A DNA stretch of 64,000 nucleotides. Origin: Elusimicrobiota bacterium. GTDB taxonomy: Bacteria; Elusimicrobiota; Elusimicrobia; UBA1565. The stretch is taken from positions 96,221 through 160,220 of the forward strand of contig JBDRPD010000053.1 of NCBI GenBank assembly GCA_043827405.1, in the 5' to 3' direction. Below the pieces are notes generated by a model. It saw only the letters and a program-made list of their open reading frames with translations. It had not been told where the DNA came from and made no database searches. This document shows, in pieces, positions 1 through 64,000 of this stretch; position 1 is the first letter of the stretch, and each line of letters starts with the position of its first letter. The position numbers were made by a program, and so were the translations under genes.

Positions 1-613
1 ACCAAGCTCCACAGCGGAGCGCAGTCGGAGCGCAGACCTTTGAGCCCCATTTGGTGCCGTCGCGACAGCACGGCAGCGCCGTGGTCGCCGACGGTCCCGT
101 TGATGAGGATCCGGTCGCCGGCGCGAATCCCCTCCGGCCCCAGCGCGGAGCGCCGTCCGAGCTCGCCGACGCCCGCAGTGTTGATAAAGAGGCGGTCGAC
201 GCCGCCGCGCTCCACCACCTTGGTATCGCCGGTCACGATGCGGACTTCCGCCTCCCGCGCCGTCTCGCCCACCGAGCGCAGGATGCTCCGCAGAAAATCA
301 AACTCCAGCCCCTCTTCAATGACGAGCCCCAGCGACAGGTACCGCGGCGTCGCTCCCGCGGCGGCGAGGTCGTTGACCGTACCGCAGACCGCCAGCCGGC
401 CGATATCCCCGCCGGGAAATACCGCGGGGCTCACCGTATAGGTATCGGTGGTGAAGGCGAGACGTCCGGGAGCCGGCTCGATCTCGGCGGAGTCCCCCAG
501 CCGCCGCAGAATCGGATCAGGCAGAGCGCGGACGATCTCGCCCACCAGCTCATGCGAGAGCCGGCCGCCGCTGCCGTGCGCCAAGAGAATCCGCTCAGTT
601 TTCCCGGCCATAC
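1..613 (-). CDS. hypE: Hydrogenase maturation protein HypE (carbamoyl dehydratase), 3'-truncated by the window start
   Basis: Hand translation of the minus strand from the ATG at about 613 gives MAGKTERILLAHGSGG..., the HypE N-terminal motif. The ORF track missed it because no stop codon lies inside the window. It overlaps the hypD stop, consistent with translational coupling in a hypFCDE order. Confidence 0.8.
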
Positions 614-1686
614 TTGTAATACGCCGCGCAGGTCCCTTCGCTTGAAACCATGCATGCCCCGACGGGCGCGAGCGGAGTGCATACGCCGGCGAAGAGCGGG
701 CAGTCCGGAGGCTTGCGCACCCCTTTGAGAATATCTCCGCACATGCAGCCGGAATCAGTCCGCTCGGCTTCGACCTCGACTTCGATTCCCTGCTCCGCGT
801 CGAAAGCCGCGAACTCCGGGCGCAGCGCGAGCCCGCTCCCGGGAATCACGCCGATCCCCCGCCATGCCGCGTCGCATGGCTGGAAGACCCGGCTCATCGC
901 CGCCATCGCTTTAGGGTTGCCCTCGGGCCGCACGCTCCGCTTATAGGCGTTCTCCAGCTCGCTGCCGCCGGAAACGACCTGCCGCGCCAAAGAGAGGACG
1001 CCGCGCGCGATATCCAACGGCTCGAAACCCGCGACCGCGCAGGGGATATTGAACTCCGAGGCGAGAAATCCGTAGGGCGCCGTACCGATAATAGTGCTCA
1101 CATGCCCGGGCAGCAGCAGCCCCTGCACGCGGATATCCGGATCCTGCGCCAGCGCCCGCAGCGCGGGCGGCACGAGCTTATGCCCGCTGTAGACGAAATA
1201 GTTCGTCAGTCCGGCATCATGGGCCGCGATGACCGACGCCGCCACGCTCGGCGTCGTCGTCTCGAAACCGACGCCCAGAAAAACGACTTTTTTACCGGGG
1301 TTCTCACGCGCGATCGCCGTCGACTCCAGCGCCGAGTAAACGGTGCGCACGTCCGCCCCCGCCGCCCGCTCCTGCTCCAGGCTCGACGACGAGCCCGGAA
1401 CGCGGTACATGTCGCCGAAGGTGACCACGATCACGTCCGGCCGCCGGCAGAAAGCGATCGCGCGGTCCATATAGCCGTTGGCGGTAACGCACACCGGGCA
1501 GCCCGGGCCCGAGAGAAGCTCCAGCTGCCGCGGGAAAATCTGCCGCAGACCGCTGCGAAACAGCGCCACCGTATGCGTTCCGCAGACCTCCATCAGGACC
1601 GCGGACTTGCCGTCGAGCGCCTCGGCGATCAGCCGGACCGCAGCCTGCACCGCATCCGCCTGACGGTACTCGTCAAGAAACTTCAT
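595..1686 (-). CDS. hypD: Hydrogenase maturation factor HypD
   Basis: 363 aa carrying the HypD motifs CGTH, GPGCPVC and GFETT and a C-terminal CPxC. The start is an ATG. Confidence 0.9.
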   Translation of the reverse strand: MKFLDEYRQADAVQAAVRLIAEALDGKSAVLMEVCGTHTVALFRSGLRQIFPRQLELLSGPGCPVCVTANGYMDRAIAFCRRPDVIVVTFGDMYRVPGSSSSLEQERAAGADVRTVYSALESTAIARENPGKKVVFLGVGFETTTPSVAASVIAAHDAGLTNYFVYSGHKLVPPALRALAQDPDIRVQGLLLPGHVSTIIGTAPYGFLASEFNIPCAVAGFEPLDIARGVLSLARQVVSGGSELENAYKRSVRPEGNPKAMAAMSRVFQPCDAAWRGIGVIPGSGLALRPEFAAFDAEQGIEVEVEAERTDSGCMCGDILKGVRKPPDCPLFAGVCTPLAPVGACMVSSEGTCAAYYKYGREN

Positions 1687-1913
1687 GCGCTTTCCTCAGC
1701 GTCTCCCGTCAACCGCTGAATCAGCTTGCGGTCTTCCGCCGCCTGCTCCCGATCCAATTTCTGGATGGCAAAACCGGCATGCACGATCACGTATTCTCCC
1801 GGTTGGGGATCATCCACCAGGTCCAGGCGGACATCCTTCTCAACCCCGCCCATACGGACCGTTCCGACCTCGCCGTTCACGGCGACCAGCTCCATAGGAA
1901 TCGCAAGACACAT
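1683..1913 (-). CDS. hypC: Hydrogenase assembly chaperone HypC
   Basis: 76 aa beginning MCLAIP, the HypC/HupF signature with N-terminal Cys2. It overlaps the hypD start by 4 nt. Confidence 0.85.
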   Translation of the reverse strand: MCLAIPMELVAVNGEVGTVRMGGVEKDVRLDLVDDPQPGEYVIVHAGFAIQKLDREQAAEDRKLIQRLTGDAEESA

Positions 1914-1918
1914 ATTTA

Positions 1919-4210
1919 TTAATCCGCAAATAATCCGGCGGCCATCACCTGGCCCAAGCAGATACCCCCGTCATTGGGCGGCACTTGCCGGTGCATCAGC
2001 ACGCGAAAGCCGGCTTCCTCCAAACGACGCGAGCTCCATTCTAACAAAAGCGCGTTCTGGAACACGCCGCCGGTCAGGGCCGCCGTCTCCAGGCCGGTTT
2101 CGTCGCGCACCGCGCAGCATGCGGCGGCCGTCATATCGGCGACCGCGGCATGAAACCGCGAAGACATGATATCCGGCGCCGCGCCGCGCCGCAGGTCCTC
2201 GACGACGGCCCGCACCATGGGCACGGGATCAAGGACCAGCAGCCCTTCCGCTTTCTCCAGCGCATAGGGATACGCCCCTTCCTCCCCCGCGGCGGCCGCC
2301 TCCAGCTCAATTGCCGCCTGGCCCTCATAGCGTATCTCGCGGCGCAGGCCGATAATCGCCGCGACCGCGTCAAACAGGCGGCCCATGCTCGAAGTCAGCG
2401 GGCTGTTAAGGTTCCGGTCGATCATCTTGTCGAGCACCGCCCATTTATCCCGGTCGAGCTTGCGCACAAAATCGATATCCAGCTCCAGGAATTCCGCGCC
2501 GAACGCTTCGCGCAGCCACACCGCGCCCATGCGCCACACCTCACGCACCGCCGCGTCGCCGCCCGGCAGCGGGACCGTCCGGAGACGCGCCGCCCGCCGG
2601 TATCCCTTGAAGTCCGCGGCCAGCAGTTCACCCCCCCAGACCGTCGCATCGTCGCCGCGGCCGGCGCCGTCGAAGACCACGCCGATGACCGTCTGCGACA
2701 CCCCGTTGTCCGCCATACAGGAGGCGACATGCGCATGGTGATGCTGCACCTTAACGAGCTCAGCGTCCGGCAGCCGCGCGCACAGCTTTTCCGCGTACTG
2801 CGTGGAGAGGTAATCCGGGTGCAGGTCGCAGGCGATGCGGCGCGGCTTAATGGTCAATAGCCGCGCCAGATGATCTACCCCTCGCTCGAATGCGTCAAGC
2901 GTCTCCAGGTTCTTCAGGTCGCCGATGTGATGGCTCAGATAGGCGTCGGACCCGCGTCCCAAGCAGAAGACGCTTTTAAGCTCGCCCCCGCAGGCGAGGA
3001 CCGGCTCCTTGAGCGTCCCCGGCAGGCGGATGGGCGCCGGAGCATAGCCCCGGGAGCGGCGGAGCAGGCGCTCCTCTCCGCGAAAAACGCGACTCACCGA
3101 ATCGTCGCACCGCGTTTCGATGCCGCGATCATGCAGCACAAACGCATCCGCGATCCCTCCCAGCCGCGCCAGAGCTTCTTCGTTAATATGAGCTATCGGC
3201 TCGTCGCTGACATTCCCGCTCGTCATGACCAGGACTTCCGGGCAGCCGCCGGCGAACAGCAGCGAATGCAGCGGCGCATACGGGAGCATGCAGCCCAAGC
3301 GCTTCTGCCGCGGCGCGACCGACGGCGCCAGCGCCGCCGCCTCTACCCGCTCCAGCAGCACGATCGGCCGGGCGACCGACTCAAGGAGAGCGGCCTCCTC
3401 GCGGCTTACGCGGCAGCAGCGCCGCACCGCGGCGGCAGCGCCGGCCATCACGGCGAAGGGCTTGTCTTCCCGGTACTTGCGGCCGCGCAATGCGCCGACG
3501 GCGCGCTCGTCAAACGCGCTGCAGGCGAGATGGAAGCCCCCGATCCCCTTCACCGCGAGGATATTGCCGTCGCGCAACAGCGCCGCAGCCCGAGCCACGA
3601 TTTCAAGGGAATCGCCCTCGATGACCGGTCGGCCGGCGGCATCCGTAAGCCGCAGCCGCGGTCCGCAAACGGCGCAGGCATTGGGCTGCGCATGGAAGCG
3701 GCGGTTTTCCGGGTCCTCGTACTCGGCGAGGCATTCCGGACACATGTGAAACGACGCCATAGCGGTCGCCGGACGGTCGTAGGGAACGCTGCGCACTATG
3801 GTAAAGCGCGGGCCGCAGTTGGTGCAGTTCAGGAAGGGGTAGCCGCGGCGCCGGTCGGCGGGATCGGCGAGCTCCCGCAAGCACTCCCCGCACGTCGCGA
3901 GATCGGGGGAAACATCGGCCAGCGCCTGCGCCGAGCCGGTGCTGGGCAGGATGCGGAAGTCCTCATCCTCAGCCGGCTCAACCTCCCGGGAGGTCAACGA
4001 CTTGATGCTCGCCTGCGGCGGCGGCTCAAGCTCGAGCACGCGCAGAAATTCCTGCACCTTCGCGGGGGGGCCCTGCACCTCGATGCGGACCCCGTCGGAG
4101 GTATTGCTGATCCAGCCGCGCAGGCCGCGCCTCCGGGCCTGCCGGTACACGGCGGGCCGGAAACCGACTCCCTGTACGCGTCCGCGTACCTCGATGCGCA
4201 GCCGCTTCAT
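1919..4210 (-). CDS. hypF: Carbamoyltransferase HypF
   Basis: 763 aa with an N-terminal acylphosphatase-like domain (VRGRVQGVGFR), two CxxC zinc-finger pairs, and YrdC-like and Kae1-like domains. Confidence 0.9.
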   Translation of the reverse strand: MKRLRIEVRGRVQGVGFRPAVYRQARRRGLRGWISNTSDGVRIEVQGPPAKVQEFLRVLELEPPPQASIKSLTSREVEPAEDEDFRILPSTGSAQALADVSPDLATCGECLRELADPADRRRGYPFLNCTNCGPRFTIVRSVPYDRPATAMASFHMCPECLAEYEDPENRRFHAQPNACAVCGPRLRLTDAAGRPVIEGDSLEIVARAAALLRDGNILAVKGIGGFHLACSAFDERAVGALRGRKYREDKPFAVMAGAAAAVRRCCRVSREEAALLESVARPIVLLERVEAAALAPSVAPRQKRLGCMLPYAPLHSLLFAGGCPEVLVMTSGNVSDEPIAHINEEALARLGGIADAFVLHDRGIETRCDDSVSRVFRGEERLLRRSRGYAPAPIRLPGTLKEPVLACGGELKSVFCLGRGSDAYLSHHIGDLKNLETLDAFERGVDHLARLLTIKPRRIACDLHPDYLSTQYAEKLCARLPDAELVKVQHHHAHVASCMADNGVSQTVIGVVFDGAGRGDDATVWGGELLAADFKGYRRAARLRTVPLPGGDAAVREVWRMGAVWLREAFGAEFLELDIDFVRKLDRDKWAVLDKMIDRNLNSPLTSSMGRLFDAVAAIIGLRREIRYEGQAAIELEAAAAGEEGAYPYALEKAEGLLVLDPVPMVRAVVEDLRRGAAPDIMSSRFHAAVADMTAAACCAVRDETGLETAALTGGVFQNALLLEWSSRRLEEAGFRVLMHRQVPPNDGGICLGQVMAAGLFAD

Positions 4211-4316
4211 GTGCTAACCATTATCGCCTATAGTGGGCGCAGAGGGATACAGCGTCAAGCAACCGTTCTCCGCTGGTATTGACGCCGTAACGCTTCGCCT
4301 TTACCCTAATAGCGAA

Positions 4317-7300
4317 ATGGCCAAATCCGTAGCCGCCGGCCGGGGGCTCCTTTTCTGCCTCCTGGCGGGCGCGTTGTTATTGTGCGGCTTACCGGCTGAG
4401 CTTTTCGCCCAGCACGGCAAGCTCTCACCGCGCCTGCGCACCATGCGCCGGCAGGCCGCTGAGGGCCGTCCCGTCACCGGCTTCGGCGTCGCCGCGGACG
4501 CCGGCACGGCGGATCCCATCGTCAGCCTGCTGCTGCGCCTGCGCCCGGGAGCGACCCGGGAAGCCGTCGTCGCGCGCTATCCCGGCTCCCACTTCGGCGT
4601 CCTCAACGGACGCATCCTGACGGCTCGTCTACGCGCCTCGCTGCTGGACGCCATCGACACCGACCCGGACGTGGACTACGCCGAGTCGCCGGCGCGCTAT
4701 GAGCCCGCGCTTGAGATCGCGAAGTCCTCCACCACCAGCGGCTCCGTCTACCTCGGCATCCTCGATCCCAGCTCGGTGGACTTCGGCGCCAATAAGGGCC
4801 AGGGCGTGGTGATCGGCTTCGTCGACACCGGCATCGACTGGGACCACTACGACTTCCGCGACGACGTCAATGTACTGCAAAGCCGCATTCTCTCCATCTG
4901 GGACCAGACGATAGCCTCCCATGGCGGCGGGCCCAACCCCGCGGGCTACGCCTACGGCGCGGAGTACACCCAAACCCAGATCAACAATGAAATCGACGGC
5001 CTCCCCGCCGGCGTCCTGCAGACCCTGGACACCAACGGCCACGGCTCCCATGTCGCCGGCATCGCGGCGGGCGACGGCAGCGACTCGGACGGCAGCCCCG
5101 CCGCCGGCACCTATAGCGGCATCGCACCCCAAGCCGATATCATCATGGTCAAGACCAGCTTCATCCCCAGCGACATCCTCGACGGCGTCAACTATATCGT
5201 CGGCAAAGCCGCCGCCGCGGGCAAGCGCGCCGTCGTCAACCTCAGCATCCAGGGCCAAAGCGGCGCCCATGACGGCACGCTGAGCTTCGAGCAGGGAATC
5301 AATACCGTTGCCGCCAGCACGCCGGTAGTCATCGCCATGGGCAACTATCACGACAAGAGCGACCATGCGCTCTACACCTTCGCCCCCAGCGGCATCCACA
5401 GCTTTACGGCCAGCCGGATCCTCGCGGCCTCAACTTTGGAGTTTGAGTTCTGGGCCGCCACCGGCGACGCCTACGACCTGACCATCACCGACGGCATCAA
5501 CACCCCGGTCTCGGTCTCCAACAACCAGGACAAGACCAGCCAGGCCATGGGCACCGCCTCTCTCGATATCTACAACGGGACCAACTCGCACCCCGGCGGC
5601 GACAAGCAGATTCTGATCACCATCACCGGCACCATCAGCCAGAGCAACTTCACCTTCAGCTTCACCCGCGTCTCCAACGGCGGCACCGGCAAGCTGCACG
5701 GCTGGAATATCTACACCGACTACGCGAACTTTACCAGCGACGTCGACCTGACCAGCACGCTGACCTCCCCGTCGGTAATCGCCAACGGCATCGGCGTCGG
5801 TTCCTACTGCAGCAAACAGACCTGGTACGACGGCACCAATACCCAGCAGACCGACGCCTGCACTTTGGGTGAGATATCTTCTTTCAGCGGCCACGGCCCC
5901 ACGCGCGACGGACGGCAGAAGCCCGACATCGCGGCCCCCGGCCATCGCCTCGCCTCGACGCTGAGCACCGACTCCTCCGCGACTTCGGCCTATACCGCGC
6001 AGGACAACCGCCACTACCTCCGGCGCGGGACCTCGATGGCGGCGCCGGTCGTCGCCGGCGCGATCGCGGTGCGGATCCAGCAGAACTCAACGCTCACCGC
6101 CGCCCAGATCAAGTCCAACCTGCAAACCGATACCCACACCGATTCCATGACCGGCGCCAGCCTCCCCGACGGGACCTGGGGCTACGGCAAACTTAAGGTT
6201 TTGGCCTGCGGGAACACCGTCGACAGCGCGCCCTCGGCCGCCGTGCCGGTCACCCTGGGAGCTTCATCGATTTCCTGGACCTGGGGCGCGGTCACCAACG
6301 CCACGTCCTACAACATCTACTATGCCACCGATACGGGCACCCTGATCGCCAATGTCGCCTCCCCGGCCTACACCTTCACCAGCCTCGCGGCGAACACCGA
6401 CTACCGCCTCGAAATCCGCGGACAGAACATCTGCGGCGAGGGTACGGGCGGCGTCTCGCTGACCACGGCGACGCTCACCGTCCCGGTCTCCGGCAGCGGG
6501 ACCTTCGCTCAGGAGATCACGCGCGTCACCGTCGGCTACAGCAAGCTCAGCGGGCAGAACGAAGGCTATCTGCTGCATGCCTCGACCGCCGCCGACTTCA
6601 CCGGAACGATATTCTCCAGCTCCACGCCAAACTCGGACCTCGGCACTTTGCTGATCGAGGGCTTAAGCGGCTTCACCACCTACTACTTCCGCATCGGCAC
6701 GCTCAACCCGCAGGGCGCGTCGGTCTTCTCGACGCTCGGCTCGACTAGAACCGACACCACTTTGCTCGCTCCCGGCACGTCCACTTTTTCCAACATCTCG
6801 GAGAGCGCGCTGCGCGCGAACTGGACCCGCAACGGCAATCCGTCCGGGCTGCAGTATTTCGCGTACCTCTCGACGGCGGCGGACTTCAGCGGCACGCTGC
6901 TGACCGAACAGACAAGCGGCCTTTACGCCGACTTCTCGAGTCTGTCGGCCAACGCCACCTATTATTTCCAGGTCCGCCCGGCCACCGGCCCATTCGGCGC
7001 AGCCTCATCGACGGCCACCCATGCCCTGGCGCCCGGCGCCGTCACGCCGGCCTTTACCGGCGTCTACCTGTCCAGCGTCACGGCCTACTGGACCGACGGC
7101 GGCAACCCCTCCGGCACCTGGATGCTGGTTGAGTCCTCGACCGAAGCCGGCTTCGGGACACTGATCGACTCATCGAGCACCCAGAATACCTCGCGCCTGC
7201 TGACCGGCGTCTGGACCAATACCACGGTCTACGTGCGGGTCTCGGCGCTCAACCGCCACGGCATCCCCACATCCTATCTGACGCTCTCGACGGCCACTAT

Positions 7301-8327
7301 GGCCAATCCGCCCGGCCTTGTCGCCGCGCCGTTCGCCAGCGTGACCTCGTCGATCACGGTGCGCTGGACGCCGCTGCCCACATCCCCCTCTTCGGCGGCC
7401 TGCCAGGGCTATCAGGTGGAGGCCTCCACCTCGCCCACGTTTTATCCGATCGCCACCGCCAACCGCACCGCCGATGCGGCCGCGAGCTCGCTGGGAGTGG
7501 AGGGCCTGCTGTTTCAGACGACGTATTACCTGCGCGTCGGCGCGGTCAACCTCAACGGCGTCCCCACCTTCACCAACTTGGGCTCCAGCGTAACCGTGAT
7601 AGCGATACTCTCCAGCAGCACGCTCAACGGGAGCGAGCTGACGCTGTCCATCCTGCCGTCGGTACTGCAGCTCCAATACGTCGAGGTGAATATCCCGCCC
7701 GGCACGCTGCCGGACGGGGTGAGCGTCACCGTCAACGCGAGCGTGCCTTTTGATTTCGACTCATCGGCGGTCAAGCAGGTAAACCTGACCCCGCTGGGCG
7801 CCGGCGTCGCCATCGATATCGACGCGCAGGGAAATCAGCCGCTGGGTCCGGTGGCGATCCGTATGGACTACGATCCCGCCTTCCTGCCGCCCGGCGTCAG
7901 CAAGCACCAGCTGGTCATCGCGCACCTGCGCGACGGCTACTGGGACGTGCTGGAAACGGAAAACGACACCGCCGGCAATGTCCTGCGGGCGCAGACCCGG
8001 CACTTCTCGCTGTTCGCGCCGTTCTATGTCGCCGCGGGCACGGCGCTGGATAATGTGCAGATCTTCCCGATCCCCTGGATGCCGGGCTCCGGAGACGCCA
8101 ATTACGACGCGCCCAAGCTGAGCATCATGAATCTCCCCGCGGGAGGAAGCGTTCAGCTCTATTCCATAATCGGCGAATCGCTCGGCACCTGGGACGCGAG
8201 CGCCGCCGGCATGGTCTACTGGGACGGAAAATCCAAGCGCGGCATGGAAGCCGGCTCCGGGACCTACCTGGTCGTCATCTCCGGGGCGGGCGCGCGCCGG
8301 GTCGAGCGCGTGGTGGTTATCCGATGA
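4317..8327 (+). CDS. Secreted subtilisin-like serine protease (S8 family) with multiple fibronectin-III-like repeats and a T9SS-type C-terminal sorting domain
   Basis: The catalytic triad motifs are present: VIGFVDTGID (Asp), HGSHVAGIAAG (His) and GTSMAAPVVAG (Ser). A signal peptide begins at the ATG at 4317 (MAKSVAAGRGLLFCLLAGALLLC); the track start at 4233 is a GTG extension. Repeated roughly 90-aa Ser/Thr-rich modules follow (SISWTWGAVTNATSYNIYYA...). The C-terminus (VQLYSIIGESLGTWDASAAGMVYWDGKSKRGMEAGSGTYLVVISGAGARRVERVVVIR) matches the type-A Por/T9SS C-terminal domain, which is FlgD-Ig-like. Confidence 0.8.
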   Translation: MAKSVAAGRGLLFCLLAGALLLCGLPAELFAQHGKLSPRLRTMRRQAAEGRPVTGFGVAADAGTADPIVSLLLRLRPGATREAVVARYPGSHFGVLNGRILTARLRASLLDAIDTDPDVDYAESPARYEPALEIAKSSTTSGSVYLGILDPSSVDFGANKGQGVVIGFVDTGIDWDHYDFRDDVNVLQSRILSIWDQTIASHGGGPNPAGYAYGAEYTQTQINNEIDGLPAGVLQTLDTNGHGSHVAGIAAGDGSDSDGSPAAGTYSGIAPQADIIMVKTSFIPSDILDGVNYIVGKAAAAGKRAVVNLSIQGQSGAHDGTLSFEQGINTVAASTPVVIAMGNYHDKSDHALYTFAPSGIHSFTASRILAASTLEFEFWAATGDAYDLTITDGINTPVSVSNNQDKTSQAMGTASLDIYNGTNSHPGGDKQILITITGTISQSNFTFSFTRVSNGGTGKLHGWNIYTDYANFTSDVDLTSTLTSPSVIANGIGVGSYCSKQTWYDGTNTQQTDACTLGEISSFSGHGPTRDGRQKPDIAAPGHRLASTLSTDSSATSAYTAQDNRHYLRRGTSMAAPVVAGAIAVRIQQNSTLTAAQIKSNLQTDTHTDSMTGASLPDGTWGYGKLKVLACGNTVDSAPSAAVPVTLGASSISWTWGAVTNATSYNIYYATDTGTLIANVASPAYTFTSLAANTDYRLEIRGQNICGEGTGGVSLTTATLTVPVSGSGTFAQEITRVTVGYSKLSGQNEGYLLHASTAADFTGTIFSSSTPNSDLGTLLIEGLSGFTTYYFRIGTLNPQGASVFSTLGSTRTDTTLLAPGTSTFSNISESALRANWTRNGNPSGLQYFAYLSTAADFSGTLLTEQTSGLYADFSSLSANATYYFQVRPATGPFGAASSTATHALAPGAVTPAFTGVYLSSVTAYWTDGGNPSGTWMLVESSTEAGFGTLIDSSSTQNTSRLLTGVWTNTTVYVRVSALNRHGIPTSYLTLSTATMANPPGLVAAPFASVTSSITVRWTPLPTSPSSAACQGYQVEASTSPTFYPIATANRTADAAASSLGVEGLLFQTTYYLRVGAVNLNGVPTFTNLGSSVTVIAILSSSTLNGSELTLSILPSVLQLQYVEVNIPPGTLPDGVSVTVNASVPFDFDSSAVKQVNLTPLGAGVAIDIDAQGNQPLGPVAIRMDYDPAFLPPGVSKHQLVIAHLRDGYWDVLETENDTAGNVLRAQTRHFSLFAPFYVAAGTALDNVQIFPIPWMPGSGDANYDAPKLSIMNLPAGGSVQLYSIIGESLGTWDASAAGMVYWDGKSKRGMEAGSGTYLVVISGAGARRVERVVVIR

Positions 8328-9349
8328 GGGGCGCGCTCCTGCTGCTGGCGCTTGCCCTTCCCGCGAGCGCGTCGATCAGCAACACCGGCGGGTCGACGGC
8401 GCAGTTCCTGCGCATCGGCGCCGGCGCCCGGGCGCTGGGCATGGGAGACGCCTTCAGCGCCGTAGCCGAAGGCCCGGCCGCCATATACTGGAATCCCGCC
8501 GGCCTCGCGCAGCAGCGCCGGCCCGAACTCGGCTACACCCACATCGAGCTTCTGGATTTTTTCCATCACGAGCATATCGCCTACGCGCATCCCATTCCCC
8601 TGCTGCGCGGAACGCTCGGGACGGCGCTGACCTTCTTCTACGAGGACCGGCAGGATCTGGTCACCAACCGCAATGTGAAGGTCGGAACCTTTAAAAACCA
8701 CAGCGAAGTGTTCGCCTTCGCCTATGCGCGCGCATTCCGCATCGGCCACGACTGGGGGATGAGCGACCGCGACGCCTTCGCCGATCTCTGGCGCCTGGGC
8801 GGAGCGGAAATGCCCCTGCGGCCGGCGGACGAGATATGGAACGGCAACCTGCTGCTGGGGCTGTCCCTTAAAGGGGTGCGCAGCACGCTCTATGATCGCT
8901 CCGCGACGGCCTTCGCGGTGGACGGCGGCGCGATCTTCCGTCATTACGCGCTGTCCAAGATGAGTCTCAGCTTCGTTTTTCGCAATATCGGCACCAAGCA
9001 CCGCTTTATCAATAAGGCGCAGGACCTGCCCGCCGAGTTCTCGTTCGCCGCGGCCTTCGATCAGCGCTGGGACCGGCACCGCGTCCTGCCGGTCTTTGAA
9101 TGCGTGGTCCCCGTCTACGGCGTACCGACGGGGAGGCTGGGGGTGGAGTACAGTTTCCCGGTGAGCGACGACGCCTACGCCGCGGTGCGCGCCGGCTACA
9201 AATCCCTGCAGGCGCATGAGATCGGCGCGCTGTCCGGCTTGACCGGAGGCATCGGCTTCGGCTACCGGCACCTCTCGGTCGACTTCGGCCTGCAGCCGAT
9301 GGCGGTGCTGGGCGAAGCCTTCCGCGCCGAGATTTCCTACCGTTTCTAG
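8324..9349 (+). CDS. PorV/PorQ-family outer-membrane beta-barrel protein (candidate T9SS cargo shuttle)
   Basis: It has a signal peptide followed by the family-typical N-terminal motif GGSTAQFLRIGAGARALGMGDAFSAVAEGPAAIYWNPAGLA, and ends in a Phe (...ISYRF) as outer-membrane barrels do. Its ATG overlaps the protease TGA (ATGA). Confidence 0.55.
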   Translation: MRGALLLLALALPASASISNTGGSTAQFLRIGAGARALGMGDAFSAVAEGPAAIYWNPAGLAQQRRPELGYTHIELLDFFHHEHIAYAHPIPLLRGTLGTALTFFYEDRQDLVTNRNVKVGTFKNHSEVFAFAYARAFRIGHDWGMSDRDAFADLWRLGGAEMPLRPADEIWNGNLLLGLSLKGVRSTLYDRSATAFAVDGGAIFRHYALSKMSLSFVFRNIGTKHRFINKAQDLPAEFSFAAAFDQRWDRHRVLPVFECVVPVYGVPTGRLGVEYSFPVSDDAYAAVRAGYKSLQAHEIGALSGLTGGIGFGYRHLSVDFGLQPMAVLGEAFRAEISYRF

Positions 9350-9400
9350 CTGCCTACCGGGGACTGGAAGCCTCAACCCCTTAGTCCATCGAGGCAGCTT

Positions 9401-9452
9401 GCCCCGACGACGACAGGATACTGCGCTGATGCGAAACTGTCGTCGTCGGGGC
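9401..9452. terminator. GC-rich 16-bp perfect hairpin between convergent genes (putative bidirectional terminator, no U-tract)
   Basis: Stem gccccgacgacgacag (9401-9416) pairs with ctgtcgtcgtcggggc (9437-9452) around a 20-nt loop. It sits just after the PorV-like stop and abuts the stop of the minus-strand ORF 9452..9691. Confidence 0.35.
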
Positions 9453-9691
9453 TAGCTGATGCTGATCGGAGGGAAGTCCCCTTTCGACCAGCGGACGTCG
9501 CCGTCCGGTCCGACGAAGTAGTACAGCGGCATGCCCCGGACGCGGCACAGCTTCGCGACGCGGCCGTCCGCATCGAGCAGCATCTTGTACTCCACCTTGC
9601 TGCCGCGCAGATAGCCGACGGTGCGCGGGCGCTGCCCGTTCTGGAACAGCTTCGTCCCGATCAGTTCTTCTTCAACTTTTTTTATCTTCAT
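9452..9691 (-). pseudogene. TlpA/ResA-like thioredoxin-fold C-terminal fragment (79 aa), probably a truncated gene remnant
   Basis: The C-terminal segment KMLLDADGRVAKLCRVRGMPLYYFVGPDGDVRW resembles the end of TlpA/ResA thiol-disulfide oxidoreductases (VLDTD..YxV..PTTFLI..GKV). The CxxC-containing N-terminal half is absent. The first roughly 10 codons are AT-rich while the rest is GC-rich, suggesting a junction-derived start. Confidence 0.35.
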
Positions 9692-9914
9692 AGGATTACC
9701 TTGCAGACAGTGTACTCCGGGACGGGTTTTTCACTATGAAGCGAAGGGGCAGGCAGATTCGGGTATTGGCTCCAGAACGGCCTATTCCTAAACTCTCACT
9801 AATGTGAAATGGAAGTTCACAGCGGGGAGCGGCTTCCGCATGATTTTTGCGCTCTGCGGACGCTATTGTTAGGGCGCTCAGTCTGGAACTTAACTTGCTC
9901 CTCATTCGTATATA

Positions 9915-10454
9915 TTGGGAGTGGCGTCCTCAAAAGTCCCTATAGTCACACCTTCGCTATATTTTATCCGGGGACAGCAGGTGATCCTGGACTCGGATCT
10001 GGCGGTGTTGTTCGGTGTCTCGACGAAACGGCTTAACGAACAAATCCGGCGCAACCGAGATCGCTTCCCTGTTGATTTCGCATTTCGCCTAAATTCGACC
10101 GAATCCGAATTTTTGAGGTCGCAAATTGCGACCTCAAAAAAAGGACGCGGAGGCCGTCGATATTTGCCTTTCGTGCTGACTGAACACGGAGTTGTAATGG
10201 CGGCGAACGTGTTGAACTCAGTTCGGGCAGTCGCCATGAGTGTTGAAGTCGTAAGGGTTTTTGTCCGGTTTCGCAAAGCACTTCATTCCCGAGGCTCTCT
10301 CGCGAAGAAGCTTGAACAGCTCGAACAGGCAGTAAAAACGCGTTTAGACAAGAACGACACGGAAATCGAAGAATTATTCCAGGCCGTTGAATCGCTCATA
10401 AACATTAATGTCGATAGTCCTGGTCCAAATAGAAAAATAGGATTTGTTCCATGA
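9915..10454 (+). CDS. ORF6N domain protein (KilA-N-like DNA-binding; phage antirepressor-related family)
   Basis: FIRGQQVILDSDLAVLFGVSTKRLNEQIRRNRDRFPVDFAFRL...LRSQIATSKKGRGGRRYLPFVLTEHGVVMAANVLNS matches the ORF6N family consensus. The C-terminal half is coiled-coil-like. The start is non-ATG (TTG at 9915 or GTG at 9921). Confidence 0.7.
   Translation: MGVASSKVPIVTPSLYFIRGQQVILDSDLAVLFGVSTKRLNEQIRRNRDRFPVDFAFRLNSTESEFLRSQIATSKKGRGGRRYLPFVLTEHGVVMAANVLNSVRAVAMSVEVVRVFVRFRKALHSRGSLAKKLEQLEQAVKTRLDKNDTEIEELFQAVESLININVDSPGPNRKIGFVP
10110..10140. repeat. 31-nt perfect palindrome TTTTTGAGGTCGCAAATTGCGACCTCAAAAA inside the ORF6N CDS
   Basis: Read directly from the sequence. It encodes the conserved LRSQIATSK motif. 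Both strands have the T-run upstream and the A-run downstream of the stem, so it is not a canonical intrinsic terminator in either orientation. Confidence 0.6.
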
Positions 10455-10538
10455 ATCGCTCTAACGGGGGCGCAAATACTGCGGGGTGGCAGGCCCAGAC
10501 ACCATATGAGCCCGGGATGAGGGATTGGCGGCAGCCGC

Positions 10539-11399
10539 TCAGAACGGCATAACCTTGCGCACCACCGTCTCGATCAGAAAGAACGCCGTATCGGGTCCCT
10601 TGCGGTCGGTGGTGCAGACGTCCGCCGCCTGCACGCTCTGAATCAAATGCGGGTAGTACTCGCGCAGCTCAAGCTCGGAGGCGCGGGTAAACAGATGCTG
10701 CTTCATCATGATGCCGCCGCGCCGGTCTCCCATCTGGTCCCACAGCTTGCGCAGGCCGTCGAGGTTGGGATCGTAGTAGTCGGTGCGGGGATAGAGGTAC
10801 ACCTTGCCCGCATTAGGGCAGTAGTACTCCCCCTTCTTGTCCTCGGAGACGAGCTTTACCTTGAGCAGACGCTTGAGCGACTTCTTCACCACCGGCTGCT
10901 GAAATCCCGTCGCCTTGGCGAGCTCCGCGACGCTCCAATGCCCGATGTCGTTGGCCAGCACCGTAAACACCCAGTAGAGCTCGGATGACGAGTTCACGCA
11001 GGAGGCCTGCTCTTTGGTGAAGGGGATGCTGCGCGCCTCGTAGTTGCGCACCATGGCCTTGCGCAGCGGCGCCACCGGGACCTCGGCCGAACGCACCGTG
11101 GAGGTCATGGCGCTGACGATGAGCTTGAACAAGCTCTCCGTTCCGACCAAGCTCTTAAGATAGGACTCGACGAACTCCTTGCGCCGCGAGGCGTCGTAGG
11201 GCAGGCGCAGGGCCTGCGAGATCTTTTCGACCAGCTTGGCCCCGGGCGCCGACACGCCCTTCTCCACGTTGAGGTACTGCCGGTAGGTGCAGCCGAAAAA
11301 AACCCGGCCGCCGGAATCCTGATAGAACGAGCGCGCCGAGTTATGCCCCGCGTCCGACCTCAGCGTCTGCAGCGTATTGGAAAAATATTCCCAGGACAT
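10539..11399 (-). CDS. Hypothetical protein with a predicted winged-helix DNA-binding region
   Basis: The GC-rich ORF has a likely ATG start at 11399 (MSWEYFSNTL); the track's 11438 is a TTG extension. The segment ELAKATGFQQPVVKKSLKRLLKVKLV resembles a wHTH. No confident family assignment. Confidence 0.45.
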   Translation of the reverse strand: MSWEYFSNTLQTLRSDAGHNSARSFYQDSGGRVFFGCTYRQYLNVEKGVSAPGAKLVEKISQALRLPYDASRRKEFVESYLKSLVGTESLFKLIVSAMTSTVRSAEVPVAPLRKAMVRNYEARSIPFTKEQASCVNSSSELYWVFTVLANDIGHWSVAELAKATGFQQPVVKKSLKRLLKVKLVSEDKKGEYYCPNAGKVYLYPRTDYYDPNLDGLRKLWDQMGDRRGGIMMKQHLFTRASELELREYYPHLIQSVQAADVCTTDRKGPDTAFFLIETVVRKVMPF

Positions 11400-11403
11400 A
11401 GGG

Positions 11404-11901
11404 TCACCTGTAGTTCTCGAACTGCAGCGCCAGGCCAAAGTCCTTGCCCTTGAGAAAGGAGATCGCCTCCTGCAGCTCGTCTTTCGATTTGGCCGTCACC
11501 CGCAGCTGGTCCTTCTGGATGGACGCCTGGACCTTCAGCTTGGTCTTCTTGAGCTCTTTGACGATCTCTTTAGCCTTATCGGAAGGAATTCCCTGCGTGA
11601 TCTTGACGAGCATCCGCGCCGTACCGCCGAGGGCGCTTTCCACCTTCTCATCGACGAAATTCTTCAGCGGTAGTTCGCGCTTGGCCAGCCGCATATTGAG
11701 CACATCCAGCAGCGCCTTCACCTTGAAATCGTCGGTGGACTGCAGCGTCAAAACCGCCGCCTTCTGATCATATTCAATCGTGGATTTGGTGCCGCGGAAG
11801 TCATAGCGATTGCCGATCTCCTTGAGCGCGACCTGAACGCAGTCGCCGATCGCGTGCATGTCGACCTTGGATACGACGTCGAACGAGAATTCCTTTGCCA
11901 T
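11404..11901 (-). CDS. yajQ: YajQ-family (UPF0234) nucleotide/c-di-GMP-binding protein
   Basis: 165 aa beginning MAKEFSFDVVSKVDMHAIGDCVQVALKEIGNRYDFRG, the typical YajQ N-terminus. An ATG start with a GGAG Shine-Dalgarno upstream. Confidence 0.8.
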   Translation of the reverse strand: MAKEFSFDVVSKVDMHAIGDCVQVALKEIGNRYDFRGTKSTIEYDQKAAVLTLQSTDDFKVKALLDVLNMRLAKRELPLKNFVDEKVESALGGTARMLVKITQGIPSDKAKEIVKELKKTKLKVQASIQKDQLRVTAKSKDELQEAISFLKGKDFGLALQFENYR

Positions 11902-11906
11902 AGCTC

Positions 11907-13568
11907 CTACTCCAGTCCCATGGGAATTTTTACGCCCTTCTTGCGCGCCACCGCTTTGGCTTCGTCGTAGCCGGCGTCCACATGGCGCGCCACGCCGATA
12001 CCCGGGTCATTATTGAGCACCCGGTCCAGCCGCACCGCCATCTCGGGCGTGCCGTCGGCCACGATGACTTGTCCGGCATGCAGAGCGTAGCCGATGCCCA
12101 CGCCGCCGCCGTGATGGAAACTGACCCAGGAGGCGCCGGACGCCGTATTGAGCAGGGCATTGAGTATCGGCCAGTCGGCGATCGCGTCCGAGCCGTCCTT
12201 CATCGCCTCCGTCTCGCGGTAGGGGCTGGCCACCGAACCGCAGTCCAAATGGTCGCGCCCGATCACGATCGGCGCCGAGATCTTTCCTTCCTTTACCAGT
12301 TCATTGAAGCGCAGCCCGGCTTTGGCGCGGTCCCCCATGCCCAGCCAGCATATGCGGCAGGGAAGGCCCTGGAACTGGACCTTCTCCTGCGCCATCAGGA
12401 TCCACCGCGCCAGCGACTTATCCTCGGGAAAAAGCTCGAGGATGGCCTTGTCGGTCTCCGCGATATCGGCGGGATCGCCCGAGAGCGCCGCCCAGCGAAA
12501 CGGCCCCTTGCCCTCGCAGAACAGCGGACGGATGAACGCCGGAACGAAGCCCGGGAAATCATAGGCGTTCTCCACCCCGGCCTTATGCGCCATGGTGCGG
12601 ATATTGTTGCCGTAATCGAAGGTAATGGCGCCCTGCTTCTGGAGCTCCAGCATCGCCCTGACATGGACGGCTATCGACGCCATGGAGCGCTTTTCGCAGC
12701 CCTTGGGATCGCGGTAGCGCAGGGCCGCCGCCTCTTCCAGGCTCAAGCCTTGCGGAATATAGCCATAGAGGGGATCATGCGCCGAAGTCTGGTCGGTCAG
12801 CAGGTCGATCTCGATGCCGCGCTTGGCGATTTCCGGCAGCAGCTCGGCGGCGTTGCCCAGCAGACCGACCGACAGCGGCTCCTTCTTGCGCTTGGCCTCC
12901 AGCACCAGCTCCAGCGCCTTATCCAGATCCGTCTCCATGCGGTCGATATAGCGCGTCTCCAGGCGCTTCTTGATGCGCTCTGGATCGACTTCGATCCCGA
13001 GAAAACTGGCGCCGCACATGGTCGCGGCCAGCGGCTGGGCGCCGCCCATGCCGCCCAGGCCGGCGGTCACCAGCAGCCGGCCCTCCAGCGTGCCGCCGAA
13101 ATGCTGCCGCGCGGCTTCGGCGAAGGTCTCGTAGGTGCCCTGCAGAATACCCTGCGTTCCGATGTAAATCCAGGAGCCGGCGGTCATCTGGCCGAACATT
13201 ATGAGCCCCTTCTTCTCGAGCTCGTTGAAAACGTCCCAGTTCGCCCACTCCCCGACCAGATTGGCATTGGCGATCAGCACCCGGGGAGAATGCTCATGGG
13301 TGCGGAACACCCCGACCGGCTTGCCGGACTGAATGAGCAGCGTCTCGTCGTTCTCCAGCTTGCGCAGGCAGTCGACGATGGCATGGTAGCACTCCCAGTT
13401 GCGGGCCGCCTTGCCCCGCCCGCCATAGACCACCAGATCCTGCGGGCGCTCGGCCACCTCGGGATCAAGATTATTCATCAGCATGCGCAGCGCCGCTTCC
13501 TGCTGCCAGCCCTTGCAGGTCAGCTGCGAGCCGCGCGGCGCACGAATCGCCGTTTGCGTTGCCGTCAT
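11907..13568 (-). CDS. hutU: Urocanate hydratase
   Basis: 553 aa with strong urocanase similarity across its length ([43 protein letters not shown]-binding GLGGMGGAQ). Confidence 0.9.
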
Positions 13569-15064
13569 ATGATCCCTCCGAAGTAGTCCAGCAGTATGAG
13601 ACGCTGCGTCGTCTCGATCCGCTCCGCGAGCGGTTCATCCCCGCGCAGCGGCTTGACGTGCCGGCGCAGCCGCCGGTACAGCTCCGCCACGCCCCGGCCG
13701 GGCCGCAGCGGCTTATGGAACTCGAGCCCTTGCGTCGCGGCGAGCAGCTCGATCGAAATCACATGCGCGGTGTTCTCGATGATCAAGCCCAGCTTGAGCG
13801 CGGCCCACATCCCCATGCTGACAAAATCCTCTTTATTGGCGGACGTCGGCACGGAGTCGGACGACGCGGGATGCGCGAGCGTCTTGTTCTCGGACACCAG
13901 CGCCGCGGCCGTAACCTGCGGGATCATGAAGCCCGACTCCAGGCCGGGGTTGCCGGCCAAAAAAGCCGGCAGGCCGGGCCCGCCCTGGGAGACGACCTGA
14001 AATATCCGCCGCTCGGAGATTCCCCCCAGCACGGTCATGGCCTGCGCCGCGCCGTCGAAAGCAAGAGACAGCGCCTGGCCGTGGAAATTGCCGCCGGAAA
14101 GCAGCTCTTTCCCGAAGATCAGCGGATTGTCGGTGACGCTGCCCATCTCGATCTCTACCGTCCGCCGCCCGGCTTCCAGAGCGTCGATCACCGCGCCGTG
14201 CACTTGGGGGATGCAGCGCAGGCTGTAGGGATCCTGCACCCGCTCATCGTCATCGCGGTGCGACTCCCGGATCTCGCTGTGCGCCAGCAGCCGCCGCATC
14301 CGCGCCGCGGTCTTCACCTGCCCGGGATGCGCTTTAACGCGGGAAAGCCGCGCGTCATAGGGCACCGGAGTCCCCTGAATCGCTTCCAGGCTCGCCGCGC
14401 CGGCGAGATCGGCCGCAGCGCAAACACGCTTGGCGCGCAGCAGCGCCAGGCCGCCCACCGACTGCATGGTCTGCGTGCCGTTAATCAGGCTCAGCCCTTC
14501 CTTGGCGTCCAAAGTCAGCGGCTTGAGCCCCGCCGCCCGCATAGCGCCGGCCCCGCTCATGACGCGCCCGCGGAAAAATGCCCGTCCCTCACCGATCAGC
14601 GGCAGCGCGGCATGCGCCTGCGGGGCGAGATCGCCGCTGGCGCCCACCGAACCGCGCGACGGGATCCAGGGGAGCACGCCGCGGTTAAGCATCGCCGCCA
14701 GGCGCTCCACGAGCAGCGGCCGGCAGCCGGAATAGCCGCGCGCCAGCTCATTGGCCCGCAAAAAAAGGATGCCGCGCGCTTCAGCTTCGCTTAACGGCTC
14801 CCCGACGCCGCAGGCGTGGCTGAGCAGGAGATTGCGCTGCAGGGTTCGTATCGAGTCGAGCGGAATCCGCGTGGACGCGAGCTCGCCGAAGCCGGTATTC
14901 ACTCCATACACCGGACGTCCTGACGACAGCGCCCGTTCCAGGCTGCGCTTGGCCCTGGCCGTGCGCGCCCGCGCGGCCGTCCCGAAGCGCACTTTGCGCC
15001 CCCCCACCGCGACCTCCCACAGGTCCGTCAGGCGCACGTGCGAGCCGAGTTCAAATGCTTTCAT
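13565..15064 (-). CDS. hutH: Histidine ammonia-lyase
   Basis: 499 aa carrying the MIO-forming ASG motif ([14 protein letters not shown]) and overall HAL/PAL family similarity. Its stop overlaps the hutU start (ATGA). Confidence 0.9.
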
Positions 15065-15699
15065 TTTTTCACCAGCCTGAGCAGGTCGCCCAGCGTCTTC
15101 GGATGCTTCGCCGGCGGCAGCTTCGAGATCAGATAGCGGAACACCCCGTGCAGCAGGCGCACGTCATGCATCGCGCGGTGCGCGCCGTCGGAGGTCAGGC
15201 CGTGCCGCTGCTTGAACTCCGCGTCGATCTCGCAGTCCACGATATGACCGAGACCGTTGCGCTGAAAGCTGAACTGGCGCCGGGCCAGCTGCAGGGTGCA
15301 CAGCTCGGGGATATCCGGCACGGTCAGGCCGGCATCCTGGAACTCCGCCGCCATGAACCGCTTGTCGAACTGCAGGTTATGACAGACGATCACCGTCCCC
15401 CGGAGCCGCTCCCGCACTTCGGCCGCGATCTGCCGGAAGGTCGGCTTGCCGGCGACCATCTCATCGCTGATGCCGTGAATGCGCTGCGCCCCGGGATCCA
15501 TGGGAGTCTCCGGATCGATCAGCGTCTGGTATTCGTCGATCGTCTCGCCGTTGCGGACAAAGAGAATCGCCAGCTCGCACAGCCGCGCGCCCCAGGACGG
15601 GGAAAGCCCCGTCGTTTCGGTATCCAGAAACGCGAAGGTAACGTCCTCCAGCGGCGTCTTCAGCCCGCTGCCCTTGGCGCTGGTGCGTGTTCGCGGCAT
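15061..15699 (-). CDS. DnaQ-like DEDDh 3'-5' exonuclease (DNA polymerase III epsilon-like domain protein)
   Basis: The Exo I motif FLDTETTGL is present, together with the downstream Exo II/III residues (HNLQFDKRF, HRAMHD). Its stop overlaps the hutH start. Confidence 0.75.
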   Translation of the reverse strand: MPRTRTSAKGSGLKTPLEDVTFAFLDTETTGLSPSWGARLCELAILFVRNGETIDEYQTLIDPETPMDPGAQRIHGISDEMVAGKPTFRQIAAEVRERLRGTVIVCHNLQFDKRFMAAEFQDAGLTVPDIPELCTLQLARRQFSFQRNGLGHIVDCEIDAEFKQRHGLTSDGAHRAMHDVRLLHGVFRYLISKLPPAKHPKTLGDLLRLVKK

Positions 15700-15716
15700 G
15701 CCGATTCCGCCCGGCG

Positions 15717-16862
15717 TCAGCGCTGCACCGCGACGGCCACCGCCTCCCCGCCGCCCAGGCAGATGGCGGCGATTCCGCGCTTGGCGCCCCGCTTCTTCAT
15801 CGCGTGCACCAGAGTGGCGACAATGCGGGCGCCGCTGGCGCCGATCGGATGACCGAGGGCCACCACTCCGCCGTTGACGTTGACCTTTTCCCGGGGGATA
15901 CCGGCGAGCTTCATAACCGCCAGCGCCACCACCGAGAAGGCCTCATTAATCTCAAACAGGTCGACTTCCTCTACCTTCCACCCCGTCTTCTCGAGCAGCT
16001 TCTTGATCGCTCCGGCCGGCGCCGTGGTAAACATCTCCGGCTCCTGGCTGAAAGTTGACCAGCCGACCAGCTTGGCCAGCGGCTCCCTGCCGTCCGCCTT
16101 CTCGCTGGAAGCCAGCACCAGCGCGCAGGCGCCGTCGTTGAGCTTGGAGGCGTTGGCGGCGGTCACGGTACCGTCCTTCTTGAAGGCGGGGCGAAGCTTG
16201 GGAATCTTGGCGAGCCTGGCCTTGCCCGGTTCCTCGTCGACCTCGAACTCATCAACGGGGACGATCTCGTCCTTGAAGGCGCCGTCGGCCACCGCTTTCT
16301 GCGCCAGCTCGTAGCTCTCGACGGCGAATTTGTCCTGCTCCTCGCGGCTGATCTGCTCCTGCTCCGAGCAGGTCTCGCCGCACATCCCCATATGCTGGTC
16401 CTTGTACGGGTCCCACAAGCCGTCATGGATCACCGAATCAATCAGCTTGCCGTGGCCGAGCCGGTAGCCGCCAGAACGGGCCTTGTCGAGCAGATAGGGC
16501 GTCCTGCTCATCGACTCCATGCCGCCGGCGACGACGATATCGGACTCGCCGAGGAGAATGGACTGGCCGGCCATCATGATCGCCTTCATGCCCGAGCCGC
16601 AGACCTTGTTGACCGTGGTCGCGCCGACGGAAACGGGGATGCCGGCCCCGATCATGGCTTGGCGCGCCGGAGCCTGCCCGATGCCGGCGCCGACCACGTT
16701 GCCCATGATCACTTCCGAGACGTCCTCGGGCTTCACGCCGGCGGCTTCAACGGCGGCCTTAATGGCCTTGGCGCCGAGCTGCGGCGCGGTATAGTTGGCC
16801 AGCGCGCCGTTGAACGAGCCGATAGCGGTGCGCTTGGCGCTCAAAATCAGAATTTCCTTCAT
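15717..16862 (-). CDS. Acetyl-CoA C-acetyltransferase (thiolase II)
   Basis: 381 aa with thiolase motifs: the active-site Cys region VNKVCGSGMKA and the C-terminal GGVVALGHPIGASGARI and AICLGGGEAVA. Confidence 0.85.
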   Translation of the reverse strand: MKEILILSAKRTAIGSFNGALANYTAPQLGAKAIKAAVEAAGVKPEDVSEVIMGNVVGAGIGQAPARQAMIGAGIPVSVGATTVNKVCGSGMKAIMMAGQSILLGESDIVVAGGMESMSRTPYLLDKARSGGYRLGHGKLIDSVIHDGLWDPYKDQHMGMCGETCSEQEQISREEQDKFAVESYELAQKAVADGAFKDEIVPVDEFEVDEEPGKARLAKIPKLRPAFKKDGTVTAANASKLNDGACALVLASSEKADGREPLAKLVGWSTFSQEPEMFTTAPAGAIKKLLEKTGWKVEEVDLFEINEAFSVVALAVMKLAGIPREKVNVNGGVVALGHPIGASGARIVATLVHAMKKRGAKRGIAAICLGGGEAVAVAVQR

Positions 16863-16971
16863 AATCGCCTCCGAGGAATAATTACTGCGGATAGTGATTT
16901 TGAGTATAGCAAAGGGCTTATTGCGCGAGAAAGCGCATATCCCTATCTGTCTGCGCCGCGGCTGGGCCGGC

Positions 16972-19185
16972 CTACTTCGACGTCAGGTTAAAGACCCCGT
17001 CCCAGATAGCGGGCGGCGGAATCACCAAATAGTCCTTGCAGGCGTTGTGATAGAGCTTGGTCGGCTTGTCATCGGGCAGCAGCTTAAGCACTTTTTCGAA
17101 GTCCGTTTTCGCGTCCTCGAAGCTGCGCTTGAGGTACTTCTCGATGGCGCCGTGATAGAGCGGCAGGGCCTCCGTCCACTCCTTGGAGAGCTCGCCCTTC
17201 TTGGCCAGCAGCTCGTAGACCATAATGGGGATATCCTTGCCGACGACGCGCACCGAGCCGAGCCGCCGGGCCTCGACCGCCTCCTTGGCTCCCTCATAAG
17301 TATCTTCGCTGCACATAACCACCGAGCCGAAAAACTTGTTGGCGCCCTCGAGACGGCTGGAAAGGTTCACCTCGTCGCCCAGCACCGTATAGGCCAGCTT
17401 GCGCGCCGAGCCGGTATTGCCGACGACGACCTCGCCGGAATTCAGGCCGATGCGCACGGCGGGCTTTTCCGGCATGGTGGGATCGACATACTCATCATTG
17501 AGCCGCTGGATGGTCTTGATGCAGCCGAGCGCCGCCAAGCAAGCCTGCTCACGGTGTTTGTGAACCTTGAGCGGGGCGTTCCAGAAAGCCATGATGCAGT
17601 CGCCGATATACTTATCAACCACGCCTTTGCTTTCCAGGATGTCGTCGGTCAGCGCCGTCAGGTAGCGGTTGAGGAAGTTGATGAGGGCTTCCGGCGTCAT
17701 CTTCTCCGAGATCGACGTGAAGTGCGCGATATCGAGAAAGAAGATCGTCATATCCCGCTTCTCGCCGCCGAGGCGCAGCTTGCTGCGGTCTTTAACGAGA
17801 ATGTCGACGATCTCCGGCGCCACGTACTGACCGAACATGGCGCGCACCTCCTTCTTCTGCTGCTGTTCGAGCATGGTCTTGTGGACCATCAGCACGCCGA
17901 AGGTCACGCCGAGCGACAGCATCGGCGCCCAGAACTCCAGCACGTAGAGGTTGACGAAGGCGAAATAGGTCGCCAGCACCCAGCCGACGAGCAAACCCAC
18001 GAACGCCAGGCCCGCCGTCAGCGCCGGCAAGGACACCAGCCAGTAGGCCGCGCAGGCCAAGGCAAAGATCATAATATAGCTGACCGCGCGCGGCGCTTCC
18101 CGCAGATAGCGGTTGTTGAGCAGATTATCCACCAGCGTGGCATGGGACTCGACTCCGGGCGTACTGCCGCTGAAGGCGGTGGGAAAGTGGTCGTAGGCGC
18201 CCTGCGCCGTGGCGCCGACCAAAACCAGCCCGCCGTCGAGCTGCTTCTTGATCAGCTCGCGCTCGGCCGACATCAGCTTATCCAGCTCAAGAATCTTCCA
18301 GGCCGGAATGCGCTTGATGCCGTAGCGGGCCGGTCGCGCGACGGGCTGGAGCTTATTATTGTCGTCGATCTCAAAATCCTGAAACCCCGGGATCTCGCCG
18401 CGCAGGTTCAAACGAATCTGGTTGCGGCCATGCTCCTTGACGTAGCTGTCGGGCTCGCGCTCCTCGAAGGCGGCGAGAACTTTGAGGCCGAAGCTGGTCA
18501 CCCGTTCTTTATCCGTAGTCCAGGTATCCCGCATCGGAACCTGGGCGTTGACGCCCACCAGAAACGGGATCTCACGCACCGTCCCATCGTTGTCGGACAG
18601 CGGCTGCTGGACCAAGCCGTAGTTCTTGTAGACTCCCTCGAGCTCGTCAAAGAACGGCAAATCGAAATCCCAGACCTGGTTAAACTGATATAACTCGCCG
18701 CGCGTGTCCAGCGCGATCGCGTGCACGAGCTTTTTACCGGCCTTATTGGTCCAGCGTATCAGCGCCCGGTCCTTGGGCCCCGGGATCAGCTTCCCGCTCT
18801 TGTCCCGCTTGCTGTCGTTGGGATCGAGAAACAGTATATCGAGGCCGACCGCCTTGGTCCCGGAGGCGTAGAGATTGTCGAGCAGCTTGCCGTAGACGTC
18901 GCGCGGCCAGGGATAAGCGCCCACTTTCTCCAGCGAGGTATCGTCGATCGAGACCACCGTTATCCGGGGATCCCCTTCCTCCATGCCGCGCCTGCGAAAC
19001 AGGGTATCCACCCAGGCATCATCGTGGGAGCTGAACACAAAAAAGAAATTCAGGGCGGCCAGCAGCAGCGCGAAGCCGGCGGTGAATCGTTTATGAAAGG
19101 CGTACTTCGCCGACTTCCCCTCACCGTCGCCGGCGTCGGCGGCTCCCATTGCTTTGGCTTTTTCACTAGCGGTTTTTGTGGCCAT
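16972..19185 (-). CDS. CHASE2 sensor-domain class III adenylate/guanylate cyclase
   Basis: The N-terminal CHASE2 hallmark is present (VVSIDDTSLEKVGAYPWPRDVYGKLL) before a cluster of TM helices. The cyclase catalytic core follows (RDMTIFFLDIAHFTSISE, GDCIMAFWNAP, GLNSGEVVVGNTGS). The tail is TPR-like. Confidence 0.8.
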   Translation of the reverse strand: MATKTASEKAKAMGAADAGDGEGKSAKYAFHKRFTAGFALLLAALNFFFVFSSHDDAWVDTLFRRRGMEEGDPRITVVSIDDTSLEKVGAYPWPRDVYGKLLDNLYASGTKAVGLDILFLDPNDSKRDKSGKLIPGPKDRALIRWTNKAGKKLVHAIALDTRGELYQFNQVWDFDLPFFDELEGVYKNYGLVQQPLSDNDGTVREIPFLVGVNAQVPMRDTWTTDKERVTSFGLKVLAAFEEREPDSYVKEHGRNQIRLNLRGEIPGFQDFEIDDNNKLQPVARPARYGIKRIPAWKILELDKLMSAERELIKKQLDGGLVLVGATAQGAYDHFPTAFSGSTPGVESHATLVDNLLNNRYLREAPRAVSYIMIFALACAAYWLVSLPALTAGLAFVGLLVGWVLATYFAFVNLYVLEFWAPMLSLGVTFGVLMVHKTMLEQQQKKEVRAMFGQYVAPEIVDILVKDRSKLRLGGEKRDMTIFFLDIAHFTSISEKMTPEALINFLNRYLTALTDDILESKGVVDKYIGDCIMAFWNAPLKVHKHREQACLAALGCIKTIQRLNDEYVDPTMPEKPAVRIGLNSGEVVVGNTGSARKLAYTVLGDEVNLSSRLEGANKFFGSVVMCSEDTYEGAKEAVEARRLGSVRVVGKDIPIMVYELLAKKGELSKEWTEALPLYHGAIEKYLKRSFEDAKTDFEKVLKLLPDDKPTKLYHNACKDYLVIPPPAIWDGVFNLTSK

Positions 19186-19275
19186 CTAGATCACCTCGTA
19201 TGCGCGATAGGCTAGCAGGCTATGAGTGAGTTGGCAATACCACCACCCGGCGCCCCACCCGGTACCCCACTACTC

Positions 19276-19351
19276 GGTACCGGTTATTAACATTAACTTT
19301 CGTAAGCAGTATTTAGCACCAATGCGAAAGTTAATGTTAATAACCGGTACC
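19276..19351. repeat. Perfect 27-bp inverted repeat GGTACCGGTTATTAACATTAACTTTCG / CGAAAGTTAATGTTAATAACCGGTACC with a 22-nt spacer, 90-165 nt upstream of the cyclase start
   Basis: Read directly from the sequence. The arms are AT-rich in a GC-rich genome and are flanked by GGTACC motifs. The position lies between the ccdA 3' end and the cyclase 5' end on the minus strand. Confidence 0.7.
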
Positions 19352-19353
19352 AA

Positions 19354-20085
19354 CTATAGTCCTAGGCCTCCAAAGAAACGGGTCCAGGACGGAAAAAACG
19401 ACAGCGGCCAGGTCGCCAGACGGGAAAACCAGCCGGCCGCCAGCACCGCGCCAAGCAGGATCAGCAGAATACCCGCCCCGCGCTCAATGGCGGGCAGCTT
19501 CGGCTTGATGCGGTTGAGCAGCGGGATAGCCCGCTCCAGCGCCAGCGCGCAGAGAAACAGCGGCAGCGCCATGCCCAGCGAGTAGATGCTCAAAAGCAGC
19601 ACCCCGGTCCCGACCGAACCGCTGCGCCCGGCCATCACCAGAATCGCGCTCAGCTGGGGCCCCACGCAGGGCGTCCAACCGGCGGCGAAAGCCGCGCCGA
19701 CAAGCACATTGCCCAGCAGGCCCGCCGGCTTCCGGTCGAAGTGGAATCGCCCTTCCTTATGGAGAAAGCCCACTTTGAGCACGCCCACCATCCACAAGCC
19801 GAACAGGACCAGCGCGATCCCGCCCAGCCGTTCGATCCAAACGCGGTAAGCGAACAGCACCCGGCCGAGATACGACGCCGAAGCGCCCATGGCGATGAAC
19901 ACCAGCGAGAAGCCGAGGATGAAGAAGCCGGCATTGATCAGCACCAGACGCCGGGGCGTCTTCGAGGTCAGCTCATCGAAGGTCGCACCGCTCAGCGTCG
20001 CCAGATACACCGGTATCAGGGGCAGGACGCAGGGCGACACGAAGCTGGCCAGCCCCGCGACGAAGGCCAATCCGACTTCCACCAT
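19354..20085 (-). CDS. ccdA: Cytochrome c-type biogenesis / disulfide-reductant transfer protein CcdA (DsbD transmembrane-domain family)
   Basis: A polytopic membrane protein with the two conserved Cys in TM helices (FVSPCVLPLIP ... GWTPCVGPQL). Confidence 0.75.
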   Translation of the reverse strand: MVEVGLAFVAGLASFVSPCVLPLIPVYLATLSGATFDELTSKTPRRLVLINAGFFILGFSLVFIAMGASASYLGRVLFAYRVWIERLGGIALVLFGLWMVGVLKVGFLHKEGRFHFDRKPAGLLGNVLVGAAFAAGWTPCVGPQLSAILVMAGRSGSVGTGVLLLSIYSLGMALPLFLCALALERAIPLLNRIKPKLPAIERGAGILLILLGAVLAAGWFSRLATWPLSFFPSWTRFFGGLGL

Positions 20086-20088
20086 CCG

Positions 20089-20991
20089 CTAGACGGAAAC
20101 GGCTGCGCCCTTCATCGTCCGGGCGACTACCTCTCCAATCTCGCTGAGATTCTCGACCACATGGATGCCGACCCGCCGCAGCGCCTCGACCTTGGCGGCA
20201 TAAGTGCCCGATCCGCCCTCGATGATGGCCCCCGCATGTCCCATCCGGCGCCCGGGAGGCGCGGTAGAACCGGCGATAAAGGCGTAGACCGGCTTGGACA
20301 TATGCTGCTTGTAGTATTCGGCGGCGTCCTCTTCCGCGGTGCCGCCGATCTCGCCGATAAGGACGCAGAGCTTGGTCGCGTCGTCTTCCTCGAACATCTT
20401 CAGCGCGTCGGTATGGCTGGTGCCGGCGATCGGATCACCGCCGATCCCGACCACGGTGGACTGCCCGATGCCCTGGGTAGTCAGCTGCCATACCGCCTCA
20501 TAGGTCAAGGTCCCCGAGCGCGACACCAGGCCGACCGGGCCCGGCTTGTGGATATAGCCCGGCATGATGCCGGCCTTGCACTCGCCCGGCGTGATCACGC
20601 CCGGGCAGTTGGGTCCCACCAACCGGACCTTCTCGCCCGCCGCGCGGCGGCGGTCCAGATCGGCCTTCACCCGCGCCATATCCATCACCGGTATGCCCTC
20701 GGTAATGCAGATAATCACCTCAATGCCGGCGTCGGCTGCTTCGAGGATCGCGTCGCCGGCGAACGGCGGCGGAACGAAGATCAGCGTGGCGTTGGCGCCG
20801 GTGGAGCGCACCGCGTCCTCGACCGTATTGAAGACGGGGCGGTCGAGGTGGGTCAGGCCGCCCTTGGTGGGCGTGACGCCGCCCACGATCTGGGTGCCGT
20901 ATTCGATGCACTGCTTGGCGTGGAACGTGCCTGTTCCGCCGGTGAAGCCTTGGACGATGATCTTGGAATCTTTATTCAGCAGAATGCTCAT
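20089..20991 (-). CDS. sucD: Succinyl-CoA synthetase alpha subunit
   Basis: The CoA-binding motif GFTGGTGTF, the phospho-His region (GHAGAII) and the SucD C-terminus are present. The preferred start is the ATG at 20991 ([15 protein letters not shown]); the track start at 21036 is an extension. Confidence 0.9.
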
Positions 20992-22157
20992 TTCCCCCCC
21001 CCTACGGCCGCGACCGCTTTCTGCGCCGCGCTCCAAAGACTGTCGGCCAGCGTCATGGAGATTCCGGAATCCGCCATGAGGGCCTTGCCCTTTTCCACAT
21101 TCGTCCCCTCGAGGCGGACGACCAGCGGCACCTTGAGCTTCACTTTCTTGGCCGCGGCGATCACGCCCTCGGCGATCACGTCGCAGCGCATGATGCCGCC
21201 GAAGATGTTGACCAGGATCGCCTTGACCTTCTTGTCCTTGAGTATGATCTGGAAGGCCTTGGTGACCTGCTCGGCGGTGGCGCCGCCGCCCACGTCCAGG
21301 AAGTTCGCGGGCTGGCCGCCGGCGAGCGCGATGGTGTCCATGGTCCCCATCGCCAAACCGGCGCCGTTGACCATGCAGCCGATATTGCCGTCGAGCCCGA
21401 TATAGGACAGCCCGGTTTTCTTGGCTTCCCGCTCTAGCGCCGTCGCCTCGGTATCCTTGCGTTTGGCGAGGTCCTTTTGCCGGAACAGCGCGTTGTCGTC
21501 GGTTACGACCTTGCCGTCGAGCGCCACCAGCTCGCCCTTGGCGGTGATCACCAGCGGGTTGACTTCGACCAGCGAGGCATCAAGCTTGATAAACACCTGC
21601 ACCAGCCGCGTCGCCATTTGCGCGAAGGCGCCGAGCAGCTTCGGCGGGATGTCGAGCGCGAAGGCCAGACGCCGGGCCTGGTAGCCCTGCAGCCCGGCGA
21701 CCGGATCGACGGGCTCCTTGAGGATCGCCTGCGGCTTGGTCTTGGCCAGCGTCTCAATCTCCACTCCGCCCTCGGCCGAGGCGACGATAACCGGGCGGCC
21801 GGCCCGCCGGTCCATGGTGATCGAGAAGTATATCTCGCGCGCGATCTTGGAGGCCTGGTCGACGAGGACCTCCTTGACCTTCAGCCCCTTGCCCTGGGTC
21901 TGATGCGTCACCAGCATCATGCCGACCATATTCTTAGCCGCCTCGCGCGCCTCTTTCGGGGTCTTGACCAGCTTGACGCCGCCGCCCTTGCCGCGGCCGC
22001 CGGCCAGCACTTGCGCCTTCAGCACCCAGGGGCCTTTGCCGGCGCGCTTAAGCGCCGCCGGCAGCTGGCGGGCGTCGGTTATGACTCCTCCGGTCGCGGG
22101 GACCGCGATGCCGAAGGACCGGAAAACATCTTTGGCTTCATATTCAAGTAGTTTCAT
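20988..22157 (-). CDS. sucC: Succinyl-CoA synthetase beta subunit (ATP-grasp)
   Basis: The sequence [20 protein letters not shown]... matches SucC along its full length. Its stop overlaps the sucD start. Confidence 0.9.
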
Positions 22158-22238
22158 CGGGGATGGGCTCCAAGCGGAAATTTAGTCCGATTTGACTCCG
22201 CATAATTTGAGCAAATGGTAACATATTGAAAAAGCGGC

Positions 22239-25080
<2,842 letters not shown>

Positions 25081-25084
<4 letters not shown>

Positions 25085-25116
25085 CTTTCTCTGACATTTC
25101 CTGACACCCCCTGACA
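25081..25116 (+). promoter_or_regulatory. Four direct CTGACA repeats phased at exactly 10 bp (CTGACtttctCTGACAtttcCTGACAccccCTGACA), about 70-105 nt upstream of the receiver-domain gene
   Basis: Read directly from the sequence. The first repeat includes the korB stop codon. A CATAAT -10-like hexamer follows at about 25150. Confidence 0.45.
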
Positions 25117-25185
25117 TGTACGGTATTGCCCCCCCGCATCCGGCGCCGCATAATATCGTACGGACGATTCCTCCCCCCTTTGACC

Positions 25186-25614
25186 ATGAACGCCGACTAC
25201 GACATGTTCCGGGCCTCGCGCCCCAAGAAAGTGCTGATCGTCGACGACGATAAGGATCTCCTCGAGGTGTATCAGGACGCGCTGCGCCGGCTGGATTTCG
25301 CCGTGGAGATATGCGCCGACGGCTACGCGGCGCTGCGGCGCATGGAGGAAACGCTGTTCGACGTCGTAGTGCTGGATTTGATGATGCCCAACTGCACGGG
25401 CTTCGAAGTCCTGCTGCAGCTGCAGCGCAAGGAGGGGCCCAAGCCGGCGGTGATCGTCATCACCGGCGCGCACAAAGACCCGGATACCGTCGAACGCATT
25501 CGCCGGGAGCCCGTAGTTTTTGACTTCCTCTTCAAGCCCTGCCGGCTGATGGTATTGGCGGATACGATACGCCGGGCCGTTCCGGCCCAGCTGCCGGGCT
25601 GTCCTACTTCTTAG
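25186..25614 (+). CDS. Stand-alone response-regulator receiver domain protein (CheY-like)
   Basis: KKVLIVDDDKDLLEVYQDALRRLDFAVEICADGYAAL...FDVVVLDLMMPNCTGFEVL carries the phospho-acceptor Asp context. There is no output domain. An ATG start. Confidence 0.75.
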   Translation: MNADYDMFRASRPKKVLIVDDDKDLLEVYQDALRRLDFAVEICADGYAALRRMEETLFDVVVLDLMMPNCTGFEVLLQLQRKEGPKPAVIVITGAHKDPDTVERIRREPVVFDFLFKPCRLMVLADTIRRAVPAQLPGCPTS

Positions 25615-26323
25615 CCTTGTTCTTGGTCTTCTTGGCGGGCTTGCCCAGCGAACGCAGATAGGCGACCAGGTCAGCGATCTCCGACTCCTTCAGGTTGCTG
25701 GCGTATTTCGGCATCCGCTTGCCTTTGCCCTGGGTGGTGAAGCCGATCAGGGCTTTATCGCTCTGCGTGAGCGTCCCCTCGTCGGTCAGGTCAAGCGCCG
25801 GAAGCTCCAGCTTGAAAGCCTTGGCGATTCCCGCCTTACCCTTGGCGTCCTCACCGTGGCAGCCGCCGCATTTCTTGGCGAACAGGGCCGCCGTCTCGGG
25901 GGCGACGGGCTTCTCCTCAGAGCCCTTGGTTTTCGCCGTCTTTCCCTCGCCCTTGCCCAACGAGCGCATGTAGGCCACCACGCCGGCCACATCGGAGGCT
26001 GAGAGCTTCCCTTGGTAGGACGGCATTTTGCCCTTGCCGCCGGTGATGAGAGCGATAAGCTGCTGGTCGCTCTGTTGGCGCGTCGTTTTATCCGTGAGAT
26101 CGAGCGCGGCGGCCTTGAGCTTGAACATCTTCGCCATCTTGACGTTGCCCTTGGCATCCTGGCCGTGGCAGGACGCGCATTGTTTCGCGAAGACACCCCG
26201 GCCGGCCGGGCCCTCGGCGCGCACCGGACAGGTCAGGATAGCCGCCATCAGCCCAAAAGCAACCGCCACGACAATCAGTTCATCCCCGGCATCCATGTCC
26301 AATACCTCCGCAGCCAAATCCAT
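25604..26323 (-). CDS. Diheme c-type cytochrome (class I)
   Basis: Two CxxCH haem-binding motifs (CASCHGQ, CGGCHGE) lie in duplicated roughly 90-aa modules, each with a Met ligand region. There is an N-terminal membrane anchor or signal and a Lys-rich C-terminal tail. Confidence 0.75.
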   Translation of the reverse strand: MDLAAEVLDMDAGDELIVVAVAFGLMAAILTCPVRAEGPAGRGVFAKQCASCHGQDAKGNVKMAKMFKLKAAALDLTDKTTRQQSDQQLIALITGGKGKMPSYQGKLSASDVAGVVAYMRSLGKGEGKTAKTKGSEEKPVAPETAALFAKKCGGCHGEDAKGKAGIAKAFKLELPALDLTDEGTLTQSDKALIGFTTQGKGKRMPKYASNLKESEIADLVAYLRSLGKPAKKTKNKAKK

Positions 26324-26361
26324 CCATAAAGTACAACATCCTTATCGGCTTATCTGAAAAA

Positions 26362-26820
26362 TTATTTCCCGCAGCGGCAGCGCCCTTCCACCGCTTTATA
26401 ATAGTCGCTGGAAATCACCATGCACTGACCGGCGATATTGATCAGCAGCGCATTAAACTTCTCCTGCCGCGCGAACTCAATGAGCTGAACGGGCGAGAGC
26501 TCGAGCCAGTCGACCACGGTATCGTGCGCCTTGAGCGCCCCGATATCGGAGAATACCAGCAGCGCGGTCTCACCGGTCCCGTTGTCGGCCAGCAGAAAAT
26601 CCAGCTGCTGATCGGATTCGACGACTCGGCGGGCGGCGCGCAGTTCCTCCGGCAGCGCCCGGACGCCGACCAGCGGCCGGCTCTTGGCCAGCGCCGCGCA
26701 TACCGCGCCGAAGGCCGCGGCGGACTTCAGCAGATCGCCCTTAAGCGCCAAAAACTTATCCATCGCCTTATCCAGCTCGGGATTAACCGGAAGCTCGACG
26801 CCGTTCTTGTTGTTGGCCAT
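26362..26820 (-). CDS. Hypothetical protein (weak SseB-like similarity)
   Basis: 152 aa; TALLVFSDIGAL...QLIEFARQEKFNALLINIAG loosely resembles SseB-family proteins, and a CxC sits at the C-terminus. This is a low-confidence family call. Confidence 0.35.
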   Translation of the reverse strand: MANNKNGVELPVNPELDKAMDKFLALKGDLLKSAAAFGAVCAALAKSRPLVGVRALPEELRAARRVVESDQQLDFLLADNGTGETALLVFSDIGALKAHDTVVDWLELSPVQLIEFARQEKFNALLINIAGQCMVISSDYYKAVEGRCRCGK

Positions 26821-27093
26821 GCTCTTCCCCCTCTAAATCCTATACGCTGGCGCAGGCCGGCGGATATGGGACCTGCTGATATTATAGCGCCTCACATACG
26901 CCATATGCCGCCGGGACTTCCTTCGCGCGCTAAAAAAATCTAAAATACAGCCGCTAGGAAAGTCCTGCGGCGCATGCAGGACCCCTGGGCCAGCTTTAGC
27001 CGGTTCCGACAGACCCCATCGGCGCTCTTGCCGAACTTCCGGGGTCCCGGTGGTAGGCGCCCTCACTACATCATCTGTACAGAGGAGGATATT

Positions 27094-28422
27094 ATGGCTG
27101 AGGCCAAGAAGATTATCATCATTGGAGCCGCGGGACGGGATTTCCACAATTTCAACGTCCATTTCCGCAACAACCCCGAATACGAGGTGGTGGCGTTTAC
27201 CGCCTTCCAGATCCCCGGCATTGCGGGACGAACTTATCCCCCGGAGCTTTCCGGAGAGCGCTACCCCGAGGGTATCCCGATTCACGACGAGAGCGAGCTC
27301 GCCGACCTCATCCGGAAACATAAGGTCGAGGCCTGCATATTCTCCTACAGCGACGTCTCGCACAACGACGTCATGCACCGCGCCTCGCTGGTGACCTCCA
27401 CCGGCGCCGACTTCGTCATCCTCGACGCGAGCAAGACCATGATCAAGTCCAACAAGCCCGTCATTTCCGTCTGCGCCGTACGCACGGGCTGCGGCAAGAG
27501 CCAGACCTCGCGCGCGGTCGCCCAGCTGCTGCGCGCCAAAGGCAAGAAGGTCGTCCTGGTGCGCCATCCCATGCCGTACGGCGACCTGAGCGCCCAGCGC
27601 TGCCAGCGCTTCGCTTCGGTCGAGGACATGGACAAGGCCGATTGCACCTTCGAGGAGCGCGAGGAGTACGAGGCGCATACCCAGCTCGGCCTCGTGGTCT
27701 ATGCGGGCGTGGATTATGAGGAGATTCTGCGCTCGGCGGAAAAAGAGGCGGACATCATCCTGTGGGACGGCGGCAACAACGATACCCCCTTCTTCAAGCC
27801 CGACCTGAGCATCGTGCTGGTCGATCCGCACCGGGCGGGCCATGAGGTCCTCTACCATCCGGGAGAGACCAACCTGCGGATGGCGGACGTCATCCTCGTC
27901 AACAAGGTCGGCACCGCGAAGGTAAAAGACATCGCGACGGTCGAAGCGAATGCCAGAAAAGCCAACCCCAACGCCCTGATCATCCGCGCCGAGTCGACGG
28001 TCACCGCCAAGGACCCCGACGCCATCAAGGACAAGAGGGTTCTGGTGATCGAGGACGGACCGACGCTGACCCACGGCGAGATGACCTTCGGCGCCGGACA
28101 TGTGGCGGCGCGCAAGCACGGCGCGGCGGAGATCGTGGACCCGCGGCCGTACGCGGTCGGCTCGATCAAGAAGACCTTCGAGAAATACACCCACCTGACC
28201 GACATCCTGCCGGCCATGGGCTACGGCGACACGCAGACCAGAGAGCTGCAGGAGACGATCGACAATACTCCGTGCGACGTGGTTCTTGTCGGCACGCCCT
28301 TCGATATCGGCCGCATCATCAAGAGCGACCGGCCGATGATCCGCGTGACCTACGAAATGGACGCCACCGGCAGAAATGCGCTCGGCGGCATTATCGACGA
28401 GTTCCTGACCAAGCACAGCTAA
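27094..28422 (+). CDS. P-loop NTPase of the cyclic 2,3-diphosphoglycerate-synthetase-like (CPGS-like) family, function unknown
   Basis: The ATG at 27094 has a perfect AGGAGG Shine-Dalgarno 7 nt upstream; the track start at 26974 is an extension. A Walker-A motif RTGCGKSQTS is present, together with an N-terminal Rossmann-like segment (IIIIGAAGRDFHNF). It is co-directional with, and 21 nt upstream of, carbamate kinase. Confidence 0.5.
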   Translation: MAEAKKIIIIGAAGRDFHNFNVHFRNNPEYEVVAFTAFQIPGIAGRTYPPELSGERYPEGIPIHDESELADLIRKHKVEACIFSYSDVSHNDVMHRASLVTSTGADFVILDASKTMIKSNKPVISVCAVRTGCGKSQTSRAVAQLLRAKGKKVVLVRHPMPYGDLSAQRCQRFASVEDMDKADCTFEEREEYEAHTQLGLVVYAGVDYEEILRSAEKEADIILWDGGNNDTPFFKPDLSIVLVDPHRAGHEVLYHPGETNLRMADVILVNKVGTAKVKDIATVEANARKANPNALIIRAESTVTAKDPDAIKDKRVLVIEDGPTLTHGEMTFGAGHVAARKHGAAEIVDPRPYAVGSIKKTFEKYTHLTDILPAMGYGDTQTRELQETIDNTPCDVVLVGTPFDIGRIIKSDRPMIRVTYEMDATGRNALGGIIDEFLTKHS

Positions 28423-28443
28423 GGCGTCGTCGCGAGGCGGCAT

Positions 28444-29409
28444 ATGAGCACCCGTAAGTCGAAGCGGCCCAAAGTTGTGGTCATGGCGCTGGGCGGAAAC
28501 GCCATCATCCAGCCCGGCCAAAAGGGAACGATCACCGAGCAGTTCGCCAACACCCGCACGGCGCTGGCCGGCGTGACCAGCCTGATCCGCATGGGCTATC
28601 GCGTCGTCATAACGCACGGCAACGGGCCGCAGGTAGGCAACCGCCTGCTGCAGTCCGAGGCCGCCTCGAAGAAGGTCCCCGACATGCCGCTGGGCGTCCT
28701 GGTGGCCGACAGCCAGGGCGGCATGGGCTATATGATCCAGCAGTCGCTGCAAAACCTGCTGTGGCGGCGCAGGATGAAGCGGCCGGTGGTGACCATGCTC
28801 ACCCAGGTGCTGGTGGACCGCAAGGACCCGCGGCTGAAGAAGGCGACCAAGCCCATCGGGCCGTTCTTCAGCCCCCAGGAAGCGCGGCCGCTGATGCGCA
28901 AGAAGGGCTGGATCATGAAGGAAGACGCCGGACGCGGCTGGCGCCGCCTGGTCCCCTCGCCGATGCCGATCAAGATCGTGGAGCACCGGACCATCAAGCG
29001 CCTGATCAAGGCCGGCATCATCGTCATCGCCGCCGGCGGCGGCGGCATCCCGGTCGTGCTTGAGCCCAACGGCGACTTCGAAGGCGTCGACGTGGTGGTC
29101 GACAAGGACCTCGCCTCGACCATCCTGGCCATCAACGCCAAAGCCGAGACGCTGATCATTACCACCGGAGTCGACAAGGTCGCCCTGAACTACAACACTC
29201 CGCAGCAAATAGAGCTGGACCGCCTGACGGTGAAGGAGGCCAAGCGCTGCCTGCGGCAGGGGCACTTCCCCGCCGGCAGCATGGGGCCGAAGATCGAGGC
29301 CTCCATCATGTTTCTGGAGAACGGCGGCAGCAACGTCATCATCACCTCGCCGGAAAAAGTGCTGGACGCCATCCGCGGCAAAGCGGGAACCCATATCGTG
29401 AGGAAATAA
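28444..29409 (+). CDS. arcC: Carbamate kinase
   Basis: KVVVMALGGNAI...VITHGNGPQVG...IIVIAAGGGGIPV are amino-acid-kinase-family carbamate kinase motifs. Confidence 0.85.
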   Translation: MSTRKSKRPKVVVMALGGNAIIQPGQKGTITEQFANTRTALAGVTSLIRMGYRVVITHGNGPQVGNRLLQSEAASKKVPDMPLGVLVADSQGGMGYMIQQSLQNLLWRRRMKRPVVTMLTQVLVDRKDPRLKKATKPIGPFFSPQEARPLMRKKGWIMKEDAGRGWRRLVPSPMPIKIVEHRTIKRLIKAGIIVIAAGGGGIPVVLEPNGDFEGVDVVVDKDLASTILAINAKAETLIITTGVDKVALNYNTPQQIELDRLTVKEAKRCLRQGHFPAGSMGPKIEASIMFLENGGSNVIITSPEKVLDAIRGKAGTHIVRK

Positions 29410-29410
29410 C

Positions 29411-30643
29411 ATGAGCAAGACCCAGGATTATCTCGACAAGGACAAGAAGTACGGGGCGCAGAACTATGCCCCCCTGCCCGTCATTCTCGAGCGCGGCGAA
29501 GGCGTCTTCGTCTGGGACGTCGAAGGCAACCGCTACTTCGACATGCTCAGCGCCTACAGCGCGGTCAACCAGGGGCACAACCATCCCAAGATCATCGCCG
29601 CCGCCAAGAAGCAGATGGACGTGCTGTGTCTGACCTCGCGCGCCTTTCACAACGACCGCATGCCGGACTTTCTGGAGAAGCTGTGCAAACTCTCCGGCAA
29701 GGAGAAAGCCCTGCTCATGAACACCGGCGCCGAGGGCATCGAGACCGCCATCAAGGCTATGCGCCGCTGGGGCTATGAGATCAAAGGCGTGGAGAAGGAT
29801 AAGGCGGAGATCATCGTCTGCCGGGAGAACTTCCACGGCCGCACCACCACTATCGTCGGCTTCTCCACCGATCCGGTCGCCTATGAGGGCTACGGCCCGA
29901 CGACGCCGGGGTTCGTGATCATCCCTTTCGACGATCCGGACGCCCTGGAGAAAGCGGTCACCCCGAACACCGTGGGCTTTTTGGTCGAGCCGGTACAGGG
30001 CGAAGCCGGCGTGCGCGTCCCGGCCGAGGACTACCTCAAGAAGGTCCGCGATATCTGCACCCGGAACAAAGTGCTGCTGTGCGTCGATGAGATCCAGACC
30101 GGGCTCGGCCGCACCGGCAAGAACTTCTGCTTCCAGAACAGCGGCATCACGCCCGACCTGATCGTCATGGGCAAGGCGCTCTCGGGCGGCGTATATCCGA
30201 TCTCCGCCGTGGTCGCCGACGCCGCGGTCATGGACGTGTTCAAGCCCGGCACCCACGGCAGCACCTACGGCGGCAACCCGCTGGCCGCCGCCATCGGCAG
30301 CGCCGCCATCGACGTCCTGCTCGAGGAAGACCTGCCGGAGAAGGCCATCGAGCTCGGCGCCTACTTCCGGGCCAAGCTCGACACGCTCAAGAACGGCAAG
30401 GTCAAGGAGGTCCGCAGCAAGGGCATGCTTCTGGCCATCGAGTTCACCGAACCCATCGCCAAAAAGTTCTGCAAGAAGATGATGGCCGGCGGCATCCTGG
30501 CCAAGGACACCCATGACGTCACGGTGCGCTTCGCCCCGCCCCTGGTCATCACCAAGGCGCAGATCGACGAAGCCTTCGCCGTGATCGAGAAAGCGTTTAA
30601 GGAGCTGTTCGCGGAAGGCGCCTGTTCCTGCTCCTGCGGCTGA
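29411..30643 (+). CDS. rocD: Ornithine aminotransferase (class III PLP aminotransferase)
   Basis: The sequence YGAQNYAPLPVILERGEGVFVWDVEGNRYFDMLSAYSAVNQGHNHPKI is OAT-like, with DEIQTGLGRTG and the lysine context MGKALSGGVYPISA. It begins 2 nt after the arcC stop. Confidence 0.8.
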   Translation: MSKTQDYLDKDKKYGAQNYAPLPVILERGEGVFVWDVEGNRYFDMLSAYSAVNQGHNHPKIIAAAKKQMDVLCLTSRAFHNDRMPDFLEKLCKLSGKEKALLMNTGAEGIETAIKAMRRWGYEIKGVEKDKAEIIVCRENFHGRTTTIVGFSTDPVAYEGYGPTTPGFVIIPFDDPDALEKAVTPNTVGFLVEPVQGEAGVRVPAEDYLKKVRDICTRNKVLLCVDEIQTGLGRTGKNFCFQNSGITPDLIVMGKALSGGVYPISAVVADAAVMDVFKPGTHGSTYGGNPLAAAIGSAAIDVLLEEDLPEKAIELGAYFRAKLDTLKNGKVKEVRSKGMLLAIEFTEPIAKKFCKKMMAGGILAKDTHDVTVRFAPPLVITKAQIDEAFAVIEKAFKELFAEGACSCSCG

Positions 30644-31573
30644 TCAGCCCGCGAGCAAGGTAATCAGCGCCTTCTGCGCGTGCAGGCGGTTTTCCGCCTC
30701 ATCGAGCATGGCGCACTGCGGCCCGTAGGCCACGTCGTGCGTAATCTCCTCGCCGTAATGCGCGGGGAGACAGTGCAGGACGATGGCGTCGGGCTTGGCG
30801 AGCTTCACCAGTTCGGCGTTCACCTGATAGCCGGCGAACTCCTGGCGGCGCTTCTCGGCCTCTTCTTCCTGCCCCATAGACGCCCAGACATCGGTGTAGA
30901 TCACGTCGGCGTCTTTGGCCGCCTCTTTGGGATCATCGAGCACGACCAGGCTGCCGCCGGTTTTCTTCCCCGTCTCTTCGGACCAGGCGCGCACCTCGTC
31001 GACCACTTTATAGCCGGAAGGCGAAGCCACCGCCACCTGCATGCCGAAGGGGATGCCGCCGAAGGCCAGCGAGTTGGCGCAGTTATTGCCGTCGCCGATA
31101 AAGGCCAGCTTCAAGCCGTCGAGCTTGCCCTTGCGCTCGATAATGGTCTGCATGTCCGCCAGCGCCTGGCAGGGATGCGCGAGGTCGCTGAGCCCGTTAA
31201 TGACCGGGACGTCCGCGTACTTGGCCAAATCCTCGATGATCTTATGGCCGAAGACGCGCGCCATGATAATGTCGACCTGGCGCGACAGCACCTTGGCGAT
31301 GTCCTCGGTGGTCTCGCGCTTGCCCAGGCCGATATCGGAAGGCCCGAGGTACATCGCCGCGCCGCCCATCTGGAACATGCCGGTCTCAAACGATACGCGC
31401 GTGCGCAGCGACGGCTTCTGGAAAATCATCGCCATCATCTTCCCCCGCATCGGCAGGGGACGCTCGCCGGCCTTGTAGGCCTTCTTCATGGCGGCCGCGG
31501 TATCCAGGATGTGCTGGATCTCATCTCGGGAAAAGTCCTTGAGCGTTGTCAGACTCCGGTTCTTAAGGTTCAT
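30644..31573 (-). CDS. argF: Ornithine carbamoyltransferase
   Basis: The STRTR motif (SLRTRVSFE), HPCQALAD and HCLPAHYGEE are present, over an OTCase-length protein (309 aa). It could act catabolically (arcB-like) given the adjacent carbamate kinase. Confidence 0.85.
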   Translation of the reverse strand: MNLKNRSLTTLKDFSRDEIQHILDTAAAMKKAYKAGERPLPMRGKMMAMIFQKPSLRTRVSFETGMFQMGGAAMYLGPSDIGLGKRETTEDIAKVLSRQVDIIMARVFGHKIIEDLAKYADVPVINGLSDLAHPCQALADMQTIIERKGKLDGLKLAFIGDGNNCANSLAFGGIPFGMQVAVASPSGYKVVDEVRAWSEETGKKTGGSLVVLDDPKEAAKDADVIYTDVWASMGQEEEAEKRRQEFAGYQVNAELVKLAKPDAIVLHCLPAHYGEEITHDVAYGPQCAMLDEAENRLHAQKALITLLAG

Positions 31574-32745
31574 TTCGCTGTTGTCTCCTTGTAATCGTGA
31601 ATGATTCGGACCACTTCGGGAATATCACGCTCTTGCACGCTGCCGAGCGCCAGGCGCAGCGCGCCCTCCTGCCCGGGTCCAAAGAAGCTGCCCGGCAGGA
31701 GGATGGTATTGCTTTTTTCGACGAATCCCCGGCCGACCTCCTCCGCCGTCGCGGGGAGGTCGAAATTCAGATAGACGAAAAAAGCCCCGGCGGAGGCGAT
31801 ACGGAAGGCCGATTCCCGCGCCGCGAAAGCGGTGCGAAACGCCGCGACTCTTTGCCGCAGCTGCGCGATGCGGTCGCGCAGCCAGCCCCCGGCGTCGCGC
31901 AGCCCCGCCGCCGCCGCGAGCTGCCCGATCCGGGGGGCGCAAATGACGTTGGAGTCATGGACTTTCAGGAACTGGCGCAGGAAGACCGGCGCGGCGGCGA
32001 CAAAGCCGATGCGAAATCCCGTCAGGCTGAAGGTCTTGGAATAGGAGTGGATCGACACCGCATGCTCGGCGAAATTCGCGATATTGAGCACCGAGGCGGG
32101 CCGGGGGTAGTCGTCGTGAAAATAGTTGTACACCTCGTCCGAGATCAGCACGACTCCGCGCTCCGCGCACAGCGCGAACAGCGCGTCGACGTCGGCCTGG
32201 GCGTAGGACTTGCCGGTCGGATTGCTGGGATTGACCAGGACCAGCGCCTTGGTCTTGGGCCCCAGCAGCGGACGAATCTTCCCGACATCGAGCGCGTAGC
32301 CGTCCCGCGCGTTGAGCGCCGCCGCCACCGGCTTGAGGCGCAGGATCCGCGCCGTCATATAGTGGTTGAAGTAGTAGGGCGCGAGGAACACCACCTCATC
32401 GCCGGGCTCGGCGAGCGCCGCCAAGGTCGAGAAAAAAGCGTTGTTGGCGCCGGCGGTAACGCAGATCGAATCCGGACCGGGAGCGTGGGAGTACAGGCGG
32501 CGCAGCTCCTTGGCGATGGCCGCGCGCAGTTCAGGCAGGCCTTCATCCGGCGTGTAGGGGTAGTAGTCCTCGGACTCCAGCGCCCGGATCAAAGCGCTGC
32601 GGATGCTTTCAGGCGGCGGATAGCCCGGAACGGCCTGGCTTAGATCGTAGACCTTGGCGGCGGAATCCAAAGCGAGCGAGGCGAAGCGCTTAAAGTCGCA
32701 GATGGGAGGAAAATAGAGCTCAGCGATGTTGTCCGGGAAATCCAT
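31570..32745 (-). CDS. Class I/II PLP-dependent aminotransferase
   Basis: The PLP-lysine motif SYSKTFSLTGFRIGF and NPSNPTG are present. Its stop overlaps the argF start. Confidence 0.75.
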   Translation of the reverse strand: MDFPDNIAELYFPPICDFKRFASLALDSAAKVYDLSQAVPGYPPPESIRSALIRALESEDYYPYTPDEGLPELRAAIAKELRRLYSHAPGPDSICVTAGANNAFFSTLAALAEPGDEVVFLAPYYFNHYMTARILRLKPVAAALNARDGYALDVGKIRPLLGPKTKALVLVNPSNPTGKSYAQADVDALFALCAERGVVLISDEVYNYFHDDYPRPASVLNIANFAEHAVSIHSYSKTFSLTGFRIGFVAAAPVFLRQFLKVHDSNVICAPRIGQLAAAAGLRDAGGWLRDRIAQLRQRVAAFRTAFAARESAFRIASAGAFFVYLNFDLPATAEEVGRGFVEKSNTILLPGSFFGPGQEGALRLALGSVQERDIPEVVRIIHDYKETTAK

Positions 32746-32813
32746 AAGCGCTGCGGAACCGGCTCTATTCTAGCTAATTCAATTTGGCATAATACGCTGA
32801 CCCGAGGTGATCC

Positions 32814-34055
32814 ATGAACGTTCTGGTTCTCAACTCTGATACTTCTTCTATAAAGTTCCAGGTCATTGAGACCGATCTCGAACTCATCAAGCAGCGCCAG
32901 GACCGCACTTTGGCCGGCGGCTTCATCGAGCGCATCGGCAGCGAAGCCCTCATCACCCTGCAGGCGCCCGGGCAGCGCAAGGTCAGGAAGGCCGCGCCGA
33001 TCCGCTCGCACCGCGACGCCATCGACTATATCTTCCGCTGGCTGGTCTCGGCGGACTCCATGCTTGAGCACATCAAATCCCTGGGCGACATCCACGCCGT
33101 CGGCCACCGCGTGGTGCACGGCGGCGAGAACTTCCAGAAATCCGTGCTCATCACCAAAGAGGTAATCGAGAGCATCGAGGACTGCGTGGAGCTGGCGCCG
33201 CTGCACAATCCGGCCAACCTCAAAGGCATCAAGGCGGCGCAGGAACTGCTCGGCGATGGCGTCCCGCAGGCGGCGGTATTCGACACCGCCTTTCACGCCA
33301 CCATGCCGGAAACCGCCTACCTGTACGGCATCCCCTATCAGCTCTACCGCCGGCACAAGATCCGGCGCTACGGCTTTCACGGCACCTCGCACCGCTATAT
33401 CGCCTATCGCTACCGCATCTACAAGAAGATTCCAAAAAACAAGGTCCATATCATCAGCCTGCACCTGGGCAACGGCTGCTCAGCCTGCGCCATCAAGAAA
33501 GGAGAGTCGATCAACACCACCATGGGCTTCACTCCCCTGGAGGGCCTCATGATGGGCACGCGCTCGGGAGACATCGACCCCTCGGTGATCGATTATCTGG
33601 TGCATAAGGAAGGCATGACCGTGGACCAGGTTGAAACGGTACTCAACAAGCAGTCCGGCCTGCTCGGCGTCTCCGGGCTGACCAGCGATATGCGCGAACT
33701 CCTGGCGGAAGAAGCCCAAAACAATGACCGGCGCTCCGCTTTGGCCATCGATATGTTCTGCCAACGGGTGCGGCGCGCTATCGGCAGCTATATGGCGGAG
33801 ATGGGCGGCGCCGACGCGGTGGTCTTTACCGGCGGCATCGGTATGAACTCCCCTAAAATCCGCACCCGGGTGTGTGAGGGCTTGGAGTGCATGGGAATTG
33901 AGCTCGACAAGAAGGCGAACCTTGGCGTTCATTCCGGGAAATGCGGCGTAATTTCCAGCAAAAAAAGCAAGGTCTCGCTTTTCGTCATCCCCACCAACGA
34001 GGAACTCCTGATCGCACGCGACACCGTCCGCGTAATCGAAGGCGTTATCAAGTAG
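32814..34055 (+). CDS. ackA: Acetate (or propionate) kinase
   Basis: VLVLNSDTSSIKFQV is the N-terminal ASKHA motif, followed by HRVVHGGE, GFHGTSH and VVFTGGIGMNS. Confidence 0.8.
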   Translation: MNVLVLNSDTSSIKFQVIETDLELIKQRQDRTLAGGFIERIGSEALITLQAPGQRKVRKAAPIRSHRDAIDYIFRWLVSADSMLEHIKSLGDIHAVGHRVVHGGENFQKSVLITKEVIESIEDCVELAPLHNPANLKGIKAAQELLGDGVPQAAVFDTAFHATMPETAYLYGIPYQLYRRHKIRRYGFHGTSHRYIAYRYRIYKKIPKNKVHIISLHLGNGCSACAIKKGESINTTMGFTPLEGLMMGTRSGDIDPSVIDYLVHKEGMTVDQVETVLNKQSGLLGVSGLTSDMRELLAEEAQNNDRRSALAIDMFCQRVRRAIGSYMAEMGGADAVVFTGGIGMNSPKIRTRVCEGLECMGIELDKKANLGVHSGKCGVISSKKSKVSLFVIPTNEELLIARDTVRVIEGVIK

Positions 34056-34161
34056 GCCCTTTCTCCTAAATATCCCTGGGCTTTTTTCGTCCCAATAATT
34101 GCCCGAAACGCCCCTGCGTCCGGAACGCAAACCGGCTAAATAATGAGCAAGGAACACCGGA

Positions 34162-35022
34162 ATGCGAACCTTGCTCATAGCCCTGATTCTAACCTTGCCC
34201 GCGCAGGCGCGGGCCGTTAACCTCGCGCTCGGCCCCGGCATCCGCGGCGGTTCAGCTTCCACCCCCTCCCTTATGCCGGCGCCGGTAGCCATGGCCTGGG
34301 CCGTCAGCCTGCAGATACCGCTGCGCACAATGGACTTCAGCAGCGTACTGCCGGACATGCGCGGCTGTATGATAGGGCTAAGCGAGCTGCGCCTGGAGAA
34401 TCCTGCGCACTGGGAACCCCTGGGCCCCGTTATCTCGCAGCTCGACGCTGTCGGCGTCCGCCCCGATGAGTTCGCGGCCATGGACTCCGGCCGCCAGCAG
34501 AAGCTTCTGGTCCAGGCCGCCTCAAGCGTCGCCCAGCGCAAGCGTGTTCAGGCGGCGAAGCTGATTTTCCGCATCGGCGAGGACCGTATCGCCGAGGAAG
34601 AGCTCGATGCGGTGGAGCAGGAAGCCAATGAGCTGCAGCGCAGCGCGATGTATCTCAACGACGCGCAGTACGGCGGCGTCCAGACCATAGTCCGCCGGGC
34701 CGCCAAGCAGCGCGCCTTCGCGCGCAGCGAGAGAACTTTGCTGCTGGCGGAAAACACGGCGGCGGCGCTGGCCTCGTACAAGAAGGAAAACGAAGGCGAA
34801 AGGGTTCTGCGCACCGTAATCGCACCGGACGGCAGGAAGGTTCGCTTCGTCAGCTCAGGGACGCGCTATCGCGTATGGTACGAGGGCGACGCCGCGCCCG
34901 CCGTTGAATACGATCTCAGCAAAACCGACGGCGACGACATCGCCGCCTACAACGTCGAGCGCAACGGCCGCCGCGGCGTCCACGTCAACGGCCGAGTTCT
35001 CTGGGAAGACGGAAAGTACTGA
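34162..35022 (+). CDS. Secreted hypothetical protein
   Basis: A signal peptide MRTLLIALILTLPAQARA is present. No recognisable domain. Confidence 0.45.
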   Translation: MRTLLIALILTLPAQARAVNLALGPGIRGGSASTPSLMPAPVAMAWAVSLQIPLRTMDFSSVLPDMRGCMIGLSELRLENPAHWEPLGPVISQLDAVGVRPDEFAAMDSGRQQKLLVQAASSVAQRKRVQAAKLIFRIGEDRIAEEELDAVEQEANELQRSAMYLNDAQYGGVQTIVRRAAKQRAFARSERTLLLAENTAAALASYKKENEGERVLRTVIAPDGRKVRFVSSGTRYRVWYEGDAAPAVEYDLSKTDGDDIAAYNVERNGRRGVHVNGRVLWEDGKY

Positions 35023-35034
35023 CGGGGCAGGCGG

Positions 35035-36090
35035 CTAGGTAGCGGCCCGGAAGGAAAGGATGTCCCCCTCTTCGACGATATACTCCTTGCCCTTAAGCAT
35101 AAACTTCCCGGCTTCCTTGACCTGAGCCTCGCCGCCAAGCCCGATCAGGTCCTCGTACTTCATAACTTCCACCCGGATGAAGCCGCGTTCCAGATCCGAA
35201 TGGATGGCGCGGGCAGCGCGCGGACCGTTTGAGCCCTGCGGCACCGTCCAGGCCCGAACCTCGTCCTCGCCGACCGTGAAGTAGGACATGAGCCCCATCG
35301 AGTCATAGATAACGCGCGTCAGCACGGCCACCGCCGGCTCCGCGATGCCCAGCCCCTCCAAAAACTCCTTCTTCTCCGCCGCATCCTCGATCTCGGCGAT
35401 CTCGCCCTCCAGCTTAACGTCGAAGACCGCGCATGCCACCCGGCCCGGATAGGCCTGCTCGATTTCGCCGCGCAGCTGGGCCGCGTCCGTCCCCTGCGCC
35501 GCGTTGATCACCGCGATCACCGGCTTGTCGGTCAGGAACTGATAAGAGGAGAGCAGGCGCGCTTCGCTTTCGCTAAGCTCAGCGCTGCGGATGGCGTTCC
35601 CGGCCTCCATCTCGCCGGCCAAGCGCTCAATAAGCTTCAGCTCGTTCTCCTTCTCCACGCTGCGTCGGGTTCTGAGCTCGTTTTTCAGGTTGGAGACGCG
35701 CTTATCCAGAAACAGCATGTCCGCGAACTGCAGCTCGGACATAAAGGTGTCCAGATCACGCGCCGCGTCCACGGTGCCGGACGGATGAAAGACGGAGGGG
35801 TCGTCGAATGCGCGCACCACGCAGATCAGGCCGTCGAGGTCGCGCACGTCGCCGAGCCAGGCCGCCTTGCCCTGGGTCTTCTCGACATCGGGCAGCAGCA
35901 GCACGTCCATGCGGGCGTAGTTCGTCTTCTTGGGGTTATACATCTCATGCAGCCTGTCGACGCGCGGGTCCCGCACATGGAAATTGCTCGGCAGCCCCTT
36001 GGGCGGGACGGTCTGCACCGTCACCCCGGTCAACAGCTTAAACAGGGTCTTCTTTCCGGCCCCCAACAGTCCCAACATGCCAATCTGCAT
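35035..36090 (-). CDS. ychF: Ribosome-binding ATPase YchF (Obg-family) with a C-terminal TGS domain
   Basis: An N-terminal P-loop (GLLGAGKKT) is followed by a coiled-coil insertion and the C-terminal TGS motif ...ARAIHSDLERGFIRVEV. Confidence 0.8.
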   Translation of the reverse strand: MQIGMLGLLGAGKKTLFKLLTGVTVQTVPPKGLPSNFHVRDPRVDRLHEMYNPKKTNYARMDVLLLPDVEKTQGKAAWLGDVRDLDGLICVVRAFDDPSVFHPSGTVDAARDLDTFMSELQFADMLFLDKRVSNLKNELRTRRSVEKENELKLIERLAGEMEAGNAIRSAELSESEARLLSSYQFLTDKPVIAVINAAQGTDAAQLRGEIEQAYPGRVACAVFDVKLEGEIAEIEDAAEKKEFLEGLGIAEPAVAVLTRVIYDSMGLMSYFTVGEDEVRAWTVPQGSNGPRAARAIHSDLERGFIRVEVMKYEDLIGLGGEAQVKEAGKFMLKGKEYIVEEGDILSFRAAT

Positions 36091-36284
36091 CCTAATTCTC
36101 CTTCGGTGTTGTTTCCGGCCCGGCTAGCATAGCCCTTATTCCGCGCGCCGCGCCAGCCCCGGGCTGAATTCGGAATACTTATCCTGGGTCATTAGCCTTT
36201 CTGAACCCGGGCCTCATGTCCGCGGCGAGTTGGGACTTTCGTATCTCACAGAACATCCCCAATGTCCGTATTCTACCTGGGCAT

Positions 36285-37865
36285 ATGGGACCGAACTGTA
36301 AAATTCGGCGCATACTGACCGCGGGGATTCTCGTATGCGCCGTCCTCTCCGCCGGGACCCATAGCCGGGCGCAAGTAGTAGGCCGGGCCGCGACTGCCGC
36401 CGGTTCTTCCGCCGGCGCGGCGAATGCCGCCGCCGCCGCGAGCATCTCGGCCGGCCGCAGCCAAATCGCTCCGCCCGGGCTCGCGCTTCCGACGCTTCCT
36501 TCTCTCGACTTAAGCGCGCCGAACTTCCGCGCCCCCGCGACGCTGGCGCCTATCGCGGCGAACCAGGCGGTCACGGCGGTAAAGCCCGTCCTGCACACGA
36601 TCACCCCGCACGAGCAGGGCAGAGTCGAGCGCCGGCATCGCCCACGCGCCAAGCAAGCAAAAACCAAGAAGAAAAAAAGCTCGCCCTCGAACCTCGAGCA
36701 TCTGGGAGATTTCTGGAAAGGCATTGAGGACCAGCAGGCTCCCCGCGGCGGCCTGCTCAAGAAGTTCTGGGATGGGGCGAGCATTAAAGGCTCGATCGCC
36801 CCGAAAATCGGCCGCGGCGTCGAGTCCATCGGCAGAGCGGTCGCCGCCTGGACCCCGCCGAAACTCAGCCCCGCGCCCGAACGTCTCGAGGATATCCGCG
36901 AGCTCAAGGTGGGGACCTACAACACGATGCACCTGCTGCAGCATCCCGGCCGCTACGTGTACGACAAGGCGAAGGGCCAGCTGGTCAAAGTTAAAGACGG
37001 CCCCTACAAGAACCAGGCGCATGTCCAGCAAACGGCGGAAGCGATCCTGGAGAGCGACCTCGATGTCGTAGTGCTCCAGGAAATCGAAAGCCTGGAGCAT
37101 CTTGAAAAATTCAACAAGGAGTATTTGGACGACTCTTATGACGTATTCCACCTTGAAGGAAACGATCCCGTTGGGATCAATTCGGCCGTTCTAGTCAAGA
37201 AGGGGCTGCCGGTCGAAATCGAATACCGCTCGCACAAGGATGAGACCTGGTACAACCCGGTGCGCGGCAAGGAAAAACCGATCTTCACGCGCGACCTCCC
37301 GGCCATGATCGTCCGCCCCCGGGGCCAGGAACGCCCGCTCTTCGTGCTGCTCGCGGCGCATATGAAGTCCAAGCATTCGGCCAAGGACAGCCCCGAGCAC
37401 ACTCTCGATCCCGAAAACCGCAACCAGCGCAAAGTCCAGGCCGACCGCATGGCGGACATCATCCTGAAGCTGCAGCAGGAGTTCGGAGCGTCCGTCCCGG
37501 TCATGCTCACGGGGGATTTCAACGGCGAGCTGACGGAGGACGCCTTCGCCGACTTTTTCCGGCGCACCGGCATGCTGGACAGCTTCGACCTGCTGGCGAA
37601 TCCCCCGCCCCCCGGGGAGCGGGTCACGCATACGTTCCATCCTTTCGACGGCCCGACGCAGTATCACCAGCTCGACGCCCTGCTGGTCACCCCGGCCATT
37701 CAGGGCATCATCAAGAACGCCGCCGTCTACCGCTACCACGACCATAACGGCAAGGTCCGCCCGATCCCGAAGACCTTTGAAGAACGTAAACGGAACCCCT
37801 CGGATCACTTCCCGGTCATCGTGACTCTGGACTTCCCGCCGATCCTCAAAGCCGCCCGCCGCTAG
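36285..37865 (+). CDS. Secreted endonuclease/exonuclease/phosphatase (EEP) family protein
   Basis: The EEP motifs LDVVVLQEIE, GDFNGEL and SDHFPVIVTLDF are present. A signal peptide follows the ATG at 36285; the track's 36216 is a GTG extension. An Ala-rich, low-complexity linker sits between the signal peptide and the EEP domain. Confidence 0.7.
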   Translation: MGPNCKIRRILTAGILVCAVLSAGTHSRAQVVGRAATAAGSSAGAANAAAAASISAGRSQIAPPGLALPTLPSLDLSAPNFRAPATLAPIAANQAVTAVKPVLHTITPHEQGRVERRHRPRAKQAKTKKKKSSPSNLEHLGDFWKGIEDQQAPRGGLLKKFWDGASIKGSIAPKIGRGVESIGRAVAAWTPPKLSPAPERLEDIRELKVGTYNTMHLLQHPGRYVYDKAKGQLVKVKDGPYKNQAHVQQTAEAILESDLDVVVLQEIESLEHLEKFNKEYLDDSYDVFHLEGNDPVGINSAVLVKKGLPVEIEYRSHKDETWYNPVRGKEKPIFTRDLPAMIVRPRGQERPLFVLLAAHMKSKHSAKDSPEHTLDPENRNQRKVQADRMADIILKLQQEFGASVPVMLTGDFNGELTEDAFADFFRRTGMLDSFDLLANPPPPGERVTHTFHPFDGPTQYHQLDALLVTPAIQGIIKNAAVYRYHDHNGKVRPIPKTFEERKRNPSDHFPVIVTLDFPPILKAARR

Positions 37866-37972
37866 CTCTCCGCTCGATCGTCAGCATCTATCATACGGAT
37901 ACCATCAATTTATTGGACTAATAACATCCCAGCCGCTACAATAATGAAAATCCCGGCAGACAGGAGCGAAAC

Positions 37973-38350
37973 ATGGACCTCAAGAAATATTTCACCAGCA
38001 CCAAAGGCCTCGGCGTACTGGCCACTTCCAACGACCAGGGCGTCGTCAACACGGCCGTCTATGCCCGGCCGCATGTGATCGGTAAAAACAGGGTCGCCTT
38101 TATCATGACCCCGCGGCTGACGCATGAGAACCTGCAGTCGAACCCGCGCGCTTCCTACCTCTTCCACGAGGCGGGCTTCGAGCACGCCGGCAAGCGGCTG
38201 ATGCTGACCATGGTGGGGGAATCGACCGACAGCCGCAAGATCGAGGCGCTGCGCCGCCGGACCACGCCGGCCATCTGCAGCGGCAAAAAGGGCGACCGGC
38301 GCTACCTGGTCACCTTCCGCATCGACAAGGTGCTGCCGCTAACCAACTGA
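37973..38350 (+). CDS. Pyridoxamine 5'-phosphate oxidase-like FMN-binding split-barrel protein
   Basis: 125 aa; the GVLATSNDQGVVNTAVYARPHVIGKNRVAFIMTPRLTHENLQSNPRASYLF pattern is typical of PNPOx-like proteins. Confidence 0.6.
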   Translation: MDLKKYFTSTKGLGVLATSNDQGVVNTAVYARPHVIGKNRVAFIMTPRLTHENLQSNPRASYLFHEAGFEHAGKRLMLTMVGESTDSRKIEALRRRTTPAICSGKKGDRRYLVTFRIDKVLPLTN

Positions 38351-38370
38351 ATCTCCTCCGTACCCGTACA

Positions 38371-38406
38371 GCCTCGAGGCTCCGGTGTCGGCCGGAGCCT
38401 TGAGGT
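38371..38406. terminator. GC-rich hairpin (stem about 15 bp with two G-U pairs, 6-nt loop) followed by ACUAUUU on the plus strand; a convergent-gene terminator
   Basis: gcctcgaggctccgg (38371-38385) and ccggagccttgaggt (38392-38406) can pair. It lies between the PNPOx-like stop (38350) and the cNMP-binding gene stop (38412). Confidence 0.45.
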
Positions 38407-38411
38407 ACTAT

Positions 38412-38855
38412 TTAGTCGCCGTAAAGGCGCTTCTCGGCCAGGGTCTTCAGGTGTTCAGCCAGCTTCTGATTGCGCTCCACCAGAGCCTTTAAGTCGTCCT
38501 CGACCAGGCGGAAGAGCAGGCTGTCCGCAACGGCTACCGCGCTCGCCACGCGCTTCTCGTCCCGGATCAAGGCTATCTCTCCGAAGAGCTCCCCGGGCCC
38601 GAGCGAACCCATCTCGGCGCCGGCCATCCCCAGCGACTGCCGGATGGCGACCTCGCCGGCACAGACGACATAGAGGTCCTTGGACATCTCGCCCTGCTGG
38701 ATGACCGTCGCGTCTTGGGGATAAAGGAAGAGCCCGCTGCGGGGGAAAAGCTCCTTTACCTGCGCCGCCGACAGGGACGGATAGAGCGCCTCCATGTCGA
38801 GCGCCTTGTGCAGCGTCTTCACCGCCTGCTCGTCAAGCTCCTTCGCTTCCGCCAT
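38412..38855 (-). CDS. Single-domain cyclic-nucleotide-binding (CAP/cNMP) protein
   Basis: The cNMP-binding signature is present: GEVAIRQ ... GELFGEIALIRDEKRVASAVA. There is no DNA-binding or other output domain. Confidence 0.7.
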   Translation of the reverse strand: MAEAKELDEQAVKTLHKALDMEALYPSLSAAQVKELFPRSGLFLYPQDATVIQQGEMSKDLYVVCAGEVAIRQSLGMAGAEMGSLGPGELFGEIALIRDEKRVASAVAVADSLLFRLVEDDLKALVERNQKLAEHLKTLAEKRLYGD

Positions 38856-38884
38856 AAATCCCTCTCACGGTCTCCGACCGTTTC

Positions 38885-39943
38885 CTAAACACGAACCTTG
38901 AAGGTCTCGTCCTTCTTGATGCTCAGACAGAAGGCCCCCAGCAGCTGCGAGGCCTGTTCCAGATCACGCAGATCGACCATCTCCACCGTGCTGTGCATAT
39001 AGCGATTGGGGATGCTGACCAGCGCCGAAGGCACGCCGCCGTTCTTGGTCCAAATCGCCAGCGCGTCGGTGCCTCCGCCGAAGGTCTCGATCTGCAGCGG
39101 GATCTTCTTGCTCTTCGCCGTCTTGCGCAGGCGCTCGACCACCAGCGGGTGATTCTCGCGCCCGATCGACACGGTCGGCCCGCCGCCGAGCTTCACCTCG
39201 CCGTGCTGCATGACATTAATGCCGGGGGTGTCCGTCGCATGGGTCACATCCACGGCCACCGCCGCATCCGGTTTGACATTAGCCACGGTCATGGCCGCGC
39301 CCGCCAGCCCGATCTCCTCCTGCACGCTCGAGCAGGCATAGATCGCGCATTTGGGTTTGCCGGCGGCGGCGATGCGCAAAGCCTCGATCGCCGTCCAGAT
39401 CCCGGCGCGATTATCGAAGCCCCGGGCCACCGCCGTCCGGCCGTTGATCATCTCGAAGTCGTCGACAAAGGTGATCGGATCGCCTACCGCCACCCGCTTC
39501 TGCGCGTCTTTTTTATTCTTGGCGCCGATATCGATATAGCACTCGTGCATCTTCGGCGCCTTGGCCTCGACGCCGCGCTCCTGCAAATGAATCGCCATAA
39601 CGCCGAGCACGCCGCGAACGCAGCCCTTCTCGGCATGGATACTCACCCGCTTGCCGCGAATGGTGGCGGTATCGACGCCGCCGATCTGCTGCACATAGAC
39701 GAAGCCGTTGCCGTCGATATGCTTAATCATGAGACCGATCTCATCGGCATGGCCGTCCAGCATGATCCGCGGCCGGGCGCCGGGGTTGAGCACCGCCACC
39801 GCGTTGCCGTAGCTGTCGGTCATCACCTCGTCGGCGAAGCCGCGGGCATAGTCGCACCAGATCTTCTGCACCTTGGACTCGTAGCCGCTCGGCGACGGCG
39901 TCGTCAGCAATTCCTTCAGAAAGGCCAGGGACTCATTTCGCAT
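38885..39943 (-). CDS. M42 family metallo-aminopeptidase (FrvX / glutamyl aminopeptidase-like)
   Basis: The N-terminus LKELLTTPSPSGYE, the metal ligand context MLDGHADEIGLMIKHI, and GGGTDA are present. Confidence 0.8.
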   Translation of the reverse strand: MRNESLAFLKELLTTPSPSGYESKVQKIWCDYARGFADEVMTDSYGNAVAVLNPGARPRIMLDGHADEIGLMIKHIDGNGFVYVQQIGGVDTATIRGKRVSIHAEKGCVRGVLGVMAIHLQERGVEAKAPKMHECYIDIGAKNKKDAQKRVAVGDPITFVDDFEMINGRTAVARGFDNRAGIWTAIEALRIAAAGKPKCAIYACSSVQEEIGLAGAAMTVANVKPDAAVAVDVTHATDTPGINVMQHGEVKLGGGPTVSIGRENHPLVVERLRKTAKSKKIPLQIETFGGGTDALAIWTKNGGVPSALVSIPNRYMHSTVEMVDLRDLEQASQLLGAFCLSIKKDETFKVRV

Positions 39944-40053
39944 AGTTCAACTACCTCTTAGACCTGAATATAGATGGATACTACATCTCTCAACCACGGC
40001 CTGCAAGAAGCCGGGCCCTTTCGCTCAGGCGGCCCGTTCACTAAGTTGGTAAA

Positions 40054-40767
40054 ATGGGGATTCGAATGGCAAGCACCCCAGAAGCAAGGCCGGCCTGCAA
40101 AAGCCGCGGGAGAACCGTCGCCATGCGCCGATACTCCAAGCCCGAGATCTGGAGCGCGCGGCTGTCCGCCCTCGGTACGATCATGTCGGCGGCGGGTATC
40201 GCCTGGCTGCTGGCCGACGCCTTCGCGGCCGGCAGCCGCGTCCACATCGTCACCTTCATCGTCTACGGTGTCGGCCTGCTGAGCATGTTCACCGCCAGCG
40301 CCGTCTTTCACTACCATGCGGGCGAGGAGCGCCTGCTGTGGAAGCATATCGACTACGCGGCGATCGCCCTCATGATCGCGGGCAACTTCACCCCCTTCTG
40401 TTCGTTGGCGCTCGACACCTTCTTCGCCTACTGCGTATTGTCGGTCGTCTGGGTGGTCGCCATCGCCGCCATCACTTTACGCATCGCCCGGCCGGATCTC
40501 CCCAAGTGGAGCTTCATCACCGCCTATCTGATCATGGGCTGGCTCGGCATCCTGATCGCGCCGGCATTATGGGATGTCCTCGAATTAAAGGGCTCGTTTC
40601 TGACCTTGTTCGGCGGCGGGCTGTACACCTTCGGCACTATTGTCTTCAACCGCTATGAAGGCGACGTGGAACCGCCGGGCTTCGGCTTCCATGAGCTCTG
40701 GCATATCTGCATCCTCGCGGGAGCCGGCGTGCATTTCTGGGTGGTCCGGCTCTACATGCTTCCCTAG
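40054..40767 (+). CDS. Hemolysin III / PAQR family membrane protein
   Basis: Seven predicted TM helices, with the conserved HELWHICILAGAGVHFWVV C-terminal motif and AVFHYHAGEE. The start is ambiguous: 40054, 40066 or 40123, all ATG. Confidence 0.75.
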   Translation: MGIRMASTPEARPACKSRGRTVAMRRYSKPEIWSARLSALGTIMSAAGIAWLLADAFAAGSRVHIVTFIVYGVGLLSMFTASAVFHYHAGEERLLWKHIDYAAIALMIAGNFTPFCSLALDTFFAYCVLSVVWVVAIAAITLRIARPDLPKWSFITAYLIMGWLGILIAPALWDVLELKGSFLTLFGGGLYTFGTIVFNRYEGDVEPPGFGFHELWHICILAGAGVHFWVVRLYMLP

Positions 40768-40780
40768 CAGCCCTCCGGCG

Positions 40781-41509
40781 ATGGCAAACTCGATCCTCAA
40801 TATCCCGGTCCCCAACCTGCTGCTCATCCTCATCCCGGTGGCGGTAGTGATCGGCATCTATTCGAGATGGTCCCTGGGAGCGGGCACGCCGGTTTACGCC
40901 GCCTGCCGCATGGTGCTGCAGCTGGTCCTGGTGGGCTACGCATTAACCTATGTCTTTGAGTCCAAACATCCGGCGATCGTCTACCTGGTGCTCTGCATGA
41001 TGCTGACCGCCGCCAGCTGGATCGCCCTGCGGCCCCTGGCCGAACAGCGGCGAAAGCTCTACTGGAAAGCGGCCTTGGCGGTAGGCGCGGGCAGCCTGCC
41101 CATCCTGGCATTGGTAACCGGAGGCGTCCTGCGCCTCGATCCCTGGTTCGCCCCCCGCTATCTGATCCCGCTGGCCGGGATGATCTTCGCCAACTCCATG
41201 AACAGCCTGAGCCTGGCGGCCGAGCGTTTCGATTCGGAGCTCAAGGGCGGCGCCGATTACCAACGGGCGCGCAACGCGGCCTACCGCGCCTGCCTGCTGC
41301 CGCTGATGAATATGTTTTTCGCCATGGGACTGGTATCCCTGCCGGGAATGATGACGGGACAGATTCTGTCCGGGACCGATCCCCTAATCGCCATCCGCTA
41401 CCAAATTCTGGTCATGTGCATGGTATTCGGCGCTTCGGGCATCACCGCGGCCGTCTACCTGACCCTGCTCAAGCCCGACGTCAGTGCGTCAGCCAGCGCT
41501 GAACGATAA
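40781..41509 (+). CDS. FetB/YbbM (UPF0014)-like ABC-type permease
   Basis: A polytopic membrane protein; the pattern (LIPLAGMIFANSMNSLSLAAERF...MMTGQILSG) resembles FetB-family iron-export permeases. The ATG at 40781 is an internal start of the track ORF 40640... Confidence 0.5.
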   Translation: MANSILNIPVPNLLLILIPVAVVIGIYSRWSLGAGTPVYAACRMVLQLVLVGYALTYVFESKHPAIVYLVLCMMLTAASWIALRPLAEQRRKLYWKAALAVGAGSLPILALVTGGVLRLDPWFAPRYLIPLAGMIFANSMNSLSLAAERFDSELKGGADYQRARNAAYRACLLPLMNMFFAMGLVSLPGMMTGQILSGTDPLIAIRYQILVMCMVFGASGITAAVYLTLLKPDVSASASAER

Positions 41510-42044
41510 AGGCCAGCGGCAGCAGCGTCCCGGCGGCGAAAAACCACTTCCCCCGTCCCCAGAAGCCCTGCGGCCCTTTCAGGATCAGCAGACCCGTCAC
41601 CGCCAGCCCCAGCAGCAGGAGCGCGAAGATGTCCGCGACTATAGTCCAGACGCCCTTTAAGTGGTTGAGATGCAAAGCGTTGGACTCAAACAGCAGCGGC
41701 CGCTGGTGAAACAGCTTTACAAACGCCCCGCCATCCACCGGATCGAGCACCGCCTCGCCTCCATGGCGCAAAAACAGCTTGAATTCCGTGGGGCTTAAGA
41801 GGTGGCGTCCCTGCACATCCTGGGGAGCGAATCCCAACTGCTTAACGGCCGCCGCTTCCATCGCGTCGAGATCTCCCCGGGGCAGCGGCGCGGTTTTGAC
41901 CGTATATTCCTCGATGCGAAAGTTGGGGTTCCAGTCGCCCATATGATTGACGGCCACCCCGCTCACGCAATAGAGCGATACCAATACCGTCAGGAAGTAG
42001 CCGACATCGCGGTGCAGGACGCGCGCGAGCTTCTGGACGTTCAT
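41481..42044 (-). CDS. PepSY-associated TM-helix protein
   Basis: An N-terminal TM helix follows KLARVLHRDVGYFLTVLVSLYCVSG, and a C-terminal TM helix is also present, the typical PepSY_TM layout. The start is probably the ATG at 42044. Confidence 0.5.
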   Translation of the reverse strand: MNVQKLARVLHRDVGYFLTVLVSLYCVSGVAVNHMGDWNPNFRIEEYTVKTAPLPRGDLDAMEAAAVKQLGFAPQDVQGRHLLSPTEFKLFLRHGGEAVLDPVDGGAFVKLFHQRPLLFESNALHLNHLKGVWTIVADIFALLLLGLAVTGLLILKGPQGFWGRGKWFFAAGTLLPLAFIVQRWLTH

Positions 42045-42054
42045 CGCGGGAACT

Positions 42055-42543
42055 TCAGCGCGAATCGGTAATGCGCGCTCCAATGCCGCGGAGCATTACG
42101 ATAGTCTCGGCCTCGGTGACGCTTTTCGGATCGAAGGCCTTGCCCTGCTCTTCTGCGTGATGCTTCCTGCCGGCGATGGTCTGCTCCAGCGTAAGCTTCC
42201 GGCGAAATACCGTCCCTTCGCCGATCACGCTCTTGCCCTTGGCGCTCATGGGGAAGACGATGACGCCGTCCTCCACTTTAAACTTAACGGCTTGGGGACC
42301 GGTCTCCTCGCCGATATTTATCCAGCAGCCGCGGTTCTCACAGACATCGGTCACCATGCCTTTGACCTTAACACGCCGGCCATCAAGCTCGTCGAGCCGC
42401 TTATAGAACTCGGCGACGCTGATGGCTCCCTTATCATCGGTCTGCTCGCCGTAGGCGACCGTCTTCAGCTCGGGATCGGCCTTGGCGCAGGATGCGGCCA
42501 AAGCCAGAAATACGCAAAAAGGAATAAGGATATACCGGTTCAT
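42055..42543 (-). CDS. Lipoprotein (possibly DUF4920-like), CxxxGCW motif
   Basis: A lipobox signal MNRYILIPFCVFLALAASC is present. The real start is the ATG at about 42543; the upstream 140 codons of the track ORF 42055..42963 are a spurious extension that overlaps the next gene in another frame. Confidence 0.5.
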   Translation of the reverse strand: MNRYILIPFCVFLALAASCAKADPELKTVAYGEQTDDKGAISVAEFYKRLDELDGRRVKVKGMVTDVCENRGCWINIGEETGPQAVKFKVEDGVIVFPMSAKGKSVIGEGTVFRRKLTLEQTIAGRKHHAEEQGKAFDPKSVTEAETIVMLRGIGARITDSR

Positions 42544-42589
42544 CGCACCTCCCACCGGCCCACAACTTAGCATTTCCCGGAGGCGGTGA

Positions 42590-43066
42590 TCAGCGCTCAC
42601 GCCTGGCGAAGTGATGGCCGATGCGCGTGAGTCCGGCGGAACAGTCCTTGTTGTTGGGATCATTCTTGATGCAGAGCTTCCATTCGGCGGCAGCTTCCCG
42701 GTAGCGCATCTGCTGAAACAGCACGATCCCCGTGCTCCAGTGCCCCAGCGCCTTGCGGCGGTCGGCGTCGGGGGCCTCCCGCCGCGGCGCTTTAGCCGCG
42801 GGTACCGGATACTGCAGCCGCTTGAGTCCGTCGCGGCAGTCGGCGTTTTCGGGATCGAGCTCGAAGCAGGCCGCCCATTCCTTGGCCGCTTTCTCGTACC
42901 GCTTCGCCTGGTAATAGATGATCCCGTTATTCCAGTGCCGCAGCGCCTGCCGGCGGGCGGCATCCTCTTGCGACAGCGGAGCGGCCGCCTTTTTCTTTGG
43001 GCAGGGATGCCCCCATGCCGCCGAGCAGGCGGACGCGAGCAGCATGGCGGCGAGGCAGCGGCTCAT
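42590..43066 (-). CDS. TPR-like repeat lipoprotein
   Basis: A lipobox signal LLASACS is present. There are two near-identical roughly 55-aa repeats (ALRHWNNGIIYYQAKRYEKAAKEW..C.ELDPENADC / ALGHWSTGIVLFQQMRYREAAAEWKLCIKNDPNNKDC). Confidence 0.55.
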   Translation of the reverse strand: MSRCLAAMLLASACSAAWGHPCPKKKAAAPLSQEDAARRQALRHWNNGIIYYQAKRYEKAAKEWAACFELDPENADCRDGLKRLQYPVPAAKAPRREAPDADRRKALGHWSTGIVLFQQMRYREAAAEWKLCIKNDPNNKDCSAGLTRIGHHFARRER

Positions 43067-44850
43067 GACGTCAGCGCGGGATCATGGGCGCCCGAGAGAT
43101 ACTTGAACCAGACATCGCCGTAGGAGCCGGTCGAGCCGTCGGCGCGCGTGAACTCGGCGCCGTCCCGGGAGCTCAAGCTGTTGCCGCGCCCATCGAAGTT
43201 GCTGACCCGCGTCGTCGCCTTATTGGACAGCGTGAGCGAGGCGATGCCCGCCTCCGCCAGCGTCACCGCCGGGGCGTTCAGGCTGCCGAGCTTGGCCCGC
43301 AGGCCGTAGCGCCGTCCCAGCGCCGCCAGCTCCTCCGCCCCGAGCCGGCCGGAGTCGAAAGCGGCTCGCGTGATAACGCCCTCGTCCGCGGCGCGTTCCA
43401 CCAGCACCGCCAGCGAGGCGAAGCCGTCGCGATAGCCCGCTTCCCCGCCGGCCGCCGTGAGATCGGTGAGGTCGCCGAAAAGCTCCTTGCCGTTTTCACC
43501 GGCGATCCCGTCGCCGTCGGCGTCGAAGACCAGGACCGCGTCCCCCGCGGCGATATCGCTCAGCAAATCGGGGCGGCCGTCGGCGTCCAGATCGAAGCGG
43601 ACGTCCCGGGAGCTGGTGAGCACCCCGTCGCCGTCCAGGTCGAGCACCAGCGGCGAAAGCTCCTGGACTTCCTTGATCTTCATGGGCTTGGTGGAGCCGT
43701 CCGCCATGGTCAGCTCGACCAGGTCCCGGCCCAGCGGCCGCACGTTCTCGAGCCGCTCGATGCCTTTCTTCAGATCGGTGTACAAGCCGAAAACCATCGA
43801 CTTGCTGCGCCGGCCGAAGCGGTCGTCCTTAAAACGCCGAAACGACAGCAGCGCGTCCGGATTCGAACCGCTGCTGCCTTCCGCAAAGAGCATATAGGTA
43901 GACAGGCGCGGCAGCGGCCGGCCCTCCTTGCGCTTCTCCCGCAGCAGGGACAAGCTCACGTCCGGCTGCGTCCAGATGGCACTGCGCGAGCCCCCCTGAT
44001 TCGGCCGCATATGCTCCAGCCGCATCATCATCATGAAGGTCGTCCAATGATCAAACAAGGTGTCCCAGACCGGGCGCGGCGCGGACACCAGCACGGCGCG
44101 ATTCGCGCCGCGCGGCATGCGCGAACCGGCCGGGAATACCGGCGGGGGACGGCGCATCGGCACCACGAAGCTCACGCTTGAGCCCCGCGGCTTGGCCGCC
44201 TGAACCGGCGCCTGCGGCTTCTCGTCAAATCCCAGGAGCCCGGAGAGCGCCCGGGTATGTCCGGTGGGAATCGGCACCGGCATAATGGTCACGGCTTCCG
44301 GCTTAATGAAGCCGATGACTTCGGTCAGGCCGGAGATACCGGAAACCGTGGCGCAAATACCCTCCCAGACGTCGCCGGCGAAACGCTTGAGCAAAGTCAG
44401 CTCCGGCAGCCGCGGCAGGGAGAGGGCGGGAGCGCGCAGCCCCGAGAGCTTCCGCTCGACCGCTCCTTTATATATGGACCAGTTCCGCGCCGGACGGCTC
44501 AGATAAGCCGCGATGCGTCGGCCATAAACCTGCTTATAGACGGCCCAGTTCTGCGCCGGACGGCTCAAGTATTCTGCGCCGGTGATCCTTCCGGCGGCCA
44601 GACGGCTCGCGGCCGCCCGGCCGAGGCCGGCGAGCATCGACTTCTCGCCCAGGCGATAGGCCTTGCCGGCTCCGAAGTCGCGGGCGCGCTGCGGCGGGAG
44701 ATAGGGAACGGGATTGCCGGGCTGTAAAGCGGGGGGCCGAAGCAGGGAGGGAGGGAGGATGGGCGCCAACTGAGCCGCACCGATCTCGGTGGAAAGAAGC
44801 GCGAGAACGACAAAACCAGAGAAGAGCTTCTTTAACTCTCGGCGCATCAC
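43063..44850 (-). CDS. Secreted protein with DxDxDG calcium-binding-like motifs
   Basis: The signal peptide is MMRRELKKLFSGFVVLALLSTEIGAA. The motifs DLDGDGVLT, DLDADGRPD and DADGDGIAGENG are present, along with an internal tandem peptide repeat YLSRPA(Q/R)NW(A/S)(V/I)YK. Confidence 0.5.
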   Translation of the reverse strand: MMRRELKKLFSGFVVLALLSTEIGAAQLAPILPPSLLRPPALQPGNPVPYLPPQRARDFGAGKAYRLGEKSMLAGLGRAAASRLAAGRITGAEYLSRPAQNWAVYKQVYGRRIAAYLSRPARNWSIYKGAVERKLSGLRAPALSLPRLPELTLLKRFAGDVWEGICATVSGISGLTEVIGFIKPEAVTIMPVPIPTGHTRALSGLLGFDEKPQAPVQAAKPRGSSVSFVVPMRRPPPVFPAGSRMPRGANRAVLVSAPRPVWDTLFDHWTTFMMMMRLEHMRPNQGGSRSAIWTQPDVSLSLLREKRKEGRPLPRLSTYMLFAEGSSGSNPDALLSFRRFKDDRFGRRSKSMVFGLYTDLKKGIERLENVRPLGRDLVELTMADGSTKPMKIKEVQELSPLVLDLDGDGVLTSSRDVRFDLDADGRPDLLSDIAAGDAVLVFDADGDGIAGENGKELFGDLTDLTAAGGEAGYRDGFASLAVLVERAADEGVITRAAFDSGRLGAEELAALGRRYGLRAKLGSLNAPAVTLAEAGIASLTLSNKATTRVSNFDGRGNSLSSRDGAEFTRADGSTGSYGDVWFKYLSGAHDPALTS

Positions 44851-44932
44851 TGCCTCGGCGTTGCGACGCTATCAGTCTAGCCCCGGGGTGTTACAAAGCG
44901 ATTGCGCCAAGGTAAATTTGTATTCTTGATTT

Positions 44933-46369
44933 ATGCCGAAATTTTCAGGATCGCGTCCGCCGGCGGTGGCGGGACGCTTCTACCCCGGCGATCCCGGCAA
45001 GCTCAGGACCGAAGTCGACGGCATGCTCGATGCCGCGCCGGACCCCGTCCCCGACGACAACGCGGTCGGCGGCGTCTCCCCGCATGCCGGCTACGCTTTT
45101 TCGGGCCGCCTCGCGGCGCGCGTCTGCAAAGCGCTCAAGCACAAGCGGCCCAAGACCATAGTGCTGCTCGGCACGGCGCATCACGAGGAGGTCGGCGGCC
45201 TCGCCCTGCCGGATACCGCCTCCTTCGCGACCCCGCTGGGCGAGGTCCCGGTCGATACCGGGATGGCGGAGGCCCTGCTGGCCGCCCACCCGGAAGTCAA
45301 AATCTCCCCCGCCGCCCATGCGCGCGAGCATTCACTTGAGGTCCAGCTCCCCTTTCTCCAACGCGCCCATGAAGGCGCCCATATCCTGCCGCTGCTCACC
45401 GGAGTCAAAAACCGGGGCTCCGCGGAGGAGCTCGGCCGGGAGCTCGGCCGGCTCATTAAGGAAAGAGACGCTTTACTGATCGTAGCCACCGACCTTTCGC
45501 ATTTCCCCTCCGATTCCGGAGCGCGGCGCAGCGACCTCGCCTTGCTGGCGGCGCTGGAAAAAATGGATGCGGATTTCCTCTGGGACGCCGATCGCGCCCT
45601 AATGCGTCTGGACATCCCGCAGCTGCACTGCACCGCCTGCGGCCTCGGCGCCGCGGCCGTCGGAATCACGGCCTGCCTGGAGCTGGACGCCGGCGTCTGC
45701 GAGGTCCTGCAGTACGCCAATTCCTATGACATCTCCGGCGACGCCGAACGGGTCGTGGGCTACGGCGCCGCGCTGTTTAAGAAGGGCGCGCGGCCGGACG
45801 GCCCCTTCTTCGGCCTGGGCGAGCAGGAAAAGTCGGCGCTCCTCAAGCTGGCGCGCGCGGCCCTCGCTGAATACCTGCGCACGGGAAAAGAGCCGGCGCC
45901 GCGCGCTTTCGACCTGCCCCTGCTCAATCTGCCCGGGGCGGCTTTCGTAACCTGGACCGAACGTTCGGCCTCCGCCGAACGCGAGCTGCGCGGCTGCGTG
46001 GGAACGACCCTGCGCGACCGGACGATCGGCAACTGCGTCGCCCATTTCGCCGTCCGCAGCGCCGTCTCCGACACGCGCTTTACTCCCGTCGCCGCGGCGG
46101 ACCTGCCCGCGCTGCATGCCGAGGTCTCGGTGCTCTCACCGTCCCGGCCATCCACCGCCGAGGCCGTCCGCCCCGGCCAGGGCGTGGTCTTCGAGCTCGG
46201 CCGCGCCCGCGGGCTGTTTCTGCCCCTGATGTGGGAGCGCTACCCGGACAAGGAAAAGTTCATGAACGTCCTCGCCGGCTCCAAGGCCGGCGCCCGGGAA
46301 GATGCCTGGAGAGATCCCGCGGCCAAGCTCTGGACCTTCGAAGCGGAGGCGTTCGGCGAAGAAGAATGA
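44933..46369 (+). CDS. AmmeMemoRadiSam system fusion protein: Memo-like (protein B) N-terminal domain fused to AMMECR1 (protein A) C-terminal domain
   Basis: The N-terminus AGRFYPGDPGKL...HAGYAFSG matches Memo/MEMO1-family motifs. The C-terminal half carries the AMMECR1 signature (LRGCVGTT...). It is translationally coupled (ATGA) to a radical SAM gene. Confidence 0.75.
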   Translation: MPKFSGSRPPAVAGRFYPGDPGKLRTEVDGMLDAAPDPVPDDNAVGGVSPHAGYAFSGRLAARVCKALKHKRPKTIVLLGTAHHEEVGGLALPDTASFATPLGEVPVDTGMAEALLAAHPEVKISPAAHAREHSLEVQLPFLQRAHEGAHILPLLTGVKNRGSAEELGRELGRLIKERDALLIVATDLSHFPSDSGARRSDLALLAALEKMDADFLWDADRALMRLDIPQLHCTACGLGAAAVGITACLELDAGVCEVLQYANSYDISGDAERVVGYGAALFKKGARPDGPFFGLGEQEKSALLKLARAALAEYLRTGKEPAPRAFDLPLLNLPGAAFVTWTERSASAERELRGCVGTTLRDRTIGNCVAHFAVRSAVSDTRFTPVAAADLPALHAEVSVLSPSRPSTAEAVRPGQGVVFELGRARGLFLPLMWERYPDKEKFMNVLAGSKAGAREDAWRDPAAKLWTFEAEAFGEEE

Positions 46370-47439
46370 CGGCCGACGCCTCTTTCCCGACCAAATACTG
46401 GCACCGTCTGCCCGACGACCGCGTGCAGTGCGACGTCTGCCCGCGCGCCTGCAAGCTGGCCGAGGGCCGGCACGGCCTATGCTTCGTGCGCAAGCGCGAG
46501 CACGGCGCCGTGGTGCTGACCACTTACGGCCGCTCCAGCGGCTTCTGCATCGATCCCATCGAGAAGAAGCCGCTCAACCACTTCCTGCCCGGCACGCCGG
46601 TCCTCTCCTTCGGCACCGCCGGCTGCAACCTGGCCTGCCGCTTCTGCCAAAACTGGAATATCAGCAAGTCCCGCGAGCACGACACCCTCGCCGCACAGGC
46701 TTCTCCCGAACGCATCGCCCGCGCCGCCCAAGAGCACGGCTGTTCCGGCGTCGCCTTCACCTACAACGATCCGGTGATCTTCCTCGAATACGCCGTCGAT
46801 ACCGCCGCCGCCTGCCATAAGCTCGGCGTCCGCACGATCGCCGTCACCGCGGGCTACATCACGCCCCTGGCCCGCGGCGAATTCTACCGGAATATGGACG
46901 CGGCCAACGTGGACCTCAAGGCCTTCAGCGAGAGCTTCTACGCCAAGCACTGCTCCGGGCGGCTGGCCGATATTCTGGACACTCTGGTCTACATCAAAAA
47001 AGAAACGAAGGTCTGGCTGGAGCTCACCACTCTCCTCATTCCGGGCCTCAACGACGACGCGCGGGAGATCGACGCCATGACGCGCTGGATCGCCGCCGAG
47101 CTCGGCGCCGACGTGCCGCTCCACTTCACCGCTTTTCATCCCGACTGGAAGCTGACCGACCGGCCGCGCACCCCGCTCGCTACCCTTTCCCGCTCCCGCG
47201 ACATCGGCAAAAAGAACGGGCTCCTCCACGTCTATACCGGCAACGTCAGCGACCCGGAGGGCGAGAGCACCTACTGCGGCGGCTGCGGGAAACCGCTCAT
47301 CGGCCGCGACCGCTACCGGCTCTCCGCATGGGAACTTGACGCGAACGGAAACTGCCGCAGCTGCGGCGAGCGGCTCGCCGGCGTCTTCGCCGGGCCGCCC
47401 GGAGACTGGGGCGCGCGGCGGCAACTTATTTCCCTATGA
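46366..47439 (+). CDS. AmmeMemoRadiSam system radical SAM enzyme
   Basis: The radical-SAM Cx3Cx2C cluster (CNLACRFCQNW) follows a CxxC-containing N-terminus (CDVCPRAC). The ATG at 46366 overlaps the upstream TGA. Confidence 0.8.
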   Translation: MTADASFPTKYWHRLPDDRVQCDVCPRACKLAEGRHGLCFVRKREHGAVVLTTYGRSSGFCIDPIEKKPLNHFLPGTPVLSFGTAGCNLACRFCQNWNISKSREHDTLAAQASPERIARAAQEHGCSGVAFTYNDPVIFLEYAVDTAAACHKLGVRTIAVTAGYITPLARGEFYRNMDAANVDLKAFSESFYAKHCSGRLADILDTLVYIKKETKVWLELTTLLIPGLNDDAREIDAMTRWIAAELGADVPLHFTAFHPDWKLTDRPRTPLATLSRSRDIGKKNGLLHVYTGNVSDPEGESTYCGGCGKPLIGRDRYRLSAWELDANGNCRSCGERLAGVFAGPPGDWGARRQLISL

Positions 47440-48105
47440 GCGCATGAGCTCGCGCACGTAGCGATCGGCCTCGCGCGTCGGTTTGGGCACCCGCTGGCCG
47501 TCGCAAACGGCGCGCGTCAGGCGCATCGCGCTCTTCATGTCGATCAGATGCCCGGGCGAGACATAGACCGGACGCCGGCATTCGCCGGCGCGGAAGGCCG
47601 TCCCGATCTGTTCCCCCTGGTGCAGGAGCGGCGCGGTCGAGCCAAAACCCGAAGCGGGAGTGCGATGGGTGCCGATCAGCACCGACTTGGCCACCCCGAT
47701 CGTCGGGATGCCCAGCCACAGCCCCATATGGCAGGCCAGTCCGAAACCGCGCGGATGCGCGATGCCGTGGGCGTCGAAGAAGGCGGCATCCGGCTCGCTC
47801 TTGAGCTTGCGGAAGGCCGCCAGCAGGGCCGGCGCCTCGCGGAAGCTCAACAGGCCCGGCACGTACGGGAAGTTCATGTCGGAGACGGCCCACACGCGCT
47901 CGACTTCCTTGAGCGACGGCACCGCGTAGACGACGAGCCCCGCGGTGGCCCGCATGGTCGTTAAGTCATAGCCGCAGTCGGCCCCCACCGCCAGCTTCGC
48001 CGAGACCTTGTACGGCGTAAAAATGAGCTTCTCGCGCAGCTTCAGCTGCAGCTCTTTGGCCTTGGCGGGGGTGAGGTCCCAGTCGTGCAGCTCCCTGATC
48101 TTCAT
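47434..48105 (-). CDS. nfi: Endonuclease V (deoxyinosine 3'-endonuclease)
   Basis: Strong similarity to E. coli Nfi (YVPGLLSFREAPALLAAF, DAHGIAHPRGFGLACH, GIPTIGVAKS). The real start is the ATG at about 48105; the track's 48390 is a long spurious extension. Confidence 0.8.
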   Translation of the reverse strand: MKIRELHDWDLTPAKAKELQLKLREKLIFTPYKVSAKLAVGADCGYDLTTMRATAGLVVYAVPSLKEVERVWAVSDMNFPYVPGLLSFREAPALLAAFRKLKSEPDAAFFDAHGIAHPRGFGLACHMGLWLGIPTIGVAKSVLIGTHRTPASGFGSTAPLLHQGEQIGTAFRAGECRRPVYVSPGHLIDMKSAMRLTRAVCDGQRVPKPTREADRYVRELMRS

Positions 48106-48118
48106 ACGAAACCGCCTT

Positions 48119-49231
48119 TCATCCTTTAGAGAGCTTAGCCCGCGCGACGGGAATGCGCCAGGGGATTTCAGGACCGATCTCGGGAGCGCCCGCGAAATGG
48201 TCCGGCTCGCGACGCCGGTCCTCATTGTAGATTCGTTGGAGCTCGTCCCAGCCCATAGCCCCGCCGCCTTCCGGCGCCCGCCCGGCCGCCGCAGACGCGC
48301 GCGCCAGACAGGCCGGAATTTTTTCGGCCAAGCGCAGAATCTCCCGTTCGACCTCCTCGGCGTACGGATGCGCGGCGGCCCGGCGGACATCCGCGGCGAA
48401 ACGGCGGCCGTCCGCGGAGGGAAGCCAGTCCAGCACCTCCTTGAGATGGGCCTCGGCCGCGTCGAGGAGCCGGCGGCGCTCCGGCAGGTGCACGTCCCGC
48501 CACGACCGCAGCTCGTCGAGGACGCCCTTGAGCCGCTCCTGTTCGATCCCGTGCGCGAGCATCAGATGAGAGGCGAACCAGAACCAGTGGCGGTTCTTGC
48601 TCCGCACGTACTCCAGGCTCCCGCGGCGGCGCGCGAGCTCCGCGAGCCGCGCTTCGACCGATTTTCGCGGGGTTAGGGCCTCGCCGCGGCTCAGGCTCAG
48701 GCGCCGCTGTTCGGAATCCAGAAAAAGGATCACTTGGTGGTAGGCGTCCATGCCCGTCCCGAGGTCCGCGGCCGTTTCGCCCGCCGGCACGCCTCCGAGC
48801 TCGCAGGCGGCCGCCGCGCCCACGGCCAGCGAGTAGGCCTCATTCTCCTCCAGATGCAGGAACGTCTCGATCCCCCTGCTCCGGACTTCCCGCCCAAGCA
48901 GGACGTGGCCGTAGAGCTCATGGGCCAAAGTCTCGGCCACGATCGTTCCGGTCGACCGGATGAGCCCCTCGCTGAGAAGGATGCGCGCGGGGAGCGCCCC
49001 GCTGTCCGCCCGGCCCCAGCCTCCCTTATGGGCGACATCCGAGGAAAAGGAAACGAGATAGCCGAAGTCCCGGCGCGTCTCAAGACGCGCGGCGGTCGGG
49101 CTCTTCTTGAGCGCGGAGAGGGCCCTCTCGATAACGGCGCGCTCCTCCGGCCGCCCGCGGTCCGCGATCGTCGGCGGCTCCGCGGCGCGGCAGAGGAGGG
49201 CGAGAATCGAAAGCAGCGGGAGCAGGCTCAC
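48119..49231 (-). CDS. Secreted putative zinc metalloprotease (HExxH protein)
   Basis: A signal peptide is present, and AHELYGH fits an HExxH zincin motif. No further family assignment. The start is a GTG. Confidence 0.45.
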   Translation of the reverse strand: MSLLPLLSILALLCRAAEPPTIADRGRPEERAVIERALSALKKSPTAARLETRRDFGYLVSFSSDVAHKGGWGRADSGALPARILLSEGLIRSTGTIVAETLAHELYGHVLLGREVRSRGIETFLHLEENEAYSLAVGAAAACELGGVPAGETAADLGTGMDAYHQVILFLDSEQRRLSLSRGEALTPRKSVEARLAELARRRGSLEYVRSKNRHWFWFASHLMLAHGIEQERLKGVLDELRSWRDVHLPERRRLLDAAEAHLKEVLDWLPSADGRRFAADVRRAAAHPYAEEVEREILRLAEKIPACLARASAAAGRAPEGGGAMGWDELQRIYNEDRRREPDHFAGAPEIGPEIPWRIPVARAKLSKG

Positions 49232-49289
49232 CCCGTGATTTTAGCATGGGGGGACGCGGCAAGTCGGAGCCAGGCGCCATGGTCCGCAG

Positions 49290-51872
49290 CTAGAAACGGA
49301 TAGCGAGCTCGGCGGGCGGCGCGCCGTGGAGGTAGTCCGCCTCCAGGCGATAGGCGCCGCCGGTTTCGACGACGCTCCAGCCCTCGGTCAGGGCGCGTCC
49401 GTCGAGACGGACCTCCTTGGGACGCGCCGGCGAGATCACGACCGCCCTGCCCCGATGCCCGGCGAAGGCCTGAAGCCGGACCCGCAGGGTCCTGTCCTTG
49501 GGATCATAGACGCTCTCGAGCAGCCGCGATCCGGCGGCGGCCAAATAGGGCGTCCGCGGCACGCCGAGGACAAGCTCGATTGTCCGCGCCGGCGCCTGGG
49601 TCTCGGGCATGACCGCCGAGGGATAGGGCTTCCCGTCGAAAAGGATCTCCGCGAGGAGGGGGCCGCCGCCGCGGATCTCGACGTCGATGGACTTGCCGCC
49701 GACCGCCAGCTCGAAGCGGGCCTTTTCGCGTCCTTCCGCCGGCCGGGGCTCAAACGAGAAGTTCCACGCGTTCTCCCGCAGGCCGAGCAGGTCATGGACC
49801 GCGTAGAGGAACCAGCCGCCCGCCCACAGGAACTGCGGCTTGTGGATGAGGCCGTATTCGGCCGGGGCGCCCTTCTTGGCGATGCGGAACTCGTACATCG
49901 CCGCATGCCCGCGCGGGCTGGCGGCGGCTCCGTCGACGGTCATGATCTTTTTCAGGAAGCGAAAGGCCTCATCCCGCCTGCCGGCCGCGCGCAGGGCCAA
50001 AGCGTACCAGGCGTTGCCGTGCGACCAGACTCCCCCGTTCATGTAGTAGTAGGGCTCGCCCGCCTCGCCCTCCTCGAACTTGAAAAAGTCCTTGAGGGTG
50101 TGGAAGTCCATGGGCACGGCGTTGTAGACGCCGATGTCCGGATCCACCATGGTCGCGGACGCGGTACGGGCCAAGGTCTCCGTCTTTTCCCGGTCGAGCA
50201 GGCCGAAGTGGGCCGCGAGCAAAGACCCCGTGTAGAGGTGCGGGTCCTTCTTCCCGCCCAGGTTATAGTTGATGAGATAGCCCAGCTCGCCGTCCCACAG
50301 CTTCTCGCCGAGGCCGCGCTCAAGACGGCCGGCGAGCTCCGCGTAGCGCGAAAGCTCCTCAACGCCTTGCTCGAGCGCCGAGCAGACGTAGGAAAACTCG
50401 CGCAGCGAGCGCGCCGCCAGGATCGTCATATAGGCCCGGGGACCGAAGCTCCGGCCGATGTCCCACCAGTCCGGGCGCTCGGCCCCGATAACATCGTCCT
50501 TCATGTTCACGAGCATCTGCCGCACGCTGGTCTCGAGGTACGGATAGAGCTTGCGCAGGGTTTCCAGGTCGCCGCTGTGGCGCAGGTACCTGGCCGATAC
50601 CAGGACGAACCAGAAGTGGTTCCAGTTCGTGGGCGAGGCGAACTCCGTCGCGTAGCGGCCGTCCTTCCAGTAGTAGGCATGGGGGATGACATGGTCCTCT
50701 TTCGCGCGGCTGACGATGAAGAGGAGGTCCCGCTTGGCGCGGGCCGGATCGAAGCTCACGGCCCCCATGTCCGTCATCAGGGCGTCATGCGTGAAGTGGA
50801 AGTTGTACTCCGCGGGGCAGGGCATGGGGACGATCTCGCCGTCGAGATAATGGGCGTTGGCCGCCAGCATGGCCCGCGCCCAGCGCACCGAGTGGTCGAC
50901 GGCCGCGTCGCCGGTCTCGGCGCCGCCGGCGGACTTCTCGAGCACGCGCCGCTCGAACACCTCCGCCTCGCGCCGGTAATTCTTCCGCAGATAGCCGACC
51001 ATTTCCCCGACCTCGCCGGCGCGCGCCGCGCCGATGAGTTGGACGACGGTCATCTTCTCTCCGGGCGCGAGCCGCTTGCGGTAGACGAAGGCGGCGGCGG
51101 GCCGGCCGGGAGCGGACTTCGGCAGGTCCGCCCGCGGCAGGCCGGCCTCGCGCTTTATCCACCAGCTCTCGTCCGTGCCGGGAGCGCCGAGCTTCCCGCC
51201 GTCGGTCGCGAACGCGGCGGGAGCTTCCCCCGCGTTGGCCGCGAACAGGCGCGCGTCCCCGGCTTCGCTGTCATCAAAGTGGACGATAAGCGTCGCCCCC
51301 CCGTCCCGCGACTCGGTCCAGGCCTTATCCTTGAGGGTGAAGCTGTGGCTGGTCTTGACCGCAGCCTCGAGCTGGGTGAAGAGCTCGAAGGTCTCGGGGG
51401 CGCCGCCGGTATTCGTCAGCTCAATCGCCGCCGCCATGCCGGGCTTGTTCTCGAAGAACCGGTACGAGATCTCTATCGCCTTCCGATCATCGCGCTTATG
51501 AAAAACGACTGAGTACGGGGTCAGCCGGTGCGCGTACGGCTCGCCCCCGATCCATTCTTTCGGCCCGTCCCCGATTTTCAGGCCCAGGGCCAGGGCGCGG
51601 CTCGCGTCGTGCGCCCAGTAGTCGGGACGCATGTCGACGCTGTTGGCCACGGGGTAGTAGAAGCTCAGGCGCGTCGGCAGCGGGCTGCCGTTGTACATGA
51701 CGACGCCCATATAGGGACCGCCCACCTCGATGAGGGCGGCGGCGGCTTTTTCGGCGTCCACCTCCCGCACCAGGCGCGCATAGGGCTCCTGGCAGCCGCC
51801 GGGTGAGGGCGACAGCAGATTGGCGCAGAGCGCGCCCGCCAGCAGACCGGTCCGCGTCCGTTGCATAAGCAT
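49290..51872 (-). CDS. Secreted glycoside hydrolase with an (alpha/alpha)6-barrel catalytic domain (GDE_C/GH63/GH116-like)
   Basis: 860 aa with a signal peptide. The C-terminal region GEPYYYMNGGVWSHGNAWYALALRAAGRRDEAFRFL is typical of six-hairpin glycosidases. The exact family is not resolvable by eye. Confidence 0.55.
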   Translation of the reverse strand: MLMQRTRTGLLAGALCANLLSPSPGGCQEPYARLVREVDAEKAAAALIEVGGPYMGVVMYNGSPLPTRLSFYYPVANSVDMRPDYWAHDASRALALGLKIGDGPKEWIGGEPYAHRLTPYSVVFHKRDDRKAIEISYRFFENKPGMAAAIELTNTGGAPETFELFTQLEAAVKTSHSFTLKDKAWTESRDGGATLIVHFDDSEAGDARLFAANAGEAPAAFATDGGKLGAPGTDESWWIKREAGLPRADLPKSAPGRPAAAFVYRKRLAPGEKMTVVQLIGAARAGEVGEMVGYLRKNYRREAEVFERRVLEKSAGGAETGDAAVDHSVRWARAMLAANAHYLDGEIVPMPCPAEYNFHFTHDALMTDMGAVSFDPARAKRDLLFIVSRAKEDHVIPHAYYWKDGRYATEFASPTNWNHFWFVLVSARYLRHSGDLETLRKLYPYLETSVRQMLVNMKDDVIGAERPDWWDIGRSFGPRAYMTILAARSLREFSYVCSALEQGVEELSRYAELAGRLERGLGEKLWDGELGYLINYNLGGKKDPHLYTGSLLAAHFGLLDREKTETLARTASATMVDPDIGVYNAVPMDFHTLKDFFKFEEGEAGEPYYYMNGGVWSHGNAWYALALRAAGRRDEAFRFLKKIMTVDGAAASPRGHAAMYEFRIAKKGAPAEYGLIHKPQFLWAGGWFLYAVHDLLGLRENAWNFSFEPRPAEGREKARFELAVGGKSIDVEIRGGGPLLAEILFDGKPYPSAVMPETQAPARTIELVLGVPRTPYLAAAGSRLLESVYDPKDRTLRVRLQAFAGHRGRAVVISPARPKEVRLDGRALTEGWSVVETGGAYRLEADYLHGAPPAELAIRF

Positions 51873-51934
51873 GCCCGTCTGATAAGATGTTAGCTCGCGC
51901 GGCGGGAACGCGCCAGGGGCGGGATGGAGCGAAC

Positions 51935-54900
51935 TTAGCCGTCGCCGCGGCGGACGCGCATGGTGCGCAGCGGCGCGCCGGCGAGGTCCTTGAGGACCCG
52001 GCGGCTGATGCCGCGATGGCTGATCTTGGCGTCCTTGAGCTCGACCAGCGCCCCCTCGACGATGTCCTCGACGTTCCTGCCGTCGGCGCGCAGGGCAACC
52101 AAGGCCGCCAGGAGCGGCCGCAGGCTGGGGTTGTGGCCGCGCACTTCGACGTAAGCCCCCACGTAAATACTGCCGTCCTTGGTCCTCAGCGCCGCTCCCG
52201 CCGGGCTGTCCTTGGAGTAAGAACGGTTGGCGGCGCGGAAGGCCGCGTTGATCAGGTCGGCGCCGGCGCCGGAGGGCTTACGGATCATCGCCAAATTATT
52301 ATCGCGCGCCGTCAGCAAAGAGCCGTCGTCGCCGTAGGGCATGGGGTAGAGCTCGGCCAGAGTCGCCGGCTTCTCCCGGCTTTCCACGATAATCTTCATG
52401 CTGCCGCGAGAGGCCAGCTCATTGAGAAAAGCCCGGCAATGCCCGCAGGGATTGGCCGTGACCGCGAGAGCCTTGAGCCCGGTCTCGCCATGCTCCAAAG
52501 CGTTGATGACCACCGCCTGCTCGGCGTGGATATTCACCTCGATGCCGCCGGCGTAGGATTCGATATTGCCGCCCAGGTAGACGGCGCCGCTCTCGCCCAA
52601 GCCCACGGCGCCCACCGAACGCCCGGATACCGACGGCATCGCCTTCTTGGCCGCGATGGGCCGCAAAGCGCTGATGAGCTCTTCCGGCGACACATCCAAA
52701 GCTTCCGTCAGCTCCGCCGCCTTCGCGGGGCTGAGATAAGAGGGATTGCCTTCCTCCTCAAGCCGCGCTGCCAGATCGGCCGTCAGGTAGGCCTCCGAGA
52801 GGATCAGCTTGTCGCGCGCCACCGATTGGCCGATCATGCCGGTGAACAGCTCGGCGAGCCCGGCATTCCTGCCATGCTCCGCCCAGTCCTCGGCGAGAAG
52901 CTCGGCGAAAGACTCGGCGAGGTTCGCCACCTCGTCCTTGCTCGTCATCTCGATGAAGTAGTCGGCGTGGTGGCGCAGGGGCATGATATGCTTCTTCTCG
53001 TTCTCCAGCACCCGCTCCCAGCCCTTGAGGTTGTCCTCGATGGAGCGGCCGCGCTCATACTTGTCGCGCTTGAGCCGGCGGGCGAGACGGGCGGCCGTCG
53101 GCGCCGACAGGAAGACGTTAAGGTTGGTATGTCCCACTCCGGCCTTGAGCAAGGTCTTGTGGGCGGCGAAGATCGAATCGACGATGAGCACATCCTCCTT
53201 GCCCAGCTGCATATAGTCGCCGGTCTTGAATTCGGTGGTCATCTTTTCCATATTGCGGTAAGGCATTTCCACCCGCCGGCCTTCGAGAAGCGCCTTGATA
53301 TCGGCGGCGGCGCGGTCGAGATACAGCGCGTCCGGCCGGTCGAAATCGGGGCTGCCGTCGGCCAGCCGCGGCACGTCGTTGGGATTCTTGAAATAGGAGT
53401 CCACCGGGAAGACCTTAATGCGCTCGCCCATGGTCTTGGCCAAACGCTTGGCCAAGGTGGATTTGCCGGCCGCCGTGGGCGCCTGCAGATAGATCAGGCT
53501 GCGGCCGGGGAGCGCCTCGGCCATGGTCACGAAATGATCCAGCCGCTGCTCCAGATCGCCGTCGGTGAACTTCGCATAATCGATGTCTTTAAAGATCCCG
53601 CTCACCGTCCGGCGCGCTTCCGGCAGATAGCGCGCCTTGCGGTACTTGATCAGCGCGCTCGCGGCGCGGGCGGCCAGCGGCGCGCCCGCCTTTTTGAGAA
53701 ACGCGCCGACGCCTTCAACCGCGCGAATTCCGGGGCCGAGGACGGCATTGGTGGGGCCCGGGAAGTAGTACTGAGCGAGAACGGTCGAGGAGGCCGTGAT
53801 AGCGACCACCGCATTAAGCACCCAGGACATGTCGCCGAGCATGACGGCGGCGTAAAGATGGAGGAGGCTGCCCAGCGCGACCAGCCCGGGCCATAGCGGG
53901 GAGAGCCCCTCAGGCCGGCGGCCGTCTTCCTTGTATAGGTGGTAGTAGCTCTTGATCTGCGGCCAGTTGATCAGCCAGCAGAGATAGAGCGCCGCGGTCA
54001 AAGCCAAAGACAGCCAGGAAGACAGCGGCATGAAGGCCTGCAGCGCGATAAAGGGCAGAGGCAGCAGCGCCGCCGCCATGGCCAGCCCGGTGGCGATAAG
54101 CACCTTCCTGCTGCGCTGGGCATTGTTGATCTGGCCGATAAGAAGGATGCTCTCAAGCACCCCCGCCAAGTTGGCGCCTATCCACCACGGGTTGGCGGCC
54201 TGGCCGATGGAAACGACCGAGAACATGACGGCGGCGGCGAACCAGATCAGCGGAGTGGCGACGGGCACGTCCATCACGGCTTTGCGGCCCTCTTTAAAAT
54301 TTTTATAAATCTGCGGAACGCCGATAACGCTCAGGACGATGCTGCCCGCCCCGGCGACCAGGCCGACATGCGCCGCCAGCGCCGGAAGGGCGGCGACGAT
54401 TCCCGCGCCCGCCGCCAGCGCCGCGGCCCAGCGGACCGCCGGCTTCTGCCATAAGCGCGCCAGAGCCGAAGGCGCTTTGGCCTCGGCGGCGCTGAAATCC
54501 GCATTTTCTACCGCCGGCTTGTTCTGGTAATCATCAGCGGCTTGGCCTTGCGTCTTATGCAGGAGGACACGAGCGGCGCGGCCGCGGTGGAGCGCTCCGG
54601 CCTGGGCGGAAGTTTTGCTGCCGGCCGTGCCCTGCGTGGCGATCAGCTCGCTGCCGCGCAGCGCGGAGAAGAGCCTGTCCGCCGCCTCCTTCGAAACCTC
54701 GCCGCCGGCGGTCGCCTTAAATCCCTTGAGCTGGAGCGCCTTGCCGACGCGCCGGGTGATCGCCCGCAAGCCTTTGCCGCCGGCCTCATCTTTGGCCGCG
54801 ACCGCGGCGGTCTCGGCGCTATTCTCGCCGGCGACGGTCCCGGTACGGACCAGCGGGATGACCCGGCCTGGGTGCCGGACATGGCCGGTCTCGACGGCAA

Positions 54901-55201
54901 TCGTCCGCTGATGATCCGAGAGCGAAATGACCTTATTGCCGCCGCTAACCGCCGGCAGCGCGCCGACGTTCACATTGGGCAGTACCGCGGAGAGCTTGTA
55001 GCCGTCGGCGGCGAAAACGGACGGATTGCTGAAATTGAGCGCCTGCACGACCGGGACCGGCGCGGCCTGGACCGGCGAGGTCTTGACCTGCACCTGAGCC
55101 TGGACGACGACCCCGGCGATCGCCTCGCATGGCGCGCCGAAAAAGGTCCAGCCGAATTGCAGCAGGGCCAGGAGTCCGGCGAGCGACCGTTTCATCCTCA
55201 T
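51935..55201 (-). CDS. Multi-domain fusion: secreted/low-complexity N-terminus, PQ-loop (PnuC/SWEET-like) 7-TM domain, uridine-kinase/PRK-family P-loop nucleoside kinase, and tandem (two-domain) cytidine deaminase
   Basis: It is a single uninterrupted frame. Two PQ-loop motifs (VPQIYKNFKEG and WPQIKSYYHLYKEDGRRPEGLS) lie within about 7 TM helices. The kinase Walker-A and PRK pattern is LIYLQAPTAAGKSTLAKRL...VFPVDSYF. The cytidine deaminase zinc motifs are HAEQAVV...PCGHCRAF, followed by a second degenerate cytidine deaminase domain, as in E. coli Cdd. The start is an ATG at 55201 or 55195 (MRMKRSLAGLL..., a signal peptide), or a GTG at 55225. Confidence 0.65.
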   Translation of the reverse strand: MRMKRSLAGLLALLQFGWTFFGAPCEAIAGVVVQAQVQVKTSPVQAAPVPVVQALNFSNPSVFAADGYKLSAVLPNVNVGALPAVSGGNKVISLSDHQRTIAVETGHVRHPGRVIPLVRTGTVAGENSAETAAVAAKDEAGGKGLRAITRRVGKALQLKGFKATAGGEVSKEAADRLFSALRGSELIATQGTAGSKTSAQAGALHRGRAARVLLHKTQGQAADDYQNKPAVENADFSAAEAKAPSALARLWQKPAVRWAAALAAGAGIVAALPALAAHVGLVAGAGSIVLSVIGVPQIYKNFKEGRKAVMDVPVATPLIWFAAAVMFSVVSIGQAANPWWIGANLAGVLESILLIGQINNAQRSRKVLIATGLAMAAALLPLPFIALQAFMPLSSWLSLALTAALYLCWLINWPQIKSYYHLYKEDGRRPEGLSPLWPGLVALGSLLHLYAAVMLGDMSWVLNAVVAITASSTVLAQYYFPGPTNAVLGPGIRAVEGVGAFLKKAGAPLAARAASALIKYRKARYLPEARRTVSGIFKDIDYAKFTDGDLEQRLDHFVTMAEALPGRSLIYLQAPTAAGKSTLAKRLAKTMGERIKVFPVDSYFKNPNDVPRLADGSPDFDRPDALYLDRAAADIKALLEGRRVEMPYRNMEKMTTEFKTGDYMQLGKEDVLIVDSIFAAHKTLLKAGVGHTNLNVFLSAPTAARLARRLKRDKYERGRSIEDNLKGWERVLENEKKHIMPLRHHADYFIEMTSKDEVANLAESFAELLAEDWAEHGRNAGLAELFTGMIGQSVARDKLILSEAYLTADLAARLEEEGNPSYLSPAKAAELTEALDVSPEELISALRPIAAKKAMPSVSGRSVGAVGLGESGAVYLGGNIESYAGGIEVNIHAEQAVVINALEHGETGLKALAVTANPCGHCRAFLNELASRGSMKIIVESREKPATLAELYPMPYGDDGSLLTARDNNLAMIRKPSGAGADLINAAFRAANRSYSKDSPAGAALRTKDGSIYVGAYVEVRGHNPSLRPLLAALVALRADGRNVEDIVEGALVELKDAKISHRGISRRVLKDLAGAPLRTMRVRRGDG

Positions 55202-55295
55202 CCTTATAAATATAGTGCGCTTCACGGCCGGCGGCAGGTGTCATCTGGGGCAGATTTCGCCGGCCAAACGCACTACTTATTGCGGGCCCAAGGGC

Positions 55296-56780
55296 CTATT
55301 GGGCTCGATCGATGAGCCGGGGCAGCTCTTCTTCGAGGCGCGCGGAGGCTTCTTCGCGGTCGGCGCCGACGGCGATCACGTCGAACTTGCCGAAATCGAG
55401 CAGGCAGCCGACGTTGTAGAAGATATAGTGCCCCTGGCCGCTGCGCACGTCGTAAGCCGACGCGCCGAAGATCTTGAGAAAATCAGCGAAGCGGATGCCT
55501 TTGAGACGGGAGTCCACATAGTCGCGGGCCCGGTAGCAGGGCAGCCGGCCCCGGCCGAAGACGCGCTCGCACAAAGCCATCGGTATCGAGGTCCCGCCCC
55601 AGCGGCCGTTGCATTCGACGAACATCGGCTTGGCGCTCGGGATATCCTCGCCGCAGAGCAGGAAATCGAAGGAGCAGCGCCCGACATAGCCGAGCGCCTG
55701 CCATACCCGGGCGACCTCGCGGCTCATATCCGCCATTTTTCGCTGCAATTTCTCGGGCAGCGCCGAGGGCATGCTGCCCTGAAAGACCCCGGCCTTGCCG
55801 GTCAAAATCTGCTCATAGACCCCATCCACGCGGGGCGGTCCTTCCTCGGCCGGCGGGACCCACAGCTGAGTGGAGGGCGACTGCAGCACATCGCTGCGCC
55901 ATTGGGTGAGCAGAATCTCCACCCGCCCATCCCAGGCATGGTTCTTGGCGAACACCGCGATGCGCGAGGCGGTCTCATCGACCGTCCCGGCGCCCAGCTT
56001 CTTGGCGTTGAATACCTGATTGCCCATTCCGGAAGCATAGTTGGCGACCTTGAGCGCGACCGCAGGGAAGCGGCCGGCGAAGTCCTGCGCCGCGCGCGCC
56101 AGCGGCTGCAGATCATTGGAAGAAACCGTCCGGCATACCGATTCCGGACCGAGAACCACCGTGGCCGCCTGAGTGAGCAGGCCCTTGTGGTTGGCGGCAT
56201 AGGTCGCGGGCGGAAACGGAGCCAGCACCCGCACTTTCGTCTTGACGCGCTCCCTGAGCTCGAGCGCCAGCTCCCAGACCGCGCGCGAACCCATATAGGG
56301 ATGGACCAGCAGCCCTCCGTTCTCATCGGCAAGACGCACCAGTCCCCGCATGATCAGCGGATCTTTCAGGCAGGTTCCGGCGACGCACAGCGGATCGGCG
56401 CCGGGCACCGCGGCCCGCAGATAGGCCGGCTCGCCGATACCCAGCATATCCTTGTTGTACGACTCGTAGCCGTCGATCGGACGCTGCGTCGAGACGCAGA
56501 CATCGCCGTCGCCGGCCCGGGTTCGGGAGCGGAGCTGATACCATTCGACGCCCTGCACCCCGTCGAGAAATGGGATGTCGCTGAAGTCCTCCAGCACCAG
56601 CGCCGGCAGCTTCCCGTTGCCGCCCCGCGCCTGCAGGCCGCGCCAGGGAGCGGGGTCCTCGCCGGCACGGGGATGCTCGCGCAGCAGGGCCGCCGCGCGC
56701 TCAACGGCGCGCCGGCTTTCCTCGTCGTTTCTCTGGTTTTCTGCGCGCACAACCTGCAAAGAATAGCGCACTATTTGCAT
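55296..56780 (-). CDS. ATP-grasp-fold enzyme (PGM1-like / pre-ATP-grasp family), function unknown
   Basis: The C-terminal FVECNGRWGGTS resembles the ATP-grasp E-x-N-x-R motif. The preferred start is the ATG at 56780 (MQIVRYSL...). The plus-strand ORF 55215..56804 was judged an antisense artefact on composition. Confidence 0.4.
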   Translation of the reverse strand: MQIVRYSLQVVRAENQRNDEESRRAVERAAALLREHPRAGEDPAPWRGLQARGGNGKLPALVLEDFSDIPFLDGVQGVEWYQLRSRTRAGDGDVCVSTQRPIDGYESYNKDMLGIGEPAYLRAAVPGADPLCVAGTCLKDPLIMRGLVRLADENGGLLVHPYMGSRAVWELALELRERVKTKVRVLAPFPPATYAANHKGLLTQAATVVLGPESVCRTVSSNDLQPLARAAQDFAGRFPAVALKVANYASGMGNQVFNAKKLGAGTVDETASRIAVFAKNHAWDGRVEILLTQWRSDVLQSPSTQLWVPPAEEGPPRVDGVYEQILTGKAGVFQGSMPSALPEKLQRKMADMSREVARVWQALGYVGRCSFDFLLCGEDIPSAKPMFVECNGRWGGTSIPMALCERVFGRGRLPCYRARDYVDSRLKGIRFADFLKIFGASAYDVRSGQGHYIFYNVGCLLDFGKFDVIAVGADREEASARLEEELPRLIDRAQ

Positions 56781-56836
56781 ATGGCGCCAGGGTTTTTTGC
56801 TTGACTCATTTACTGAATGGCATAATACCTTCCGTC

Positions 56837-59467
56837 GTGAAGCGCCATCCATTAACCGGAAAATATTTCACCCCCGCCCTGGCGGTGCTGCTGCTCGCGG
56901 CCTGCGCCCGGACGGAAGGCCCCGGTCACGCTTATCAAAAAGCCGCCGCCCGGCAGCAGAAGTACTTCTACCTCGATCCGCTGACCCCGTTGTTCAGCCG
57001 GGAGCGCGGGCCGGACGGCTCCTGGTTTTTCACCGCGCGCCGCGCCATGAGCCCGCCGCACCCGCGTTTCTCCGCGCGCAAGCCCCCGGGCGTCAAAAGG
57101 GTCTTTGTTCTCGGCGGCTCGGTCGTCCAGCTCTTCGATGAAGAAGCGCTCAAGGCGGCGCTGGAAGCGGCCGGCCCCGGCGAGCGCTACGAGATCATCG
57201 ACTGCGGCCTGAGCGCCTACGACAGCCGCCGCGACGCGCTCATCCTGCGCGAAGTCCTCAACTACCAGCCGGACCTCATCGTGCTCATGAGCGGCGTCAA
57301 CGAGGGTGAGCGCATCGGTCCCGCCGTCCCGCACCGCGGCCGGTGGCTGCTGCGCATGACCCTGCGCGGGCTGCTGCTGCGGCATCCCGTCCTGGCCTAC
57401 CGGCTGGCGCGCTCCGCCGTCGAACCCACGCCGCCGCCCGCCCGCATCGCCGCCGACTTCGCAGCCAACGTACGCTCCATGATACGGCGCGCCAAGGCGC
57501 GCAAGGTTCCTATCGTCCTCACCGCCCTGCCCTGGAACCTGCGCGATATGCCGCCGCGCGGCGCCCTCCCGCTCAAGGACCGGCGCTTCTTCGACGCCTG
57601 GCTCGCCTTCGAAGAAGAAGACTACGCTGCGGCGGAGAAGCTGTTCCGCCAAGCCCTGCCGGCCTTCGCCAAGGACCCGGCGCTGAGCAAAGAGCTTATC
57701 TTCGCCAAATACTATCTGGCGCGCGCGCTCGACAAGCGCGGCCGGCATGCCGCGGCCCGGGACGCCTATCAGGCGGCGCTGGAGCTCGCCGTCCCGCCTA
57801 TGCCGGCGATCAATCGCGCGCTCAAGCGCCTGAGCGATGAGGAGGACGTCCCCCTCGCCGACCTCGCGGAGGCCTTTGCCCGCGTCAGCCCGCACGGCCT
57901 CACCGGCTCGGACCTGTTCGAAGACGACATGCACTGGGACCGCTTCCTCGATCCGCTCGTCGCCGAAGTCATCGTCCGGGCCCTGCGCCCGGAGCGCCCA
58001 TATCCGGATTTCATGCGCTACCGCGCGCTGGCCAAGAAAGCCGCCGCCCGCAACGAGAAAGCCTGGATCGTCTTCCGCTTCCGGGCCTGGGGAGCGGGCT
58101 TGGGCGGCGGCGGACTTTCGGAGCGGATCGTGGCGCTGATGGACGTGGTCCATGCCGCGCATCCCGAGCTCCTGGCGAATATTCTCGAGCTCAAGCAGTG
58201 GCTGCGCGGAAAGCTGGCGGGCAATATCTGGGACAGCGAGGCGGCCGCCAATCTGGACTCGTGGTGGCCGGTCATGCTCGGCCATATCGGTGAGTCCTAT
58301 CTCCGGCGGGGGCAAAGCCTGCGCGCGCTGGGATATTTCGCCGAGGCCCTGCGTCTCAATCCGAAGCTGACCGCTGTTCGCCTGCGGCGCGCCGCGGCGC
58401 TGGCCCGCTCAGGTCGCAAAAAAGAGGCCGCGCTGGCGCTGGACCTGCTCGCCCGCGAGCACGGCGATATGCCGGAGATCGGCTACTACCGCGCCGCCCT
58501 GCCGGGCATCAAGACGCGCAAGGGAAAGCCCGCCGCCAAGCCGTCCGCAAAGATGCCCGCCTTGGCGCTCGAAGGCAGCCGTTTTCTCGGCGCCCACCAG
58601 CAGCTGATGGCCGACGCCTCCGGCGCCGCCCGGCAGGGCGACGACGCGCGGGCCCTCGACCTGCTCCAGCGGCTGGAAAAGATGGAGCCGGCCGCGGAGC
58701 TGCGCCTGGAGATGGCGCGTCTCTACCTGAACCTGCGCCAAGGCGACGCGGCACGGCATGCGGTCGACCGCGCGATGTCCTCTCCCCTGGATTACGAGCG
58801 GACCATCCGCGCCGCCCGCCTTTACGGAGACATGAAGGAACATGTGCGCGCCGCGGCCGCCTGGAAGCGGGCCGCCGAGTCGGCTCCCGCCGACGCCGAA
58901 CCATGGTTCCAGCAGGCCCGTCATCTGGAAGAAGCGCGCGTCTTTATAGAGCTCCCGGCGGTGCTCGAACGAGCGGCGGTTCTGGCCAAGCAGCCGCAGC
59001 GCCGCCTGCGCGCCGCCGAAAAGCTCGCCGACCTGGGCAAGGAGGAGCTCGCTCTCAAGTTCGCCGATCAGGTGCGCGACGCGGCGCCCGAAGCCGATCT
59101 CCGCATGCGGGTCGGCTGGCTGTATCAGCGCCTGCGGAAATATCCGCGCTGCGTTTCCGTATTCTCCCGCCTCACCCGGAATCCCAAATTCGCCGCCGCG
59201 GCGCGGCGCGACAAGGGCGTCTGCGAGTACCTCAACGGCGCTCCCGAGCAAGCCGTCAAGGACCTCGAGGCCGCGCTCGCGCTCGAGCCCGAACTCCTGT
59301 CCGCCTACCTCAGCGCGGGCACTATTCTCGAATCGCTCAAGCGTCCGCAGGACGCTTTGGACCTCTATGAGCGGGGGCTTAAAATCCCGGCCAAGAAGGA
59401 CCATGAGGAACTGCGCCGCAAGCTCACCGAAAGCCGCGACCGCGTACGAGGCGCGTCAATTCGCTAA
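56837..59467 (+). CDS. Lipoprotein with an N-terminal SGNH/GDSL-type hydrolase domain and C-terminal TPR repeats
   Basis: The lipobox signal is (M)KRHPLTGKYFTPALAVLLLAAC, from a GTG at 56837. The SGNH blocks are VFVLGGS(V), LIVLMSGVNE and DDMHWD. A long TPR-like C-terminal region follows. Confidence 0.55.
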   Translation: MKRHPLTGKYFTPALAVLLLAACARTEGPGHAYQKAAARQQKYFYLDPLTPLFSRERGPDGSWFFTARRAMSPPHPRFSARKPPGVKRVFVLGGSVVQLFDEEALKAALEAAGPGERYEIIDCGLSAYDSRRDALILREVLNYQPDLIVLMSGVNEGERIGPAVPHRGRWLLRMTLRGLLLRHPVLAYRLARSAVEPTPPPARIAADFAANVRSMIRRAKARKVPIVLTALPWNLRDMPPRGALPLKDRRFFDAWLAFEEEDYAAAEKLFRQALPAFAKDPALSKELIFAKYYLARALDKRGRHAAARDAYQAALELAVPPMPAINRALKRLSDEEDVPLADLAEAFARVSPHGLTGSDLFEDDMHWDRFLDPLVAEVIVRALRPERPYPDFMRYRALAKKAAARNEKAWIVFRFRAWGAGLGGGGLSERIVALMDVVHAAHPELLANILELKQWLRGKLAGNIWDSEAAANLDSWWPVMLGHIGESYLRRGQSLRALGYFAEALRLNPKLTAVRLRRAAALARSGRKKEAALALDLLAREHGDMPEIGYYRAALPGIKTRKGKPAAKPSAKMPALALEGSRFLGAHQQLMADASGAARQGDDARALDLLQRLEKMEPAAELRLEMARLYLNLRQGDAARHAVDRAMSSPLDYERTIRAARLYGDMKEHVRAAAAWKRAAESAPADAEPWFQQARHLEEARVFIELPAVLERAAVLAKQPQRRLRAAEKLADLGKEELALKFADQVRDAAPEADLRMRVGWLYQRLRKYPRCVSVFSRLTRNPKFAAAARRDKGVCEYLNGAPEQAVKDLEAALALEPELLSAYLSAGTILESLKRPQDALDLYERGLKIPAKKDHEELRRKLTESRDRVRGASIR

Positions 59468-59476
59468 AATACCCGC

Positions 59477-60418
59477 ATGCGCATCCTGCTCACCGGCGGC
59501 ACCGGCTTCATCGGCCGGCACGTGCTCCCCAAGCTCGGCGGCCATACAGTCCTGCTGCTGACGCGCAGCAAGGCGCGGGCGCCGGGCGGCGTCCAGGTCC
59601 TCGAGGGCGACCTCGCCGACCTCGCCGGCCTGCAGGGGCCGATCAAGGAATTCGCCCCCGAATGCTGCGTCCACCTCGCCTGGGAGGGGCGGCCCGACTA
59701 CTCGCAGGAGCAATGCAATAAAAACCGCATGCTCTCGACCCAGCTCTTCAACCTGCTGGTCGACGAAACCAAGTGCGCCCGCATCGTCGCCGCCGGCACC
59801 CGCAGCGAGTACGCCGCGCTGCGCGGCGCGCTCAAGGAGGACGACCCCGTCGACAGCCCCGGCGACCTGGCGCTGGCCAAGAAGCAGCTCTTCAACTGCG
59901 GCATGGCGCTGGCCAACACCTGCGACATCCAGTTCTACTGGCTGCGCCTGTTCTCGGTCTACGGGCCCGGCCAGCGCCCCGACTGCCTGCTCCCCACCCT
60001 CGCCATGCGTTTTCAGGAGGAGCGCATCCGCCGGCTCACCCCGACCACGAAGCACCACTTTGACGCCGACGTGAAGTACGAGGTCCTGACCCCGGCCAAC
60101 GCCCACGACTTCATCCACGTCGACGACGCCGCCGCCGCGATCGCCGCGGCGGTGACGGCGAACGCCCCGAGCGGCGCCTACAACGTGGGGACCGGCTGCG
60201 CGGTCAAGGTCGCCAAGGTCTGCGGCCTGATGGAGAAGAAGCTGGCCGGCCGCCGCGACTATACCCGGACTCTCAAGAGCCGACCGCGCAAGAACTCGGA
60301 AGGCGCCTGGGCCGACCTGACCAAGACGCGGACGGCGCTGGGATGGGAACCCAAGTACGATATCGCCGTCGGCATCGACCGCTGCCTGCGCGCCGACCGC
60401 TTCGGCCAGACCATCTAG
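59477..60418 (+). CDS. NAD-dependent epimerase/dehydratase (extended SDR)
   Basis: MRILLTGGTGFIGRHV is the Rossmann motif; an active-site Y at the 153 region follows (SVYGPGQRP). Confidence 0.8.
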   Translation: MRILLTGGTGFIGRHVLPKLGGHTVLLLTRSKARAPGGVQVLEGDLADLAGLQGPIKEFAPECCVHLAWEGRPDYSQEQCNKNRMLSTQLFNLLVDETKCARIVAAGTRSEYAALRGALKEDDPVDSPGDLALAKKQLFNCGMALANTCDIQFYWLRLFSVYGPGQRPDCLLPTLAMRFQEERIRRLTPTTKHHFDADVKYEVLTPANAHDFIHVDDAAAAIAAAVTANAPSGAYNVGTGCAVKVAKVCGLMEKKLAGRRDYTRTLKSRPRKNSEGAWADLTKTRTALGWEPKYDIAVGIDRCLRADRFGQTI

Positions 60419-61146
60419 CCGCCGCTAGGCTGATTTGCGTCTTTTTTGATTCTACCGAGCGAGCGCGCGGCTGCCGAGCGAACGTCCTGATTCTCGTCAG
60501 ATAGGTGCTTCTTCAGCTCGGGGACAGCACTCGATGCCGCCGCCCCATAATATCCCAGGAGTCGGATGAGGCGCCGGCGCCCTCTTAAGCCGGATTTTTG
60601 CAACGCGGCAGTCACGACCGGCAGCGCTTCCTGCGCCGTCGGGCCGGGCCCCATACGGGTCAGGATAAACGAGCCGGATTCTTCGGGATCAGTCAGCATG
60701 TACGAAGCTCTCTCGCTCACCTCCGGCCAGTCGCTCTGCATGGCCTCCACGAGCCGCTCCACCGACCACGAGGGCTTGGGGGCCATGGAAATACCGTAGC
60801 CGAGCAGCAGGAGATATGAAGCGAATGCGGTTAAAATTGAATAGATAAAAAATCGTTTCGCCCGCGCCGATGCCGCCCAGCCCTTAGGATCTAAAAAAAC
60901 AACAGGCAGTAGGAACAAGCCGTAGAACATGGCCAGCTCCAGGCACTCGCCCGGCCTGATCGAAGCGTCGTAAAAATAGAGCGTGCCGAGATACCATCCG
61001 GCGGGGAGCGCCAGGACTGCCGTCTTCATCCACAGACGCCGCGCATGGAGTTTCGCCAGGTGCAAAGCCGCGAGCCCCGCTATCCCCGCGAACACGAGGA
61101 CCAGCGGCGGCAGCAGCATAAGCGGAAAATCATGAAACAGCGGCAT
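60415..61146 (-). CDS. Membrane protein with C-terminal HEAT (PBS-lyase-like) repeats
   Basis: Four to five N-terminal TM helices are followed by a C-terminal segment LIRLLGYYGAAASSAVPELKKHLSDENQDVRSAAARSLGRI, typical of HEAT_2/PBS-lyase repeats. It is the last gene of a five-gene overlapping operon. Confidence 0.5.
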   Translation of the reverse strand: MPLFHDFPLMLLPPLVLVFAGIAGLAALHLAKLHARRLWMKTAVLALPAGWYLGTLYFYDASIRPGECLELAMFYGLFLLPVVFLDPKGWAASARAKRFFIYSILTAFASYLLLLGYGISMAPKPSWSVERLVEAMQSDWPEVSERASYMLTDPEESGSFILTRMGPGPTAQEALPVVTAALQKSGLRGRRRLIRLLGYYGAAASSAVPELKKHLSDENQDVRSAAARSLGRIKKDANQPSGG

Positions 61147-61148
61147 GC

Positions 61149-61379
61149 CTATTCGACCATAGAGGTGCCGGGGTTAAACCAAATATCGGTGAAGACCCAC
61201 GTCGCCGCGCTGACGATCAGCAGACAGAGCGGGATTACCCAGCACAGCCTGCCGGCGCGGTTAAGGAGCCCCCTTCCGCCCTCGCCGGAAGCGAGATAGA
61301 AGTACCCCCCCGTCGAGCATGCGCTGAGAAAGAAGAACAAAAAGTATGGGATAAGAGTAAAGACCGTATAAATTCTCAT
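61149..61379 (-). CDS. Small membrane protein
   Basis: Two predicted TM helices. The likely start is the ATG at 61379 (MRIYTVFTLIPYFLFFFLSAC), overlapping the upstream stop. Confidence 0.4.
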   Translation of the reverse strand: MRIYTVFTLIPYFLFFFLSACSTGGYFYLASGEGGRGLLNRAGRLCWVIPLCLLIVSAATWVFTDIWFNPGTSMVE

Positions 61380-62053
61380 GCCCGCACCTTCCGGTCCATC
61401 CAAGAAATCGCCCGCTTAAGCGGCAGAAGCGCCAGCAGAGATGAGAGGACCAGCGCGCTAAACACAGGAAACGGCTCATCGGGCGGCAGACACGCGCACT
61501 CGAGCATCTTCCCGAACGCGCTGCCGAATTTAAACGCCGGGAACACCATAACCGCGAGAACGATCCCCGGCCAGGCGTGCCGAAGTCCCCGCGCTTTCCG
61601 GCTCAGATAATACCCCCCAATGCTCAGGACCGGCAAGATGAGTCCCGCCGAGCGATAAAATCGCGTCAAGGATTCCGGCTGCCCTTCAACAGATGTCATG
61701 GTGAGCAAAAGCGGCGAACCGATCTCGATAAACTGCGCGCCCCCCACATCCCTCACTATCATGATCGACAGGAACGAATACCACGCCAGCAAAGGGAGCA
61801 AGAACAGAGCGGACAGGCGCGACAGGACGAAATGGTGGTGCCGCGCCGCGGCATCATCATCGTGATAGGTACGCAAAGAACGGTATCCGAACACCGCCAG
61901 CCAAATCCACTGCATGAAGCATAGAGACAGCGCATAGTATTCCGCATAAGGGATGTGCAGGAAGGAAAAAACCATAAGCGCCAGCGTGACCAGGGCGAGG
62001 CCGACGGAATCCGCGGCGACATACAGCCGGCGTTCGATCAAGCCGCCGTTCAC
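61376..62053 (-). CDS. Polytopic membrane protein, function unknown
   Basis: About 6 TM helices, with a His-rich loop (HDDDAAARHHHF). It overlaps its neighbours by 4 nt. Confidence 0.45.
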   Translation of the reverse strand: MNGGLIERRLYVAADSVGLALVTLALMVFSFLHIPYAEYYALSLCFMQWIWLAVFGYRSLRTYHDDDAAARHHHFVLSRLSALFLLPLLAWYSFLSIMIVRDVGGAQFIEIGSPLLLTMTSVEGQPESLTRFYRSAGLILPVLSIGGYYLSRKARGLRHAWPGIVLAVMVFPAFKFGSAFGKMLECACLPPDEPFPVFSALVLSSLLALLPLKRAISWMDRKVRA

Positions 62054-62436
62054 ATCTTCACCAACGCGAAATTAACGGCGGCAAGCAGCATCAAAAGCAG
62101 CGCCCATGAGGCGGCTAGCCGTCCGCTCAGCTTGATTTTCTGCTCGGATGCTTCTGGCGAAGCGCGAAGCCGCGCCGCGAGATAGGTAAACGGCAGCACG
62201 GCCAAGGCGGAGACTGCCGCCTCAAAAATTCCCGTCTTGAGTCCCGCCGCCAGGGTTGAAAAGTGGACGATATCCGCCGCGCAATCAAGCAGCCGAGTCG
62301 AGCCGACGAGCGCCGCGAGGAAAACCGCGAAGTGCCAGCGGCTGCGAAGCCGTGGAGCCAGGCCCCAGGTCAAGACCGCGACGGACATGAACATGACTCC
62401 TACGGCGAGGATGCGCGACGGCGGGTACAAAGTCAT
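62050..62436 (-). CDS. Small polytopic membrane protein, function unknown
   Basis: 128 aa with about 4 TM helices. Confidence 0.45.
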   Translation of the reverse strand: MTLYPPSRILAVGVMFMSVAVLTWGLAPRLRSRWHFAVFLAALVGSTRLLDCAADIVHFSTLAAGLKTGIFEAAVSALAVLPFTYLAARLRASPEASEQKIKLSGRLAASWALLLMLLAAVNFALVKM

Positions 62437-62954
62437 GGTCCTGCCTTTTTCTCCAGTTCTTTTAAGGCGTGCTCGACCGCGGAGTGCATATTCGGCGCCT
62501 TATCTTGCGTGAGCTTTCTTAGGTGAGGCAAGGCCTTTGGATCGCCCAGTTCGGCCAGGCCGTATACGGCTGCGACTCTGACATAATCGCTCTCGTCATT
62601 TAGAGAATCAATAAGAGTATCGAGATGTTTGGAATCCCGGGTATAACCTAAAGTCCTGGCAGCACATGCGCGCAGATCGGGACGGGGAGTCTGCAGCAGG
62701 TCCAGCAGCCCCTTGACCGCCTTTTCGCGGCTCGTCCGTGATGAGGTCTCATCCAATACCCATTCACTGGAGCCTTCCCGGATGCAAAGCTCGGCAGCCG
62801 CCTTTGCTTCCGGCTGGAGTTTCTTAAGGAGCTCGCGATCTTCCGATGAAAGCAGCATAAATTCTGTGACAAAAAATATGCCGATGAACCCAAGCGCCGC
62901 TAAAGTCCCCAGCCCCAGCAGGGTTCTAAACAGCGCTTTAATAACGTTTTTCAC
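62433..62954 (-). CDS. Membrane-anchored HEAT (PBS-lyase-like) repeat protein
   Basis: An N-terminal TM anchor is followed by the HEAT-like repeats ...CAARTLGYTRDSKHLDTLIDSLNDESDYVRVAAVYGLAELGDPKALPHLRKL. It is the first gene of the operon. Confidence 0.5.
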   Translation of the reverse strand: MKNVIKALFRTLLGLGTLAALGFIGIFFVTEFMLLSSEDRELLKKLQPEAKAAAELCIREGSSEWVLDETSSRTSREKAVKGLLDLLQTPRPDLRACAARTLGYTRDSKHLDTLIDSLNDESDYVRVAAVYGLAELGDPKALPHLRKLTQDKAPNMHSAVEHALKELEKKAGP

Positions 62955-63101
62955 GCGATTATAACGATCACTGCTCCCTCAAATAGCTTACCTCTCGCGG
63001 CGCAATCGCGCCAGATGCGGCATCAACCATCAACCACCGCCCAGCCGCAAGTTTGATCCATATCCTTGCCTCTTCAAGATGGCATGTATTACCCTTCCTT
63101 A

Positions 63102-64000
63102 ATGCTGTCCGTATGGGGACGATCAGCCGTCATATCCCTACTGCTCTGCTCCTCAGCCGCCGCCGAGCCGTCGCGGCTGATCAGCCTGCAGGGCCGTCTC
63201 ACCGACGCCGGCGGCACCGTCATCACCCTGCCGCAGCCGGTCGTCTTCTCTCTCTACACATCATCGACCGGCGGGGCCGCTTTCTGGAACGAGACCCAAA
63301 ACGTCGCTCCGGACGCCGCCGGCCTCTATGAGGTCTACCTGGGAAGCGTCACCGCCATCCCGTCCTCGGTCGCTTTCAATCAGGATTACTGGCTGGGAAT
63401 AAACGTCGCCGGCGACGGCGAGATGACGCCGCGGCTTATGTTTACGGTCTCACCCTATGCGATCTACGCCTCAAGCGCCTCGTATGTCCCGGACACCGGC
63501 ATATCCGGCAGCACTTGGGACGGTCTCACCGGCGGCGGCATCACGGCGCTGCACTCGCATGCGGGACTCGTCAACGGGCCTCACGCCGATGACCACGCCG
63601 CGGGCGGGCTGGACTCGCTGGCTCCGCTGCAAGTCGATGTCGCGACCTTGACCGTGAGCCACAGCGTCTACCTGGCGACTTCGTCGGGACGGGTGGGCAT
63701 CGGGACCAGCGATCCGCAGACCTTGCTGGATGCGGCGGGCTCGATCCTGATCGGAACGGGAGTCAGTAAAAGTACTTTCACCGCCACCGGGGCGGTCGCC
63801 ATTGACGGCGACTTAACTGTCGCTGGTTCGGGCATCCTCTCCGATACGATGTTTTTCGGCCTGCCGAAGCTTCCGCATGTCATCAATCCAAACAGCCTGA
63901 TAGTTCCGACCACGACGGGACTGCTGCTCTATGAGCCGAACCTTAAAGCCCTCTGCTACAGCAAGACGACGGCGGCAGGAGGCTGGTACCGGGGCGACAA
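63102..64000 (+). CDS. Secreted tail-fibre/adhesin-like protein, 3'-truncated by the window end
   Basis: A frame open from the ATG at about 63102 to the window end (about 299 codons) was missed by the ORF track for lack of a stop. The signal peptide is MLSVWGRSAVISLLLCSSAAA. Segments such as SGRVGIGTSDPQTLLDAAGSILIGTG resemble phage tail-fibre or adhesin repeat motifs. Confidence 0.4.
   Translation, partial: MLSVWGRSAVISLLLCSSAAAEPSRLISLQGRLTDAGGTVITLPQPVVFSLYTSSTGGAAFWNETQNVAPDAAGLYEVYLGSVTAIPSSVAFNQDYWLGINVAGDGEMTPRLMFTVSPYAIYASSASYVPDTGISGSTWDGLTGGGITALHSHAGLVNGPHADDHAAGGLDSLAPLQVDVATLTVSHSVYLATSSGRVGIGTSDPQTLLDAAGSILIGTGVSKSTFTATGAVAIDGDLTVAGSGILSDTMFFGLPKLPHVINPNSLIVPTTTGLLLYEPNLKALCYSKTTAAGGWYRGD

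Follow-up and report, generated by a model that had tools for sequence, protein, structure and literature searches.

A modular Elusimicrobiota membrane protein joining a PQ-loop/SWEET-fold domain, a uridine-kinase-family kinase and a cytidine deaminase: a candidate for pyrimidine-nucleoside salvage

The stretch of DNA analysed here, 64,000 nucleotides from an Elusimicrobiota bacterium (hereafter the window), carries on its minus strand an uninterrupted open reading frame from GTG at 55225 to the TAA stop at 51935-51937, in which a signal-peptide-like N-terminus, a low-complexity region, a membrane domain with two PQ motifs, a kinase of the PRK/Udk family and a two-domain cytidine deaminase follow one another in this order (Table 1). 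The question raised by this locus is whether these parts truly belong to one polypeptide, and what a membrane domain covalently joined to two enzymes could do for the cell. No paper on this fusion was found in the literature, in agreement with an earlier reading of the DNA made without database searches (the sequence-only reading), to which the architecture appeared undescribed; a literature search on nucleoside salvage in Elusimicrobia gave nothing relevant.

The continuous frame reported by that reading stands, as no stop or frame break occurs over 3.26 kb. The start was then placed at 55201, which is the first ATG of the frame, but ATG 55195 (MKRSLAG...) is the likelier start because AAGGA is located 5 nt upstream and the same start is used in the public NCBI model (P0001, 1086 aa, 100% identical to the window protein). 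The window DNA has a G+C content of 65%, and long spurious frames are present on the strand opposite to the coding sequence; despite these, a chance origin of the frame is ruled out because the E-values of its domains reach 4.5e-55. The P0001 record is named 'MAG: cytidine deaminase [Elusimicrobiota bacterium]'. In public records the related proteins are called 'cytidine deaminase', 'uridine kinase' or 'hypothetical protein', names that conceal the membrane domain.

Table 1. Features of the coding sequence, with residue numbers of the 1086-aa protein and nucleotide positions in the window
Feature	Residues	Position (nt)	Strand	Detail or basis
Whole coding sequence	1086 aa + stop	51935..55195	(-)	
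Upstream alternative starts		ATG 55201, GTG 55225	(-)	
Signal-peptide-like N-terminus	1-27	55115..55195	(-)	MKR, hydrophobic stretch, PCEAIA; read from sequence
Ala/Val/Gln/Pro-rich low-complexity region	28-246 (~220 aa)	54458..55114	(-)	sequence
Conserved 22-aa motif GGEVSKEAADRLFSALRGSELI, within low-complexity region		54641..54706	(-)	comparison of N-terminal regions of 39 family members
PQ-loop membrane domain	247-496	53708..54457	(-)	3+1+3 helix core
Extra hydrophobic helix TM0, before 7-TM core	252-271	54383..54442	(-)	hydropathy
PQ motif 1	294-295	54311-54316	(-)	
PQ motif 2	412-413	53957-53962	(-)	
Basic linker, membrane domain to kinase	497-567	53495..53707	(-)	
PRK/uridine-kinase-family P-loop kinase	568-756	52928..53494	(-)	PF00485
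Kinase motifs	572-580; 597-602; 618-623			P-loop APTAAGKST; PVDSYF with catalytic Asp; FDRPDA
Kinase lid RLARRLKRDKYERGRS	703-718			
E. coli-type two-domain cytidine deaminase	801-1079	51959..52795	(-)	NF006537, PF00383, PF08211
Deaminase catalytic domain	848-928			HAEQ (890-893), PCGHC (916-920)
Second, non-catalytic deaminase-like domain	957-1063			

The membrane domain belongs to the PQ-loop/SWEET/KDEL-receptor fold. It has the seven helices of SWEETs, cystinosin and the KDEL receptor, and the 3+1+3 pattern is also seen in the AF2 model, with Pro-Gln in the first helix of each repeat. Compared with one another by hhalign, its two halves of three helices each gave a probability of 96% (E = 4.4e-9), and the spacing of 118 residues between the PQ dipeptides is unchanged in the six homologues with both dipeptides. 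Both PQ motifs and five polar or aromatic intramembrane residues, Trp318, Asn342, Gln355, Trp458, and Gln475, are invariant or nearly so among proteins of 30-55% identity. SWEETs and SemiSWEETs are among the best fold matches. The sequence similarity to the PQ-loop/MtN3 clan (cystinosin, PQLC2, SWEETs, SemiSWEETs, KDEL receptor) is marginal: the Pfam model PF04193, which detects the first repeat only, gave 21.0 bits at residues 284-339 of the window protein (cut-off 22), and among 16 relatives scanned, 10 passed the cut-off (23.1-38.9 bits), five scored 16.7-20.7, and one (P0004) gave no match. The exhaustive HMMER search with the family profile matched no canonical member of the clan, and the top match of the profile-to-PDB sequence search, a SemiSWEET, was not significant (E = 0.057). 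The 7-TM domain with two PQ motifs described in the sequence-only reading was found, but one more hydrophobic helix (TM0) lies ahead of it. Its description as 'PnuC-like' had to be given up, since PF04973 (NMN_transporter) gave no match at E <= 1 and no PnuC structure appeared among the fold matches; by both lines, membership in the Pnu transporters is ruled out.

The kinase domain is apparently active, as judged from its conserved residues. It scored 57.7 bits with PF00485 (residues 570-758, cut-off 22), and is thus a member of the PRK/Udk superfamily; the closest solved relative is the uridine-cytidine kinase of Thermus (3asy, E = 3e-20), and UCK2 is also among the best PDB relatives. In UCK2, Lys33, Asp62, Asp84, Arg166, Arg169 and Arg174 serve in phosphate contact, as catalytic base and in binding the ribose 2'/3'-OH; their equivalents occur in the window kinase and in 36-38 of the 38 family kinases. 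The earlier label 'uridine-kinase-like' therefore holds for the superfamily and for the catalytic and ribose residues, but not at the udk equivalog level (89.1 bits with NF004018 against a cut-off of 180, and 84.6 bits with TIGR00235 against 220.3) and not for the base-recognition residues (Tyr112 and His117 of UCK2, Tyr88 and Tyr93 of the Thermus enzyme). The Tyr112 position is occupied by Arg (His, Asn, Arg or Tyr in the family, mostly His), the His117 position by Met (Glu, Gly, Gln or Pro in the family), and the Phe114 position also by Met; the Arg176 position has Arg in the window kinase and mostly Ile in the family. Because the base-reading residues of UCK are absent, specificity for cytidine or uridine is not readable from the kinase, a result that bears on one of the conditions under which the sequence-only reading was to be given up. 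When the kinase domain by itself was used in a word-indexed search, the matches were four short proteins only (320-443 aa, each on a contig of less than 5 kb), and no architecture from outside was among them.

The C-terminal part is an E. coli Cdd-like two-domain deaminase, as had been read from the sequence: NF006537 gave 187.1 bits over residues 803-1081, above its equivalog cut-off of 153, and the second domain was recognized by dCMP_cyt_deam_2 (PF08211, 83.2 bits, residues 959-1065) next to dCMP_cyt_deam_1 (PF00383, 44.1 bits, residues 850-930), while the score with the older model TIGR01355 was 176.8 bits against 275. With these, all four domain calls made before (PQ-loop, PRK/uridine kinase and the two deaminase domains) hold. 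The PDB entries 6k63, 4eg2 and 1af2 were matched with E = 1e-37 to 2e-35, and HAEQ and PCGHC line up with the corresponding zinc and Glu motifs of 1af2 and 6k63; the zinc cytidine deaminase domain is apparently active. At the position of a Phe of E. coli Cdd that packs on the base, the three fused Cdd domains have Arg or Lys.

The orientation of the protein was estimated from the distribution of charges. The loops on one face of the membrane domain carry 3.6, 2.6, 3.5 and 4.1 Lys plus Arg, those on the opposite face 0.2, 0.0 and 0.6, the basic face being the side of both post-PQ loops and of the C-terminus, and the C-terminal flank of the membrane core carries about four Lys/Arg, pointing to the cytoplasmic side. 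By this bias the kinase and deaminase lie in the cytoplasm, on the side of the C-terminus in SWEETs and cystinosin, which bears out the topology expected beforehand. At the other end, a basic start, 12-16 hydrophobic residues and A-x-A are common to nearly all full-length family members, and the signal peptide would most likely set the low-complexity region in the periplasm. This region (residues 28-246) gave no Pfam match; the GGEVSKEAADRLFSALRGSELI motif within it is the best-conserved N-terminal block among 39 family members (family consensus APAESS[KR]GAAE.vFA.LrGEkLI). TM0 has a Lys/Arg-rich N-terminal flank and runs on into the first core helix in the AF2 model. Taken together, a signal peptide, TM0 and seven TM helices make a parity conflict, which persists after comparison of the sequence, the numbers of charged residues and the secondary structure of the AF2 model.

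The window protein does not stand alone; it belongs to a family restricted to Elusimicrobiota. The exhaustive HMMER search gave about 50 representatives, and all 22 genome loci (22/22) belong to this phylum; the locus search used a narrower alignment (A1), by which the phosphatase-type subfamily may be under-sampled. Most family members consist of the membrane core and the kinase alone, to which further modules are added in others. The architecture of the window protein (P0001) is shared end to end, the kinase-deaminase junction included, by P0019 and P0022 (42-45% identity). An NMP kinase of the adenylate/UMP-CMP family follows core and kinase in five members (L009, L011, L018, L019, L020), and in P0021 it follows the core without the Udk-like kinase. 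A divergent tetrameric-type CDA-like module (cyt_deam_tetra, E = 1e-12) follows core and kinase in P0023, L013, L015 and L024, a CdsA-like CTP_transf_1 domain (176 bits) in P0005, and an HD-like domain in P0028. Upstream of the core, some relatives carry an RNase_T exonuclease and/or a HAD-IIB phosphatase. P0019, of the Cdd type, has a core that shares 71-77% identity with cores joined to the CDA-like module, which is unrelated to Cdd, indicating that the deaminase function at this position was replaced, not lost. No conserved gene neighbourhood was detected, either in the contexts of P0002-P0005, the window and L006 or by tblastn of the window neighbours against 27 loci, and the context therefore gave no clue to function; this is in keeping with a protein to which its partners are fused in cis. 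A role in anti-phage defence was also considered; there was no PADLOC match of note.

We propose that the product of this gene works in the inner membrane as a self-contained machine for the salvage of pyrimidine nucleosides, a reading of the sequence to which we give a probability of about 0.55. The membrane domain would be a uniporter-type facilitator, through which nucleosides, most likely cytidine and/or uridine, diffuse inward; the tethered deaminase would convert cytidine to uridine, the tethered kinase would phosphorylate the 5'-OH of the nucleoside, and the charged product would be trapped inside, so that the inward gradient is maintained. This would be metabolic trapping as in the Pnu vitamin transporters, here in covalent form. 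Transport, kinase specificity and the direction of flux are what we infer here. The import-deaminate-phosphorylate module put forward in the sequence-only reading gains from the modules of the relatives (the second CDA-like type, NMP kinase, CdsA-like, RNase T-type and HAD), whose common link to nucleic acids speaks for nucleosides being taken up and then trapped through phosphorylation and deamination, but loses from a kinase that scores far below the udk cut-offs and is without base-reading residues. The Arg or Lys in place of the Phe of Cdd and the parity conflict of the helices also count against the proposal. In the sister proteins, exonuclease and phosphatase at the N-terminal position could make nucleosides from extracellular nucleic acid. 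A still wider scheme is offered tentatively, at somewhat less than even odds: the Elusimicrobiota carrier may be a modular covalent pipeline for scavenging nucleic acid, with periplasmic RNase T-type exonuclease and HAD phosphatase, passage through the seven helices, and cytoplasmic processing by Udk-like kinase, NMP kinase, either of two kinds of cytidine deaminase and CdsA-like enzyme, the window protein being its transporter-kinase-deaminase version.

The proposal has to be weighed against other explanations of the same architecture. The compound carried and phosphorylated could be another ribose or sugar compound, for example a sugar in free form or a riboside such as a modified nucleoside, with the deaminase as an accessory enzyme tethered nearby. 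Such a substrate would agree with the sugar carriers, SWEETs and SemiSWEETs, found among the best fold matches and, without significance, at the top of the PDB profile search, with a kinase that keeps the ribose and catalytic residues and lacks those reading the base, and with the HAD module of the sister proteins, which most resembles sugar-phosphate phosphatases and mutases. We nevertheless consider it unlikely, since five kinds of fused module are of nucleic-acid chemistry (two unrelated types of cytidine deaminase, NMP kinase, CTP-using CdsA-like domain and RNase T-type exonuclease) and no fusion to a sugar kinase, isomerase or glycosidase was found in about 70 family sequences. Quite unlikely, too, is that the seven-helix domain carries nothing and serves as an anchor, or as a ligand sensor such as the KDEL receptor, that places or regulates the enzymes of pyrimidine salvage, for instance beside CDP-diacylglycerol synthesis: the conserved PQ motifs and intramembrane polar and aromatic residues are more in keeping with a route for a substrate than with a passive anchor, and the modules at the two faces of the membrane make a coherent pathway from outside to inside.

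The direction of the pathway could also be reversed, with nucleosides of the cytoplasm exported and the fused enzymes controlling the intracellular pool. Characterised carriers of the SWEET/PQ-loop fold are reportedly bidirectional, and if TM0 truly crosses the membrane, with which its basic flank agrees, the exonuclease and phosphatase of the sister proteins would be cytoplasmic and feed the carrier from inside. Export is improbable, however, as a cytoplasmic kinase works against the export of the compound that it phosphorylates, a classical signal peptide is present at the start of nearly all members, and the members with the phosphatase are proteins distinct from those with the kinase. As for an assembly or frameshift artefact joining separate genes, the exact sequence is present on one contig only, but the chance of such an error is next to nil: besides the unbroken frame, P0019 and P0022, from independent assemblies, have their domains in the same sequence and can be aligned with the window protein across the kinase-deaminase junction, and the membrane-kinase fusion is kept in dozens of relatives from independent metagenomes and MAGs.

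Inward transport with trapping has well-known counterparts. PnuT works by facilitated diffusion, and the phosphorylated forms are not transported (PMC5749112). The Pnu/kinase pairs (PnuC/NadR, PnuT/thiamine pyrophosphokinase) resemble the proposed system in the combination of a 3+1+3 core facilitator with a cytoplasmic trapping kinase, whereas in the window protein and most relatives the coupling to the kinase is covalent; the relation is a mechanistic analogy, not membership. Pyrimidine salvage in E. coli (NupC/NupG, Udk, Cdd) has two enzyme families in common with the window protein, but employs three or more separate proteins, with proton-driven uptake by unrelated carriers, and the window kinase is divergent from Udk in lacking the base-reading residues of UCK. 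In the NAD/NMN route of Haemophilus, the periplasmic nucleotidase/phosphatase (NadN, e(P4)) is followed by PnuC and NadR, all separate proteins acting for nicotinamide riboside. The sister proteins with exonuclease and HAD modules recall this sequence of degradation and dephosphorylation outside, riboside uptake, and re-phosphorylation inside, although a periplasmic site of their N-terminal modules is suggested by the signal peptide only. In bacteria, the PQ-loop/MtN3 clan is represented for the most part by SemiSWEETs of three TM helices, next to a few proteins with seven (PMC5972207). The known substrates of the clan are sugars, cystine, basic amino acids and peptides, and no enzyme fusion has been reported.

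If the wider scheme of a modular pipeline is right, transport of nucleosides would be seen in this protein for the first time within the PQ-loop/SWEET superfamily, extending its substrate range to nucleosides, and the protein would also be the first transporter covalently fused to its trapping kinase. It would then be the clearest natural case of metabolic trapping, in which a single chain comprises both the carrier and the trapping enzymes, and coupling, stoichiometry and possible substrate channelling at the transporter exit would become testable with a single construct. The swappable modules would serve as a natural 'Rosetta stone' for the function of an unannotated, phylum-restricted membrane family, and the reading as a whole would give a clue to the acquisition of pyrimidines by uncultured groundwater Elusimicrobiota.

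The sequence-only reading had placed a PQ-loop membrane domain, a PRK-type kinase and a tandem cytidine deaminase in a single frame, and this was borne out by reading of the ORF and by Pfam and NCBIfam searches (see table). The first ATG, at 55201, was taken as the start in that reading. The next ATG, at 55195, follows AAGGA at a distance of 5 nt and is where P0001, a public protein of identical sequence (1086 aa; 'MAG: cytidine deaminase [Elusimicrobiota bacterium]') on a 194,892-bp contig, begins. Among NCBIfam models, the cytidine deaminase model NF006537 gave 187 bits (cut-off 153), and the udk models gave 85-89 bits, far under their cut-offs of 180 and 220. Although long antisense ORFs are also present in the surrounding DNA (65% G+C), the E-values of the domains leave no doubt which strand codes.

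Features of the fusion gene, its product (1086-aa numbering) and the flanking genes
Feature	Residues	Window position	Strand	Remark
ORF		55225 (GTG) to TAA stop at 51935-51937	-	uninterrupted
22-aa motif APAESS[KR]GAAE.vFA.LrGEkLI	164-185	54641-54706	-	conserved in low-complexity region
TM0, extra hydrophobic helix	252-271	54383-54442	-	K/R-rich N-terminal flank
PQ-loop	284-339			Pfam 21.0 bits (cut-off 22)
PRK/uridine kinase	570-758			Pfam 57.7 bits
dCMP_cyt_deam_1	850-930			Pfam 44.1 bits
dCMP_cyt_deam_2	959-1065			Pfam 83.2 bits
Six-hairpin-glycosidase-like protein, 860 aa		49293-51872	-	62 nt downstream of fusion gene, same strand
Pre-ATP-grasp protein, 518 aa		55299-56852	-	flanking gene
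GDSL-lipase-like + TPR protein, 888 aa		56801-59464	+	flanking gene

The exact sequence of this protein was found on one contig only. Exhaustive HMMER search of 1.84 billion representative sequences with a profile of the membrane domain yielded 50 proteins, 41 of them at E <= 1e-30, and nothing else. Two homologues, P0019 (1085 aa) and P0022 (1105 aa), carry PQ-loop, PRK, dCMP_cyt_deam_1 and dCMP_cyt_deam_2 in the same order and align with the window protein over the whole length at 42-45% identity, the kinase-deaminase junction included, and the fusion claimed from one assembly thus exists outside it. The part corresponding to the E. coli-type two-domain cytidine deaminase (Cdd) starts right at the end point of the stand-alone-type kinases of relatives, and contains the N-terminal helical segment of the E. 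coli-type enzyme. Judged from these alignments, an artefactual fusion is excluded for practical purposes; that the long ORF is an artefact has a negligible probability against the domain order and junction kept in the two homologues.

The membrane domain, read earlier as about seven helices with two PQ motifs, indeed includes a seven-helix (3+1+3) core, and one extra hydrophobic helix (TM0) lies ahead of it. The PQ dipeptides are located at residues 294 and 412, and this spacing of 118 residues is identical in the six homologues keeping both dipeptides (the second site of P0003 reads PQL). The two halves of the core are mutually alignable (hhalign probability 96%, E = 4.4e-9). The AF2 model, for which 36 family sequences were the input, reached a mean pLDDT of 92.1 and a pTM of 0.82, and its top Foldseek match was cystinosin (E = 3.6e-4, TM-score 0.62), with SWEETs and KDEL receptors ranking next. 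PnuC did not come up with either search method, and PF04973 gave no match in Pfam. Based on the PQ repeats, the fold matches and the absence of PnuC and PF04973 matches, the domain as modelled belongs to the PQ-loop/SWEET fold as a divergent bacterial representative; identity as a Pnu protein, and with it the earlier label 'PnuC-like', was rejected. Intramembrane residues Trp318, Asn342, Gln355, Trp458 and Gln475 (alignment positions plus 239) are invariant or nearly so in the family alignment, and this Trp/Asn-rich set appears to resemble the binding pockets of SWEETs.

Among 36 aligned sequences, the mean number of Lys plus Arg was 3.6 after the first PQ motif, 2.6 in the helix 3-4 loop, 3.5 after the second PQ motif and 4.1 after helix 7, as against 0.2, 0.0 and 0.6 in the alternate loops. 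Under the positive-inside rule this places the C-terminus and the loops behind the PQ motifs in the cytoplasm, the orientation known from SWEETs and cystinosin; the ATP-dependent kinase and the deaminase therefore face the cytoplasm. A classical signal-peptide layout (basic start, 12-16 hydrophobic residues, A-x-A) opens nearly every full-length member, which argues for export of the low-complexity region. The K/R-rich flank of TM0 is in parity conflict with such a signal peptide. In the AF2 model, a single 38-residue helix spans TM0 together with the initial half of helix 1, so that a cleaved signal peptide would be compatible with seven crossings. The extra helix was also noted in P0024, P0036, P0038 and P0043; a loop or further hydrophobic segment lies between TM0 and helix 1 in some relatives, and a 255-aa stand-alone family member begins at TM0. 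Export of the N-terminal region is tentatively favoured from these features. The 22-aa motif within it is common to kinase-type and phosphatase-type members, and none of the searches suggested its function.

Among solved structures, the kinase is closest to the uridine-cytidine kinase of Thermus (3asy; E = 3e-20) and to human UCK1/2; phosphoribulokinases score below these. In UCK2, Lys33, Asp62, Asp84, Arg166, Arg169 and Arg174 contact the phosphate or the ribose 2'/3'-OH or serve as catalytic base; in the alignment of 38 family kinases with UCK2 and the Thermus enzyme, these positions show no or almost no variation, and the P-loop reads APTAAGKS. The pyrimidine-reading residues of UCK2 are not retained: at the position of Tyr112 the window protein has Arg and most relatives have His, the position of Phe114 is Met, that of His117 is Met in the window protein and Glu, Gly, Gln or Pro in relatives, and that of Arg176 is Arg in the window protein and mostly Ile across the family. 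To judge by its sequence, this is probably an active kinase that phosphorylates the 5'-OH of an acceptor with a ribose; its base specificity is not readable from the sequence.

Over about 260 residues, the Cdd part can be aligned with the enzymes from Klebsiella, Vibrio and E. coli, at E-values of 1e-37 to 2e-35. HAEQ and PCGHC coincide with the zinc and Glu motifs of known Cdd enzymes, the ribose-contact motif G-N-x-E is retained, and the second, non-catalytic deaminase domain was detected by Pfam. In E. coli Cdd, the first conserved Gly stretch is preceded by a Phe that presumably packs on the base; this residue is Arg in the window protein and Lys in P0019 and P0022.

All of the 22 loci in one-genome-per-species contigs came from Elusimicrobia/Elusimicrobiota MAGs. 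The core is followed by the kinase only in most members, by kinase and Cdd in the window protein, P0019 and P0022, and by kinase and a divergent two-domain CDA-like module in P0023, L013, L015 and L024, the first half of this module being a tetrameric-type CDA (cyt_deam_tetra E = 1e-12; CAER and CAEC motifs). The core of P0019 is 71-77% identical to cores bearing this unrelated module (P0023, L015 and L024), implying that a deaminase at this position was not lost but exchanged by module replacement; this speaks for selection acting on the combination. Other members carry, after the kinase, an adenylate/UMP-CMP-family NMP kinase (five loci: L009, L011, L018, L019 and L020), a CdsA-like CTP_transf_1 domain (P0005; 176 bits) or an HD-like domain forming the C-terminal end (P0028), and in P0021 the NMP kinase follows the core directly, without the Udk-like kinase. 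The adenylate-kinase-family module of these six scored under every adenylate kinase and UMP-CMP kinase cut-off and has Glu, in FPRRQEE, where adenylate kinases presumably have their AMP-specific Gln; the module may be an NMP kinase with a different specificity.

In kinase-less proteins, the core is preceded by a HAD phosphatase, whose DxDxT, Lys and Asp motifs are intact, and/or by an RNase_T DEDDh exonuclease (P0034, P0039 and P0041); in P0034 and P0041 the exonuclease stands ahead of the HAD domain, and P0039 gave no HAD match. The exonuclease domains lie behind a signal peptide, and if exported, this would be an unusual location for the RNase T-type family. The C-terminal end is a beta-lactamase-family domain in P0041 (214 bits) and a 200-aa domain without family assignment in P0040. 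A search with the kinase domain alone brought up just four proteins, all short and from short contigs, and added no architecture to those above.

No conserved gene neighbourhood was found around the family members examined, nor was there a defence-system signal, and none of the three flanking genes recurs next to family members elsewhere. Elsewhere in the window, Memo-like and AMMECR1 domains (176 and 116 bits) are fused in one 478-aa ORF (44933-46366, plus strand), and a 318-aa ORF (47437-48390, minus strand) carries an Endonuclease V domain (212 bits) at residues 118-310, so that an extension of about 117 residues would precede the domain, provided the start of this ORF is correct.

The order of the domains, their intact motifs, the fold of the core, the cytoplasmic side of the enzymes and the conserved fusion are taken as shown. 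The whole mechanism proposed, at a probability of about 0.55, is that the core would facilitate the entry of a pyrimidine nucleoside, the deaminase would convert cytidine to uridine and the kinase would form the 5'-monophosphate, deamination and phosphorylation together maintaining an inward gradient and trapping the product. That another ribosyl or sugar compound is the substrate is unlikely; that the seven-helix domain is an anchor or sensor ranks next and is likewise improbable, and transport in the outward direction is rather remote. Under the proposed uptake and trapping, the putatively exported exonuclease and phosphatase of sister proteins could provide nucleosides from extracellular nucleic acid, in parallel with the NadN/e(P4)-PnuC-NadR route of Haemophilus.

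Every single domain family is already known. No relevant paper came up in full-text searches for PQ-loop and uridine kinase in combination or for nucleoside transporters with such enzymes attached, and public protein names conceal the membrane domain. A survey of prokaryotic SemiSWEET/PQ-loop proteins mentions only duplication and fusion of repeats, and the word kinase is absent (PMC5972207). For PnuT, facilitated diffusion has been shown, phosphorylated forms are not transported, and the proposal is that a kinase encoded by a separate gene traps the substrate (PMC5749112). The kinase of the window protein is fused to the core. A facilitator with metabolic trapping is a known principle, here proposed on a PQ-loop carrier fold, and what is new is the covalent fusion, the clade restricted to Elusimicrobiota, the modular set of partners and the implied substrate class.

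Follow-up and report, generated by a model that had tools for sequence, protein, structure and literature searches.

A block of five co-oriented minus-strand genes (the quintet, g1 to g5) occupies positions 60415 to 62954 of the window, by which we mean the whole 64,000-nucleotide stretch analyzed here (contig JBDRPD010000053.1). We hold with moderate confidence that the quintet is an authentic operon, though an orphan one restricted to its lineage, and that it lies on the chromosome of an uncultured member of the Elusimicrobiota. Its products are small and hydrophobic, three of its four junctions are stop/start overlaps, and the first and last of its proteins carry HEAT repeats.

Gene arrangement and coding potential

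The ORF list and the sequence place the five minus-strand ORFs exactly where the preliminary description had put them, and all five were called by both Prodigal and NCBI PGAP. The features of the locus are as follows.

62433..62954, minus strand: g1, 173 aa, GTG start (ABIJ96_09575, tag by locus-tag order)
62050..62436, minus strand: g2, 128 aa (ABIJ96_09570)
61376..62053, minus strand: g3, 225 aa, GTG start (ABIJ96_09565)
61149..61379, minus strand: g4, 76 aa, from ATG (ABIJ96_09560)
60415..61146, minus strand: g5, 243 aa (ABIJ96_09555, tag by locus-tag order)
62955..63101, no strand: 147-nt intergenic region separating g1 from the divergent first fibre-like gene
63102..64000, plus strand: gene for a secreted fibre-like protein of 306 aa (ABIJ96_09580), the first of a tandem pair, extending past the window end

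In the sequence, the g1/g2 and g3/g4 junctions are ATGA overlaps and the g2/g3 junction is a GTGA overlap. The 4-nt overlaps initially described for the whole block hold at these three junctions but not at the fourth, where g4 and g5 are separated by a 2-nt spacer (TAG-GC-ATG). Whether g1 and g2 overlap is decided by the start assigned to g2: the PGAP start (128 aa) produces the overlap, whereas the alternative Prodigal start at 62388 (112 aa) leaves a 45-nt gap and truncates the first transmembrane helix (TM) of g2. PGAP begins g5 at Met10, which yields 234 aa, and both callers give g4 76 aa. At the far end of the block, the stop of g5 and the stop of a convergent epimerase gene overlap in a common CTAG (60415-60418). 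The divergent intergenic region is the presumed place of both promoters. A sigma-70 consensus scan of 62955..63101 found no promoter-like site, so the promoter location is taken from the gene arrangement only; a scan for promoters and terminators returned nothing exceeding shuffle expectation.

The five ORFs are probably real genes. On the minus strand, 99.9% of the block lies within ORFs of 70 aa or more, compared to a mean of 52% and a maximum of 90% in 500 dinucleotide shuffles. The three codon positions differ in base composition in each of the five called frames (P = 4e-4 to 6e-9), and the frequency of T at codon position 2 is 0.29 to 0.39 in the quintet, similar to the 0.37 of two window membrane proteins with Pfam annotation. 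The preliminary description had raised the prospect of antisense artefacts, with codon usage and TM predictions as the check; the tiling, the periodicity, and the charge pattern around the TMs all favor real genes.

It is very unlikely, in our judgment, that function is restricted to the two HEAT genes and that some or all of g2, g3, and g4 are spurious reading frames, or decaying ones, within GC-rich sequence. Long ORFs do come easily here (in shuffled sequence of the same composition, the longest ORF averages 141 aa), these three genes are without a homologue or family, and the gene callers differ on the start of g2. However, gap-free tiling was reached in 0 of the 500 shuffles, and three-base periodicity is significant in each of the three genes, with T at position 2 at 0.39. 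Moreover, their hydrophobic segments have regular TM length with charges arranged positive-inside, the stop/start overlaps are exact, and the opposite strand of the block holds no ORF longer than 115 aa.

Predicted topology and HEAT repeats

Hydropathy and AF2 helices together predict 1, 4, 6, 2, and 4 TMs for g1 to g5, respectively. These counts reproduce those first proposed for g1 to g4, while g5 appears to have four TMs followed by HEAT repeats rather than five. It is important to note that topology was assigned by applying the positive-inside count by hand, such that one TM more or fewer in g5 would flip its HEAT domain, and that the AF2 models are unreliable (pLDDT 48 for g3 and 50 for g5).

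The g1 protein has a single N-terminal signal-anchor TM (residues 11-33), with three K/R and no D/E ahead of it, and three 31-residue HEAT repeats of the PBS/alphaRep type (residues 77-169, nt 62448-62726) in exact register (77-107, 108-138, and 139-169). In g2, with four predicted TMs, K/R residues in alternate loops number 8 versus 2. The six predicted TMs of g3 are oriented N-in/C-in, with 14 K/R in even loops versus 4 in odd loops; one of the loops predicted to lie outside contains an ECAC motif. The His-rich loop noted earlier in the 6-TM protein is present in g3 as a His/Asp-rich loop, predicted to be cytoplasmic (H64-DDDAAAR-HHH74, nt 61832-61864); no relative of g3 was found in the PDB. 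In g4, two segments are hydrophobic, and the first closes with a lipobox-like L-S-A-C at residues 18-21 (nt 61317-61328). By eye, MRIYTVFTLIPYFLFFFLSAC in g4 matches the lipobox [LVI][ASTVI][GAS]C, but the three R of the next loop would favor a 2-TM hairpin instead, and g4 may be either such a hairpin or a small lipoprotein whose C-terminal segment forms a TM. Finally, the four TMs of g5 (K/R in alternate loops, 6 versus 1) are followed by HEAT-type repeats, approximately three in number, that span residues 128-237 (nt 60436-60765), with repeat units at 128-158, 174-204, and 205-237. At low confidence, AF2 places helices at 7-33, 37-59, 65-85, and 94-116 and then seven short helices, which are paired over residues 129-237.

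HEAT/PBS-lyase repeats had been reported at both ends of the operon, and both g1 and g5 pass the Pfam cut-off for HEAT_2 (PF13646, 27.7 bits), with 64.1 bits (E = 1.5e-17) and 37.8 bits (E = 2.4e-9), respectively. For HEAT_PBS (PF03130, cut-off 20.9 bits), g1 scores 31.5 bits (E = 1.6e-7), and g5, at 18.3 bits, falls under the cut-off. Solved structures that match g1 and g5 include alphaRep-type chains; synthetic alphaRep scaffolds derive from the PBS-lyase HEAT-like/HEAT_2 family. With proteins of this family, the C termini of g1 and g5 share the 31-residue repeat, and they match alphaRep, MTH187, and YibA chains. The archetypes of the family, MTH187 (PDB 1te4) and Escherichia coli YibA (1oyz), are soluble and mostly have longer arrays. 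In contrast, g1 and g5 have no more than about three repeats each, and these are joined to one and four TMs, respectively, on what is predicted to be the periplasmic side. The titles and abstract openings covered by a literature search on transmembrane or membrane-anchored PBS-type HEAT proteins contained no relevant match. The HEAT parts of g1 and g5 show the sole resemblance within the quintet, and it is weak (E = 0.002 in a five-sequence database). Internal paralogy of the quintet was considered and dropped: the TM parts are unrelated, and the window contains no paralogues elsewhere.

The preliminary description had further suggested that the HEAT repeats scaffold a partner such as a chromophore or protein, and the chromophore found no support here. 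CpcE/CpcF/CpeY and NblB have only the HEAT repeat type in common with g1 and g5, the feature behind the chromophore idea, and the corresponding NCBIfam equivalogs score 18 to 34 bits against cut-offs of 220 to 600, over 60 to 80 aligned residues (CpcE, CpcF, and NblB, 23 to 34 bits against 220 to 330). No other match to phycobiliprotein or bilin-pathway families was seen among the scanned window genes, and Elusimicrobiota are not known to be phototrophic. What is shared is thus the repeat type alone, and the idea of a chromophore lyase was dropped on the basis of the NCBIfam scores.

The statement that none of the five genes has an assignable function stands, as Pfam, NCBIfam, PADLOC, and PHROGs yielded generic HEAT only. 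No family in Pfam, NCBIfam, or PHROGs was matched at E ≤ 1 apart from generic HEAT. In PADLOC-DB 2.0, g1 matches HEAT-ARM_XIII (E = 5e-9), but in both g1 and g5 this match covers a generic HEAT stretch of ∼80 of the model's 1972 positions. In the same database, g2 to g4 had no match below E = 0.019, and no defence system was indicated beyond the generic repeat.

Homologues, base composition, and origin

Among 5.8 billion protein clusters, g1, g3, and g5 matched only themselves, as did g3 in an exhaustive phmmer search against 1.84 billion representatives. The search for homologues of g2 and g4 covered the 90%-identity cluster level and the viral and plasmid sets only; neither cluster contained a sequence from another genome, with that of g2 formed by the PGAP and Prodigal calls of one gene and that of g4 a singleton. 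No match was obtained for the block by blastn against plasmids and phages, for g2 and g5 by tblastn against plasmids, or for g1, g2, g3, and g5 against viral contigs. An exact-sequence look-up placed the contig in one sequencing run only (Logan SRR26275510).

The flanking genes gave a similar picture. A TPR-GDSL gene has only two relatives, with 41 to 49% identity, among 185,579 species genomes (GTDB), and the loci found through it in two other Elusimicrobiota MAGs (L003 and L004) have neither the quintet nor the epimerase nor the fibre genes. The epimerase was found at 41 loci in JGI metagenomes (best identity, 29%), none of which carries any of the five genes. The block had been put forward as an undescribed conserved module, with conservation of the set in related genomes as the test. 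With the quintet in just one uncultured Elusimicrobiota genome, and absent from the two related loci and the 41 metagenome loci, the set is, as far as these searches reach, an orphan operon specific to its lineage rather than a conserved module.

The quintet resembles ORFan clusters in MAGs: homologues are missing, codon composition is odd, the products are small and hydrophobic, and a single sample is the source. It differs from such clusters in that two of its five genes carry a recognizable ancient repeat domain, and the cluster is therefore not wholly de novo. In MAGs from poorly sampled phyla, orphan operons that encode small membrane proteins are common, and tight overlap together with a repeat domain is not sufficient by itself as a sign of a conserved module, for which conservation is best examined at the outset.

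Because the lineage is poorly sampled, the set may be conserved inside it, and the orphan status may be partly a product of this sampling: small membrane proteins diverging at the rate of their neighbors (29%; 41 to 49%) would escape phmmer. We nevertheless regard it as unlikely that a deep, nearly unsampled Elusimicrobiota lineage conserves the quintet as an envelope module whose small membrane subunits have diverged past sequence detection, hence their orphan look. The low identity of the epimerase's best metagenomic relative, the two distant relatives of the TPR-GDSL gene, the single sequencing run, and the orderly operon bracketed by HEAT proteins speak for such a module. Against this, the 225-aa g3 was blank by phmmer, g1 and g5 returned no orthologue even though their HEAT domains should be recognized most readily, synteny is lacking at the two related loci, and the third-position GC content (GC3) of the block is 3 to 8 standard deviations below that of the other genes, which one would not expect of a module long resident in the genome.

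The GC3 of the quintet ranges from 0.56 to 0.74 (z = −3 to −8), compared to 0.84 ± 0.034 for the 41 other window genes (minimum, 0.77), with g1 the most extreme (0.56; z = −8.1). The Pfam-annotated membrane proteins of the window have a GC3 of 0.77 to 0.84, and low GC and GC3 are limited to the five ORFs and the intergenic region. Because of this difference, a foreign or young origin of the quintet is suggested; the block may have been acquired from an unsampled lower-GC donor or be young and weakly selected. The surrounding genes, including HypF, hut genes, POR, and acetate kinase, indicate a chromosomal setting. A mobile-element, island, or phage origin was examined, with the sequence read to 64.6 kb on the right flank, and found no support; only GC3 is deviant. 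Nor is a foreign origin corroborated by other features. The tetranucleotide distance of the block is unremarkable (z = 1.3), there is no tRNA in the window, an Rfam scan was negative, no convincing flanking repeats were found, no toxin, integrase, or transposase is among the genes annotated in the window, and plasmid, phage, and viral matches were all negative.

Putative role and divergent neighbors

Returning to the orphan operon that we favor, transcription would start in the divergent intergenic region, translation would be coupled, and the products would be located in the inner membrane. The preliminary description took the tight coupling to imply stoichiometric assembly of a membrane complex; such assembly, read from the gene overlaps, is putative. 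By the positive-inside rule, both HEAT domains may lie on the periplasmic side, where they could act as small protein-binding scaffolds anchored via the polytopic subunits. Our best guess, a tentative one, is an assembly in the inner membrane whose two HEAT scaffolds, of three repeats each, face the periplasm.

The only nearby candidate partners would be the divergently encoded secreted fibre-like proteins. A larger proposal, in which an undescribed inner-membrane complex of two periplasmic HEAT solenoids with polytopic and small-lipoprotein anchors holds or delivers an envelope partner (e.g., fibre-like adhesins) and is conserved in an unsampled Elusimicrobiota clade, strikes us as improbable. 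As it stands, the quintet matters little, with no mechanism indicated. If the periplasmic HEAT placement is true and relatives are found, there would be bacterial HEAT scaffolds outside the cytoplasm, in a membrane complex, a modest and testable addition to envelope biology.

Alternatively, the block could be horizontally acquired accessory cargo and not a housekeeping complex, with a conflict-related role, for example in immunity or exclusion against a membrane-targeting toxin or phage or as a helper of the fibre-like adhesins. The confinement of low GC3 and GC to the five ORFs and the intergenic region is consistent with this, as are the singleton, small, polytopic membrane proteins, the adjoining pair of secreted fibre-like proteins, which weakly resemble the N-domain of the Bdellovibrio mosaic adhesive trimer (MAT), and the g1 match to the PADLOC HEAT-ARM model. 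We consider it quite unlikely, however, given that the PADLOC match spans generic HEAT repeats only, that the toxin, integrase, transposase, tRNA, and boundary repeats sought were not found, that phage, plasmid, and viral collections contain no relatives, and that the tetranucleotide signature is not foreign.

The divergent tail-fibre-like gene of the preliminary description is present, as the first of two tandem genes (the second lies downstream, outside the window), but the fibre identity is sub-threshold only. The fibre-like neighbors have no Pfam family and no match by tblastn against phages, and a PHROG tail fibre was matched at a sub-threshold E of 0.005. Adjacency is their sole link to the quintet, and they are treated here as context of the operon. 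The MAT N-domain aligns weakly (E ∼ 1e-4) with the N-terminal ∼80 residues of both proteins, which score 22.4 and 22.2 bits against NF053851 Bdello_MAT_N, under its cut-off of 60. By eye, the N terminus of the first fibre-like protein is hydrophobic and signal-peptide-like.

Gene calls and coding evidence

The quintet consists of five minus-strand genes for small membrane proteins, numbered in transcription order and read here in window coordinates.

62954..62433, minus strand: g1, 173 aa, GTG start
62436..62050, minus strand: g2, 128 aa
62053..61376, minus strand: g3, 225 aa, GTG start
61379..61149, minus strand: g4, 76 aa from ATG
61146..60415, minus strand: g5, 243 aa

All five genes were called by both Prodigal (on the identical contig in Logan run SRR26275510) and NCBI PGAP (on the 194,892-bp contig of the "Elusimicrobiota bacterium" MAG; locus tags ABIJ96_09560, _09565, _09570, _09580, within the range ABIJ96_09555-09580; proteins MFH2203348-MFH2203352), independent callers that differed only in the starts of g2 (112 aa in Prodigal, 128 aa in PGAP) and g5 (243 aa and 234 aa, respectively). 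Read from the sequence, the g1/g2 and g3/g4 junctions overlap at ATGA and the g2/g3 junction overlaps at GTGA. The preliminary description had assigned 4-nt overlaps throughout, which is correct for three of the four junctions but not for g4/g5, where TAG-GC-ATG leaves a 2-nt spacer. At the other end of g5, its stop codon and that of the convergent epimerase gene overlap in a shared palindromic CTAG (window 60415-60418), so that no terminator would fit between the two genes.

At this GC content, long ORFs by themselves arise easily; the longest ORF averaged 141 aa in dinucleotide shuffles of the block. Gap-free tiling does not: minus-strand ORFs of at least 70 aa tiled 99.9% of the block, whereas 500 dinucleotide shuffles averaged 52% and never exceeded 90%; coverage of the opposite strand by the same measure was 54%. 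Base composition was codon-position specific in every called frame (chi-square P from 4e-4 to 6e-9), and the frequency of T at codon position 2 was 0.29 to 0.39 (0.37 for HlyIII and PepSY_TM, the Pfam-annotated membrane proteins of the window). Lysine and arginine were concentrated in alternate loops of g3 (14 versus 4), g2 (8 versus 2), and g5 (6 versus 1), which is the positive-inside pattern of genuine membrane proteins. Based on the gap-free tiling, the periodicity, the transmembrane (TM) and positive-inside pattern, and the HEAT_2 matches described below, we consider all five ORFs to be genuine genes.

Membrane topology and HEAT repeats

Hydropathy indicated 1, 4, 6, 2, and 4 TM-length segments in g1 to g5, and AF2 secondary structure was in line with these counts for g3 and g5. 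The counts proposed previously thus stand for g1 to g4, but g5 has four TM segments plus HEAT repeats and not five. The HEAT repeats reported in both end proteins were borne out: g1 (64.1 bits) and g5 (37.8 bits) exceeded the Pfam HEAT_2 threshold of 27.7, which places them in the HEAT_2/PBS-HEAT repeat family, and both also matched PDB chains of alphaRep, MTH187, and YibA. There are three HEAT units in g1, in an exact 31-residue register, and about three in g5. Because three K/R and zero acidic residues precede its single TM segment, g1 is predicted to be N-in; g5 is predicted to be N-out and C-out because its K/R-rich loops follow TM1 and TM3. With these orientations, both HEAT mini-solenoids are predicted to face the periplasm. 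In g3, a His/Asp-rich loop (H64-H74) is predicted to be cytoplasmic and an ECAC motif lies in a predicted outer loop, while the N terminus of g4, MRIYTVFTLIPYFLFFFLSAC, is lipobox-like by eye. Structure prediction was uninformative on how the quintet works: single-sequence AF2 models had pLDDT values of 48 and 50, and fold searches returned no significant or coherent match.

Conservation and origin

The quintet had been put forward as a candidate conserved module. However, g1, g3, and g5 each matched only themselves among 5.8 billion protein clusters, as did g3 in an exhaustive phmmer search of 1.84 billion representatives, and no sequence from another genome fell in the clusters of g2 or g4 at 90% identity. 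Through the flanking TPR-GDSL gene, loci in two Elusimicrobiota MAGs were recovered (identities of 49% and 41%), both lacking the quintet, the epimerase, and the fibre-like genes; the flanking epimerase led to 41 metagenome loci (best identity, 29%), none with a relative of any of g1 to g5. Plasmid, phage, and viral-contig searches with the quintet found nothing. As far as sequence comparison reaches, the quintet is nowhere detectably conserved, so the conserved-module reading fails by the refutation proposed along with it, namely that the ORFs would not recur as a set in related genomes. An unsampled sister lineage may hold orthologues of these fast-evolving small membrane proteins, because sampling is thin and even the ordinary flanking genes have only distant nearest relatives.

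In Pfam, NCBIfam, PADLOC, and PHROG, g2, g3, and g4 matched no family at E<=0.01, and g1 and g5 matched generic HEAT models only, in agreement with the earlier statement that none of the five has an assignable function. Judging from these libraries, g2 to g4 fall in no described family. A chromophore had been suggested as a partner of the HEAT proteins, but g1 and g5 scored 18 to 34 bits against phycobilin lyase cut-offs of 220 to 600, which rules them out as such lyases. A known defence system was likewise ruled out, PADLOC giving generic HEAT only. Taken as a whole, the quintet most resembles the lineage-specific orphan gene clusters of MAGs.

The window is an unremarkable stretch of chromosome (HypF, subtilase, hut genes, CHASE2 cyclase, POR, acetate kinase, M42 peptidase, HlyIII, and Memo-AMMECR1). 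Compared with its 41 other genes (GC3, 0.84 ± 0.034; minimum, 0.77), GC3 was 0.56 in g1 (z = -8.1) and 0.71 to 0.74 in g2 to g5 (z about -3 to -4), and the GC dip covers the five genes and the intergenic region. The low GC3 suggests a foreign or young origin but no more firmly than that, since nothing else points to acquisition from outside: the tetranucleotide distance of the block was unremarkable (z = 1.3), and we found no repeats flanking the quintet, no tRNA in the window, and no mobility gene among the window genes annotated.

A second low-GC islet (window 9400-11440; GC, 0.57 to 0.59) holds two adjoining genes, which may represent the remains of a mobile element or prophage, or else a regulatory pair.

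9915..10454, plus strand: ORF6N-domain protein (PF10543, E=5e-29)
10539..11438, minus strand: 299-aa protein with weak HTH matches

Putative scaffold and neighbouring genes

The quintet would form one operon, transcribed from the 147-nt divergent intergenic region, with probable translational coupling at the three overlapping junctions and products inserting in the inner membrane. HEAT units of the PBS type with three repeats serve as surfaces for protein binding, a property on which alphaRep binders are built. On the most economical reading, the quintet would be a small membrane-anchored scaffold, in which g3, with its His/Asp-rich loop and ECAC motif, would be the largest polytopic subunit. 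We think it improbable that the quintet represents a true envelope complex with periplasmic HEAT domains, shared across a clade not yet sampled. We regard the quintet as real yet ordinary in kind; the preliminary description of it is largely correct apart from the g4/g5 junction and the TM count of g5.

The only candidate partners of the putative scaffold, tied to it by adjacency alone, would be the divergent fibre-like proteins. The single tail-fibre-like neighbour described previously is present as two tandem genes for secreted proteins of 306 aa and at least 188 aa (window 63102-64000 and, in the sequence continuing past the window edge, L001 3-1483), but its fibre identity was sub-threshold (NF053851; 22 bits against a cut-off of 60, E about 1e-4). 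Both share an N-terminal motif weakly like the Bdellovibrio mosaic adhesive trimer N-domain, and neither had a Pfam family or a phage match.

Three sizeable ORFs of native GC3 (0.83 to 0.85) at window 43063-44850, 48119-49231, and 26974-28422 (595, 370, and 482 aa) had no above-threshold Pfam family; unannotated proteins are therefore common in this genome. In Elusimicrobia GWA2_69_24 (MGTY01000009.1; L004 2577-14575), three TPR-GDSL paralogues lie within 12 kb, with 35 to 46% identity to the 888-aa protein of the window; here the family represented beside the quintet has expanded locally. At window 51935-56852, a 1096-aa fusion combines PRK/uridine-kinase and two cytidine/dCMP-deaminase domains with an unannotated N-terminal region of about 570 aa; together with the adjoining PreATP-grasp protein, it constitutes an unusual nucleotide-salvage or modification pair.
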